From Mustelus asterias (lineage: Eukaryota), in the NCBI RefSeq assembly GCF_964213995.1, contig NC_135802.1:107012001-107076000 (forward strand): 64,000 nt of DNA, read 5' to 3'. The notes under the pieces are model-generated. The model saw only the letters and a program-made list of their open reading frames with translations, was not told the DNA's origin and searched no databases. The translations under genes and the position numbers were made by a program. Position 1 is the first letter of the stretch. Each line of letters opens with the position of its first letter. Positions 1 to 64,000 of this stretch are shown here, piece after piece.

Positions 1-719
1 TTGTTCAAAAGTCTAATGTAGGTCTTTGAAGAAATTCTAGGTGTATTACCCATTGTAGCGACCAATAAACCTCAAACCTCCCATGTCTGTGTTAAATTAG
101 CTGGAGCAGATCCATTTGTCCAGCCATATTTCATACACTCAGCTCCAACACAGGCGGGTTTACCCTTGTCATGTAAACTTCGCCATTCTGTTCAAAGGTA
201 AACGTGCGTCTGGACTTCCAAGCAAGCCAACACGTCTGATCTCGGATCACACTTTGCATCTGGCAATGTCAATGTGGTTGCCGCCTCAGTGTCCTTGGCT
301 CGAACAGATTAAAGATTAACCCTGGCGACGGTTTTACCTTCCTATTTAAACATATACATTTTAATACAATGATACATTTGCATGGCTGCAGGATATTTAA
401 CCGGTGACAGCAATGGTTGCTTCTGGTAGCATGGTAAAAAATTAAGTCCTGTACATAGCTGTTCTTTACCCAGACACATCCAAATGTAGTACCACATATC
501 GTGACTGCGACCTCTGAAGACAGAACTCTAAATTCAGGAAGGATTCTTGAACATCTTCAAGTAACTCTGCAGACATCTAGTGGAAAGACTGCGCCACTAC
601 AATGGCAAATACAGAAATGACATTGCTTGGTAATGTGAAATATATGTACATTACTTTTGCTCCTTCTGAATAGTATCAGAGATTATCCTTTCCCATGCGC
701 GTTTGCTGTTTAGCAGCGA

Positions 720-741
720 CCCCCCCCCCCCCCCCCCCCCC
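720..741. repeat. poly-C tract (C22)
   Basis: Directly visible homopolymer. Confidence 0.9.
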
Positions 742-3119
742 GACCCCGGTTATGATCGAGTTTTCTTCAGTCTCGTTCTTGTGGAGTCGCTGCTACTCGC
801 AGCATCTGAATGGTTCAGGAAAGCTCCTTAGCCGAGTCCAGCCGAGCCTGGGCTGAACATGCAGGGGTCGCCGTGCTTATCAGGAAGCTATAGGTTCTCA
901 CGACCCTCTAATCTCACTGGTCAAACTAAGACTGATACTAATGAACCAGACCTGAGGATAACCCGTTACCATTACTCATTTTTCACTCGGAACGAAGAAG
1001 TAATTAATAACCCCCTTCCTTAGGTCTGGTTGGGTGGAGGGGTGGGGGCGGGGGAGGGAGGGGGGGGGGCGGTGTTGGTTGCTGGCAGACCGAGTGACTG
1101 GGATTAATTTTTGATCAATTTCTCACGTTTGTAATCAGGCTAAGATTGAGCTAGAAAGATTCGACAAAGAGATAATGAACTATAAGTGCAAAACAAAATG
1201 ACTGGTGATATTTTGCTGAAATATATAGAGGCTAGATTATTGTTACTAAATGATTTGAAAATCATTCCACATCCGTAAAACGACCAAGAAAAGTCATGCA
1301 ATAAATATGCCCTTTCTCGTAGCCTCATTGCCGCTGTGCATAGTATCAAATATAACATACGTTGATTTTTTTTTAGTCCTGTACTGACTGATGCAAGTTA
1401 TCATGTATACTCTGAGTTAATTTTAGGTATGGAGGACTTCATGTCAAATATCTGCTGAACATTACACTCTCAGTCTACCTCCATGAAGTAACGGAGAACC
1501 CAGTTCACGATGAAGATCGTGTGTGGTATAATGTTGACAGAGTGTTGCATTTAGGCATCATAAATTGACAAAAAGAAACGTTTCAATCTAAAAGCGACAG
1601 TAAAACTTTATGTTGATACTATCCCCCACTCAAGTACCCAAAACAATATTAACAGATTATCACTTTACGACTTAATGTATGACATTATTTTTAAACAATT
1701 CACTGGGTGGGTGATGAAATGTTTGTTACTCTGCGAGTAACATCTTACTCGCAGGCTGGAAAAAGAGAAAATAAAGCCATCATCCTTTTTTTTAATGCTA
1801 CCTTTATCACTGAAACTTATAAAAGTCATTGAAGACTTTCAGAGGCAGTTGTGAACGAAAATGTGCAGATGTTTGTTTCGATATGTTTAGACAGAAAACC
1901 AAAGCCAGTCACAGAAGAGATAGTGTGTTTAAATATTCCGTGTCATCGTGTAAATTGTTCCTAAGCACCCGGTGAATTGATTTGAAAGGAATAATATTCA
2001 TGTATATATATAAGATCGACCATTCATTGAACATATACAAAATATCCTCCCCCAATGATTAATGATTTTTAAAGCGGAACGTACAGTTTGATTAAAGTAT
2101 ATTCTACTATACAAAATAGAAAGATGTTGAGGAAATATATGCACCTGTATTTATTCTAATACATTTTAGCTAATCGTTTCCGCACGCATATATGGCAACA
2201 GCAAGACATCAAATATCCTGGATGAAAATTCCAAACAAAAAGCAGTAAAAAGCACAAGATACCTTGATTTGGAATTCTTACACATAGCTTATCATCATAC
2301 TGTGTAAAATAACACCTACAGAAAACAATCTTTGTAAAGTATGTGCCATTGTCTAATATTAAATATATTACATATCATTTGGCACATAGCAGGGATATGT
2401 AACATAGTTACAGAGTGTAACACAAAATGATGTCAATGCAAATCATGTGCCATTAAAGGAGAACAAATAAATGCTATGTGCCTTTTTAGGGACTGTGAAA
2501 TTAAGTTTAGCAATTACAAGCCTGCACAATGCGTTACAATAAACTAACTTTGTGTTTAGATTTGACATTTAACTTGGCAAATGTAAGAAAGGTTGTTTTT
2601 CGATATTGTGGCACCAGTTATATTACAGTGCAATAGTATGTCTTTTCTTGTTTTCTGGTTGGCGTTGGTTAGTATATCTTCAAGTTTAATAATACTTTAT
2701 GCCCACGAGCCATGTATTTGGCCGTATATATGACTTCGTATAATTTTGATTTCATGTTCTTGCGTGTGTTTATTGCTGCAGGCTTGAAGAGATACTTGTC
2801 TTACTTGAATTTAAAACCATATTTAGAGTTTTAAGTGGCAGTTGTTTACAGAATGTTCATGGTTTGAGATCGTAAATTCAAGTTACCGCAAAACTGGCAT
2901 CTGCGCATTTATATGTGTACTGAAAATTTTTTTTTGTATTCATTGTGCAGACTTAACGCCTTTGGGCTTCAATAATCTAGGTAATATTACTATAGAACTT
3001 TATATACATTTAGTTAAAGCAATGGACATTTTCCACATATTGTAAGGCCATATATAATAAATAATAAACATAATAATGAAAATGGTCGAATCAAATAATT
3101 CGATATTGTTAATTTACAG

Positions 3120-3439
3120 CCCCGAGTGCTCATTCACCCTGGTCTGCCCACCCACGAGCACAGTACACACAGGGGAAGAAAAGAAATCATCATAGCAAAC
3201 TCCAGATTGCACAACTCTTTCGAGAGCTTTTGAGAATACTTGCTTGTTGACTTGAATACGATAACAGGAAAACAAAAAAAACTTCTGCAAAACTGGGGCT
3301 AGCAGAACAATAGGTAAAGGCTAGGATATTCAAAATGAAAAGAAGTTCCTGACGAGCGCAGATATAAGCATTTTCTCTGGATGGACGAAAATGGTTTCAA
3401 GATCAGTATCAAAAACAATAAAGGCTCATTCGCCGCTAG
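3120..3439 (+). pseudogene. HoxA14: HoxA14 pseudogene (degenerate split homeobox: remnants of exon 2, intron and exon 3)
   Basis: A candidate acceptor aatttacag ends at 3119. Manual translation gives TQGKKRNHHSKLQIAQL (3167-3217), a frameshift, RAFENTCLLT*IR* (3223-3264), a frameshift, then TSAKLGLAEQ* (3281-3313) followed directly by the donor GTAAAG at 3314. After about 70 nt comes WFQDQYQKQ*RLIRR* (3392-3439). This fits the Hox14-type homeodomain (KKRxPYSKxQIxELExAFExNxFLT...KLGLTERQ | VKIWFQNQRQKEKK) with an intron inside the homeobox, 6 kb 5' of HoxA13. Confidence 0.85.
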
Positions 3440-6400
3440 CAAACTGGAATAAATAAGGTGGCAGCGCTACAACCGGACCCTTACAATTAAATTATCTTTA
3501 CATGTAAATATTTCTGACAAATGTTTACAAATCGTACTAAAACGAAGAAATGACGTGTATTGGGCTTTGAAGCCGGAACTATGTAAACATTGTTTTGAGG
3601 AAGACAACGTTATCTGTAATAACATCTATTGGTTCTAAACATTTGAAATGAGAGTCAAATTTTGAATTGAATCTAAAATTTGCAAGTTTCTAAGTTCATC
3701 ATTGAATGTTTCGCGTTTTCTTTTTAGTCGGAACGATAGTTTCAGTTGATCTCTGTTGGAATATGTTAGAAGAGTTTTGATGAAAAGTGATTGGTTTTTC
3801 TAATCTTTTCCAAATATGTCACTAGAAATCTCATAATCTTTTTTATATTGTCGGTGATAAGTATATTGCAACACTTTCATGAACAATTGTTGCAATGCAC
3901 TTGACTTCATGCATTTTTTTCTTTTGCAACAATAGCATAACAAATATACATACACATGTACTGTGCATAAGAGTGGTGATAGAAACGAAAGCGTAAGTAA
4001 CTCACGCCAAAATGAAGAATCTAGTCAGATCCGTACCAACAATTCAATGATGTCACTTACTATAATTCAAGTACAGTGCCTTGTTCTTTAATTGTATTTG
4101 ATAATAGGACATACACAATTTTACTTGGATGATGTGCTGACATTTGTAAATGTGAGAAACGAAGTTAGTTCGTCTTCTAGTATATTTCCTGTGGGTTTGT
4201 GTCATTGACCAATGAAGCCAATGCAATATATATGCAAAATAATTGTATTATCACTGTATTTTGAAACGGCTTGATAATTCACGTGATATGGGCACATATG
4301 AAACATTGATAGAGCCAGCTATGCATATCCAATTCTTATAGGCACGCATTGTTCCTCAAGGATATATGATACACTTACAGAGTCTGTCTTACGCTGTTGC
4401 TCAATGGTATGGGTCAGGAGGCAGCATTCACAATGGTGACTTATGTACTCTAGATGTGCCAGAATTAAGAGATAAAATAAAAACCATATCCTATCTGTAG
4501 TGTAAGTATGTTTACAGATGTGTATGTTGTGATACTGCAAGTTGAGTAGCTCATGGGAAGCGGGGTTGATTAATCATTTTGCTAGATCTCAGTCGGGCTT
4601 CAGGGTTGAATTTCGAAATATTTCAGGAAAATGACATGGGATGCTTGGCAGGGCATATTGATTTATTGATTTGTGGAATACTAGTGTTAATCTAATAACG
4701 GTACAACATTTCCAAATTTGACTGGTATAATGGTGAACATGCTGCAATTTGACTATTTTAGGAAAATGGTCATTGCAATAATAAAATGCTTTATTATGAT
4801 TAATTTGGTTACAACCTAGAAATAATTCCAACATAAGAAATGCATCTGCAATAGAACAACATAAGAACATATAGCTTCTTTGTTGGTTCTGTTTAAGCTA
4901 TTATTTTACATTTTAACCTGTAGCACCCAAGGTTTGAATGAAGGACAGCTGGTCTTGGAGTATGAGTGGTGTTACTTATGATATGGCCCGTATGATAGGA
5001 AATCAAAAATCAAAACTACATCCATTAAATTATTTATTAAAATTAGTCATTAAATTGTTACATAGTATTTACATTGGTAAATATTAATTGACAAATGAAG
5101 GGAACAACTAAGGAAAGTATGGAATGCATGATGAATCGGTTTAAACACATTTCCTGGAGTATGTGCAGGTTATTTCCTTTTCAAACGTATTAGGCCGGCA
5201 ATCATACAAAACTAATCAGCAAATTTGAAAATAAGTGCAATATAAAGCCAAGCAACATTTCCACTAAGGGTTCTGGAAGTATTTTGACGTTAAATAACAA
5301 ATGTACTTAAGATAGTTCAGTTCTTTGACTCTATAGTCCAAACTTATAACGCCCACAGCAAAATATTTGAATTGTATGGTGCCATTGGACTAACATGTAG
5401 GAAAAGTTCAAGTTTTAACAGCTATACGGTTAATGCGCCGTTTCTAAGTTATTTAATTACAATTTTATGTTGAACTTTTTTTTAAAGCATATTGCTCTAA
5501 TGAGTCACAATTGATAATATATTCAAGGATACTCCATTGGACTAACATGCAAATCTTCACTCATAACGAAAATTTTGGAGGATTAAAAGACATAAGCTTC
5601 CTGGACCACGTAAATCGGGTCCATTTGGTGAAACTGACAAATCAGGATCTCGGTGATTCCAAAAGCCAGTACATTTTAACCCTATAATGAGGCACATAAA
5701 TGAATCAAAATACAAATTCTCTTTTACTGAAGAATAACTCTGGACAGGTTTTAGGCAGCATCAAATTAGGCACCAATATGTACAATCGTGCATTTATCCC
5801 ACTCAACGTGTTTGCAGGTTTACCCCAGCCACCGTTTTGCTTCCAGACACACAAAAAGCGCACCTATGCGATATTTATCAGCAATTCTAGCCTGGCAGAA
5901 TAATCACAACTAGATTAGTCGAGTGCTTCAGCATGGATGTTCTGTAGTACATTTCAACGCATATGTATACATATATAGGACCTTACTGAACGAAATAGCA
6001 GACAATAATAATTTTAAGAATGATTTATTTGTATTATCGTCCTGCAGATCATGAGCACATCCGGAATATTAGCGTACAGTACCTCTCTGGACAAATACTC
6101 CTCATTGGTGATGTCCTGATCTGTACGTAGTTTGAAACCAATTCTTGGAGATAACACTTTGCATCACATCATGTCCCTCAGTACTTTAGCGTAATGTGAT
6201 CCTCGACAGAATACCCCTACCTTTTCCAGTGATATTGACGGGCCGCCAGTGCAAACAGTCAGTTCAAAACAAGAGGTTTTGTAAACAGTGCATTTAAACC
6301 GGATGCAATGCTATATAATTTGCAATGTATCTTAAAACGACTGCATCCATTTCACATCCTTTTGCCAGCCATGCAGAAAGAGCTGGAAATGAAGACGGTA

Positions 6401-9400
6401 TGGTCAGTGCAACCTTTTTTTTCATTTGGAGGGCTGTGAGTGGAAAACAAAAGAAAACAAACAAAACGGCAATGAAAAAGTCAATTCTCACGGCTTGCCT
6501 TTATAAGAATTCAGACAGGGTCGTCAACGCGTGAATGACAGCACTCACATTGGCTAGACTGCAACTTTCAACTTGACCTTGGCCTTTAGCCGTGTCTAAC
6601 CCGTATGTAAAAGAGCTGCCCATTTGGTTGCTGCCATTTTGTAGCATAATCCGCAATGTGGCCGTTTAAATATGAAACTGTTTGTATTTGTAAAGCACAC
6701 ATACCCATAGCACAAGACTTTTTTGGAAGTGGAAGGCGCTAGAGGTTCTACCTAGCACTTAAGTATGCAGTCGAATGTTTGTTTCAATTTACCATGTACT
6801 TTGTTGGGGGGAGGGGCAATGTTCTCTTAATTCAAGAATGGGGAATTACATGCGATACGGGTTGAGTGAGGTTCAAGTGTATTTGAAATTGAAACGTAAT
6901 CCAAAACAATACAGCCGATGATCGTTTTTTTCGTATTTAATCCGGTCATGGGGCGGGGGGAGGGCGGGGGGAGCACATATTTAAATGTAAAGCATCTTTG
7001 ATGTATATTGTGAGGCTAACATTGTGGACGCGGTCTTAACGATTAACATGGGAGAACTACGTGAAGAAAATGCTCGCCTTCAAAATACTGACTCACTAAA
7101 ACAAGTTCTAATAAAACCATATGTTTATAATACAGGGGGAAAATCAAGCTACACCGACTATATTAGATTTTCATAAGGAGTTCCACCAGCTAATAATCAC
7201 GCGAAGAAAGCGATGCAATGTCAGTCAGTGACAGACACACTGGGATATCAATTATGTTATCATATAATCAGCACTGAAGTATAAACTGCAAGAATACTCA
7301 TCGCTCATGGAGGTAAAGGAGTAGTCGCTAAAGGGACATTGAGAAAACAAAAGTAACAAGATTCCCGATTCGGCTTGTCAGAATTACCATCCAGCCTTTC
7401 ATGGTGTGAAATTACCTCGATATCATTACAGAATTAGAATCCAGATAACGGCGAACACTTTGGGTGGATTTCCGAAAGGAACGGTAATGTGGGGAATATC
7501 TAGATATGGTGGAGAGACGTTTTAATCTCGTTATTTCATGGCACCTTATTCGGCGGAGAATGCTTATATTCCACATAATTGGGATTCAATGTCTCTGCCT
7601 CAATAACGGTGATCAGTGGCCGCATGGAACCAGCAGCTCCTAAATCACCAAGGCTGGTATCACTTCTCATTTTAAAAACAAGTCTAAAGGAATGTTGTGC
7701 AGCTTTTTCTCAAGCGATTGTATGATTCCAGCATTAGAATCCTGCAAGAAATATAGAAAAGTTGCAATAATAGAAGGGGAGAGAAAAAAAGAGATAGGAA
7801 GGAGAGAGTTAAAGAGAGAAAATAAATTGCAAAGAATAAAAAAGGAGCATTTAATAGTAAAATGATTGCTCTAAACAGCTGCATCACTAGAGCATTGGGC
7901 CATGTTCCAGAAAGAAACAGGACAAGCAACTTTAGTGAAACACGCTTGACGAATTCGCCTGATACGAAATGCTTTGCATTCCACTTAGTACAGTACCTGA
8001 TATACAATTATGTGACTGAAATTGCATTTAAAATCACCCTTTGTGACGACCTATGCCAACCGAATAATAACGGCTACACTTCTGCTTTTTTTATGCATCT
8101 TCACCAGCTACCATTCCTCATCATGTAATATGTGACTGTAGGAAGGCCGTTTATCCCCACACTTTTCGCCAAATTGCAGCAAATTAATTTCAAATGCATT
8201 TATAATATGGTTGATATTTATCTATCAAATAACACTTTTAACAATGTGCCACATATTATAAGACAAATCATATTTATGGATTTTAGCACATTTAACAATG
8301 TGCTAGATGTTGTTAAATAATTCACATTTTATCCATTTTCCATAGATTTAATTGTGCCAGGTACTCATAAAACACATGTACTGATATTTCAATGTGAAGT
8401 CCAGTTATGTGAATTATGGTGCTGCTGAATGAACACACATTCTGTAGCAAGCAAGTTAACACGAATCGGCTGCATTAGCGGGGGTAGTAAGAGGGCTGAC
8501 ATTTATTTAAATACTTTTGTATCACGGCTGGCAAACGGCAAACAAGGAATTAATGGATATCCTTATCTGTCTTATAAATGTCCTTTGATCTGAACATTTA
8601 TATTCTTGTGGCTGGCAAGAAATGTTGCACTTATTATAACAAGTAAACATGAATTGGTCAATGCGAATAGAAATTCAAACTGTAACTTCATTGTTCCATA
8701 AGTTGAATTCGGAAACGTAGAGTGATGTATTTTACTAAACTTTATTCTGGTGTTTAGTTTAATGGCAAATTTTATACCCAGGGTGAAAGGATGTATTCTC
8801 TCAAATATCTTGCGGATTAAGAAATCAAGGCTCTGACTGTTCTTCGGCATTATTGCTATTTGCTCTAACGAGTTATGTCATGAAGCAATAGAAAGGTCAT
8901 ACAGATGTTTCCTTCTCACCATAAAATTCTGCTGCTACCTATTTCTTCAAATGTTATTTTCTTATTGGTTTAAAGCACCTTGAGGTTTTATTTATGAAGG
9001 GAAATGCAGGGAAGGAATCCGGGGAAAGTATCGTTTTAGCCCAGCCTAATATCAGGTGTTGCTGAAACGACAATTCTTTCAGAAGAAAGTGCGATTTCAT
9101 TGATCAGAGATGCAAATTGTCAAAAGGATGAATTGTGCAAACGCCTGTGCAAAAGTAACCTCAAACGGAGGCATTATGATCAACTCGAATCTACAGTCAC
9201 CCAAATTTCAAACATTTTATGTGACACGGCCACTAATTGTGTGAGTTGTACCGTTTGATACATGCAGAAGCCAACGGTTTTCGCTTTGTCTTGTTTTGTG
9301 TACATGCAAAATATTGCCTTTTGCAGTCTGGCCATGCGTTTTCATTTACCGCCACCACTCAGACAACCATGCACAGCTCGGATATTTTGTGCTCCCCGTA

Positions 9401-9519
9401 GCACTTTATTTTAGTAAATGTATTTTATTCCAATCACTCATTCACGTAAATACCCAAACGTTGCTTTATTAAACTAATGGAGTATCTACCTTTTTATTCT
9501 TCATGTATTTATCATCTAC

Positions 9520-9669
9520 TTTGCATATCACGTGGACATCTAGCAGCCAATGAGGAGGCAGGCTCCGGCGACACTGGCGCGTCAATGCTGCTAAGTCTGA
9601 GAGATTCAGTATCTCTTTTCAGTCTTAGGGGCTTTTAAAACGGCCACTAGTCTCAATGGTGGACGTGAT
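9520..9669 (+). promoter_or_regulatory. HoxA13 proximal promoter / 5' UTR (E-box plus CCAAT)
   Basis: CACGTG at 9529-9534 and CCAAT at 9547-9551, about 130 nt upstream of the ATG. The same motif pair lies upstream of HoxA9 and HoxA7. Confidence 0.6.
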
Positions 9670-10318
9670 ATGACAGCGTCCGTGATACTTCATCCCCGCT
9701 GGATCGACACGGTGATGTTCGTCTACGATAATAGCTTGGATGAAATTAATAAAAACATGGATGGATTTTCAGGAGGGAACTTCACAGCGAACCAATGCAG
9801 GAATCTGATGGCTCATCCAGCATCCCTAGCCCCCAGCTCAGCCTACTCGTCGAGTGAAGTGCCAGCCTCTGGCATTGCTGAACCTGTCAAACAGTGTAGT
9901 CCTTGTCCTGCTGCTCAAACTTCGTCCAGTGCTGCCCTTCCTTATGGATACTTTGGGAGCAGTTACTACCCCTGCCGAATGAGCCACCATAGCAGCATCA
10001 AGTCCTGTGCTCAGCCCTCCACCTTGTCTGCCTATCCAGCCGACAAATACATGGACACGTCCGCCGGCGAGGAATTCACCTCAAGGGCTAAGGAGTTCGC
10101 TTTCTATCAAGGTTACGCGGGGCCATACCAACCGATGCCCAGCTACTTGGACGTACCTGTGGTTCCCACCATCAGCGCTCCGGGGGAACCGAGACATGAG
10201 ACATTATTACCCATGGAGAGCTATCAGCCCTGGGCAATTACCAATGGGTGGAACGGTCAGGTCTGCTGCTCGAAAGAGCAACCCCAAGCTACCCACCTCT
10301 GGAAATCAAGCCTGCCAG
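9670..10318 (+). CDS. HoxA13: Homeobox protein Hox-A13, exon 1 (CDS join 9670..10318,10752..10996; 297 aa)
   Basis: N-terminus [21 protein letters not shown], plus PG13 motifs [24 protein letters not shown] and HLWKSSLP. Donor CCAG|GTAAGT at 10319, phase 1. Confidence 0.97.
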
Positions 10319-10751
10319 GTAAGTACAGATAAACACAAAAGTCTTTCAACCAGCACGAGAAAGTAGCACAATGAAAGGAACAAAGCAGTCTGGTGTGTAA
10401 ATACATACGGGTAACTGGGATAATATATAACAGAGATTATCATTAAGAAATGCTATGCGTAATTCCCCAGCAGCAGAACTGTTATGTTAACACAAACTTT
10501 AATGTACAGTGTACTACCTAAATGTTATTTTGCAGGATTTTTCATAATCACTTCTCAATTCTCGCACTTTTTTTTTCAAAATTATAATTTCTGCTATGTA
10601 AATTTATTTGCCAAAAGTGCAGTCGATATAATATTCCCATGGCGCAATCTTGAACTTGACTCCGGCGACAGTCACCGTGTTTGAAGCCGATGGCCAGTGC
10701 TCAATGCCATGGATAATAAGGTGTGTTTTTTTCCCCCCTCTCTCTTCACAG

Positions 10752-10996
10752 ACGTCGTTTCGCATCCTTCAGACGCGAGCTCTTTCCGGCGAGGAAGAAA
10801 GAAAAGGGTGCCTTACACCAAAGTGCAGTTGAAAGAACTTGAGCGGGAATATGCCACCAATAAATTCATCACCAAGGACAAACGAAGGAGGATATCGGCA
10901 TCCACAAACCTCTCTGAGAGACAAGTCACTATTTGGTTTCAAAACAGAAGAGTCAAAGAAAAGAAAGTTCTGACTAAGCTGAAAAGTAACAGCTAG
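10752..10996 (+). CDS. HoxA13: Hox-A13, exon 2 (homeodomain)
   Basis: Acceptor tctcttcacag| ends at 10751. Encodes [72 protein letters not shown]. Stop TAG at 10994-10996. Confidence 0.97.
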
Positions 10997-13900
10997 TGCG
11001 ACAATCCCAGAAACATGCGGACTTCATCTGAAAAAAAATAAAAAATAACTGATCTCAGCCTGAAGAAAAAACCCCCAACCACAGTTCATTTTCTTGATGC
11101 TAGATTTGTTTTTTTTTCCTTTCTGCCTGCTCATTGCTTTCCCTTTTGAAAAAAAATACAGAAACACGTCAGTAAATTTCTCGGAGAGAGACATTGTATA
11201 AAGATTATGTTAAAGCAAGTTAAGGTTCAGCAGAAGTAAATCAAGCCCATTAATCAAGAATCTAGAGGGCTGCAATTTTGAAATGTAGAAAACAATGCGG
11301 GGTAGATTGTTTACTGCATAAAAATGTGTCCTTCAGAGGAATAAATGTACCAATTTGATTTATGCAGTAACCTTCACACAAAAGTCATTTAAGCACCTAA
11401 AGAAAATGTGTATTGCTGGAAAAGGTTCTGGCTAGCAAAAAGCTAGAGTGCATGATCAATTTTTTTCCTCAGGTAAACTATGGGATATATCGTGAAATGT
11501 ATAATAAAATGTATGTTTACGCACTACATTTTCTTTGGATGGGATGCGCTATCTCTAAAGATATTAATGTACAGGTAGAAAGAAGATTATATTCTAAATA
11601 GCAATGTATATGGGAAAGTAAATACGTACTATTCTAGCATTCTACATTTCGTCTTCTGTATATATTTAGGAGCATCCACGCTCTCGTAATTAAATAGCAG
11701 AGTAGATTGCCATTTTCTACAGAGCGGAAGAAAGATCTGTCTGCAAACATGGAACCCACCCCCTCCCGTGTAAATGAACTAAATATGAAGTCTTCTGTCT
11801 GCTTGTTATATTACCCACTTCACATAGCATTAGTCTTCACGCAGACTTAAGGCGCACAAGCTTTCTTCCTAAAGATGATAACATCTGCGTGCAATTGTAT
11901 TTTTTTTAAATACTGCATTATTATATCTGCATGCACCCTCCTGCTTAGTTAATATATACCAATAATAGTTAAAAAAATAAATCACGAATGATAATCATGA
12001 AATTAAAATGTCTTGCATTATTATTATGCAGCTGTTTAATTTGTATAACCTATTGTCTTTTTTCATCTAGTGAATTACTTGCATTACAACAGATTATTTC
12101 ACGAATAAAAGATGTTCATAAACAACAGCGTCTATTTTTTTGTTAAGAAACATGATACCAGCTAACAGCTTTTAAAGCAAAATGTAAAGAAATATGTATG
12201 GGCCAACTAGATTTATTCTTGATGTCAACCAGGCCGTTGATGTAGACGCTTAAAATACATTGAAATCATACTTTCGTAGTAAAGTTTTAGAAATAATCAA
12301 AACAAAATTGCTGTGAGCTAAAGGTAGCCGAGAATATTCCCTGCTGCTTTTTAATCGAAACCAGTAAACGTATCACGATAATTATTATAGAAACGCTTTT
12401 TGGAAGTGGATCCTTAACTTTATATTAGGATATGCTAAAAGTTTAAAGGCAATAAATTAGTCTCCATATTCTGATTGGAAATATAAGCTCTCTCTTTGGT
12501 TTTAATATGGAGGCAGGGCGTTAGGAGGGGGGCTTAAACCTTGACCTTGACGAAAACAGATAGTCTTTGACCTTGACTATTAACAGCTCATGAATAGTCA
12601 TGAAGTGGATTGGTAGAGCAAGTGCGCCATCTAATGTTAAATCTGAGGATATCCGTTTCTACGGGCTTTGCGCAAGCAAGCAAACATGATTATTTCAACA
12701 ATAAAAGAGCAAAGGGTGAACTGGGACCGTCAGATGTAGGTCAGTAACACTAATAATTAATTGTGCATTGTCCAAATTGTGGAAACAACTAGAGAATTTA
12801 TTTATGATGTTCCAATTTCAACAGCTCGTCAGGAATTATTTGCTTATTATGAATAATAAAACCTACAAAAACAATCACCAACTTCTGGTATTGCACTAGG
12901 ATTACAAGCGCGGTGTAGAATCAAAATAAAGAGCTATGGTAACGTGATTTGTAGATTGATATTCGCGGCTGGTTTAAATTTCAGTTAAATTTCTAAGATA
13001 GCTAAGAAAGGGGCAACCAAACTGATCAGATAAAGTTGACATAGCTTTATTTTAATGACATATGATATATTTAATGATATATTTGATCAGCCTATAACGT
13101 GCCCGTTCACATTTACTTCTGCATCACTCTATCTCAATGCCTCTATCTGTATCGTGTCTATCTGCTCCTGCTTATCTGTTGGTCAAGTTTATCCATTCAT
13201 ATTCATACTCGTATACACTTTCCTGATCATGTAATTAAATATTTCAATGTGCAATTTCACAAAACTAAAGTAGTCGCTTAGCTCCGCTTTTTCGTGCTAG
13301 AGGTATTAATGACATTTTGCAAGAAATAACCCGAGATTTTAAGAATTGTTCCCAGATATTTAAAAGGTATGCAGTCTACATCATCTCCAATTTAACGTGT
13401 GGTTAACTGAATGTGAAATTCCACAAGGTTTTTTTCTTTAGAAAGTAGAAGCATGCCTCGATCTGCATTTGTACCTTTGCATCAACCAAACATTTATTTA
13501 AAAATACCTAATTGCAGATGAATTTCATAGACATGAAAATAGTACTGTTTTAAACGTGAATATTGTAGAACTGCGATCTTTGCACTTATTATTTTGCGTC
13601 CAACCTAAGCAGGCTTGCTTATGTAAACAGTAGATTTTTCTTCCATCTATTTCTAATCAATGTTAAGTGTGCAATGCACATTCCAAAACAATTTATTTAT
13701 TTTCACTTATGTCCTTACTTAACACAGCCCGAGCCGCAACCCTGGAGATGTCCATCTGAACAGTGAAAGCTGATTTGTCAAAATGTTAAGGGATTAAAGA
13801 ATTCTACATTCATCACATGACACATTCGAGCCAATCACGCCATCCTCTTGTAAAATCCGTTGAAATATTTGTTGGAAAGTACTTGAGGAGAACCACCCAC

Positions 13901-16900
13901 ATTCTCTCTGATCAAGGCAGGTCCAGTGATACAATATCATTGTTTTTTAGGTGCTCCGAGTTGAAGTATATGGAAGATGTCTATTTACACGGAAATGGAA
14001 GAAAAATAGTTAATCAGCGTCTATTAGTTAGGGGTAACCATTGTTGATTGGTTTTATAGATGGATCATCAATGCTTTCCAAACAAGTTAGTCAAGTACAG
14101 AATCTTCTTTCAGCGTGTTTTTTCTTGTCGTTCTTGGGCTTTAAGTAAAATAGGCTAAAGTTAAAAGATGAGACTGAGCAGTCAATGACACATCTCTGAT
14201 TACTTGAGACATTTCGTGTTATTAATTTATTGCAAGATAACGTTTCAAGTAAAATTAATTAAATTGCCAATATTGCCCTTATGGCATAAGCACAGCAAAA
14301 CAGAAAATGCAATCAATTGGAACAGACATTCTGGAACATAATCATTTAGCTTTCCATTCTGCCAATCGCTCTGTGCCAATGCATTCATCCTGAACTGTGA
14401 ATCTCTATTTACAGTAAATACATGTACCTTTTATGAGTACAGTGGCGATCACGAGCGATTAAACTAGTTTATTGTAAAAACAATAATGCATTTGGATCAT
14501 TGAATTTGCGCTGCAGATACCCTCGGTAATGGTCTCCTGTGCAGTCCTCGCGGAGAAGCTCACACATGTCACTTCAGAGTGCCATAAAAATATAACATTG
14601 CGATAGAGATACACGAAACGAAACATTATTAAACGAACTTTTAAAGACTTTATGCGCTGAATCATCTATAATTATAGCATCGCCTATTATATGTTGATGT
14701 ATTCGGGAACATTGGAAAACGAAACAAAGAAGTAATTGTCGAGAACTAAAGGCGTATTAAGACCAGGATATGTCTTCAATGTCGTTTTGACTTTCATTTT
14801 GCTGGTATTAACTTCACTTCCTTAGGGGGGAGGAAATGCAAAAATATGTGCCTTTGTTTCTAGTAAATTAAGTTGGAGTCATTGTTCAATTTGCAGTCGA
14901 TGTGTTTATTGATCTTGATAAAAAATAGTTTATTTGATTTATTTTGCTTCTTTTTTTTAATGCGGCTGCAGTCACACTGTCATTTCTGAGATCGTACATC
15001 ACTCAGTGAAGGAAATATATATATATATATAAAACACGACTTATGTGTTGTGTGTCGTGTTAACTTCATATCATACAATAAATTTATCCAAAACTTAATA
15101 TTTTTAATTATGGGAACCATGGAAGTGCGCACTTAATGATTAGTGTGATCAGTGCAATACAGCATTTATCTAAAATACCTGACCTGACTTCAACGATGAA
15201 CCACAGGCTGCTAAAAGTGGATGTTTAATACTATCCGCACCAACGGCCATTGACAGACCCCCGCCCCACCCCAAAGAAGACTGCATATATTTGCTTGAAA
15301 AGGTTATTTATAATTTTTAAAATAAAATTTCGCCAGACAATTTATGCAATTGTTGAATTTACTTTAAAATATGCAACCAACTGCGATTGAACCGCGGCGA
15401 ACTTGTTTTAATAAATGGAGTGATTTTTTTGTAATATATCTGGTTCCAGTTAAATCAAATCTGCTTGGATGTACATTGGTTTCTTTTGTTTCTTTCGATT
15501 CATTTCTTTCCTGCCATGTACAATAGAATATAGCTAGAATACAAATAATAGAGTATACTAGATCATGGGTCGGAAAAATTAAATCCTTCAGAAATTAGAT
15601 ATTTAGGAACGCATATACTTGCTAATGCGCCCAACGTAAAACACAAATATAGAACTGCATTTTAAAAAACCATGCCATTAATGCAATCTCAAACATTGAA
15701 TTTACAGACGACCTGCCAACGTATATTTGCGAATATTGATGACGTGCGTGCATATTAATGACAGAATATAAATATTATTTCATATGTGTGCTTATACATA
15801 TCGACAAACTAAACGGGCAAAATCCATGCTTAGATATTACATATAATAAACGATTTTATTTCATATTGCTATATAGATACATGGGTACACATTCACAAAC
15901 ACACACATATAAGACAGCAAGTTAATAACAATTGAAATAATATTTAGGGCAGGTTATGCTGCGGGCATTTTGAGTCTGAAATGTTTCACTTCATCTGAGT
16001 GTTAAGTTACAAAATAACACGAGGGATAATTCAAATATTAGCTTTGCTGCATTTCTGTTGCGTTTTGGACGAAAATATATTTCATTTCGCAGAAGTCAAA
16101 ACAATAAAATGACTAATTGCAAACGTTCCTAAGTATATTCTAGGTAACTATGCATTTATGTAATGATGTCGCTATAATTCAATTTAACGCATTATAATAT
16201 CACACATTCAAATATACCCTTTAATGCCATGTAACACATTTTGTACAATATAAAATTCGAGACTTCCTTCCGTTCATACGTTCGCCTATTTCACTTGCCG
16301 GACTTTCTATGCTGGACATAAAATAAAGATTACATTTAATTATCTGTGTTTGCACCTCCAATTCTGAGATTGCAATAGTGATTGCATGTCACGAAAGCAA
16401 AAAATATATATATTCCATTCTTAAAGTGCACTTAATTTCTTTCACCAATTGTGATATTTTCAATCAGCTTGAACTATCTTTCTCTGTATGGTGGCAGCTT
16501 CCAGCAGTATAATGCTGTTCAATTGTTTGCCGAAATAACGCGGGGCAAAATGTTCTCTGCAATCAAGTTCGAAGATACCGCATTTTGAAATCCGTGATCT
16601 CATTTATTTCTCTGCCTGTAGAATACAATATCGTAGAATGCTTTTCCCCCCTTTGTTAGTGTGATTTGTTTCAAATAGTTAATGAATGCGCAGTAAAACT
16701 TTAGCTTTTCACCTCTGCTTGGGCAGATGTAAGCAGATAGAATATAAGTTCCAGTGGCAAATTCGTTGACAGTTATGTGAAAACACGCTCTTAAAAAATG
16801 AAGCAGCATATCACCATCTGAACTTTGCCCATTGACCTCAAAACATTTATTAAGTTGCACAATCAGAAATTATATATAACCGCATTCCGAGTCACTGTCA

Positions 16901-19900
16901 TCCAAAGTAATTTACATATCTCATTAATAAAGCATCAGAAAGAACACGCATGCAATTCATTAATTGTAGCTTTCATTAAAATGCAATTCACTCTGTCTCC
17001 TCTGGTACACACATTCGCGGTTAGTTTTCTTGTTGACATTGAACACAAATTCACTATTTCATTGTTATTCCATATGTTCTTTCAGTTGAAAGGGGTTCAG
17101 TCATTTTGTCACATTGCAAGTTTAGTGCGCACACATGCGACGTGTGTGGGTCCTGAATGTTCATCTGGGAGACAACTGTATCACACCACGGCTTGGAATA
17201 TGCTAACCTGACAAAGATTAGGTGCAATTAGAAGACTGCCGCTTTTGTGTTTGTGTGGGCGAGCCGACTGGGGACTGGAAGGATTTTTTAAAAAGGCTTT
17301 AGGAACACACCGCACCTGTGCATTTTGCAGCACCGGCTATTTTTGAAAGATTGCGGATTAGAAAGTTGGAAGAATCCACCCGAAACACACAGGAAAATAG
17401 TTCGGTTGCTCGTGCCTAAGGATTTGCTGCGTTTGGAGGTGAGTACAGCGCTTCTTAACGGAGAAAATTCTGAAATTCCAGGCTGTGTTCTCCTCGCCAA
17501 GTTCAAAGATCTTCCAAGTTCAAAAGCGACCAGTTGGAGTGAAACTCTGTATCCCTTCTCGCTATTCCAATGTTCATGGCTGCTTGGCCTGGCTCTCATA
17601 TTGCATTCGGGAAGAGGGTCCTGCTAACACAGAATGGCATTTTACTGTTTGTTTTCATGAATGGAAACACTGCCGAAATTTATCAGCAAACTATCATTGA
17701 ATTTGCTACGACTGCATATTGTTCTGGCTTTTTTTTTTGAATCCCGATATTGAAGTACTAAGCCGAAAAGATGCTGCTGCAGTGAAGGGTATAACTCCAT
17801 TTTCTTTTTATTATCGTGCCCACCAAGTTCAAAAACATGACATGGACTCCCCCACTCATCTTAAATTAGCATTTCGTGTAAAAGTGTTACCGGGATACCA
17901 GGCTCAAAATAAAACCTCACGCGATAAATTGAAAAATACGAGCAAGCGAAACAGCTTTCACGTGCATTTGTAAATAAAACACCCGTATTAAGAAGGTTAT
18001 ACCTAAATTATTCAGAGGGGAAGGTTCAGGATTAATTAATGTCTCGTTTATTTTGTCATGCAGTGTGTTAAAAAGGCACCGACACAGCGTGTTGTACGTG
18101 ATGTATTGGGTAGCTTAACATTTTGGGCTCCGGATTCCATTAAATTATTGAAATAATTGCATCAAACTTTGCAATAAAATATGCGAAAGAGTTTCAACAA
18201 TTTTATTGGGAAAATATACAAGAGTTAAAAAGAACTCGGAATGAAACTAGTACATATTTACCAGAACAAATGTGATAGATTCCGAATTGCACATGGCTAC
18301 ATCCAAAGATAGATATAGATACATAGATATGGATACAGGCACACTCTCCTAGTGTGGTATCATTTCAGAGAAAAAGAAGGAACGTCCTCTCAAATTACTC
18401 AAAGGTGTAAAATGCTCGCTAATAATTTACAAACCGTGTTACCTTCACGCCAATCCTTACTAAATGTGCCTATCTCTGTGAGACTACTACTGTTATACTG
18501 AGGACAAAGATAATGTTAGAAAAACAAGTTTGAAGTATTAATTTTGCTCAGTTGTAGATCACAATGTGCTGTGTACAATCTCTCATTGCAGAACCATTTA
18601 AATAAATTTACTGTGGCTCAGCTAAAATAACAATGGGACAATACGATACAACTCTGGCTTAGTTTTCATTTTCAAATACGACCCATTTGGAGGCTGTGCC
18701 TTCTATTATGTGGGACGTTTTAAAATCTTGAATTAAAACGTTCTTGATCAACACAAGGCGTTTTTATTTTAGAAAAGTGGTCGTTTCTTGAAGTACTTTC
18801 TCTTGAATGAACTTTCTGCAGAATTTCCGAGACACTCGGCATAAAAATGGCCGACAAGCAACCGTTGTCTTGTCCTTGCCACTGAACAAGGCCACAAAAC
18901 AGCCACCCACATAAAAAACAAGGTGCATTTTCGTTCAAAGACGCGCACTTTTCTGGGGCCGATATATGCAGTTTGGATTCTGAGATTCATGTTTTTTTCA
19001 GTAACCAGGGGAAAATAATATCATTGCAGAGCTCCCCACAACAGTAACTCACCTCCCCCCTCCCGCCCCCCCCCCCCCCCCCGCCCCACGGTTACCACCT
19101 CCAAGAAAGGGTTTTAGTTTGATGTTTATTCCATTTCACACCATTGATTTCAAATGTGGAATGACGTTTCCTTGAAAATATATGAACGTTTTAATACTCG
19201 CAGCTCGCCCAGCCGATTTCAAAGTCAGCGAATGTTTGAATCAATAATTATGATAAAGTATTACAACCGTGTGGAGGAGTTCGGTTAAAAGGCAGCAACT
19301 ACGATCTAACAATAACTCCCGTGGAATTTTCCATGTTATATGTTGAGGTTGATCAGGAAATGTTTACTTTCACTTATCCATGAAGATGCTCTTCTGATTT
19401 GCAACCTTCTTTTTCCAAAAAAGTGATGGTGCAGCAATAAGTGAAATCATTCCATGTTAGAGAATTGGAATGGGCTATAATATAGTTAAGTGCTTTTGTT
19501 TTGCCAGACAATTAAGACAGATGTGTCTTCATTTGCACCGTGATAAGCAACGTGCACAATGTAATTCCTGGGAAGAATTAAAGAACTAATGCGAATGCAA
19601 TTTCCTGCAAAAAAAATCTGTAAAGGACAATATGGCTGGCCGTTTCCAACCCGTATTGATCACATTTAGGGTAACAATAAAAATCTATTGGCCACAAATA
19701 AAGTTATCAACTTTTAACCGGTAGTTAGTGATATTTTAGAATGAATGACTCCATGCACGACGAATTATATTTTAATTCAGCACTTCATTACATTACAATT
19801 AATGACACGATCGACTTTACAAGTGTCGACTGGGCTCGCCCAAATGTTTATTTTTCTTCCCAAGATGAACATTTGACTTAAGCTTCAATATGGCTTCAGT

Positions 19901-22900
19901 TTCATTTCACACGATATAGCTCGCATCTTTAAAAAGTACATTTCGCAGGCTTGTGGAACATTTTCTCAGAGTTGAAGTTCAATGTTAAACAGGCTGCTCG
20001 CCCTTAAACTGCAAAGCTGTCAAATAACTCAACTGAAGACTTTCTCTTACCACAATCTCATTTCGGTGGTTGCTTTTTTTTAAAAGAAGAAAAAAAATGC
20101 AACTTTAAGAAAATAGTTTTAAATGCGATTCAGTTTCTGATAATAACTGCGACAAAGCTTCGAAGTACACATCAGTGTGCAGAAATTCAGCTTCATCCGG
20201 GTCTCAGCCCTCCCGTTGAGTTGGACTCCTGCAGGAAAATAGCCTACGCCGCAATAATTCACTGATGTCCTTAAAGTTCTGTATTTATATTGCATTTCAT
20301 TCACATCGAATATCAGCCGAATGTCCGCACTGTATGCCTGATCTTACAACAACAAGGTAGGTCAACTTCATTTCTGGAACCATCTCTTTAGTTTCACATG
20401 ACCACCTTCTTGGAAATAATTATACGATCAAAGGCTAGAAAATAAAGAGACGAGTCAATTTGATCTAGAATCGGTAATTAAAAGCCATAGTAAAAAAACA
20501 GCGATCTTTGAATAGAGGGCTGATAATTGGGAAATGCAGATGGATAGAAAATGGCGAAGCGACTAAGATACTGAAGAGATCTTGGCCCATGCATCGGCTT
20601 TTATTTAATCGGAAACGCAATCGCCAGCTTCCCTTTTCGTTTGGGTGGTTATTAAATAACTGCACCGTTCCTTTTTCTTATTGTCTTTGAAACATCATCG
20701 GCAAACTGCGTTAGAACACACAGCAGCATAATTACTGAGAATTCAGCCGGGTCGCAGCGAGAGAAAGGAAATAAACTAGATTTTGCTGAACGCGTAGTAA
20801 AGACGCATAATGTAGAATTAAAAACTTATTCTTCCTAAAACTCAGTCTGATTTTATCAGACAAAGCCGCGTCCTTGTCTCTTTTGGGGAACGCCTGATTG
20901 CTCACATTAGCTGGGCATGTCAGGGATTCCATGTAGGTGGCGTCTTCAGCTCACCCCTGGCCCGCTATCATGCCTATTCCGGGGTTCTGGTGAAGCTGGT
21001 TGTCAAAGCTGCTGTTAAAACCGCAGGTCGATCTAAACCGCCTGCATTCGGTTCTCAGAGGCGCCCTTCTTTATTATGAAGAGAACTGTACATGTGCTGG
21101 AATTTGACCATTCGTACAGCGACAGATGGTGCCACTATCTTTCGGATGTTCTTTCTACCCAACAATCCCAAACCTTTGAACAAATCCTGCATTAAGTAAT
21201 TTTGAACATGGGGTTTGCTAAATAAACCTATTCTGTTTCAAAACCATAATGCACTATTCTGGTTATATCTTGTTCTTAAACATTCAAATTTGCAGAGATT
21301 TGCATATTATGGCTTTCCTGTATCAGTCTGTCTAGTAATGTAAATATATTTTCTATCGCGATTTTAAATAACCCTCTGGAAGTGCTGCAATGCAAAGTCT
21401 ATAGACAACGATGGTTGGGCTGCATGTATAGTCTCTATAATTGATATTGCAAAGCCTTATTATAAAATGATGTGCGAATATATAAATATGTTAATATTCT
21501 CAGTGGTTTCAGGGTCTACAAATGTTGTATTGTCCGCTGGCCTTATTTGTATAGCGTTTGAATGCAGTTACAGCAGGTCAGAAAAATTAGCTGGTTGATA
21601 CAGGGATGTTGAAGGCTTTGCATTTCATTGGTTTCTATTGATCATAACGGAAGAGTGAGAAAAGCAAGATTAAATTGTCAACTCCTTACCAAAAAATGTT
21701 TCCTAGTGGAGAGATTTTTTTTCAGTGCATGGAATTTAATTTAAATAGAAGGTCTTTCTGGCAAATGTTTATGGCAAAGGTCCTTTTTCCCAGGAAACCT
21801 GTTTGTTTTGGCACTGCGCAGTTGTTTTTGGAACATCAAAAAGCTAATTTGTGACAAATTCTAAGGCAAAGTTTAACTCCAGCTCTTTTCTACAGTCCCA
21901 TTCTTTTCAGCACATCAGGATTCCTCGCATAGCTTTCAGACTTGTTGCGTGTATTTGAATCAAAAAGATTGCTACACGGAGATACTGTACTGAAATAAAA
22001 TGCGATTTATTAGCGACTTTTCAATGAATGCAATCCTCACTCAGCTAAAGCTATTCAAAACATCTCAATTGTGCACTAAATCTGAACCTGGTGCTTATTC
22101 AGTTGTCCTTGGTGACACTTTATAGAAATATGGAAAAATGCACCCATGGCCAATGTCAAATAAAGCAGCATTCCCTTTATCCGCTTTTGCTCACGTCTGG
22201 CTGCTCCATCCTAAACTTATTTTCAATGGGGGCAAGTGTTCGTTTTGGAAGAACGCATTCACACAAGTTCTGCCTGAAGTGCGAATTTGGCCCCGCGCAT
22301 TGAGATCTTTTTTGACGCTGATAGTTCTCGGTAGCCGCCTAAGCGGATAACTGGTTTATATAATTTTGGTGAGTGGTCGAAGGGTTTTTGCATGTGGTGG
22401 AGTTGAACGTGACCATGCCCGCTTGTGAGAAACAAGAAGCAGCATAGCAATCTTAAGGGGGGAAAACATCCTAGTCACCTCATACATTTGGCAGATTTGT
22501 GTGCATTCAATTTTTTTTAGAGGAGAACTGATCTAACATGGATTTGGAAACTGTCAAAAACGCAAACAAGCGTAGGTCTATGTCGAACTTGTGGAACGGT
22601 CTAACTTTGCTTCTCCACGTCTCTGTGTGCTCTCATCTTCTTCAAAGAGAGAGAGATTATTTTGCATAAAGCACGATTTAGCCATTTAAAGATTGCACTC
22701 TCACCGTTTTATACTTCAGTAAAATCTCTTATACAGCTTTAGTCATTATTCATTAGTGATTTCACACATTCTGTGCAGGCGAACTAGGTTTGCTTTCATT
22801 AAAATGGCAAGGAGGAGAAAGCAAAGGGGATTATTTGCCAATAAAAAAAAATGCCGAACAATATTCTGGCAGAACCAATATACGTGAGATAGGTCAAAAA

Positions 22901-23154
22901 CCGCGCTTTCTGGAAAATAGGCAGTTTTTTGTTACATTTCCACTGCGGAAATCGTTACGTGTTATTTCCACGTCCACCCTCGCTTCTAATCAGCTTGTTG
23001 GAGCGACGTGAAGTGAATGTGCCAAATGCGTCTCTGGTGTGAAGGCTGAACACCTTCACAGTATTATTCGAGCTTTCATTCCCCTCTTTAGAAATGTGCA
23101 GAGCTTAGATGTAAAGAGCTTTGCGCTGTTGGTGCGAGGGGGGGAATCCAAAGT

Positions 23155-23351
23155 GATGCATGTCAATTTCTCCAGGCATCTGGTCACATGACTAGCTTGT
23201 CCCTGCGATGTATGGAGATACATTTCCACGTCAGCTTACGTTTCCAAATTTTTACTCCGCGGATCAGCTTCAAAGAGGCAGCAGCATCTAAGGACCATGT
23301 TTAGCTGTGCGAATGCAAGCTATTCTTGCGCTAGGGGACCCCAAGCAAGCG
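23155..23351 (+). promoter_or_regulatory. HoxA11 proximal promoter / 5' UTR block
   Basis: GGTCACATGAC E-box-like motif and TTTCCACGTCAGCTTACGT...CTTCAAAGAGGCAGC, recognised from memory as the conserved Hox11 5' leader. It lies directly upstream of the CDS. Confidence 0.65.
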
Positions 23352-23961
23352 ATGATGGATTTTGATGAGCGGGTTTCTTGTGGCTCTAATCTTTATTTGC
23401 CTAGCTGTACCTATTATGTCTCGGGTCCGGATTTCTCCAGCCTGCCTTCTTTTTTACCCCAAACGCCGGCTTCTCGCCCCATGACATACTCTTACTCGTC
23501 CAATATCCCCCAGGTTCAACCTGTGCGAGAAGTTACCTTCAGAGACTATGCCATCGATCCCTCCAATAAGTGGCATCACAGGGGCAATCTGCCCCACTGC
23601 TATTCCGCAGAGGAGCTGATGCACAGAGAGTGCCTGCCTGCCAGCACCATGGGCGAGATGTTAATGAAAAATAGCGCCAGCGTTTACCATCCCAGCTCCA
23701 ACGCGTCCTCCAGCTTCTACAACCCGGTGGGGAGGAACGGGGTCCTGCCGCAAGGATTTGACCAGTTCTTCGAGACAGCCTACGGTTCCAGCGAGAATCA
23801 GCAGTCGGAGTATTGCGGAGAGAAGAGTCCAAATAAAGTGCCGTCTGCGGCAACTTCAAGTTCGGAGACTTCCAGGGTGTCCGTGGAGAAAGAGACGAGC
23901 CCCGGGAGCAGCAGCCCGGAGTCTTCTTCCGGCAACAATGAGGAGAAAGGCAGCAACTCCA
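23352..23961 (+). CDS. HoxA11: Homeobox protein Hox-A11, exon 1 (CDS join 23352..23961,25213..25445; 280 aa)
   Basis: [39 protein letters not shown] and [19 protein letters not shown] are PG11/A11 motifs. Donor TCCA|GTAGGT at 23962 gives the phase needed to join exon 2. The start could be 23352 or 23355. Confidence 0.95.
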
Positions 23962-25212
23962 GTAGGTAGAGTCAGTGCCCAGTTGTGAGAGAAAGTTTTG
24001 CGATCTCGCGCGCTGCTGTTAAAATTTTTATGTGCTGTTTTATAAGCATATAAGAGGGTTTATGGATGGCCTGTAGATTTCCCAACAAAACTTTTTTTAT
24101 ATAAATGACAGGATCACGTGTTCAGCTCTGAAATTGGCCGTGAAATAACTCCAGCCAATCGCTGCATTAAAATACTTCCACCGGCACCTCAAAAAGTGAG
24201 ATTGGGGTTAAAAATCCGATCATTTATATGACTGGGTGCAAAGTTAGCAAAATTGGCTGTTGGCGGCTTGCGATCTTTGCGTGTATTAATACAGCTCAAC
24301 AATTCTATAAAACACACGTGTTGACACAAAAACTCTATTTATAGGTTGTATTCAGTTCCATGAGTAACCGCTTTAAAACATAATGTGGCAAAATGACATT
24401 TTTAACAGCTATATAAATACTGCAATACCTCTAGCATAGAGCTTTCCATCATAAAAACTTATTTCAGGGCCGGGTGACCGTATTTTATTTAATAATCGCA
24501 TTTTATAGCTCGACGTTTGATCGACGCAGTTCTAACGGTGCAATATTGCCTCTGAAGGCAGCTCCATGTTGAGTTTTACAGCGCAGAATGACTAAAGAAT
24601 TAAGCCCCCTCCCCTAAGGAACGGATTGTTGCTACCAAGCATCTTTTGAAAAAAAAAGACAGCTCAAGTTTCCCATTCCCCAGTCCCTTTTAGTTTGAAC
24701 TCAGCAGATAAAATAAAACTTTTTTTTAAAAAACTTTCTGCTTTTCCTCCATTTGCTGTCTTTAACGCACAGATAGTGGGCCGCCCCATCTTAAAGAAAA
24801 GCGTTCCCCTTTTCAAAATAAAAATTGTAGCTAGTCCCTGGATGCGGGAAGCTCATTTGTAATTTTGAAGTATATCATTGGAATGGGAGCTAGCATCAAC
24901 TTAACAATTCCACAACCATTAGAACTAATACAGATCGAGGCAGCCATCTTTTGTCCCAAGGACCAGTCAAAATATGAAAGAAAAGAGGCGGTTATGCTTT
25001 AGAGAACGATTCGGTACTTTGGACACTGCTGGGTGAAAAAAAGACTATTGTGTGAAAATCAGGAGCTATGGAGACCCCCCCCCCTCCCCCTTCAAACCCC
25101 CAAGCCCTGTGAATGTGTGCACAGCAAAGCATATATTAACAACGCATGGAAAGATGATGTCTCCTCTACACTTCCAATGATCAAAGTTTAACGTACTGTT
25201 TACCTGTTACAG

Positions 25213-25445
25213 GTGGCCAGCGTACACGCAAAAAAAGGTGCCCCTACACCAAGTACCAGATCAGGGAGCTGGAGAGGGAATTTTTTTTCAGTGTTTATAT
25301 CAACAAAGAGAAGCGGCTGCAACTTTCCCGGATGCTCAACTTAACCGACCGGCAAGTGAAAATTTGGTTTCAGAACAGGAGGATGAAGGAAAAGAAGTTA
25401 AACAGGGACCGCCTTCAATATTACACCACGAATCCATTGCTTTGA
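25213..25445 (+). CDS. HoxA11: Hox-A11, exon 2 (homeodomain)
   Basis: Acceptor tgttacag| ends at 25212. Encodes [76 protein letters not shown], stop TGA at 25443-25445. The ORF track shows only a wrong-frame ORF here. Confidence 0.97.
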
Positions 25446-27956
25446 GATTAGACTGAGATTCCAAAGAGGCATTTCTCCTTCCTAACTTCGCCTTCTACGA
25501 GGAAAGCGACCAGGGCAGAATGCAGAGGTAAAATAAAACTCAAGTTCGAGTTTGGGAGCAGACACTTTGGTACAGTTTTAACAGGCCGGACAACTTTGCA
25601 AAACTAAATGGGACGTTTAGTTTCAACTTAAAAAGAAACTAACTGGAATTAATGTTCATCGTTTATTTCACACTCACAAACATACACACACACTTACTAT
25701 TATATTCTCACTTGTGTGATCTACATGCTTTGTACAGAGGGGTCTCAAGAGATTATTGTTGGGATACCAAGGTGAATGTTTGGATTTAGTTCAGCGAAAC
25801 AGATTTGTCTTAATTCTAAGAAGAATGCAGCTTCTATATGAACACGGACCTGTGTATGGGAGCCCTAGGAAAACGAATTGACTGTTGTGGACCAGCTGCA
25901 ATATAAAAACAAAGTAATAAAATGTGCGCATGCTTTAGATTAGGAAGCTTTCAGTGGCGCTCACTATCAATCACAAGTATTGGGTATATATATTTTTTAT
26001 CTTCAGTTACAATGAGTAGCAACCAGCCTGGTTCTTTTGTAACTGAACCTTCCGTCGGTGGGTGGGGGGGGGGGGGGGGTGGTGAGGCGATTTTGCGCGT
26101 CAATTCTCTAAACAATGCCTGCTCATCACCGCTTAGGGCACTGAAACTTGTCTATATGAAAGGCAGATTAAAACCTACATCTCTACAATAAATCCCTGTT
26201 TTGCCCCCCCATAAATAACGATGAGTAGTTCCCACCCCACCCTCCACTATCCCAAATGGAGAGCATGCATGTAAATATCCAACCTGGATTTCATTCTCAT
26301 AAAATGGCTGCTGATGGGCTCAAAGGCGTTTTTGTGTTAAATTCATAATCGCCACCAAAATAAGCAAGTGTGATTGAATTCTGTTTAGAATGTAAAGTTT
26401 GTACCTTTTTTGCCGTGGTACTCTCTGTATAAACACTTTACCGTTGAAAACATAGCTTGGAATAATACGATTTTTGAAAACAGGTTACTTTATGCTTGCT
26501 GAAGCAATCCGTGAGTGTTTACTTGTACTTGACATATTGTGCGTCGTCATTTGGAAATGCAGTTTTTACTTTTAACTTTTGAAAGAGGAGAGATACTATC
26601 CATGATGGCATACTTGAGCACAAAGTATTGTAAATATTAGGCTCTTTTGGTACAATATGAATGTGTATTTACAGTTTTAAATAGGATTAGGGTTTTAAAA
26701 ACTGCTGCTCATGCATCTATTATTTTCACGGATTCCTTCAAGAGATGACAAGTTTGCAGTACTTACAATATTGAAGCCATCTTTATCCGTGTGAACCAAA
26801 GACAGAAACTTATTTTCCTTGAACACATACGTGTTTTATTGCACAATGGTAACATTTCCTGTACTTCACCGTATAATCTTTTTATAGGCCGACATAGCTA
26901 TAGGCCGCATTGTACAACTATCGCCTACCCGTTACCTGATAACATATACCAGCCTTTAAAAATAGTTCTCTTTATTATACCAATTTAATTTAAATGTTTC
27001 GTTGTGGCCATTACCCTCATTAAAATAGGTGATTTCCTTGTACTTTTCACATAAAACGACAGACGACAGCGGCTGAGTGTTTGCCTTTGCCTTTTTTTGG
27101 GGGGGTGGGGGGTGGATAGGGGGATTATTTTAGATTAATCTGAAAAACACTGAAATGTATTAAGAAGGTTTGAATATGCACCGCAAACCGTGGTGCTTTT
27201 TTACATTAAACATTGAAATTTTGAAAAGAAATACAAATTCCTTGAAGGGGAGGTCTTAATCAAATGCTGTTTAATTAAATGTGATGCCGACATTTGCTTA
27301 ACATTTGTATATAATTTATATTTATCAGTTTGATTAAAAGGGTGTAAGATTTGCATGTATACTGTTCAGAGAGCGCACAGTGGGATGCAAGGTGGAAATT
27401 CTGCTTGTTCTGGAGGACGATCAATGTAGGCTTCTTCAACTTTGCTGGGTGTTCAAGGCGAAAACTAAAACACATGCAAAGAGCTGTATTATTGTGCATT
27501 TCATGTACGTAATAAACAATCATTAAAGCTGGATAACATTCCACATCATTCTATATACATGGGTATGCTTTTCTTTAGTTCACTTCCTGGAAACTTGGAA
27601 ATCCAAATCAGATTTTGGACAATGTAACACCAGTTCGCTTCTTAATGGCAGAATTGAACACAACTTGACAAAAAAAAGAGGTTGAATTGTCAGAATTCGG
27701 ATTAATTTAAACCTAATTTATTTTGCAAAGGCAAATGTTGATTCCGAAATTTGGATAATATCGCGAATTTGATTTCCCTTATTGGCAAACATTCCATTGT
27801 GTTTGATTGGGTTTGTAGGGGCCCTAGTTTAGCATTGACTGTAATAGCTTTCATTTGTACTACAATATTTTTTAATGCCAGTTTGCATTCTCTTTTCGTG
27901 CTTGTTTCCTGGCTTTGAACTTCTGTTGCGCCATGGACGTCACCTCTAACCTTGGT

Positions 27957-27978
27957 GGGGGGGGGGGGGGGGGGGGGG
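27957..27978. repeat. poly-G tract (G22)
   Basis: Directly visible homopolymer. Confidence 0.9.
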
Positions 27979-30900
27979 TAGTGAAGGGATAATCAGGCCT
28001 GAAGCTTCTACACACTGGTTAGACTCCCGCCGGAGGTAGCCGGAACCCGATACAATTTGTAAGAGTCTGACCAAGAGTTCGAGCGAGTTATGATCTGGCA
28101 TCATGGAAGTTTAATGTTGCATGCAAGGTTGTTTTAATAATGGATGATACTGGCTGTGATTAAAGATTTGAGCGTAGCTTTTAGCTCTATGAAAGAGGGA
28201 GTTGAGATCAGCGTTGTGCCGGATTAAGGGGCTGTGGCATTCAAAGCAAATGACAAGGGATCGTCTCTGTTGCTGTGGTTACTAACAGCAGGACAAGCTA
28301 TAAAGCCCGTTTAATGTGGCTCTTTGCATATTTGTAAGAAAACCGCAATATATTTAGAATTCCAAATGCGGTGGACATAATCAAATAATTCGATTTTAGC
28401 TGTTCTGACGTTCTAGGTATCATTTTGCGTCCGTTCTTGGGTTTTGTAGCTGCCACACTAGAGAACTGTGACAATGAATTAATTCAAAGGACGTTCAGTC
28501 CACATGGTGGCGCCATTTAGATCAATGTCAAAGCCGCTATAGGGCAGCAAAAAATCCATAAGCAGAAATACTTGGTCCATCGTTTTTCCAAAGCAGGAGT
28601 TCCAAAAGAAATATGTTCGTTTCTTAAATCCGAATCGAATGCTGAAGAACTTCGCAAGGTAAATTAAATCCAATAGGCCCGGAATATCCCAAAAGAGCTC
28701 CCAAATAATCGTTTTTGCTAACAAAGGTAGGTGAGTGGACTCCATGTAGACACAACATGGAGGTTTTATTCGACCCAAATCCACATAATAGTTTAAAGGT
28801 TTTTCAACCCGCTGGATAAATGTTACGACATCAGTGTCAACGAAATAAATATCACAGATTTTTTGTCTCAGCTAATGTAGCAATCAAAGATTAGAGAGCT
28901 GAAAGGTCCGTTTGAAATTTCTTTCATTTCGTCGGGAAACCCTCTGGGAAAGGGGGGCTGCCCGGTTTCATTTCACAGCAGACTGGAATGGAATTTTCCA
29001 ATGTAGGATAGTCGATACGATAAAGCTTACCGTTTAAGTAATACACTTTGGTAAGCCATTTTATAGCAGTAACAATATGAAATGCATATTGAAAGATTTG
29101 CTGGTCATGAAAGAAAGATTTGGTTCAGGAATTAAGCTTTTATTTTACATTTCCGTTTAATCCTACATTTTCTGTAGCACATTTTCACTTTTATAAAGTA
29201 TCAACAAAACGCTATCATGAAAAAACCGGCATGCCTGTTCTTAGAACTTGATGTGCAATGTTAAATTAAATTGATTTCTAACAACCCGGGCATTTTGTAT
29301 TTTCATGACGCGAATCCCTAAATGATCAGATGTGTTATTTAAAATCTCAGATAAAGTTCAAATATACTTACCCGTTGATCTTGGGTGTGGGGTTCAGTGT
29401 ACGGCGCGTTTCTGTAAGTTGTCTGCTGTCTTTTCATTGGGGTCTCCCGTTTATGGAAAAAAAAATCAACCCTTTATTTAAAGGAATAATCCATTCTGGC
29501 TTTATCTTTATCTGTTTCTTAAATATTGATTGGAAGTTAAAACTCCAACTGAACCGCCGAGATTGCCTGATGCACTAAGTTGAGATTTGCCGTTTCTATG
29601 CCAGATCGGGCAATGTTTGTTTCGCATCAGTTCAAAGTTAACTTTAAAATTTAAAGAATCATTGCACTTGTTGCAATTTTAGGGATATTGCTTTTTAAAA
29701 TCGATAGAACGCCAGCTTGTTTCTATTGCACGCACCAGAAGAAATTAAACGGTTAAATCAGGAATGAATGGAATGTATATTTACAGAGTATTTTCCTGCA
29801 TATTTTTTCATTCAAACGTTGAATGTTTTTTTTCAAATATGGACGACTAAATAACAAAGGCATTTAAATCAAAATAAAACAGCCTCAGATAAAGCAATGG
29901 GATGCAGAACATTTGACAGAAAATCATTTTAGTTCTGGAGTTATTAACTAAACAAACGCGATTTTAGAGCCGTTTTGAAGTAAATTTGTTGTGAACATTA
30001 TACCTGTTGGTCTTAAATTGCATGTGCAGGAAAACAAATCAAAATTGTCCTGTAGAACATCTCTTTCGGCAACGCTTCCCTCTAATAAACTGCCTAGCTA
30101 AAGTTACCCGAACAAACTATATGCAACAACTATTATTGTGTTCATTTTTATGTAGTATATGCATTGGAAGTAAAATGTGTATATAATGTATTTTTGTTCA
30201 CTGTGCTTCCGTGTATACATGTGTAAATTTACGTGACTGTGTTTATCTAGTGAAAGATTTGGTTAAAAAAAAAGCTATGCATGAATTGCTGTCTGGTTTT
30301 AATCCGAGTTTTTGCTTTAGTTAAATTGCAACTGACTTCGTTTCTAAATCCGAATAATGTTCAGACTGTAGATTTGCAATATATTTTCTCCCTCTCAAAT
30401 CATCTCTTTGTTTTAGACGATATGACAAAAACGACATCTTCCAATTCTTACGGTGCTTGTTATTTTAATAAAATGATAGCTAGTGTTCGATGCATGTTAT
30501 GAAGCATAATCCCATCAAGAATCAGTATAACCTCAATATTTAATGCATCTGAGCCAGAAGCTGAGGCGAATTCAGCTCACAGCGCCCCCTGGGTCTAAGA
30601 TCAGCACTTGCACAACAGCACACAAGTGATTCATTCTGGGTTTGCTTGCTGTAAAAGGTGTAATCTGGCATTGAATAACTAAATTATTTTGATAATCAGA
30701 AGTTAATAAATGCAATTAATAAGAGGGTTCTGTTTCTGCGGGCAGTCGTTACCTTTACTCCCACAATAACCATATATTGGCAATGGTAGCCTATTTGTAA
30801 GAGGTTATATATTTAAAAAGAGACGCCTTCAGCAATCTCCCTTTACTTTTGTTCGGAACATAGGATTACGTGTTCCAAAAAAACGTCTCATAGATAACAA

Positions 30901-33900
30901 TTGCCAAAATAGAAACATCTTAAGTGTATGCAAGTATTAAACAGTTCGTTAAATAGGTCAGGGGTTTCTCAAGTTATAACTGGATAAATCCCCCCCAAAA
31001 ACCGGAGAAACAGTGAAGATTTTACACGTGAGATTGCCAACACTTTGCAACTGTGAAGAATGAATAAGAAACAGTAAGAGGAACTAAAGAACAAACATTA
31101 GCCCCGACCTGCCGCTGTGAGCTTCAATTTAACTATTCGGAAAATAGAACCGTCTAGACATCTCAAAGTTAATTGCACATTCATCGATTTTTTTTTAGAT
31201 TAGCCAATTTCTTCTTTTGCGATTTCAGAGAAAACGCACGGTAACCGCTTTTCATTTTGTGCAGCTAGTAAAATTTTATAATCATTCATATTCAAGGACA
31301 TTTTCGAGTTAGCGCCCTAACACGTTGCTTTGCATGCAAACTTCCGCAGTGTAACAACTGAACTCCGCAAGAGAAATAATAATGTGTGTTAACAAATATT
31401 TCGCTAAAGAACAGCCTTGTTTCTATAGCAGTGAATTGCCAAAAAAAAGATAGCTCTGGTTACAGTAGGTTCTTTGTTTAGAAGAGGGAAATGTAATAGT
31501 GAAAGGTTAGCGTTTACTTTATTCTGGATCATTGAAGCTATATATTAAACAGAAATAGCATGTGCACACTTCATATTTGAAGACGTTACGCTGCATTTTG
31601 CTGTAAGACATTTGTCATTCCGTTATGTTATTGAGCGATTTTAGATTGAGCATTGATACCACAAATCCTTCTTTGTTCTGAGGTATCAAACTATTGAATG
31701 ATAGCGTTCCAATCAGTGCAGTTCTACACAGGAGACTAATGTGAGAAATTTGTTGTAATTGTATATTTTACGCCGAGACTTTATTTTCGATGTGGCACAT
31801 AACATGGGCATTCTTTTGGTTTGTGACCTGACCCCCGCTGCGTCACCTTCACCGTGGCCTAAGTGACTGAATCGCAGTATTTTGGGGGTGTTGGGAGGGG
31901 GGGGGGGGAATAAACCCAATGGACAATTCAATCAGCGGATTTCAATAACGCTGTGCACCAATTTACATAGAATAACGCCAAATAAAATCAGAATTCGTGG
32001 ATCTGATTGTAAATTATATAAATTAACATCAAGTTACCTTCCCAAATAAACCGCTCCGTATTTCAACAAAATCCAATCAAAACCTCTTTAATTCTAAAGC
32101 GACATGGAAGGATATATCTGAGCGTGTCGGCGCTTTTCTGTCTTTATGTTCATGTGTTTTGTATGTGTGGTTTCTGCAAATGTGAACATTTTTCACCTGT
32201 ATTCTTTGAAGGGAAATTAGCGTCTGAATCATTGAAAGACTTTTTTTAAAAGGGAAACCGGTATCAACGTGTCATTCATAATACTGCACAGGAAACAATT
32301 CACTCTATTCAGCCTAGATAATAGATTTTAAACCCTGACAACAAGGTCCCCCCCCCCCCCCCCCGCCCGACCCTATTTCCATCGGAACATTACTTTGAGT
32401 TGCTGGAAAAGTTTTTAATTGAACAGCTTTGAGTGACAGAAACTGTTGCTGATATATAAAATGTGTAAATGGTTCCAGTTTTCACCAGGAGCGTAAACCA
32501 TCAACTTCACATTTAGAACGTTTACCTTGTGAAATGTCATGCATTGTTCATATTCGGACTCGGTGGATTCATTTCGAATCACAAACTTCCATCGCTATCC
32601 CTTTGTTTTCATTGCTTAAGTGGATTCCTAGTAGATAATTGTAGAAAAAGTAAAATTGCTGAACGGAAATCGCTTAAGATAAAACAAATTAATGTATTCA
32701 TATTTTACTCCAGACATTTCCACTGATCTATTTAAGCAAATATGTTTTATTATTTACTGGGATTAATATTATCATACCAACGCGCGTTAAACAGTCATGT
32801 GCCCATTTCTGTTGTATTTTATGTTTTAATCGGTCTTGCTGTGAACGGTAGAAGTATTTCACCCTGCTTTCTGATTCGATTCCCGTTTCTTTCTGTTGGA
32901 ATGCATCTGTTAAAAGATTGTTTAAGCAACACTGTTTGCTTCTCTCAGTTTTAAACCATCTTTTGTTTAGTCTGAGCAATAAGTGCCCCCAAAACTATTC
33001 ATCGGTTCCCCTGCAATTGAGTGCGGTTGCGACAATTTAACAAATTATTTAGAATGATAGATTTAAGATAAAGGAAGCTTGAAGCGATTCCAACATGGAC
33101 AAGTTCTTTGCCTTTTGATTTCAATGCTCTTGACTGCGGTCTGTGTCCTTTAGATTGTGCTTTAAGAAGAAACTCTGTATAAGATTCCCATTGGGAAACT
33201 TTTAAAAATTAACTCCAGGACAGTTTGCTCCTTTTTTAATGTACTTTGTGTTTTAAACTTCAAATGTAAAAAAAAGAAACACTAATACCGTGGGGTTGTC
33301 AGTCTTCAGTGCTTTTATCCATAAATAATTTACACACATTCATAAAGTTTACTTTTTAAAAAGATCCATCTACAAAAGCACTGCGACGGACAAACTGTAC
33401 ATGGGTCTCAGATGCCTGTAAACTCTTTTAATATATAGCAAGTAAAAAGGGCGCCATTGTTTTCAGATTAATTTTTGACGCACAAAACACTTATTTCTCT
33501 TCGAGCTAGCCAGCGAATCATGGAAAATTATATTTTTTAAAAGAAAAAGGGGATATATGTTAAAATAAAGTAATCGATGGCAAGTACTGGCTCTAGTTGC
33601 TCGACTGAAAAGAACTCGCTGCGCACATACAATGGCGCGTACACTTGAAGAGTGAGGCGATTTAAAAAAAGACTTCACAAAGTGTTTCATACATTTTGTT
33701 AATGAAATCAGAGGCAAATAATTGCAAGTAAGCTCACTCCGGGCGGCAAGAGGTGGATATATGAGACTTCTCTTTGGACCTTTATTTAGGAAAGCACAGT
33801 GAAATACTCATTCTGTCTGACTTTCAGTCTTAAGTTCACGATCTAGGCTAAGAACGAGCTCGAGCTCTGAGTGCGGTCAGCCTGCTCTGTTCAGGCTTTG

Positions 33901-36687
33901 AAATCACTTATTTACCAGAGACCCGCCGCTCACTCCACTGATTTCTATCTTCGCTCTTACACCGCTGGCAGGACTACATATCTTTTACCTCGTTCAATGC
34001 AATGTTTCAAGACGTTTGTTTATTGCTGGAGCGCTGAAGGAGAAATGGAGAAATCATGTAATAACCACGATCAATAGAGTTTGGAGATGAGAAAATTGTC
34101 TTTGTTGTTCTTTCTTATGTCAAGGGGAATGTGTTAAACGCCAAAATAAACGTATAACATGCGGGTTTAGGCGGGATCAAAAGCTTTTTCTTATATATAT
34201 ATTTTGTGACGTTACATGATCAAGCCATTTTTCTGCCCCTACTCTTCCTCGGCAGAGTTAATCATATTTCTTGACTGTTAGCAATGTCGTAATTAGAACT
34301 TACGGCACCTTAGAAACTAGGAAAGAAACTTTTCCCCAGCAAATGCTTCCTGCTTCAATTACTTCCCAGAGCGTGGCTTTTTAATGTATACAGGAGTCAC
34401 ACGGCCCTCGCCCCGTTCCTACCAATAAAGTTCGGAAAGGGCAGGAGTGCCCTTAGAAACTGCAGCAACCAATCTACTATCCACATTACAGTTTTACTGG
34501 GAAATTGGGTTATAAACATTTAAGTCCAACACTACCAAAAAAGTACACGAAAAAAATTATCCAAACATGGAATCAATGATATATTTACCATCAGAACCCA
34601 GATAAATAGCCTGCCTTCAACACATAAACGCGCTGCTAGTTAGCATTGTACAGTAGCTTGAGTCTTTATATATGAGACTCTGGTATAGATGACAATTGTT
34701 ATTTCCCTCCCATTAAATCTCCGTATGCTCCCATGATCATACGTGTCATAGGCACAGTGGGACTGCAAAAGGGAAATTTTCTTTTTTTTTGATAAAGTTT
34801 TTTTATAGGGTTTCTAGACGACCCTGATAATTCTAAGCAGTTGCTAAAAAGAAAACATGCAAGAATAAGGAATCCTCTGAGGCGGCCCCTTAGCAAACAC
34901 GCTGCGTGCAAAGCCGGCCTTCATATCCCGCTGACTTTACTACAAACGATATTTTCAATAACCTGCTTTAGATTAGCAACATTTTCTGAGCTTTAATCCA
35001 GCGCCAGGAGTTAAAATAACAACAATGGGGATGGTAGTGTAGAGATGAGGCTTGCTGATGTTGGGGGCGAATTCGAGGGCGCTTTAAAATGAACTCGCAG
35101 TAAAACGCAGCAACGCCAGAGACTGAAGATTAAGTCCTTTGTCACTGTGAAATCACACTGTTTACTCCCGATCCCAACCTAAAGGCTACTTCTGCGGGCG
35201 TCATTAGTGGCTGCACTTGATTGCAGAGGTGGCCGAACAAAATACAACTAACAAGTCGCCAGTTCGGAATCGCATTGATATATGTCACATTGTACAAAAA
35301 TGCCACAAAATCATTAATTCGAAGAAAAACTGTGCGCTTACATTAATAAACATACACGTTTCCTTTAGCCAAAATGTTACTTTTTGGGGATATGGTGGTG
35401 AGCTAGCATACTTCTTAATTTCTTTATCACTTAGCTTCTACCGGCCCCAGTAATAGGGATAAAAGTGTCACTTTGTCTATATTTGTCCTTGAACGCTACC
35501 TCATTCCGAAAAAAAGGGTTCACAAACCGAAGCTCCCTCTTCCCTCCTGAAGCAGGCAGGGTAATTGCAGTTTTCTTTTCTGACTTTATTTTCTAAAGTT
35601 ACCTTTCGGATAGGGTGGCGAGAGAAACTCTGGATGAAGCTTCTGTTCGGCGCCTTATTTCAAATGTGACCGGTTTGTAGTTGAGCGCCTTGTAAAATTC
35701 TGTTTAACAATGTTGTTTCCCCTTTTTGAGACGAAATGATTAGATCGATTTTATAGATGTGTTAAATGCTGTCTACTGTAGCCCAGCCAGCGGAAGAACA
35801 CATGGTTAAAACATTTTGAAAGAAATGTTTCGATTTCTTGAAATGGCAAGTATGAAATATCAGAAATGGTCAAGGTTCAATCAACTTCTAATATGCAATG
35901 CTGGTGAAATAGAAGAGGAAAGATAATAAATGGGTTATGTTACTTTATTAGTTTGTTGTCACTGACCTTCTACACTTAACCTACAGAGCTACAGCACGTT
36001 GCATTAACCTACTAAACTTTAGACTACAAACATCAAACCAGAAATGCAATCTAGCGGCTGTATGTTCAGACCATGCATCACAGAATAGTACTGGAAGTAA
36101 CAATCAGCAAAGCCCCAGCGTGGATCACAATTATAGTGATCACTGTGGAAATGTAGCAGCAACCGGCAAACTAATCACAGGCAGACCCGTGAAAGTCAAG
36201 ATTACTCATGTTTTCTCGCCTGTAGCCGCCAGGGAATCTTAGCGTGTGATTATAATTGCCTAATGTTGGGCTGAAACTTTCCTTTTTTTACCAACTTCAT
36301 CTGTGAATAATTTAAAATAATAAACGGATTGCTACTATGACTCAGTAACGCCGCGTTAAGTCTTGCTGAAAGTTCTGGTGATAGCCTGTTACACATTGGA
36401 GCCCCGCTTTATTTTATTTGAAGGACGTGATTCTAATAAAGTAGAACCGAGTAAATAAAGATGCATTTAGACGCTTTTGCAGTTTACCGATTACATATGG
36501 TGACCTTATTGCAGTTGTAGTGACGCAGCCCTCCATGGAGGAGGGGCTTGTGTCCAACTGTGCCATTCGATTGGCTCATCCCGCCTGTCGTGCTGCGGAG
36601 GTATCTCTAATCATATTCAGCGTGTTTGCACAAGAAATGTCAGCCTGAACTGGATATCTTCTGCTTTCGCCAAATTACCCCACAACA

Positions 36688-37447
36688 ATGTCATGCTCAG
36701 ACAGCCCGTCTGCAAACTCCTTTTTAGTAGATTCTCTGATCAGCGTGGGCCGTGGCGGGGAAGGAACCTATTACCCCAACAGCAGCGTGTACCTGCCGCC
36801 TGCCTCTGAGCTCCCTTACGGCACCCAGAACTGTGGACTTTTCCCATCTCTGAGCAAACGCAGCGAGAACAACTCTCAGAGTATGGTCCTGACTTCTCAT
36901 CCTTACATGAGCGGGATGGAAGTCTGGTCAGATCCCCCAAGGTCCTGTCGCATGGAGCAACCTGCAACCCAGCAAGTAGCAGCCTGTTCCTTCCCCCAGA
37001 ATATCAAAGAAGAGAATGCATACTGTTTATATGATTCTGAGAAATGTCCCAAAAGCGCAACAGCAACAGATCTTTCCACGTTCCCAAGGCTAACATCAGA
37101 TTCGTGCTCCAATAGTGACACGACTACTAGCGGCGGGGTTCCTGTCCCTGGCTATTTCCGTCTGTCCCAAGCCTATCCGACATCCAAACAGACACTTTAT
37201 AACAACACGGGGCAGGTTGGGGCCTCTCCATTCGTACCCCAGTCCCAGATCCGTTTTGGAACACCCCCTTCTTCAGCTTCGACCCCGACTGAGTTGGGGA
37301 GGAAAGGAAGTGAGGGGACATCCCCCGGTCATTTAACCTGCAGTTCGGAAAGAGAAGAAGCAGAAGCTCCGGCTTCTTCCGCCAACGAAGAGTCATCTCC
37401 AGTCCCTTCAGAAAGCAGTAAAAACTCTCCTGAGAAAGAAACAAAAG
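36688..37447 (+). CDS. HoxA10: Homeobox protein Hox-A10, exon 1 (CDS join 36688..37447,39008..39282; 344 aa)
   Basis: MSCSDSPSANSFLVDSLI, NIKEENAYCLYD and VPVPGYFRLSQAY are PG10 motifs. Donor AAAG|GTAGGT at 37448, phase 1. Confidence 0.96.
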
Positions 37448-37472
37448 GTAGGTAAATAAGAGGCAGGGTTGC

Positions 37473-37494
37473 GGGGGGGGGGGGGGGGGGGGGG
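37473..37494. repeat. poly-G tract (G22) in the HoxA10 intron
   Basis: Directly visible homopolymer starting 25 nt into the intron. Confidence 0.9.
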
Positions 37495-39007
37495 TGGAAT
37501 TTATACAGCCAGCACTCAGAAACGGGTAGACGTGGCAGGTACAGCCAACAAGCGTAACAAAGGGGGTTTTATTCTGACCTTGTGAACTTTTTATTTTTGG
37601 GCGTGAGCTATGCTGTAAAAATTAATGCCTACTATAGTTTATAGCACGGGCCCACGCTCCGGAGTCAATTGTAGCCACATTCTAAACTTGTCAGATAAGT
37701 TACAAACCACGAATCCTTTCTGCAGTTATTTAAGCGGACCGCATAGAAGGACATATTTGCACACAGGGTCCAAAGTAAACACAGCACAGCCAATAAATAA
37801 TACTCAAAGGGACCCAGTGATGTTTTATGTCCCAGCGCTCTTTTTGAGAAAAAACATACAAAAAGAGAAAAGTTTTCCCAAAGTAGGAAAAGCTGAAACT
37901 CTCATCTTGTACTATCTGATGTTTGTTACTGTCTTCCCAGTGCAGACCTATTTTATCCGTCTTAGTTTAAAAAAAACACATCTGAACTTACAAATATGTT
38001 TTAGTCGTTAGTTAGATTTGACATTGTCTGAAATCCAGGTGGAGATGTCGCCACAGAAAGATTAGCATTTTGGGGACAATTTTAGTCTTAACTTTAACGA
38101 ACTTGCGCAGGAACCATTTTATAAAGTCATTTCAAATAAGATGAAACAATTAGGTCTTGGAAAGGGTTGAATACATTCCAGCGATGGGGAAAACACTCCA
38201 AACTGTTGCATTTGAATTCTTCACGTAAACGCAAAACTTTGCTTCACTTACTTAGACTAAAGCAATAGATAAACGCAGATTTTGAACGTGGAGAGAAAGC
38301 GGGCAGAAAGCAAGTTGGAAATAATACTACAAAGGAAGACATCTCAGACAATGCCTCCTGGAGCTAAGCAAAATATTGAATTTTACCGATAATTTCAGTA
38401 AAACAGCCCCAGCAGTAGATAACTAATTATTAAGCCACTTTAAAAAGGAGAATGAACGAGATTCTTGTGGAATAAAATGAAACCAGACAGTACCAACTTC
38501 AAGTATTCAACAAGCTCAGTAATCATTTCAAAGAAACCTTTCAGCGTCAAAAGAGAGTTTGCAAACTGATATCGTCTTCAGTTTAAATGCAGCTGAAACT
38601 CACTTTCACACTATCTTTTGCAGACTCGTTTGAGCCCTAAAGTAATTAATGTGTTATCTTTTGCGGTCCATGTGGATATGCATAAAGCGTGCTGACAAAT
38701 AGCGAAGCTGTACAATACTAACTAAAATGCAGTAGCATAGAATCCAAACAGAACGTTGAAAATTGGGAGATGTAACATTTAAGTACTTCATAACGCATCT
38801 TAAAATGTTTAGGTTTAGTGACACTTTAGCGTGATGGGTGCAGTATAGTCATCACATGTAGGCTTATATTGAAATTGTATTGCAAAACATGATAAACTTT
38901 CTTCTCTTTCTCTCTCTCTTCATCTTTTATCTCGACTACCTCTATTTATCTTTCTATTGGGTTTCTTGTTTTCTCTCTCTCTCTCATTCTCACCCTTCAC
39001 TTATTAG

Positions 39008-39282
39008 GGGAGGTGAAAGCTGAAAACGGGGCGAACTGGCTGACTGCAAAGAGTGGCAGAAAAAAACGATGCCCTTACACCAAACATCAGACCCTGGAAC
39101 TGGAGAAAGAGTTTCTCTTCAACATGTACCTGACTCGAGAGCGTCGCCTAGAGATTAGCCGCAGTGTCCACCTGACTGACAGACAGGTCAAAATCTGGTT
39201 TCAAAATCGCAGGATGAAACTCAAGAAAATGAATCGTGAGAACAGGATTCGGGAGCTTACAGCTAACTTCAGCTTCTCATGA
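39008..39282 (+). CDS. HoxA10: Hox-A10, exon 2 (homeodomain)
   Basis: A long pyrimidine tract precedes the acceptor ttattag| ending at 39007. Encodes [83 protein letters not shown], then stop. Confidence 0.97.
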
Positions 39283-41082
39283 TGAGCACAAAAACTGGTT
39301 TAAGGATTTTAACGGGACATCGGGAAGCTGTGCTATTGTTACTAAAAGACTAAAAACTTTTCCACTTACCTCTGACTTCTCAGCCGTGCGCTGGTTGTAG
39401 ATATTTACGATTTATGTGTTTTGTTTTTATTTGTGGCGAGAGTCTGTTTCTGTAACTATAATAATAAGTGTTGCCATTGATAAGCAAGGCATGCACAGAA
39501 GTTATCGCCCTGTATGATGATTTTTCAAACAACTGTGGGGGGGAGGGGGGACTTGACAACAATCTTTTAATTGTGCTAATTACCAATTATCAGCTAAGTA
39601 AATCAAACTTTGTAATGTTTAAATACAGATGACCCATGCTGTTAAAATAATTCCAAAATAAGTAACTACCGTATACTGACATGTTAATAGAAGTTAAATG
39701 TGAATATGCTGTAAAGTGTGTTGTTGCATAAAGATATCACAAACCATGAACAGGAACATCAGAACACATGTAAATGTGAAATATTATTGCAAAGACTGAA
39801 GAGTAGAATGTCGGACCTTTTATTCACCGCTGTCGATTCACTTTTAGAAAAATAAGAAAACAAACAAATAGAATTGATTCATTTGGGTTTGCAAAGATGA
39901 AATACTCTCCATGAGGACTCAAATTATGCTCAATCCTATTGCTGCTGCACTGTGTACGTAAACAAAACTTGTGTTTTCATGAAAGATGAATAAAATGTAT
40001 TTGGTCGGAGTCCTTTGAGATAGGTATATGTATATTGTTTTTACTTCATTTTGTGTTCAATTTCTTTTTCCTTACCTTATCTGTTGAGGAAGCTTTCAGC
40101 AAGAATGGTGGGTTTAAAGGCTGGCAATTACCGTTGCAATCTATTTAAATATTACCTAGACGGTCGTAATTTGTCTGGGCTATATAGCAATGGTGCTGTA
40201 ACGTTTGTCGGCTTTTGTTGAGTTTTATGACTTGCTAGTATATCTGGGTTGTTGCTGTCTTGGACGAGTGGTTTCAGTTGAGCGAACAGCCACGAAGACA
40301 GAGGAAGCAGAGCACAGCTCGGATGTAGGAAATTGATTTGCTTTGAACACAATACACTTCAGATCCTTTAATCGGGTAAAATCAGAAGAGTGTGAGGAAT
40401 CGAAAAAAGCAGCAGATAAGACCTTTGGAGACATTTACGATGAAGGTAAGGTCTGTAAGAGGAACGAATGCTAAGGCCTATTATCTTATATTTGGAACTA
40501 ATAGGTAAGGGGTTCTTTCTGGCGACCTTGCATCTAGTATATTTTGAAATGCCAATAGTGCTGTTCGCAATTAGAAGTGAAAGTTACTATTTCGTCTTTT
40601 GCTTGTGGCGGGGAAGAAGAGGAAAAGAAAATCTATCTCTGTAGGCTATGTCATCTGACCAGCTCTTTTCTTCAGACAAACCTTGAACTCGTGATTATTG
40701 CAGTGCAGACAAGTTGCTATGGCTTATCATCACTGGAGTGAATGACATGCATTCAGATCGCGTCAAATTCTGCACAGAGATAATAAAGAACCCGCCATAT
40801 TTAGTGGGGAGCTAACAATTATTCTCGTGCTGAATTTGCAATTAAATCTATTCATTTGAATACAAATCCGGCCTGGAACGCGAAAGCAAAGCTGAAATAC
40901 TTGGGAGATTATTTCAGGGACCCACAATATTGCACGATGAAGGAGTGCCTTTCGTGTTTGGTAAATTGCAATGCGAGGTTGTGACGAGAAGCATCATAAT
41001 GTGACTTTTTTTTCTATTTGAGTAAGCTTGTTGAATCATCCTTATGTGTGTACAGTGATAGGAAACTAAAGAGCTGAGATAG

Positions 41083-41166
41083 AACTGATGTGTGATTTAG
41101 GTAGTTTCATGTTGTTGGGGCTCAAGTCTATCTCTACAACACGAAACTGCCTGAATTACTGCAGTT
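41083..41166 (+). ncRNA. mir-196: mir-196 precursor hairpin (HoxA-linked locus, positional orthologue of mir-196b); mature 5p at 41098-41119
   Basis: TAGGTAGTTTCATGTTGTTGGG is the mature miR-196 sequence. The 3' arm CTACAACACGAAACTGCCTGAA (about 41134-41155) pairs with it, and AACTG/CAGTT closes the base. It sits in the canonical position between Hox10 and Hox9. Confidence 0.97.
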
Positions 41167-44100
41167 ATCGTCTTCGCCAGTGAGTTCTGTCGCTGGTTTG
41201 GAAAAAAAACCGCAGTTACTCAATAACCACGAATAAGTAAAATGCTTTGGTTTCATATCGCCAACAAAAAGTGCCATGTTTTGTGACAGGAATAGCAATG
41301 TTTTATAAAAGGAAATAACCATTGTTTCATAGACAAGTCTTTCTTTTCAATTAATACAACTTTGTAATTTTATTTGAAGAGCAGTGTGCCTTCTATACTT
41401 TGCGAGCAAACACTGGAGCATGCATTGTTAACGTTCAGATTGGGATTTTATAAATGTAATGTTTCACATTAGATTTGCTCATTTTCATCTCGAAGAACGA
41501 TCAAGTTCACGTTTAAATTAAATATGATCATTTTCAGATTTCCTTGCAGTATATATGTGCTGCTGAATTATGAGTTGAAAACATCGATGTAGGTCGGCAC
41601 AATTCTACTGAAAATAATTGCAATTTGATCTACCCGGCAGCGTAATCCATGCATTGCAGATTGCGTTCTTTGTTAATGATAAATATTTCATTATTATGCT
41701 AACATCGACTAAACGGAACATGCTTCTTGGTGCATTTTGTATATAGCTGATCTTATAATTCCCGATGAAAATCGAAATAAAAAGGGACGGCGCCAAGTGA
41801 TTTAGGGGACACGTTTTAAACCTATGTATTCTACCATGTGCAAGACAAAGAAATTACTTGAAAGCACAAGGCCTCGGTTATGATCATTGCATGGCGCCTA
41901 GGCGCGTAAATTTGTGTTGTTCTTCGAAACAGCGACCTCGGCGGAATGTAGTGGAAACGCTGCTCGGTCGGCGGCTCCTGCCTCTGCAGGAAACTAGACT
42001 AAACACAGAAAGCAGACTTGTCCCATTATATTGGCCGTTTAGAGGAGACAAACAGAAGCTTTAATCTAAGCAAAGCAAGTAAACAAACACCATGGCACTT
42101 TATTCTGTTGGTCTAGTTATTCGAGTTGCGCGGCCGATTGGAATTACACCATTTTAAATTTCTGAATCCAAATGATTGCACAACATAGACATTGCAACAG
42201 GATAGATTTTGTGCCATTTTACGAATGCAGCATCAAATTAATTTCACACGACATATACATGTTAACCTTATCATGGTAGACTTAACGCAACGGATTAACT
42301 GAGAGAATGCAAGGCTTTTAAAAATAGGAAATGCAATTCAATACAATTTTCCACGCCTCCATGTAACCGTTTATTTTTTTAATGAAATAACCAGCAAGCA
42401 TTTGATTCAAATAAAATGTATGAAATCTCATACACAATATTAAATTACACCATTCCCTTTATTTGTTCTTTCAGTGTAACTCCTGTTGTAGAAGCAGACG
42501 GAGTTAAAAAAAACAAATAACTTGATTTTTTTTCTCTTCAGTGCAATACAAAATAATATCGTCTGAAAAATGTGCGCTGTTGTACACTCGAGCCGTGATA
42601 CTATCCCGATATGACTGCACCGCCTGAAAACTATCTCCGGCATGGTTTAAAGATTCTCAAAGCTAAAGCACAGTCAAGTTTGTGCTATTCAAAGCACCAC
42701 TGCTGCTAATAGCCAGGCCCTCTATAAAATGCAATTCAGCTCAGCCTTTTAGCTTCACGACTTTGCTTGCTTTCATTTGCAGGGTGTAGACATACGATAC
42801 ATTTTGGCAAGAAATGGGAAACATTTCTATAAATATTACATTTCTGTGTAATTGCGTATTTCATTTTATTTGGACGCCATTATTGAAAGAGTAGCCTTTC
42901 TCAATTCAAATATACGTCGATTATGTGTAGGTGCATGCATTTCCTCCGCCTTTTCAGACATCTAATACTCAAAGTTTAAAATGTTTAGTTCAAAATCATT
43001 CTGCTTACACCTTCAGAAATGTTTTTTTTTGTTTTCTTGTTGCTCGCAAAAGCTTTGCCGGGACTAATATGACTGATCGACTTAAAATAAAACAGAAGCC
43101 ACAGAAAAATTGTACTTTCATTCTTTAATGTTAAACTAGAGATTATCTTCTATAAGCCTGTGCATGCGGTCCATTTGCACAGTTTTACATGAAGGATTTA
43201 ATTTCCAACTGATGCGGATGAACTAAAACGTGCTTCAATCTTTCGTAAACAAGGAACAGTCAACATAAGGTTTGGTATTTGAGATTGCCGTCAGTCATGA
43301 CTTTCCTGAAATTTAAACCTTTGAGTGTGGCCACGGGACCGGCTCGGCCAGTTTTGAAAGTTCTCCTGCGGATGTCTCCAGGATTTGGTTAGTCTGATTT
43401 TATGTTTTATTTTAAGCCTTTGCCAAATTATCTGTTATACGGCAATTACACTCGAAAATGATGAAAGCTCTTTGAACACGTTGTCGTCATTGCACACTGC
43501 GTGCCCACAAATTGGCTTTGCAACTTCACACAGATGTTATCTGAACGGAAATAAAGGCGTCAGCCTTTATTCTAAATAATACAACGAGAATTGCAGATAA
43601 AAAAAATCACATATCGAATGTCGTTACTACCTTGAAATTTTTATCGTCCGATCTTACCCCAGTTTATTCATATTTTGAAACTTTTATTTGTGACATATTT
43701 TGTCCAGTTTTTTTCTGACTACAAGGTGTACTCAATGAATATCCCACATGGTTGGATAATTCCGGACAGCATTAAACAAACTTTGGGAGTGGATGTGAGT
43801 ACCATATTTTGAAGGAATTTTAACTGCTGTATCAATTGCAGGGATTAATAAAGCATTTGACGTTCCAAGCATAACTCTCAAGGAAAAATGACCGACTCCA
43901 AACAACACAAAAAGCAGTCTCTCTTTATTCCATTCGCCTTGCTGCAGAGTGAAAATAGGAGATTCCGCTACCCCAGCATACGTCTTCAAATTAGAATGGA
44001 GGAATTATTGTATTTTTGTCGATTGTCGAATAACCTTTGTATGATGATACTAATTTCATGTGAGACCTTTGGTGAATTGTATCCACGCATGTAAAGGATC

Positions 44101-46539
44101 TTTTTTTCTCTCTGTTTAGTTCTTACATTGCCCAGCCCTAAAGCTGCAATTTGCAAGGAGCCTGCGAGCTTCCTGTGCCGAATTTCCAAACAAAAGTCTA
44201 AACCGGACAGCGCACTATAATTCGTAACTATCCTTTTTGGTGAAAACAGTTGATCCAATTGAGACTCCGAATCCACAGTGCTAATTGTGGCCAATTCGAC
44301 TATATCATTTAAAATCATACATTTCGTACAAAACTACAAATGTTTAGGTATCGCAACAAGACGCGATACATTCCAAGGTTGTGGGTGAATTCTTTCAGGC
44401 GCTTAAATGGTGGGTTGTTTTTATATATTTTCTTAGCATAAATAGAGCTAAATTCCAATTACAGGAACCGCTCTTTAAAGCGAGTTGCAATTTCAGAGCG
44501 CCTTAGATTCACCTTGCAAATATGGAATCAACATTTGAATTCTAATTCCAGGCCATCTGCACAGGAAAGACAGAAAGGTTTTCTTTCTGAGGCTCAACAC
44601 TGGACTTGAATGGTTCTCGATTTTGCTCTAGACCTCAGCACTCCGCCTGTGTCGCTGTAATACTCCGCTGACCAGAAATTCAGTGCTGGCTCACAGGCGA
44701 CAGACTGAATCTTCCCTTCCCCGTGAGGAATGCACAGAAATCTAAAGAAAAATTGGGATAAAGGGAACCCAAACCTCGAGAAAGGGAAGTTTTATTTCAG
44801 CTAGCTGTACAGGTTTTCGACTGAGGGCTTATACAGCCAGCGGATGCTGGTGGAAACGCAAGCGCCTCACGACGACGCCAGCACTTTGGTTTAATGTGGG
44901 ATCTGATAATTGTCTTTGTTTAATGGGTATTTCTATGTTATCTGATCCACGCAACAGCTCAGGTACTTCGCCATCATTTTGGAGATAGACCTTTTTTATT
45001 TTAGCCTGTTGCTAGCGTCGTGATGCGCCGTAGGTTTTTTTTAAATTAAGCTTGGTTGAAGCAGAAATGAACAAAGTACTTGCATATGTAGGTTGTAAAA
45101 TAACAACAAAGAAATATAAAACAGGCATTAAAACACCAAGCCTCGTTTGAAAACCTACGTCAGCCAGATAACACATTACTGGTTGCCTTCAAGGATCTAA
45201 GCGTTTCAAAAACTGGGATAAGTTGCATTTGATTAAAATGACGATTGTCAATCTTCCTTCGGAATCTGAATTACTGCTAACATTAAATATGTACCAGAAA
45301 GAGCAGCCCAAAAAGGAAACACTACCCAATATAACATTCCGAGAAACCCCTGAAATCATATAAACAAACGCACGGGAGCCTAAATCTTTCACGTCAAATG
45401 AAACATTTCATATTAAAATAGCATTGGTAAATTATGCTCACTGAAAAATGGCAACAAAATACATCATTGGCGTATTTATGGGTTGTTTCAACATTTTAAA
45501 AATTACTTTTATATAAAAATATTTTGGAAATGCATTTACTTTGAAACTATGCCGTGATAAACCACGGTGTTGGCATTCTAAACTCACATCCTGCCTGTTA
45601 ATTTTATTATAGCTAAGTAAAATCACCCATTCGCTGTACATATTTATATCCAGTGTGCGTGTGGGAAAGAGGCCTACTAAGTTTTTAGGACGCAGTAATT
45701 GGTTGCACATATAATGTTTAATAGGCCGATAACACTGTAATAAGGATGCCTTCTTACTCCATTGAAATACGACTCTTATGTTTTACATCTGTTTATATAT
45801 CTAACTGTTTGCTTTTATTTGCTATTGAAAGGAATGTATCTTAACCATCTAACAGATTGAGTTTCCGAATACCGTCGGTGCGGGGAAGCTTTTCCACCAA
45901 CTCGCCACAGAATCCGCCAGCGAGTGACGGATATAAAAATAAATACTCTAATCCGAAGAGAAAGACGGTAGAATTGTCCGATCTCCTAAGAAATGTATTT
46001 TGTCCGTGCGAATCTGTCAACTTAAATAGCGCGTTGAATGCGGAAGTTGTACTTTGTTATGGTTTATTTGAGGTAAAGGGCCTTTTTGGAATGGCTCTAG
46101 TTTGCTAACGTGTAGTTTTATTGCTGAGACTGTTATAAAACGGAGATTGCCACCGTGTGTTTTATGTGCGCCCCATTTTCGAAAATGAAAGATCTCTACC
46201 AGATGCAGGTACACCCGGCCACTTTTCAGAGGTACGCTTTAAAAGTTCGTTAACGATTTTTATTTGTTAAGAATGCGTTTTTAATTTTACTAAGCATGAA
46301 TAATAAATACCTGTCCAATCTCTTCCTTCGTTGTTTTTTCCCCCTGCAGTTTATAGTTTCACTCTTTCCATAATCTTTTATGTGAAGGTTAACGATTATA
46401 AGGTGTTCGTTAAAAAAAACGAGCATCTGATGGGAAGATTGATTATGATATAAAATAGTCCCCTAAAAAAGAACTGCAACGGAATACTTTTTACATCTCA
46501 GCTGGCAACAAAGAAATCAACTTCCATATATAGAGGTGA

Positions 46540-46791
46540 TTATATCCCTTTGCATAAAAAAACATACGGAGTTGCTATATAAAATTATCTCTATAAAAGA
46601 TTGACCCTGTTACAAGCTGCGGATTGATTTATATTTTATTGTTGTTTTTTGAATCACGTGAGTAACTGATCCAATGGCGTGGAAGTGCGTCTGCACCATA
46701 TTAGCAGAGTGTACTTGTCGCGGCGGTAAGTTGTTACACTGAAATCTGCTCTTTCATATTTTCAGAGGCGCTTGCTGTGTCATTGGCGAGA
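46540..46791 (+). promoter_or_regulatory. HoxA9 proximal promoter / 5' leader
   Basis: Hox/Cdx-type ATAAAA motifs, PBX-HOX-like TGATTTAT (46625-46632), CACGTG (46655-46660) and CCAAT (46671-46675), then the leader CTGAAATCTGC before the ATG. Confidence 0.65.
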
Positions 46792-47332
46792 ATGTCGACA
46801 TCAGGGACTATCAGCAATTATTATGTCGACTCCCTTATAATGCATGAGAACGATGATCTGCTGTCGTCCAGATATGCCTCGGGTCCACTGGCTCAGTCCT
46901 CCAGGCAGGCAGCCCTGGCTGAGCACCCAGACTTCACCCCATGCAACTTCCAGTCCAAAGCCACAGTGTTCAGCACCTCCTGGAGCCCGGTTCATGCTCA
47001 GAGCTCTGCCAATATGCCCACTGTTTATCACCCATACATGCACCAGGCTCCCATTGCCGCCGCACCCGATGGTAGGTACATGCGTTCCTGGCTAGATCCC
47101 ATGCCGGGGACCCTGTCTTTCACCGGGTTACCTTCCAGTAGACACTACGGCATCAAGCCCGAGCCTGTAGCTGCCCGCAGGAGTGACTGCACCACGTTTG
47201 AAACACACACGCTAGCCCTCTCAGAATATACTTGTGGAACTTCTCCTGGAGACAAACGTATGAGTGAGGTGTCCTTTTCAGAAAATAATGGAGAGGTTGA
47301 ATCTAACGCAGATAAGCTACACATGGATCCAA
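46792..47332 (+). CDS. HoxA9: Homeobox protein Hox-A9, exon 1 (CDS join 46792..47332,47989..48230; 260 aa)
   Basis: MSTSGTISNYYVDSLI, DGRYMRSWL and RHYGIKPEP are PG9 motifs. Donor CCAA|GTAAGT at 47333, phase 1. Confidence 0.96.
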
Positions 47333-47988
47333 GTAAGTGTGGAAACCCCACGTTTTTGTATTACCTTTCGAGATAAGGATTATGAATTCAAACTGTTTTA
47401 TATCCATTCCATTGTCTGCGTTACATAGCGAAATACAAACGCCGAGGTCTGTATTCAGTTTTGCGGTTTTTAAGAATTACATAGTACTTTTGAAATATGT
47501 GATTAAGGTTTATGCTGTACATTTCCGGCACTGCAATGACTATCAATCGGGTATGTACTGAATATTCCATTCATTATGGAAAAAAAGGGGAGATTGTGTA
47601 ATTGCTCACTCTGCAATTCAAGTGTATTTGTTTCAAATAAATGTGATCGCGATAAGACTCGTGGATAAACAAATAATGCACTCAATATGCAACACAGACA
47701 GACCACATATTGCTTTGGATTGCATATGTCCGATTTACAGATCGCCACAATATCAGATCTTTTCTAACTCATTTTCATTGCCCTATTCATATAGTTTGTT
47801 CATTGAGCAAGACGCTGGGTGTAAGAGTGGAAACAAACATAAAAGTGTAGCAACCAACTTCATTAATCCAGTGCTGCATCATCCATCCTCTTTTATCTGT
47901 AACGGTGTTTTGATTCTGAGAATGTTACAACATTTTGTCTAACTTGGAGAGGGGAATTATATTAAATGTGTTTCCTTCACAATTCCAG

Positions 47989-48230
47989 ATAACCCATCCG
48001 CCAATTGGCTGCATGCAAGGTCTACCAGAAAAAAACGCTGTCCTTACACCAAACATCAGACCCTGGAGCTGGAAAAGGAATTCTTGTTTAATATGTACCT
48101 CACAAGAGACCGCAGATATGAGGTCGCCAGGGTCCTTAACCTTACCGAACGGCAAGTTAAAATCTGGTTTCAGAACAGGAGGATGAAGATGAAAAAAATC
48201 AACAAGGAACGACCTAAAGATGACCGGTGA
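47989..48230 (+). CDS. HoxA9: Hox-A9, exon 2 (homeodomain)
   Basis: Acceptor aattccag| ends at 47988. Encodes [79 protein letters not shown], stop TGA at 48228-48230. This frame is absent from the ORF track. Confidence 0.97.
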
Positions 48231-51200
48231 CACACGAGTTAGAATATTTCTGAGAGAAAAAAAAGACTCATTCACAATTACAATCGAAATAGGCCCTACT
48301 TCAGAAAGACTATTATGTACATTTTGTCATGCCATTAGCACAAATTATTCCTTTGCCAGTTCTGGACTGCATATGGTGGGTAAAATGACTGATACACTTG
48401 TTAGTTGGGAACCAAAGAGGGAGACATTTACGGCAAGGTTAAGTATGTGGCTACGGAATCTACCTTACTTTACATGAAAACTACCTTTTCTTAATCCACC
48501 ACAACTCAGTGTGGACAGTAATTCAGTAATACTGTACTAGTTTAATATTTACTTGTTTTACATGCAGCAAACCAAGCTGTCTATATACTTGAATCCTTGT
48601 GTCCATTGTTGTGATTATCTCTGTGACTGGGCCTTTGTGCTTGGGCGGTGTCCGAGTAAAGATCGTGTAAACAAACAAAAGAAAAATCTCAATTTAACTC
48701 AGGATGTTTAATATAAAGATAACAGGCTGTGTAGTGCATATGAAATGTTATTTTCGTGGTGAACTTGGAACATATACTGTATTATTTTCACTGTGAATGA
48801 ACCTGTAGAAACTCCAGGCTTTATGCTGTCCTTTGTGAGACTGAGTAACGGCCTTGCCCGGGGTGCATGACGATTGTGTTGTTCTTCAGAAATTATATGA
48901 AACTGATTTGCATAGAATGCTAATATAAGTTGTATTTCAAAGAGCAGCGCTGAGCATACTGCTACACGATACTCTTGTCTGTTGTGGAAAATAAAAGCAC
49001 GAATAAAGTTCTCAGACACTTTGTATTTATCGGTGTTGTGGTGCAAAGAAAAGTGTAAAATTTGGTTTAAAACTACCTATATGTATAACTAGTAACTACC
49101 TATGTTTTGTGTGTAACTGTCACCCTTAAAAATTGTTTTGACGCATTTATGCGATGGAATAAACAAACAATATTGTCAATAAATGTAATGTGTACAAGGA
49201 AAAAATCTGGGTGCAATAGAAAGAACATATACCACTAATGTGTTTTAAATGGGGGTTATCTTTAGACCTGTAGAGCTAACACATTTACACTTGTGTACAC
49301 GTTTGAAATGATTACCTCGTGTCATATTGACCAAACTATACTGTTTGTAATGAAATGTCATTTTATTTGTTGTCTAATAAAATATATGTTTGACTACATA
49401 TAAAATATGCTCTTTGTCTCTGAATCTCAATGTCTGGAACTCCACGATTACATTCGCATTTCACCATCAATGTTGGATATTCTAAACTCACTCGTACTGA
49501 GCGGAACTATATTCAAAATATAAACAAGCTCCGCTTATAGCATTTTAAATACTGTACACGAATTAACTTTCAGGCGAACAGCAGAGTTAATGAAATAAAG
49601 TTTGTCACATTCATGTAAATAATCCTATGTCTTTACTCGCATTAACAGAATGTCGCCAATATCAACCCCAACTAATTTGCAACACTTTGCCGATGTTGCT
49701 GAAAATCCACTTTTGGATTTTACCCCAAGTTCTGACATTGAAAACGCAGCTCAAAGTTTGGATATTCCTTAATAAATAACGTTTGGATTTTCCTTAATAA
49801 ATCCTTAATAAACGAATGTTATCACCACAGCTGACATGACATGACTTAACAGGGGTAACTAAAATTAGAATGAGATTGGGGTTTCTGAAAAAAGGGGAAG
49901 AAAATAGAAAGTGTGATCGTAGAACGTTGGCTGGGAAGCGGATCTGATGACAAAGATCCTGCATGCGTTTGAGCTTAACGCCCAGTTATCACCAATTAAC
50001 CCGAGAACGTGCAAAAAAAACTGTGCATTAACAACTTTTATCTGTGGTCTGGCCATGCGCCAAGGCCGTTGGTTATTTATATGATTTGTTATGTGCGACT
50101 TATCCAAGTAATGCAGCATTCAGCTGGAAGTGGAAATGAATAATCTTGAGGTGCTTGCCCGTGTGAAGATCTCCAAATGTTTTGGGATTTCATCGCATTA
50201 TAAAGAGGTAAATAATTCGAAACATTCGCAATGGCACAGCTCCCTGCCGCCATTTCTTTAACTAGTCAACACAAAGGGGTCGGATCCTTAGGAAGTAATG
50301 TATATTAGTCTAAGGCGCCCTACCGCTAACAAAAAAAGTTGTGTACGACTTGGCTATTTATGCAACTTCCTTTCCAACTGTAAGATCCCTAGTAACTTTT
50401 TTAAGGCTCCGAAGACAGTTTGGATAGATTTAGTGGAATGCAACTGATTTGGAAACTGGGCAGAGAGGCCCATGTAGTTAGAAGTCTTGGCAGTGGCTGT
50501 CGTTAGTAAAATCCAGAGTGGTGTACCGCAATAAAAGAAAATGACTGCTGTAAGCGTTTATGGGGTGTAAAACGCTGGAGGTTAAGGGCCGAAGTGCATA
50601 AACACGACACCGAGTATTCTTCAGTATCTGGCAGCAAACACTCGCACAGGGTTGCAGTCATTATTTTTTATTATTAGGCTATGAAACAGTTGTTAAATTG
50701 AACTTCTATTTTTAATTTTTTAGTGTTCAGTCTGAAGGGTTATAATGTTGTGACGCCCTCTGTTGTTGCAGATGGAACTTCAAAGGCTAAACAGGGAGAC
50801 TTGCAATAAAATGAAGGGTCTGGCAAGCCGTCTGGAATTCGGGTTTTAATGAGTTTACAACTGTCCAGCTACAATCAGTATTTTTCCAGAGAAGGCGATC
50901 CATTTGTTTTGTCTGGCTGCCTAGACAAAAGGGTCTGCGGAAATAACGACCTTTATTAGTCTCGTCCTTAACGTGGGCCCTTCAAATATCTCTTTACTAA
51001 TTTATTGCGTCTAGTGGAAAGGTAACAGATCTTTAGTTATTTTGAAACGTGGTTTGGCGCGCTTTGAAATTAAGCTTGATAGTCATAAGAAAAAAAAAAG
51101 TCAAACTAGATATAGGTATCAGTTTCCGGACAGCGCGAAAAAAGGTTTTTGTGCATTCTGACAGCGATTTCTTGGTTGCAGTTTTCATTCATGGTCAGGA

Positions 51201-53022
51201 GATGGCAGTGTTAAACCACAGAAGAATTCAAAAAGAGTGCCGCCAAGCTGCCAAAAAGTGCAATAACTGCTATAAACTGGGATTTATTTGTACAGTAGGT
51301 TGTAAATAGGATGAAAACACCTACCACAAATGACACTTGTAAAAATGGACTGAGGTCGATGGAGTTTATTCATTTTGAATCCATCAACTCATTTGTGGAC
51401 AGATTAATTCCGCTTGACACGGGGTTTAGAAATCCATTTATACTCCAGTGTTTTATTTTTAATGTACAATAACGCGATTTAAATTGATTATCTCCATTTT
51501 CGTTCCCCATTCCACTCAGTTGTTTGCAACAGGGGATAGCGATTAGAAGTTGAGTATGTGAAAGAGAAGTGACGTGAGCTATTTTATATCTATCCGTACA
51601 TACAACAGCATATAACATATACAACTACGTGCGTGAACGCGCACCCACATTCATGAACACACATCCATCCATCCAAATGTATGTACAGGCATACGTGTGC
51701 AATCGTATACTTAAATCTATTTGCATGCACTCTTGTTATCCTGAAATTCCCGTTGGAGACCAGTATAAGTCAAATGTTAAATGTGGCATATCGTGAAGTA
51801 GAAACATAATTTAACACTGTGAATGTTTCTGTATATTTTTGATTAGGCTTCATACTGGTGTAAATTATAAAATTAAATCTATTGATGGAGTAAGTAGCGT
51901 TATGAATGGCATGTAGTGAAATACCCGTTTGATGAAAAGTTCTGAATAGTAACTTTTAGAAATTTCATCAAGTCGTTAATAACTTAGGCACATGTTGTAA
52001 TGTAACCAAAGAGGTCAGTTTGAAGGACGCTTGATTATTTCTTTTAACCATGCTCACATTATCTTTCCACATTGAGTCAAACTACGGCACACATACTGAA
52101 CTGTACACATCTTTCAATGGGAACATCCTGTAAAAGTGGCCCCATATTGGGCTTGGCATGAATGAAAGCGTCGGTCAAATCCAAAGAATGTTTTGCTTGG
52201 TTGAGTGCCTCCTGATTTATTTATATAAAGTCAGCTAAAGCTTTCTCATACATCGCAAAGTCCAAACCGCGTTGCAGCTTTTTAAAAATTGCATAATAGT
52301 TTATACCTTCTGAAACGAAAACAGGTGGGTCCTTCACGTTATTATAACGTGGCGTATTGGAGTTAGATCATTCATGCACTTGCCATTTTGTGAATGATAA
52401 CGATAAATTTCGTGATATATGATACAAAACAATGATACACGGATTCATTAGTCTACATAACCAAACTTCAGTGCAATATGCACAATTTTATTTCCAATGT
52501 AGCTCTGCATACAGAAAATCAGTATATTTCGTGTCACAGTGTAGAATTAAGCCCGAAATTAGCTAGAGTCTATAGAAGATTCTATTTCCTGCATAGAAAG
52601 AATCGGGAGCATTTACAGCCAGATAATAGATTCGGAACCATAGCAAATGACGTGTAACGAAATCGAGATATATGTATTTGAAAGTATGCTGACAGGAATG
52701 ATGTACATTATTATGCAGTGGCAATTCAAATATGTGCTCGCTGAGCACTGTGTTATTTTCTCGATTGAAATGTAGGAATCCCGACTGCAAATTAGGATTA
52801 TCTGTTACTATGCCACATAATTGTAATGGTTCACATGTGTTCGTAAGCAATTTAAAATAACAATACAGCAATCTGCTCTAAATACATAGCAAAAAAAGTA
52901 TTAGATATACAGCAGCATCTGGAAATACAGAAGAGGCTCAGATTTCCGAACTTTAGGAAACTGTCATTATAATTTAAATTTCTGCAAACATAATATTGTG
53001 AGGCAACTAGTGTTTATCTGTA

Positions 53023-53080
<58 letters not shown>
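53023..53080. repeat. (ATCT)n / GATA-type microsatellite, about 14.5 units
   Basis: Perfect tetranucleotide repeat over 58 nt. Confidence 0.95.
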
Positions 53081-55489
53081 GATTGTAGGTTTTTTATAAT
53101 TGCATATTCACCAGATTAATTTTCTTTCTTTTAATGCTCTTCCAGTAAACATAGTTTGAAACTGCACCGTTTATAAATAGTTTACTGTCCAACCATATGA
53201 TTCAATTGTGTTTTGTTCCAAAAATATGCGGTAACATTTGAAGTTCGAACCATAATTATTTACTAATTCATGTTAAAATGTTTTCCGTTTACTTAGGTTT
53301 CTGTACTTTCTCCAGCCAAGCTGGTAATGCAATGTTGTCTGCACATTCTTGGATCCCTGGTAATAAAAGTAAATAAGCATTTGGGGTTGTTGCTTAATAA
53401 ACCTTGTGCATTAGTGTAGGCGCTTGGTTGATAAAGTCTTATCTAATGTAACAATGGAACACATGAGTAATTGAAATGTTCAATATGCGGTTATAATATG
53501 TATTTTATTTACATACATGTGAAACTGGAACTGTGCAGTCGCAATGCCCCTGACTAACAGTGCGAGGAGCCTTAAGGCCACGAGAAATGGTGAAGTAAAA
53601 AACAAATTAAAACTGAAAAAAAAATCAATTTCCTCAGACATCTATTTCAAATGTTAGGAGAATTAAATTTTACATGTCCGGCGGAAATCGGCGTCCATAT
53701 CAAACATTTGACTTAAGTTAGCAGTTAAGTTAGCATTATTGAATTAGAAAAATATGAGTGAAACTCTGACTTTACTGGCAATCCGTTAAATTATATTGTA
53801 TTTTCATCCACTCTTCACATCCTTCCATTTTGAATGGCTATTCTATTCCTTGCAATCAAAGAGTAGTCCAGAGCGGTAATCCATTTTTAGCGAGGAATCT
53901 TTAATCCTGGAAAATATATTTTTTTATTTGTATGTTCACATCTATTTACTATTTATATGTATATACTCGTTTCCTCTGATGGACACAGCCACACGCTATT
54001 GATTTTAATGATTTAAACTTTACTTAAACTCTCAACATTTTTATGCCGGTTCGGTCTGGCAAAATCTTTGATACCTCGGCTTTTCGGATGCATTTTGATG
54101 TTGGAAAAGTTTAGAATTCAGTTTAAACACTCCCTGGAATGTCCACATTAGCGTGTAGTTCCGTTTTTAGGAATGTGGGGGACACATGGATAATGTGGAC
54201 AGTTTAGTAGGTTTAGATCAAAGATTGCTCTTTAACGGGCAAGTGGCGAATGTGGTGCAATAACGGCCTGATAACCACCCCCGTTGGCGTAAGGTCTGTC
54301 TGCTTAGCACAAGGATTGTGACATGCCAAAGGAGACGCCAGAGATCAAAAGAAAATAACATTTCCCAATATTGGGAAAAATGGCAGGATCCCAGGCGGAA
54401 ATGCAGAAAGATGTTTTGTTGCAACAAGCCTTTAATTTCGAAGTACCAGGTGCATCGTTTGTAAGACTGCGTATCTATTGTGAACAGTGGGATTGCATTC
54501 CTCCGTCTAACACCGACAAATATGCCTGTTAACGTTGCACTTAAAAAACAACCGTTCCGCTGGAAAGCAACCAAAATCCTAAATAGAGCAACTGGACAAT
54601 ATGCAAGGAAATTGTGGATAACAGCTTCGGAGACAAGTTGTGTGATCTAACGAGAGGACTGGGAGAGACAGAGAGAGAGAGAGAAAAGTTGTAAAACAGA
54701 AGGAGGAAATGATACTGGGGTAAATCCCCTGCGGGGTTCTAATCAGATTACCTAGCAACTCGAAAAGGTTCACGCAGAATAGTTGTTGGACTGAAATCCG
54801 TCTGAGGAAATGTGGAAGTTTTCAAAGTGAAATGGTGCATTGCAGGAAATCAACACAGAAACATGCTTGGATGTTTAAAAAAATCCCGGGAGTGGATAAC
54901 AGAAGCTCCACAACCACCCTGAGCGATGCTGCTGCAGCATGTTTATTGTATCTATACTCTTCACTGAAACCGCACAGATTATTCTATAATCTGGAGGTCA
55001 AATGTGTATTGACCATTAATTCACCAGGGCTCCAGTTTCTCTGGTGTTGTACAGCAGCAACTGTACAGGCAGGGGGAGAAACAATGGGAGTGATAATTTC
55101 TTTTAAATGAAACGGTTTAACCTTTCCCGTTTTAGAGCAAAATGTAGAATGATCCTTAATCTTAGTCCAATGTAACTATTCAAGAAATAGGCATATTGCT
55201 AAATGAAGGCAAATGTCTCCTTTATTATGTCCGTGTCAACGTTTCATTACACTTCCAAATTCATCACACATCTTATTTTCAAAAATGTTGGATACATACC
55301 TGCGTTCCTACAACCTTCACATGCATGTGGGACATTGGCTTGTAAGGTAATATTGAGAAGATACTTAACTTTTAAGGTTACACAACCTTTTCCATATTAA
55401 TAAGACTGCAAAAGATTATGTATGACTTTTGCACAATATATTTTTGAAAATAGTCGGATAACATGCTATTTACCACCTGTGATGTGGAA

Positions 55490-55657
55490 TGCGATTGGGC
55501 AGCTGGATCACATGGTCAGGTCACGTGAATAGGAATAAGTCGGGCCGAAGGAAAATGGGTGTTTGGTGTAAATCGGGGGTGTAATGCTGCCATATATCAC
55601 GCTATCTCGTAAAACCGACACTGAAGAGCCTTGGCCAACAAATCACCAGACAAAATT
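55490..55657 (+). promoter_or_regulatory. HoxA7 proximal promoter / 5' UTR
   Basis: ATTGG at 55494-55498, CACATG at 55509-55514, CACGTG at 55522-55527, a CTCGTAAAA posterior-Hox site, and the Hox7-type leader CAAATCAC...AAAATTATG. Confidence 0.65.
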
Positions 55658-56051
55658 ATGAGTTCGTCGTATTATGTGAATGCTCTTTTTCCCAAATATA
55701 CGGCGGGGACATCCGTTTTCCAGAACGCGAGTGGCTTTACAGAAGCAACTTCTTGCGCTTTTGCTACCAACTCACAAAGATCCGGCTATGGAGCGGGCGC
55801 CAGCGCCTTCCCAGCCCCGATGGCCGGGCTGTACAATGTTAACAGTGCAATCTATCACGGTCCTTCCATGTACAACACAGGTTATAATCTAAATTCAGAT
55901 TCCTACAACCTGCGCTGCTCTGCCTTAGACCAGAACATTCCAGTTCTTTGCAGCGATCTCAGCAAACAGGGTTGCGAAAAATTGGATCAGACAAACGTGC
56001 ACCCTCAAGCAGAGAGCAATTTCCGGATTTACCCCTGGATGAGGAATGCAG
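55658..56051 (+). CDS. HoxA7: Homeobox protein Hox-A7, exon 1 (CDS join 55658..56051,57036..57268; 208 aa)
   Basis: MSSSYYVNALFPKYTAGTS N-terminus and hexapeptide region FRIYPWMR. Donor GCAG|GTATGG at 56052, phase 1. Confidence 0.96.
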
Positions 56052-56195
56052 GTATGGGACATAAATGTAACATAGCTACGAGAAACGTGCGAATGACCAG
56101 TTAAAATGAGCGCCACTACATCCTGAAGGTAGTTAAGAGTTTTAATGATATCTGAGGAGCAGTTCCTCAAACGCATGTAGTATTGTATGCAGATA

Positions 56196-56250
56196 GCAAT
56201 CATAAAACTTTTATTGCACAATTAATCAGTACAATCCTCGTAAAAGCACT
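56196..56250. promoter_or_regulatory. HB1-like homeodomain-binding element in the HoxA7 intron
   Basis: GCAATCATAAAACTTTTATTGCACAATTA...CTCGTAAAA contains opposed Cdx/Hox TTTAT sites in the 5' part of the intron, where the HB1 element of Hoxa7 is known to lie. Confidence 0.65.
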
Positions 56251-56983
56251 CGACTTCCGCTCCTTTATAGTTAACAGCAACTCACATATTGCGTGTTTAC
56301 TCACTTTTATCAACACCAAATAACAACTATTTTTAACTGTTAAGCGGGAAAACTGTATATTCTTGAGTAAGTGCAGAATGCTATGTTCCAGTTTGAAAGT
56401 AGCTTTACACATTAGGCCAGGCCCGTGGAATTGAAGATTTTTTTTGCACCCCATGAGAGCTCTTTGGGCCCTTGTAAAGCTTCCCCCCCTTGTGGATGTA
56501 AGTTCGTGTTTAAAACGGGCCACTTTAGGCGATAATATACGAGTTCTGACCATCAGAGTGAACCTGGTGGGTTCATTTGCTGGCATTAGAATCTGACACA
56601 TTTGGGGTTGAAAGGACTTGCACGCAGGCTTAAGGTTTTAGTTACCTGTCATTTCCGTGTCTGAAATGTTAACATTGGTGCTCTTTATCTTGGATGAAAT
56701 AACAATTGGGGTACCCGTTTGGATGTAAGAGTTTAGAGCACACAGTGACTTTCACTGAAACTTGGGATAGATCCTTGATTTTTAAATGCTTTGTCAGAGG
56801 AGCGCAGCGAGATTCCAAAATGTCCATACGCACCTTAAGGCAGACCATTGGCATCTGAATATTTTGTTCAGCCACAGATATTCTAATAAGTTATGAAAGC
56901 GTACAGATAGGCGAAGAGGTAAAAGGGACATTAATAGGTTGACAGGATTACTTGTATTTTGTATTATTAAGTCTCATGTTTAA

Positions 56984-57268
<285 letters not shown>

Positions 57269-59839
57269 ATCTCCCCCAATGAATGCTGAACTGTGCGAAG
57301 AAAGTTGTTCTTCAGCCGCTAATCATGACATTTGACGAGCAAACCACAATATTGGACTATTTCAGAAATACTGTGCATTAGCACTCATAATACTACCTAT
57401 GCGTTTTAATAATCTCTGTCGAAATCATGTCTTTAGAATGTAAAGTTCGCTGGTCTTGGGTGTCAGTCCAAAAGTATAGAATTCAGAATGTTTATCTGTA
57501 TTAGGTAGGAATATAGGAATTGAGTTCCGAATCCGTGCTTGAAGTAATTAAGGGGAAACGGAAGCATTTAGAACATTTGTCCGCAGGTGTTGTATAAAAA
57601 CAATAAAAATTGGAATGCTTGTTTTCTCAAGTTTAATTGAGAATCTCTCTCCACAATAATAAGATGAAAGTGAATGAAATTCGAAACCTTTATTCTCCGT
57701 CATTAAAATGAAGGGGATTGGATTCGGAATCTGGATTCTCCAGTAGTACAACCAGCGGAACAATGTTAGCCGATAAAGCAGACTGTAACCATCCTCATAA
57801 TCTAAAATTCCACATGCGACTGTTTTGTTCTAAAATATATCTGATGCACTGAGCTATTTCTCAGACTTATTTTACCTCTGCGATCATGTCTTCTTTATAC
57901 ATTTTACAGTTTTCCTGCTTACTATTCACAAAATAAAAACATACTGTGGTAACAGATCCTCTAGTCCAATCAGAGATCAAATACTTGAGCCATTCTAGCC
58001 CATGCAGCAAGAACTGACGGAAAACTCACTTGTCGAGTAAAATAGTTTATTTCTGTTCAATTTTTGTTTTTTAAAATCATTTCCTGCATTTGTTCTTAAG
58101 TACCAGTAGCAGAATGAAGAATATTTCTCTTTGCATATAGCAATGGAATGTAAACTACCTAAACCACAATTGTGGATACCTTGCACGTCTATGGAAACTA
58201 CCTATATGTTTTAATTTAACATTCGTTTCTAGACACATAGTGTTGTTATGGGAGTCTTGACTTTTCGCACTTCTTCAAACAGTGCCCATAATATGAGAGT
58301 AAAAATGTGAAATATATTCTGGTGTATTTTTTTTAATGAGGTGCGTGTATAGCCACTTTATAACACTAAATAGTGATAACTACCTAGATACCGGTTTACA
58401 TTTGACGCGAATGGAATCGTTCCGTACTGTGCTTAAATACTATACTGTAAAAAAACAAACAGAAAAATCGTAATGAGAGGGGGAGGGGATTGCATTATTT
58501 CTCCTCGATCAATGGCATTAAAATGTATAGTTGCTAAAGATTTCACAGAAACCATTGTATTATTGAATGATGTAATTGTGTTTCTTTAAGTATGTTGTAT
58601 CAGTTGTCTTATACATGTGTACTGTTTAAATTATAAAATAAAAAAAATCCAATAACCAAAAGTAATAATAGAAACTCCGAACTGCATCGTCGACTGGATA
58701 TTTTGCGGTTCCATATTCGGTGTGGTATCTTGTCAAGCGAAAGTTTTGCTTTGTAATCTGTGTACGTGTTGTTAAATAATAACCGATGTTAAAGGTTTAA
58801 GGTGCAATCTATTTAAAATACATATATTCGTTCCAACCATGTATACTTTGAATGGAGTCTCTGTAGACAAACAAAAATAAGAAACATTAAACGGTGCTTG
58901 GAAAACAAGAGTCTCACTTTCTTGCCTGAGCGGGCGCCACCAAATGAGTGGTTGTAAGATTTGTTATAAAGACAAGAATAACATAATTAATAACAGCAAT
59001 TAAAAAACATCCCATTTCGAAAGTAACACATAATTATTTACACACCGCAGCCCATTCAGTGCCTTCTCATCTGACTTCAATAAACAAATTGATCCATCAT
59101 TTTTCTACGCCAAATGGGCAATTTTCATACTAATTAAATTCGAATATGAGCACATTGATGCCAAAAGTGAGCAAATCGTTATTATCATTGGCTAGCATAT
59201 ATATATTTTAAAATAGGGCAAAATTCAAAAGCAAAATATTCGAATTGGGACGAAGATATGCAAAAAAGTTCCCAGTAAACATTCAGGGTCGGATCATGAC
59301 CATTTCCATTTGAGAGCAGTATAAGGAAATGGAAAAAGATAACACAGAAAGCACAGCCTAATAGAGTGTTCGGTTTAATAAGAAACATAAGATTTGAAAC
59401 GAGAGAAAAACGAACCCAGTCGCTCTGCCATCGCAGAGCTTTGAACGAATTTTCGAGTAAGCGCACGTATTAACCGCTCCGTAAGCGGTGCGGCGCTTAA
59501 ATTTGCAGTTAGATCACACAAGATGGGCGAACTCATAGCCATTTTATTTGTTACTGTTGCATATCGAAACAAAAACGAGTAAACTCGAACAAATATCGAT
59601 AGAACAGTTACGGTTATGCCTAAAACAGAATTGATGCGTTACGACAACAGATTGGCTGGAGAAACAGAAAGGATTTCTGTTTTAAAAAAAAAATCAAATT
59701 CCATGATATTATCATGATAACGCGACTTCAGAAGGGGGAAATTTATTTTTTTAAACTGTGGAAAAAATCTTTAATAATTTCACAATTTTAACTTGTCTCT
59801 TTGTTAAAAATGGCGTCTAAGACCTGCCTCCTAATAGTC

Positions 59840-60010
59840 ATGGGGAAATGTCATAAATCCGTTGTTGTTTTATGAAAATTTACAACTTTGCAATAGAACT
59901 TTACGAGTTGTTCGGTTTTTCCATTGGCCACTGAAAGTCATGTGGAGTGTAACCGTGAACATGAACTTTTTATAATTTCCCTTGCGACTATAGAGCTGCA
60001 TTCTTTTGCT
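59840..60010 (+). promoter_or_regulatory. Conserved Hox7/8-Hox6 intergenic element (H8/7-6 four-cluster-sequence-like; putative distal promoter)
   Basis: TCATAAATCCGTTGTTGTTTTATGAAAATTTACAACTTTGCAATAGAACTTTACGAG...CATTGG...GTCATGTGG...GTGAACATGAACTTTTTATAATTTCCC has dense Hox/Cdx sites, an inverted CCAAT, an E-box and a TATA-like motif. Recognised from memory as the element shared across Hox clusters upstream of PG6. Confidence 0.7.
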
Positions 60011-63000
60011 AAACGCGTGTTGGTTCGGATGTGAGAGCTTGCGGGCTTTCCTCAACGCATATTTTGTTCTTTTTTCCCCCCTCCCAGCGCTAGTGATTAT
60101 TGCCCATGGAGCTTCAATGCATCCAGGCTTTCAGCACAGATCTCATGGCTGGTAGCTACGAATTCCTCCACGGAAGGTGGAGCATTGGATTAAAAAGAGC
60201 CGGCTCGGATCCGGAGGGCAGTTTCCTGCAAGTCGTCACCAAACGCCGCTGGCGGAATGCGAGAGCCATTGGCCGGGGGTGCAGTTGAACGGACAGCTGT
60301 CAAACTAGCACGGGCTCTGCACACACTGACACTGGGGCTCAGCAAATACCATACCCGGTCTGTGCAGAGCCCGGGACTGTCAGGCCGAGAGATACACTCA
60401 GCAACAAGGTAAGGCCCACTCGCTCTTCACAGCTTTCCAATTCTGCAAAATTCATTTCTTAAAAAAATATGCCTTCAAACAAAGTTATTGTAAGAGCCGT
60501 TCTTTAATGATCTTTGATTTGTCAAAGTTGAAGGATATGATGCAAAAAGTGTCCATCACCTTCGGAATGTGTTAACTCAAGTGTAGCATTGGTTGAGCGT
60601 CCATTGAAACTAATCTGACCGGTTTTTAGGGGCAATTTTTTAATGTTTTTATTTTTGAAATATACTTGCTTTCAAAAGAGTGTGAATAATGCTTTTGACG
60701 TCGTGCGTTCTGGTTGATTTGATCGAGAGCCGTCTTATTCGTTCAAAGTGTTTTGCATAAAGAACCAGATCATATTAAGTAAAACACAATCCTCGATTGC
60801 GATTTTAAATGTCATGTATGTCAGGGAATACTGAAGGTGCGTCTCGTATTAATGCAAGTTTTTGCAGATTCTAACGGGGTGAAAGAAGAACACATTTCAG
60901 TTGCAAATAAATAATCTGCCGATTGCCGCGTTGGCGACGACCCATCTTACACTGAAAAAGTGATTTATTTCTTTTGAGTCGCCGTTCTTGCATTGCGTAA
61001 ATTTCGTATCAGATGCGATGTATTTTAACACCATTTTTATCGTTAGCTTCGAAAATTATCTGGGAGCAAACTAATGTATTGAAGCTAATTGGCTGACATT
61101 TATCTAGGTGTCGTGATTGCAAATTATTTGTGCTTATTTTGTGTGTTGATTCTGCTCAAGGATGAAAAATGATCAAAAACATCGTATTTCGGGTGTGAGC
61201 ATGCAAATATGTCTTGTTGTTTTTATTTAACGCGTAGGTTGTCTTTCTGACACTGAGACACTTAGCCCCGACTGACTGCGAATGTGTGTTCGCGTGGATA
61301 TTGATATTTGCTCTCCTTTTTGAACTCATTGCTGCCACCGTGCGTTTGGAGTGTGGGCGAACTTGCGTTGCTGCTGCATAGCGTCTCTCCTGGTCATGTG
61401 TTGCTGATGAAATGGTTGACTTGCATTCTTAAATTAACCATTCTATGTGTTGCTTTGTGGCCTTACCCAGTAGTCAACAATTTGCTTTCATAATATCAGG
61501 ATTTACTGAATTTGATTAAAGTGGCATTTGGGGCGGAAAATCATTCTTTAGCTGTTAAATGTCTGTAACCATGGGCTTTGCGCTTAGAAACGAATGATTA
61601 CCCCCTGTACGCTCAGTATATCACTAAGGTTATATTGGGTCTTTGAGTGGAAAATTAGTATGGCTGCAATAAATGTCTGCAAATAGTTTTTTTTTGGCTC
61701 TCATCAATCGTAAATAAATAGTTAATATTTATGAAAAAAAGGGAGAAGGTAAAATATGCGTATTTGTGATTAAGTAATTACATTTCTAAGTCAGTTTATA
61801 GTTGGCGATGCAGTCAGAAATATTAAACCCGTTCGCTGTGAATCTATGAAGTCTCCTTGATGATATGCTTAAACTGTAATAATAACCCTATTTGTGATGT
61901 CAAAGAGTTTTTATAGCAGTTGTTTTCTGGAGTAAGAGCGAAATAAACGTGAAATCAAATTTAACGAAGAGTTTGAATTAACCCTGAAATTTGAAATATA
62001 TGGCAACACAGTGTCGTCCATGAATCGAGCGTTTATGGATAGGCCCGTTTTCCGGTGTTAAAGCATTGCAGACTTATTTTCATCTCTTAAAGTGCAACTA
62101 TGATTACCCCGAGACTGCAAATAATATTGATCATTTAAACACTTCAAGGAATGCGGCTCCGGAAGGTGTTACAACCACTACAAAGCAATTAGAAGATTTA
62201 TACTGTTTCCTTGTAATAGTTGTAGTTTCAAAACCAGGATATGAGCATAGCTATAAGTAATATAAAGAACCAGATGGTTTCTAACTTGAAACGAGGCCTC
62301 GCAATTCACAATTTGAAAGATGACATGTTATTTCATCTCAGGAGAATGAAGTAGGGTGGATGAGGTGTGTGTTTAAATGCTGCTATTTTGTAAAATCTTT
62401 CTTAATCAGTCAAATACACGAATGGCTGCAAACTAAGTCCCAGTTTTATTTCACCAGCCAAGGGAAATTACATCTGCTGTTACTAATTAGGCTGCACCAG
62501 TCCTGATCACCGCAGGAACAAATAAGACTTAAGGCCAGAAAATACCCTCTTATTAACGCCGTAATTAAATCTAATTTACACACTTGTGGATTTTACAATA
62601 TTGCAGCTTTCTTTGGTTTTATTCCCCTAAAATGATTGGCGTGCCCTTATTTCAACGATGCCAAAATTCAATGCACTACATTTCAGTTTCTATCTTTGGC
62701 GATATTTTATTTTGTATTGTCATTAGGAAGTTTTTGCTGTCTGCACGGAAATGTAAATACGTCAACGGAAAGAATAAATCGCAACGGTTGTATTGTAATC
62801 TTTCGCAGGCCATTTCCTAATTAATCGTAATCTTGTGTGGAAGGACAATTAATTGGTGCCGTATTTTCTGCAGAAGCAATGTTGCTTTCAAAAATGATTT
62901 CCAAAATATATAATCAAAGCACATTAGAGATGCAATGATTCAAATTGCTTTGTGTTGTTTTCCACCTCAGCGATGAATACAGATCGAGTTGTTGTTTGAT

Positions 63001-64000
63001 ACCTTCTATTAGCTCCTTAGTAGCCATTTGCCCCACTCTGTGTGTTCATACTCTAATTATATTGCCTTGTTTTCTCCAGTTTTCCTGAGACACAATGCAG
63101 CAGCAGTTGTGAGTGGTTATTAGTGGTTCCATCTAATTGGAAAATAATGACTGTGCTTTAAACGTTGCCCTTTTGTTCATCTTTTAATATCACCTTTTGC
63201 TCATCTGTTTTTCGGTTATTTGCACCATACCAACTTGTGAGAAGATTCTCCATTATACGTGTGGAGCATTTGTGGGGGCTTCATCATCAAACCTTCACTT
63301 TTGTGTCCTGGACGTGATGAATAAACGAAAACCAAAGATAAAACGTAAAGAAAAGCATAAACAGCAAAGATGAGAAAACTTCGAATTTATTAAAATGCAA
63401 GGTACAATTGGAAGAAAAAGCACACATTGCAATACATGGTTAGAGGCTATAAGGGCTGAAACTGAGGAAAGCGGCAAGCGTCGGCCTTAATCAGAGGGTT
63501 GGAGACTGGCGTGTTCGTGCACGTTTTCCTCCAGAATTGTGCTGCATTTATACTCACAATTCGAATAGAAAAGGGCTTTTGATTTCGATCAGCTTTCGGT
63601 TTATTTTCAGTCAGTCTATAATTAGGAAAGAGAGACAGGTATAAGCTTTCAGGACTGAAAATTAACCCACTTGAGGCATTTTAACAACTTGCCATCAATG
63701 AGGTAGCATCCATCCCAAATAGACATTTCTAACGTTCAAAAATGTAAAATTGTCCGACTACTAAACAACCGCGTTCACCACTTCACCCTCATTCCTAATC
63801 ATTGCCTCTAATTGGCACGTTTCGACTTCGGTCATGGGTGCTGGAGCAATATTTATTCAAGTGCTTAAATATTTTCCCTGCAAAAATATACGCACACTCC
63901 TCATTAATATATATGTGTGTTGTTTGCAGTACCCTTGGTATTTCAGTATGTGATGTAACCATTGTTGACAGGAAAGGAAATCTAACGAGATAATGAGATC

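Follow-up and report, generated by a model that had tools for sequence, protein, structure and literature searches.

A probable HoxA14 pseudogene upstream of HoxA13 in a cartilaginous-fish HoxA cluster

The intron that interrupts the homeobox of Hox14 genes falls at codon 44/45, and the HoxA14 gene of the horn shark has been reported as a pseudogene. Group-14 Hox genes consist of three exons, carry the helix-3 motif WFQNQR and are located between Evx and Hox13 (PMC3509897), and the junction at which their homeobox is split is conserved (PMC8423624). The position of this intron is likewise conserved and is the same as in Abd-B (PMC3707753, PMC8423624). Apart from group 14, the relevant passage of PMC3707753 describes a homeobox intron only for lamprey Hox13-beta and some amphioxus genes. 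The peptide ENRFLTPE is listed as a group-14 primer motif (PMC3038165 Table 1).

Group-14 Hox genes have been kept or lost as a patchwork across vertebrates. A sequence-only reading of the DNA studied here had assigned the locus to a known class, the HoxA14 pseudogenes, and such pseudogenes are on record in the elephant shark, turtles and crocodilians. The elephant shark pseudogene that it named is stated in the pertinent section of PMC3707753, which names both HoxA14 and HoxB14 as pseudogenes in this species. The HoxA14 pseudogene of Callorhinchus milii resembles our relic in being a dead group-14 gene in the HoxA cluster of a cartilaginous fish (PMC3707753). Group-14 pseudogenes have been described in several cartilaginous fishes, and independent losses have been suggested (PMC3509897). 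For the little skate and the horn shark, the passages of PMC2746220 that deal with this gene report no Hoxa14 and do not discuss remnants.

The further claim that HoxA14 was lost in tetrapods is out of date, as four caecilian genomes have an intact copy, while turtles and some crocodilians have a Hoxa14 pseudogene (PMC11600591). The HoxA14 genes of coelacanth, lungfish and caecilians share with the relic the place in the cluster, the split homeobox and a Gln at homeodomain (HD) position 52 (PMC3038165, PMC7875771, PMC11600591). However, these genes are intact, whereas in the relic the frame is broken, two codons have become nonsense, the second acceptor is missing and Asn51 and Arg53 are changed. 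The turtle and crocodilian Hoxa14 pseudogenes are similar to the relic in that exon remnants with frameshifts and stops remain at the HoxA14 locus, but they represent an independent amniote loss and were found by alignment to caecilian Hoxa14 (PMC11600591). The hoxd14 pseudogenes of bowfin, gar and sterlet are also dead group-14 genes in which the split junction and helix 3 are recognisable (PMC8423624, PMC7269910), but they lie in the D cluster and the relic in the A cluster. In addition, the WFQNQR motif is complete in bowfin hoxd14, which is still transcribed and spliced; the relic keeps four of the six residues and has lost the second acceptor. Gar hoxd14 is not transcribed, according to the section of PMC8423624 concerned with it.

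To place the locus, we use the term window for the whole 64,000-nt stretch of DNA that was analysed. A six-frame scan of the window identified five intact homeoboxes, all on the + strand, and the first exons of these five Hox genes were also located. The main features of the cluster are as follows.

9670 to 10996, + strand: HoxA13, intact, the gene nearest the relic (exon 1 9670-10319, exon 2 10752-10996), named by protein identity
23352 to 57223, + strand: HoxA11, HoxA10, mir-196, HoxA9 and HoxA7, in this order, named by gene order and motifs
10793, 25224, 39055, 48024 and 57044, + strand: homeobox codon 1 of the five intact genes, from the six-frame scan
41089 to 41162: mir-196 precursor between HoxA10 and HoxA9 (78.6 bits), expected at that place

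HoxA11, HoxA9 and HoxA7 were named on the basis of their order in the cluster and the primer motifs tabulated in PMC3038165. Exon 1 of HoxA13 matches HoxA13 of the ray Mobula birostris at 95% identity, and the matches that follow, from bony fishes, are at 79-80%; exon 2 is 97.5% identical to the same ray protein. For exon 1 of the third gene, HoxA10, the best match is HoxA10 of the shark Stegostoma tigrinum at 95% identity, and the next match is at 65%; the protein matches for both genes are 90% cluster representatives. The six-frame scan found no group-12 or group-8 homeobox in the 64-kb window, and the gene order 13-11-10-9-7, with 12 and 8 missing, is that of HoxA clusters. Judged by the protein matches and the gene order, the window is thus the HoxA cluster of a cartilaginous fish, probably an elasmobranch and less probably a chimaera.

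A decayed homeobox is located at 3120-3439, on the + strand like the cluster and 6.2 kb 5' of HoxA13. Evx1 lies beyond the limits of the window, and the placement of the relic was judged from the HoxA13 side. The relic can be divided as follows.

3118 to 3119, + strand: intact-looking splice acceptor AG of relic exon 2, in phase 1 by splice-phase comparison
3120 to 3313, + strand: relic exon 2, 194 nt, with 16 pre-homeodomain codons and HD codons 1-44, with indels and a stop
3170 to 3217, + strand: HD codons 1-16 (N-terminal arm and start of helix 1), in frame and without a stop
3218 to 3283, + strand: middle of the homeodomain, HD codons 17-34, indel-damaged and of uncertain register, delimited by the lengths of the pieces
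3284 to 3313, + strand: HD codons 35-44, the last being a nonsense TAG at Gln44
3314 to 3382, + strand: probable homeobox intron of 67-69 nt, with donor GTAAAG and without its acceptor AG (now TGG at 3378-3380 or AT at 3381-3382)
3383 to 3439, + strand: relic exon 3, with codons 45-47 unrecognisable, Trp48 at 3392, Gln52, TAA at 3419 and TAG at 3437
3448 to 3453, + strand: AATAAA, a possible polyadenylation signal or a chance occurrence in AT-rich DNA

The three homeodomain-like segments in shifting frames that the sequence-only reading had described are all found where it had placed them, on the + strand. The exon-2 acceptor is in phase 1 relative to the homeobox frame, likewise in all five intact Hox genes of the window, and 11 of the 20 bases upstream of the AG at 3118-3119 are pyrimidines, compared with 12-20 in the five intact genes. 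The damage to the middle of the relic comprises 2 extra nt at 3218-3222, a deficit of about 3 nt at codons 28-31 and 13 extra, A-rich nt at 3262-3283; the corresponding pieces measure 5 bases for codon 17, 9 bases for codons 28-31 and 22 A-rich bases for codons 32-34. The second piece, in a shifted frame at 3223-3264, covers approximately codons 18-27, and its register was set by eye, the automatic path being slightly different. At least four stops had been claimed and four are present, but the clean one-base nonsense changes are limited to two, TAG at 3311, one base from CAG (Gln44), and TAA at 3419 (codon 57), one base from Lys. The other two, TGA at 3253 and TAA at 3262, fall within indel-disturbed sequence. 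The first stop after the domain is TAG at 3437-3439. Asn51 and Arg53 are both changed.

One possible explanation for such a degraded sequence is a chance resemblance to a homeobox in AT- and purine-rich intergenic DNA, and the standard searches point that way. Pfam gave no homeodomain match to the relic in three single frames, the PDB search with single frames gave no match at E<=10, and the Atlas search with single frames returned no homeodomain, only unnamed low-score leads. The word-based protein search produced no match from one candidate, and the relic was absent from the nhmmer matches obtained with the homeobox DNA of the window. We scored both strands with a codon-decay profile built solely from the five intact homeoboxes of the window. 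With this profile, only 6 of 127,906 positions score at least as high as the HD2-16 piece, namely the five intact genes and the piece itself, which is thus the best non-gene match. Scores as high as those of HD35-44 and HD48-60 are found at 65 of 127,936 and 12 of 127,918 positions, respectively, while HD18-27 is weak (2092 of 127,936 positions). The three rare pieces, HD2-16, HD35-44 and HD48-60, lie in the correct order and spacing within 270 nt, behind a phase-1 acceptor. The homeobox origin of 3120-3439 is secure because three rare pieces occur in order within so short a distance.

The whole region scores 24.8 bits, which is reached by none of 340 other tiles of the window (the top tile scores 24.4) and by 1 of 2000 shuffles (Gumbel p 3e-3). 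In frameshift alignments to single proteins, none of 150 shuffles scored as high for A13 or for A11, compared with 12 of 150 for A10, 18 of 150 for A9 and 71 of 150 for A7, and the A13 score was exceeded by 2 of 690 real tiles. The single shuffle that beats the generic profile score and the two tiles that beat the A13 score are on the side of chance. Given the rarity of the individual pieces and their ordered arrangement, we consider a chance resemblance extremely unlikely. The best other tiles for the codon-decay profile are at 23189 (minus strand, over HoxA11 exon 1), 6139 and 42626. No remnants of group 12 or group 8 stood out in 11000-23300 and 48300-55600, where no tile reached the score of the relic.

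The relic homeobox appears to be split. A GT donor at 3314 directly after the TAG codon, followed by an intron of about 70 nt without an intact acceptor, had been proposed from the sequence. The GT is present at this place, but by itself it is no evidence for an intron, because the codon for Val45 begins with GT too. The spacer contains seven AG dinucleotides, but none at 3381-3382, where the acceptor would have to be. Trp48 at 3392 is 69 nt later than in an unbroken homeobox, and the displacement occurs directly after codon 44. Helix 3 anchored at 3392 scores 13.3 bits, which none of 2467 random anchors reaches. Read straight on from 3314, it is at chance level, with a score of 2.7 bits that 194 of 2467 random anchors and 42 of 563 GTAA-led sites reach. 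Under default penalties, the best path continues helix 3 from 3314 without an intron. Among 12 pattern matches, the relic is the only non-gene TGGTTTCA-type match that starts with an exact W-F-Q.

The spacer also carries a branch-like CTGAC at 3349-3353 and eight pyrimidines at 3371-3378; this pair occurs at 0.25% of 127,780 background positions, by criteria chosen after viewing the sequence. A length of 67-69 nt is at the short limit for vertebrate introns. We read the spacer as a probable intron of 67-69 nt with a dead acceptor. A duplicated helix 3 as the origin of the spacer was rejected, since 1378 of 2000 shuffles are at least as similar to exon 3 at the DNA level. The first part of the intron, 3314-3351, is loosely like a second helix 3, with a similarity at chance level.

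We next consider the paralogue group. When two published group-14 motifs are put into the profile, the score increases from 24.8 to 28.3 bits; the same nine columns filled with residues of the window genes give 20.8 bits for A13, 25.0 for A11, 23.0 for A9 and 25.4 for A7. Group 14 outscores A13 in all 18 parameter sets and ranks first in 16 of them, and none of 2000 shuffles reaches the group-14 profile score. Over eight ungapped columns, group 14 leads all five window genes, by 12-25 bits. The helix-3 motif keeps four of the six WFQNQR residues, Gln52 among them, and is three base changes from WFQNQR versus four from WFQNRR. Gln52 (CAG) is a single CpG-type change from Arg (CGG) and could derive from Arg. 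For ENRFLTPE, whose region is indel-damaged in the relic, no match within three mismatches was found; its edit distance of 7.5 was equalled by 80 of 600 random tiles, and the A7 motif was closer, at 7.0. Taken by itself, this motif therefore does not exceed chance. Hox14 homeodomains presumably agree with the relic at further positions, which we do not count as evidence.

Since the relic adjoins HoxA13, it could be a dead tandem copy of a group-13 gene, HoxA13 or a different one, whose helix 3 received an insertion. Among the five window genes, A13 requires the fewest base changes, 46 over 49 codons, and a lamprey Hox13 gene has the same intron (PMC3707753). However, at the DNA level the relic agrees with HoxA13 at 71 of 147 bases, and at 17 of the 49 third positions, which does not exceed the identity seen between different groups. 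The relic differs from HoxA13 at positions 13, 19, 20, 24, 26, 52 and 54, which are fixed in 89 of 89 named HoxA13 proteins (91 were examined, 89 of them with a homeodomain), and at positions 38 and 39, which are nearly fixed, and several of these differences take two to three bases. Tyr20, Lys24, Ile26, Arg52 and Val54, by which group 13 can be recognised, all differ, and the homeobox is interrupted. The A13 residues also gave the lowest score of the sets tried. A recent copy of HoxA13 was rejected on the low DNA identity and the changed fixed residues, and a group-13 origin in general is very improbable.

Codons 6-13 fit the HoxC12 motif well, and here the published motif is better than any window gene by 8-11 bits over five columns. 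This fit, and the absence of group 12 from HoxA clusters, would agree with a HoxA12 remnant that was moved or copied 5' of HoxA13 and later received a 69-nt insertion in helix 3. Such a remnant would be in the wrong place, as group 12 belongs between 13 and 11, and the passage of PMC3707753 on homeobox introns does not list vertebrate group 12 as having one. The group-12 helix 3, WFQNRRMK, fails on the relic, in which codon 52 encodes Gln and codon 54 would need three changes to give Met. The two shared columns that differ favour group 14 by 2.2 bits. We regard a group-12 origin as highly unlikely.

Neither the codon-44 intron nor WFQNQR is unique to Hox14, because Dlx genes also have an intron after codon 44 (PMC3199776) and a placozoan Lim1 protein and its relatives carry WFQNQR as well (PMC9495127). 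The relic might then be a non-Hox homeobox remnant, Dlx-, NK- or LIM-like, inserted at the locus. Against this, its K-K-R arm and helix 1 agree with those of posterior Hox genes, its exon-2 phase and pre-homeobox length are Hox-like, and its location and strand are exactly as expected for HoxA14. These features make a non-Hox origin barely credible.

Assignment to group 14 is the best reading of the sequence. It is based on the position of the relic, the anatomy of its intron and two short motifs from the literature, with modest residue evidence; the cluster position and the split homeobox weigh most. The HoxA cluster, the place 5' of HoxA13, the split homeobox and Gln52 all check out, in agreement with the initial proposal of a HoxA14 relic from a cartilaginous fish. 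We propose that 3120-3439 is a non-coding, unitary HoxA14 pseudogene, with exons 2 and 3 left at the 5' end of the HoxA cluster, and give this reading a probability of about 0.9.

The relic is unable to encode a homeodomain. Its lesions include frame-breaking indels, TAG at 3311, TAA at 3419 and the loss of the second acceptor, and because several of them are independent, an assembly error is unlikely. There is no second HoxA14 in the window, whose intact homeoboxes are only the five described above. Changes have affected 12 of the 23 codons that are invariant in the four posterior genes of the window. The 14 changes at about 56 constrained sites correspond to 25% (95% interval 14-39%), which is an upper bound because some changes may be ancestral group-14 states, and which gives no dating relative to the shark-chimaera split. 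The state of the relic indicates that the loss of HoxA14 is old.

HoxA14 may have become dispensable after the genome duplications, with another group-14 copy, HoxD14, remaining. HoxD14 is retained in cartilaginous fishes (PMC5054437, PMC1845163). HoxA14 would then have decayed neutrally in place over a long time, and the relic may still be recognisable because these clusters are slow-evolving and resistant to rearrangement. The relic is most likely without a function of its own.

By analogy with bowfin hoxd14, it might instead be transcribed from the 5' end of the HoxA cluster and partly spliced, and serve HoxA13 in fins or cloaca as a regulatory element or a non-coding RNA, a reading that we consider unlikely. 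The exon-2 acceptor, the GT donor and the downstream AATAAA at 3448 are still present, which is compatible with transcription but does not support it. In the same reading, if the lesions were shared with the elephant-shark copy, they would show that HoxA14 was lost once, at the base of the cartilaginous fishes, as opposed to independent losses (PMC3509897).

For exon 1 of the HoxA14 pseudogene, a tblastn search with 120 HoxA13 proteins gave no match 5' of 3083 among the best 25 listed, and a codon-use scan of 1-3119 yielded unproven candidates at 686, 832 and 984. At 712-1084, 2 kb 5' of the relic, a poly-C tract at 719-741 and a G-rich tract at about 1040-1070 form 34-nt inverted arms. The 300 nt between the arms are richer in GC. 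In a frame free of stops, at about 832-1020, codon use is Hox-like (12.0 bits), while elsewhere the 99th percentile is 5.4 and the maximum 16.0. This stretch may represent the lost exon 1, a G4 site or a conserved element.

In the literature covered, most subscription papers being outside its scope, we found no description of these particular lesions, and the passages of PMC12952989 and bioRxiv 10.1101/2025.02.26.637739 contain nothing on HoxA14. The relic is real but ordinary, as such remnants are already known in cartilaginous fishes. Its significance is modest, and a specialist would expect such a remnant at this place without surprise. The mapped lesions nevertheless provide a character set that can test one loss versus several across sharks, rays and chimaeras. 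For annotation, the point is that Pfam and PDB searches with single frames and nhmmer all miss the relic.

Repeats at the relic locus are not informative, and a CTCF-like core (one mismatch allowed) does not occur in the whole window. Only four tandem arrays are present in the window. A perfect (ATCT) microsatellite of 14.5 copies is located at 53023-53080, between HoxA9 and HoxA7. Between the relic and HoxA13, an exact 16-nt direct repeat occurs at 5382-5397 and 5534-5549, 152 nt apart.
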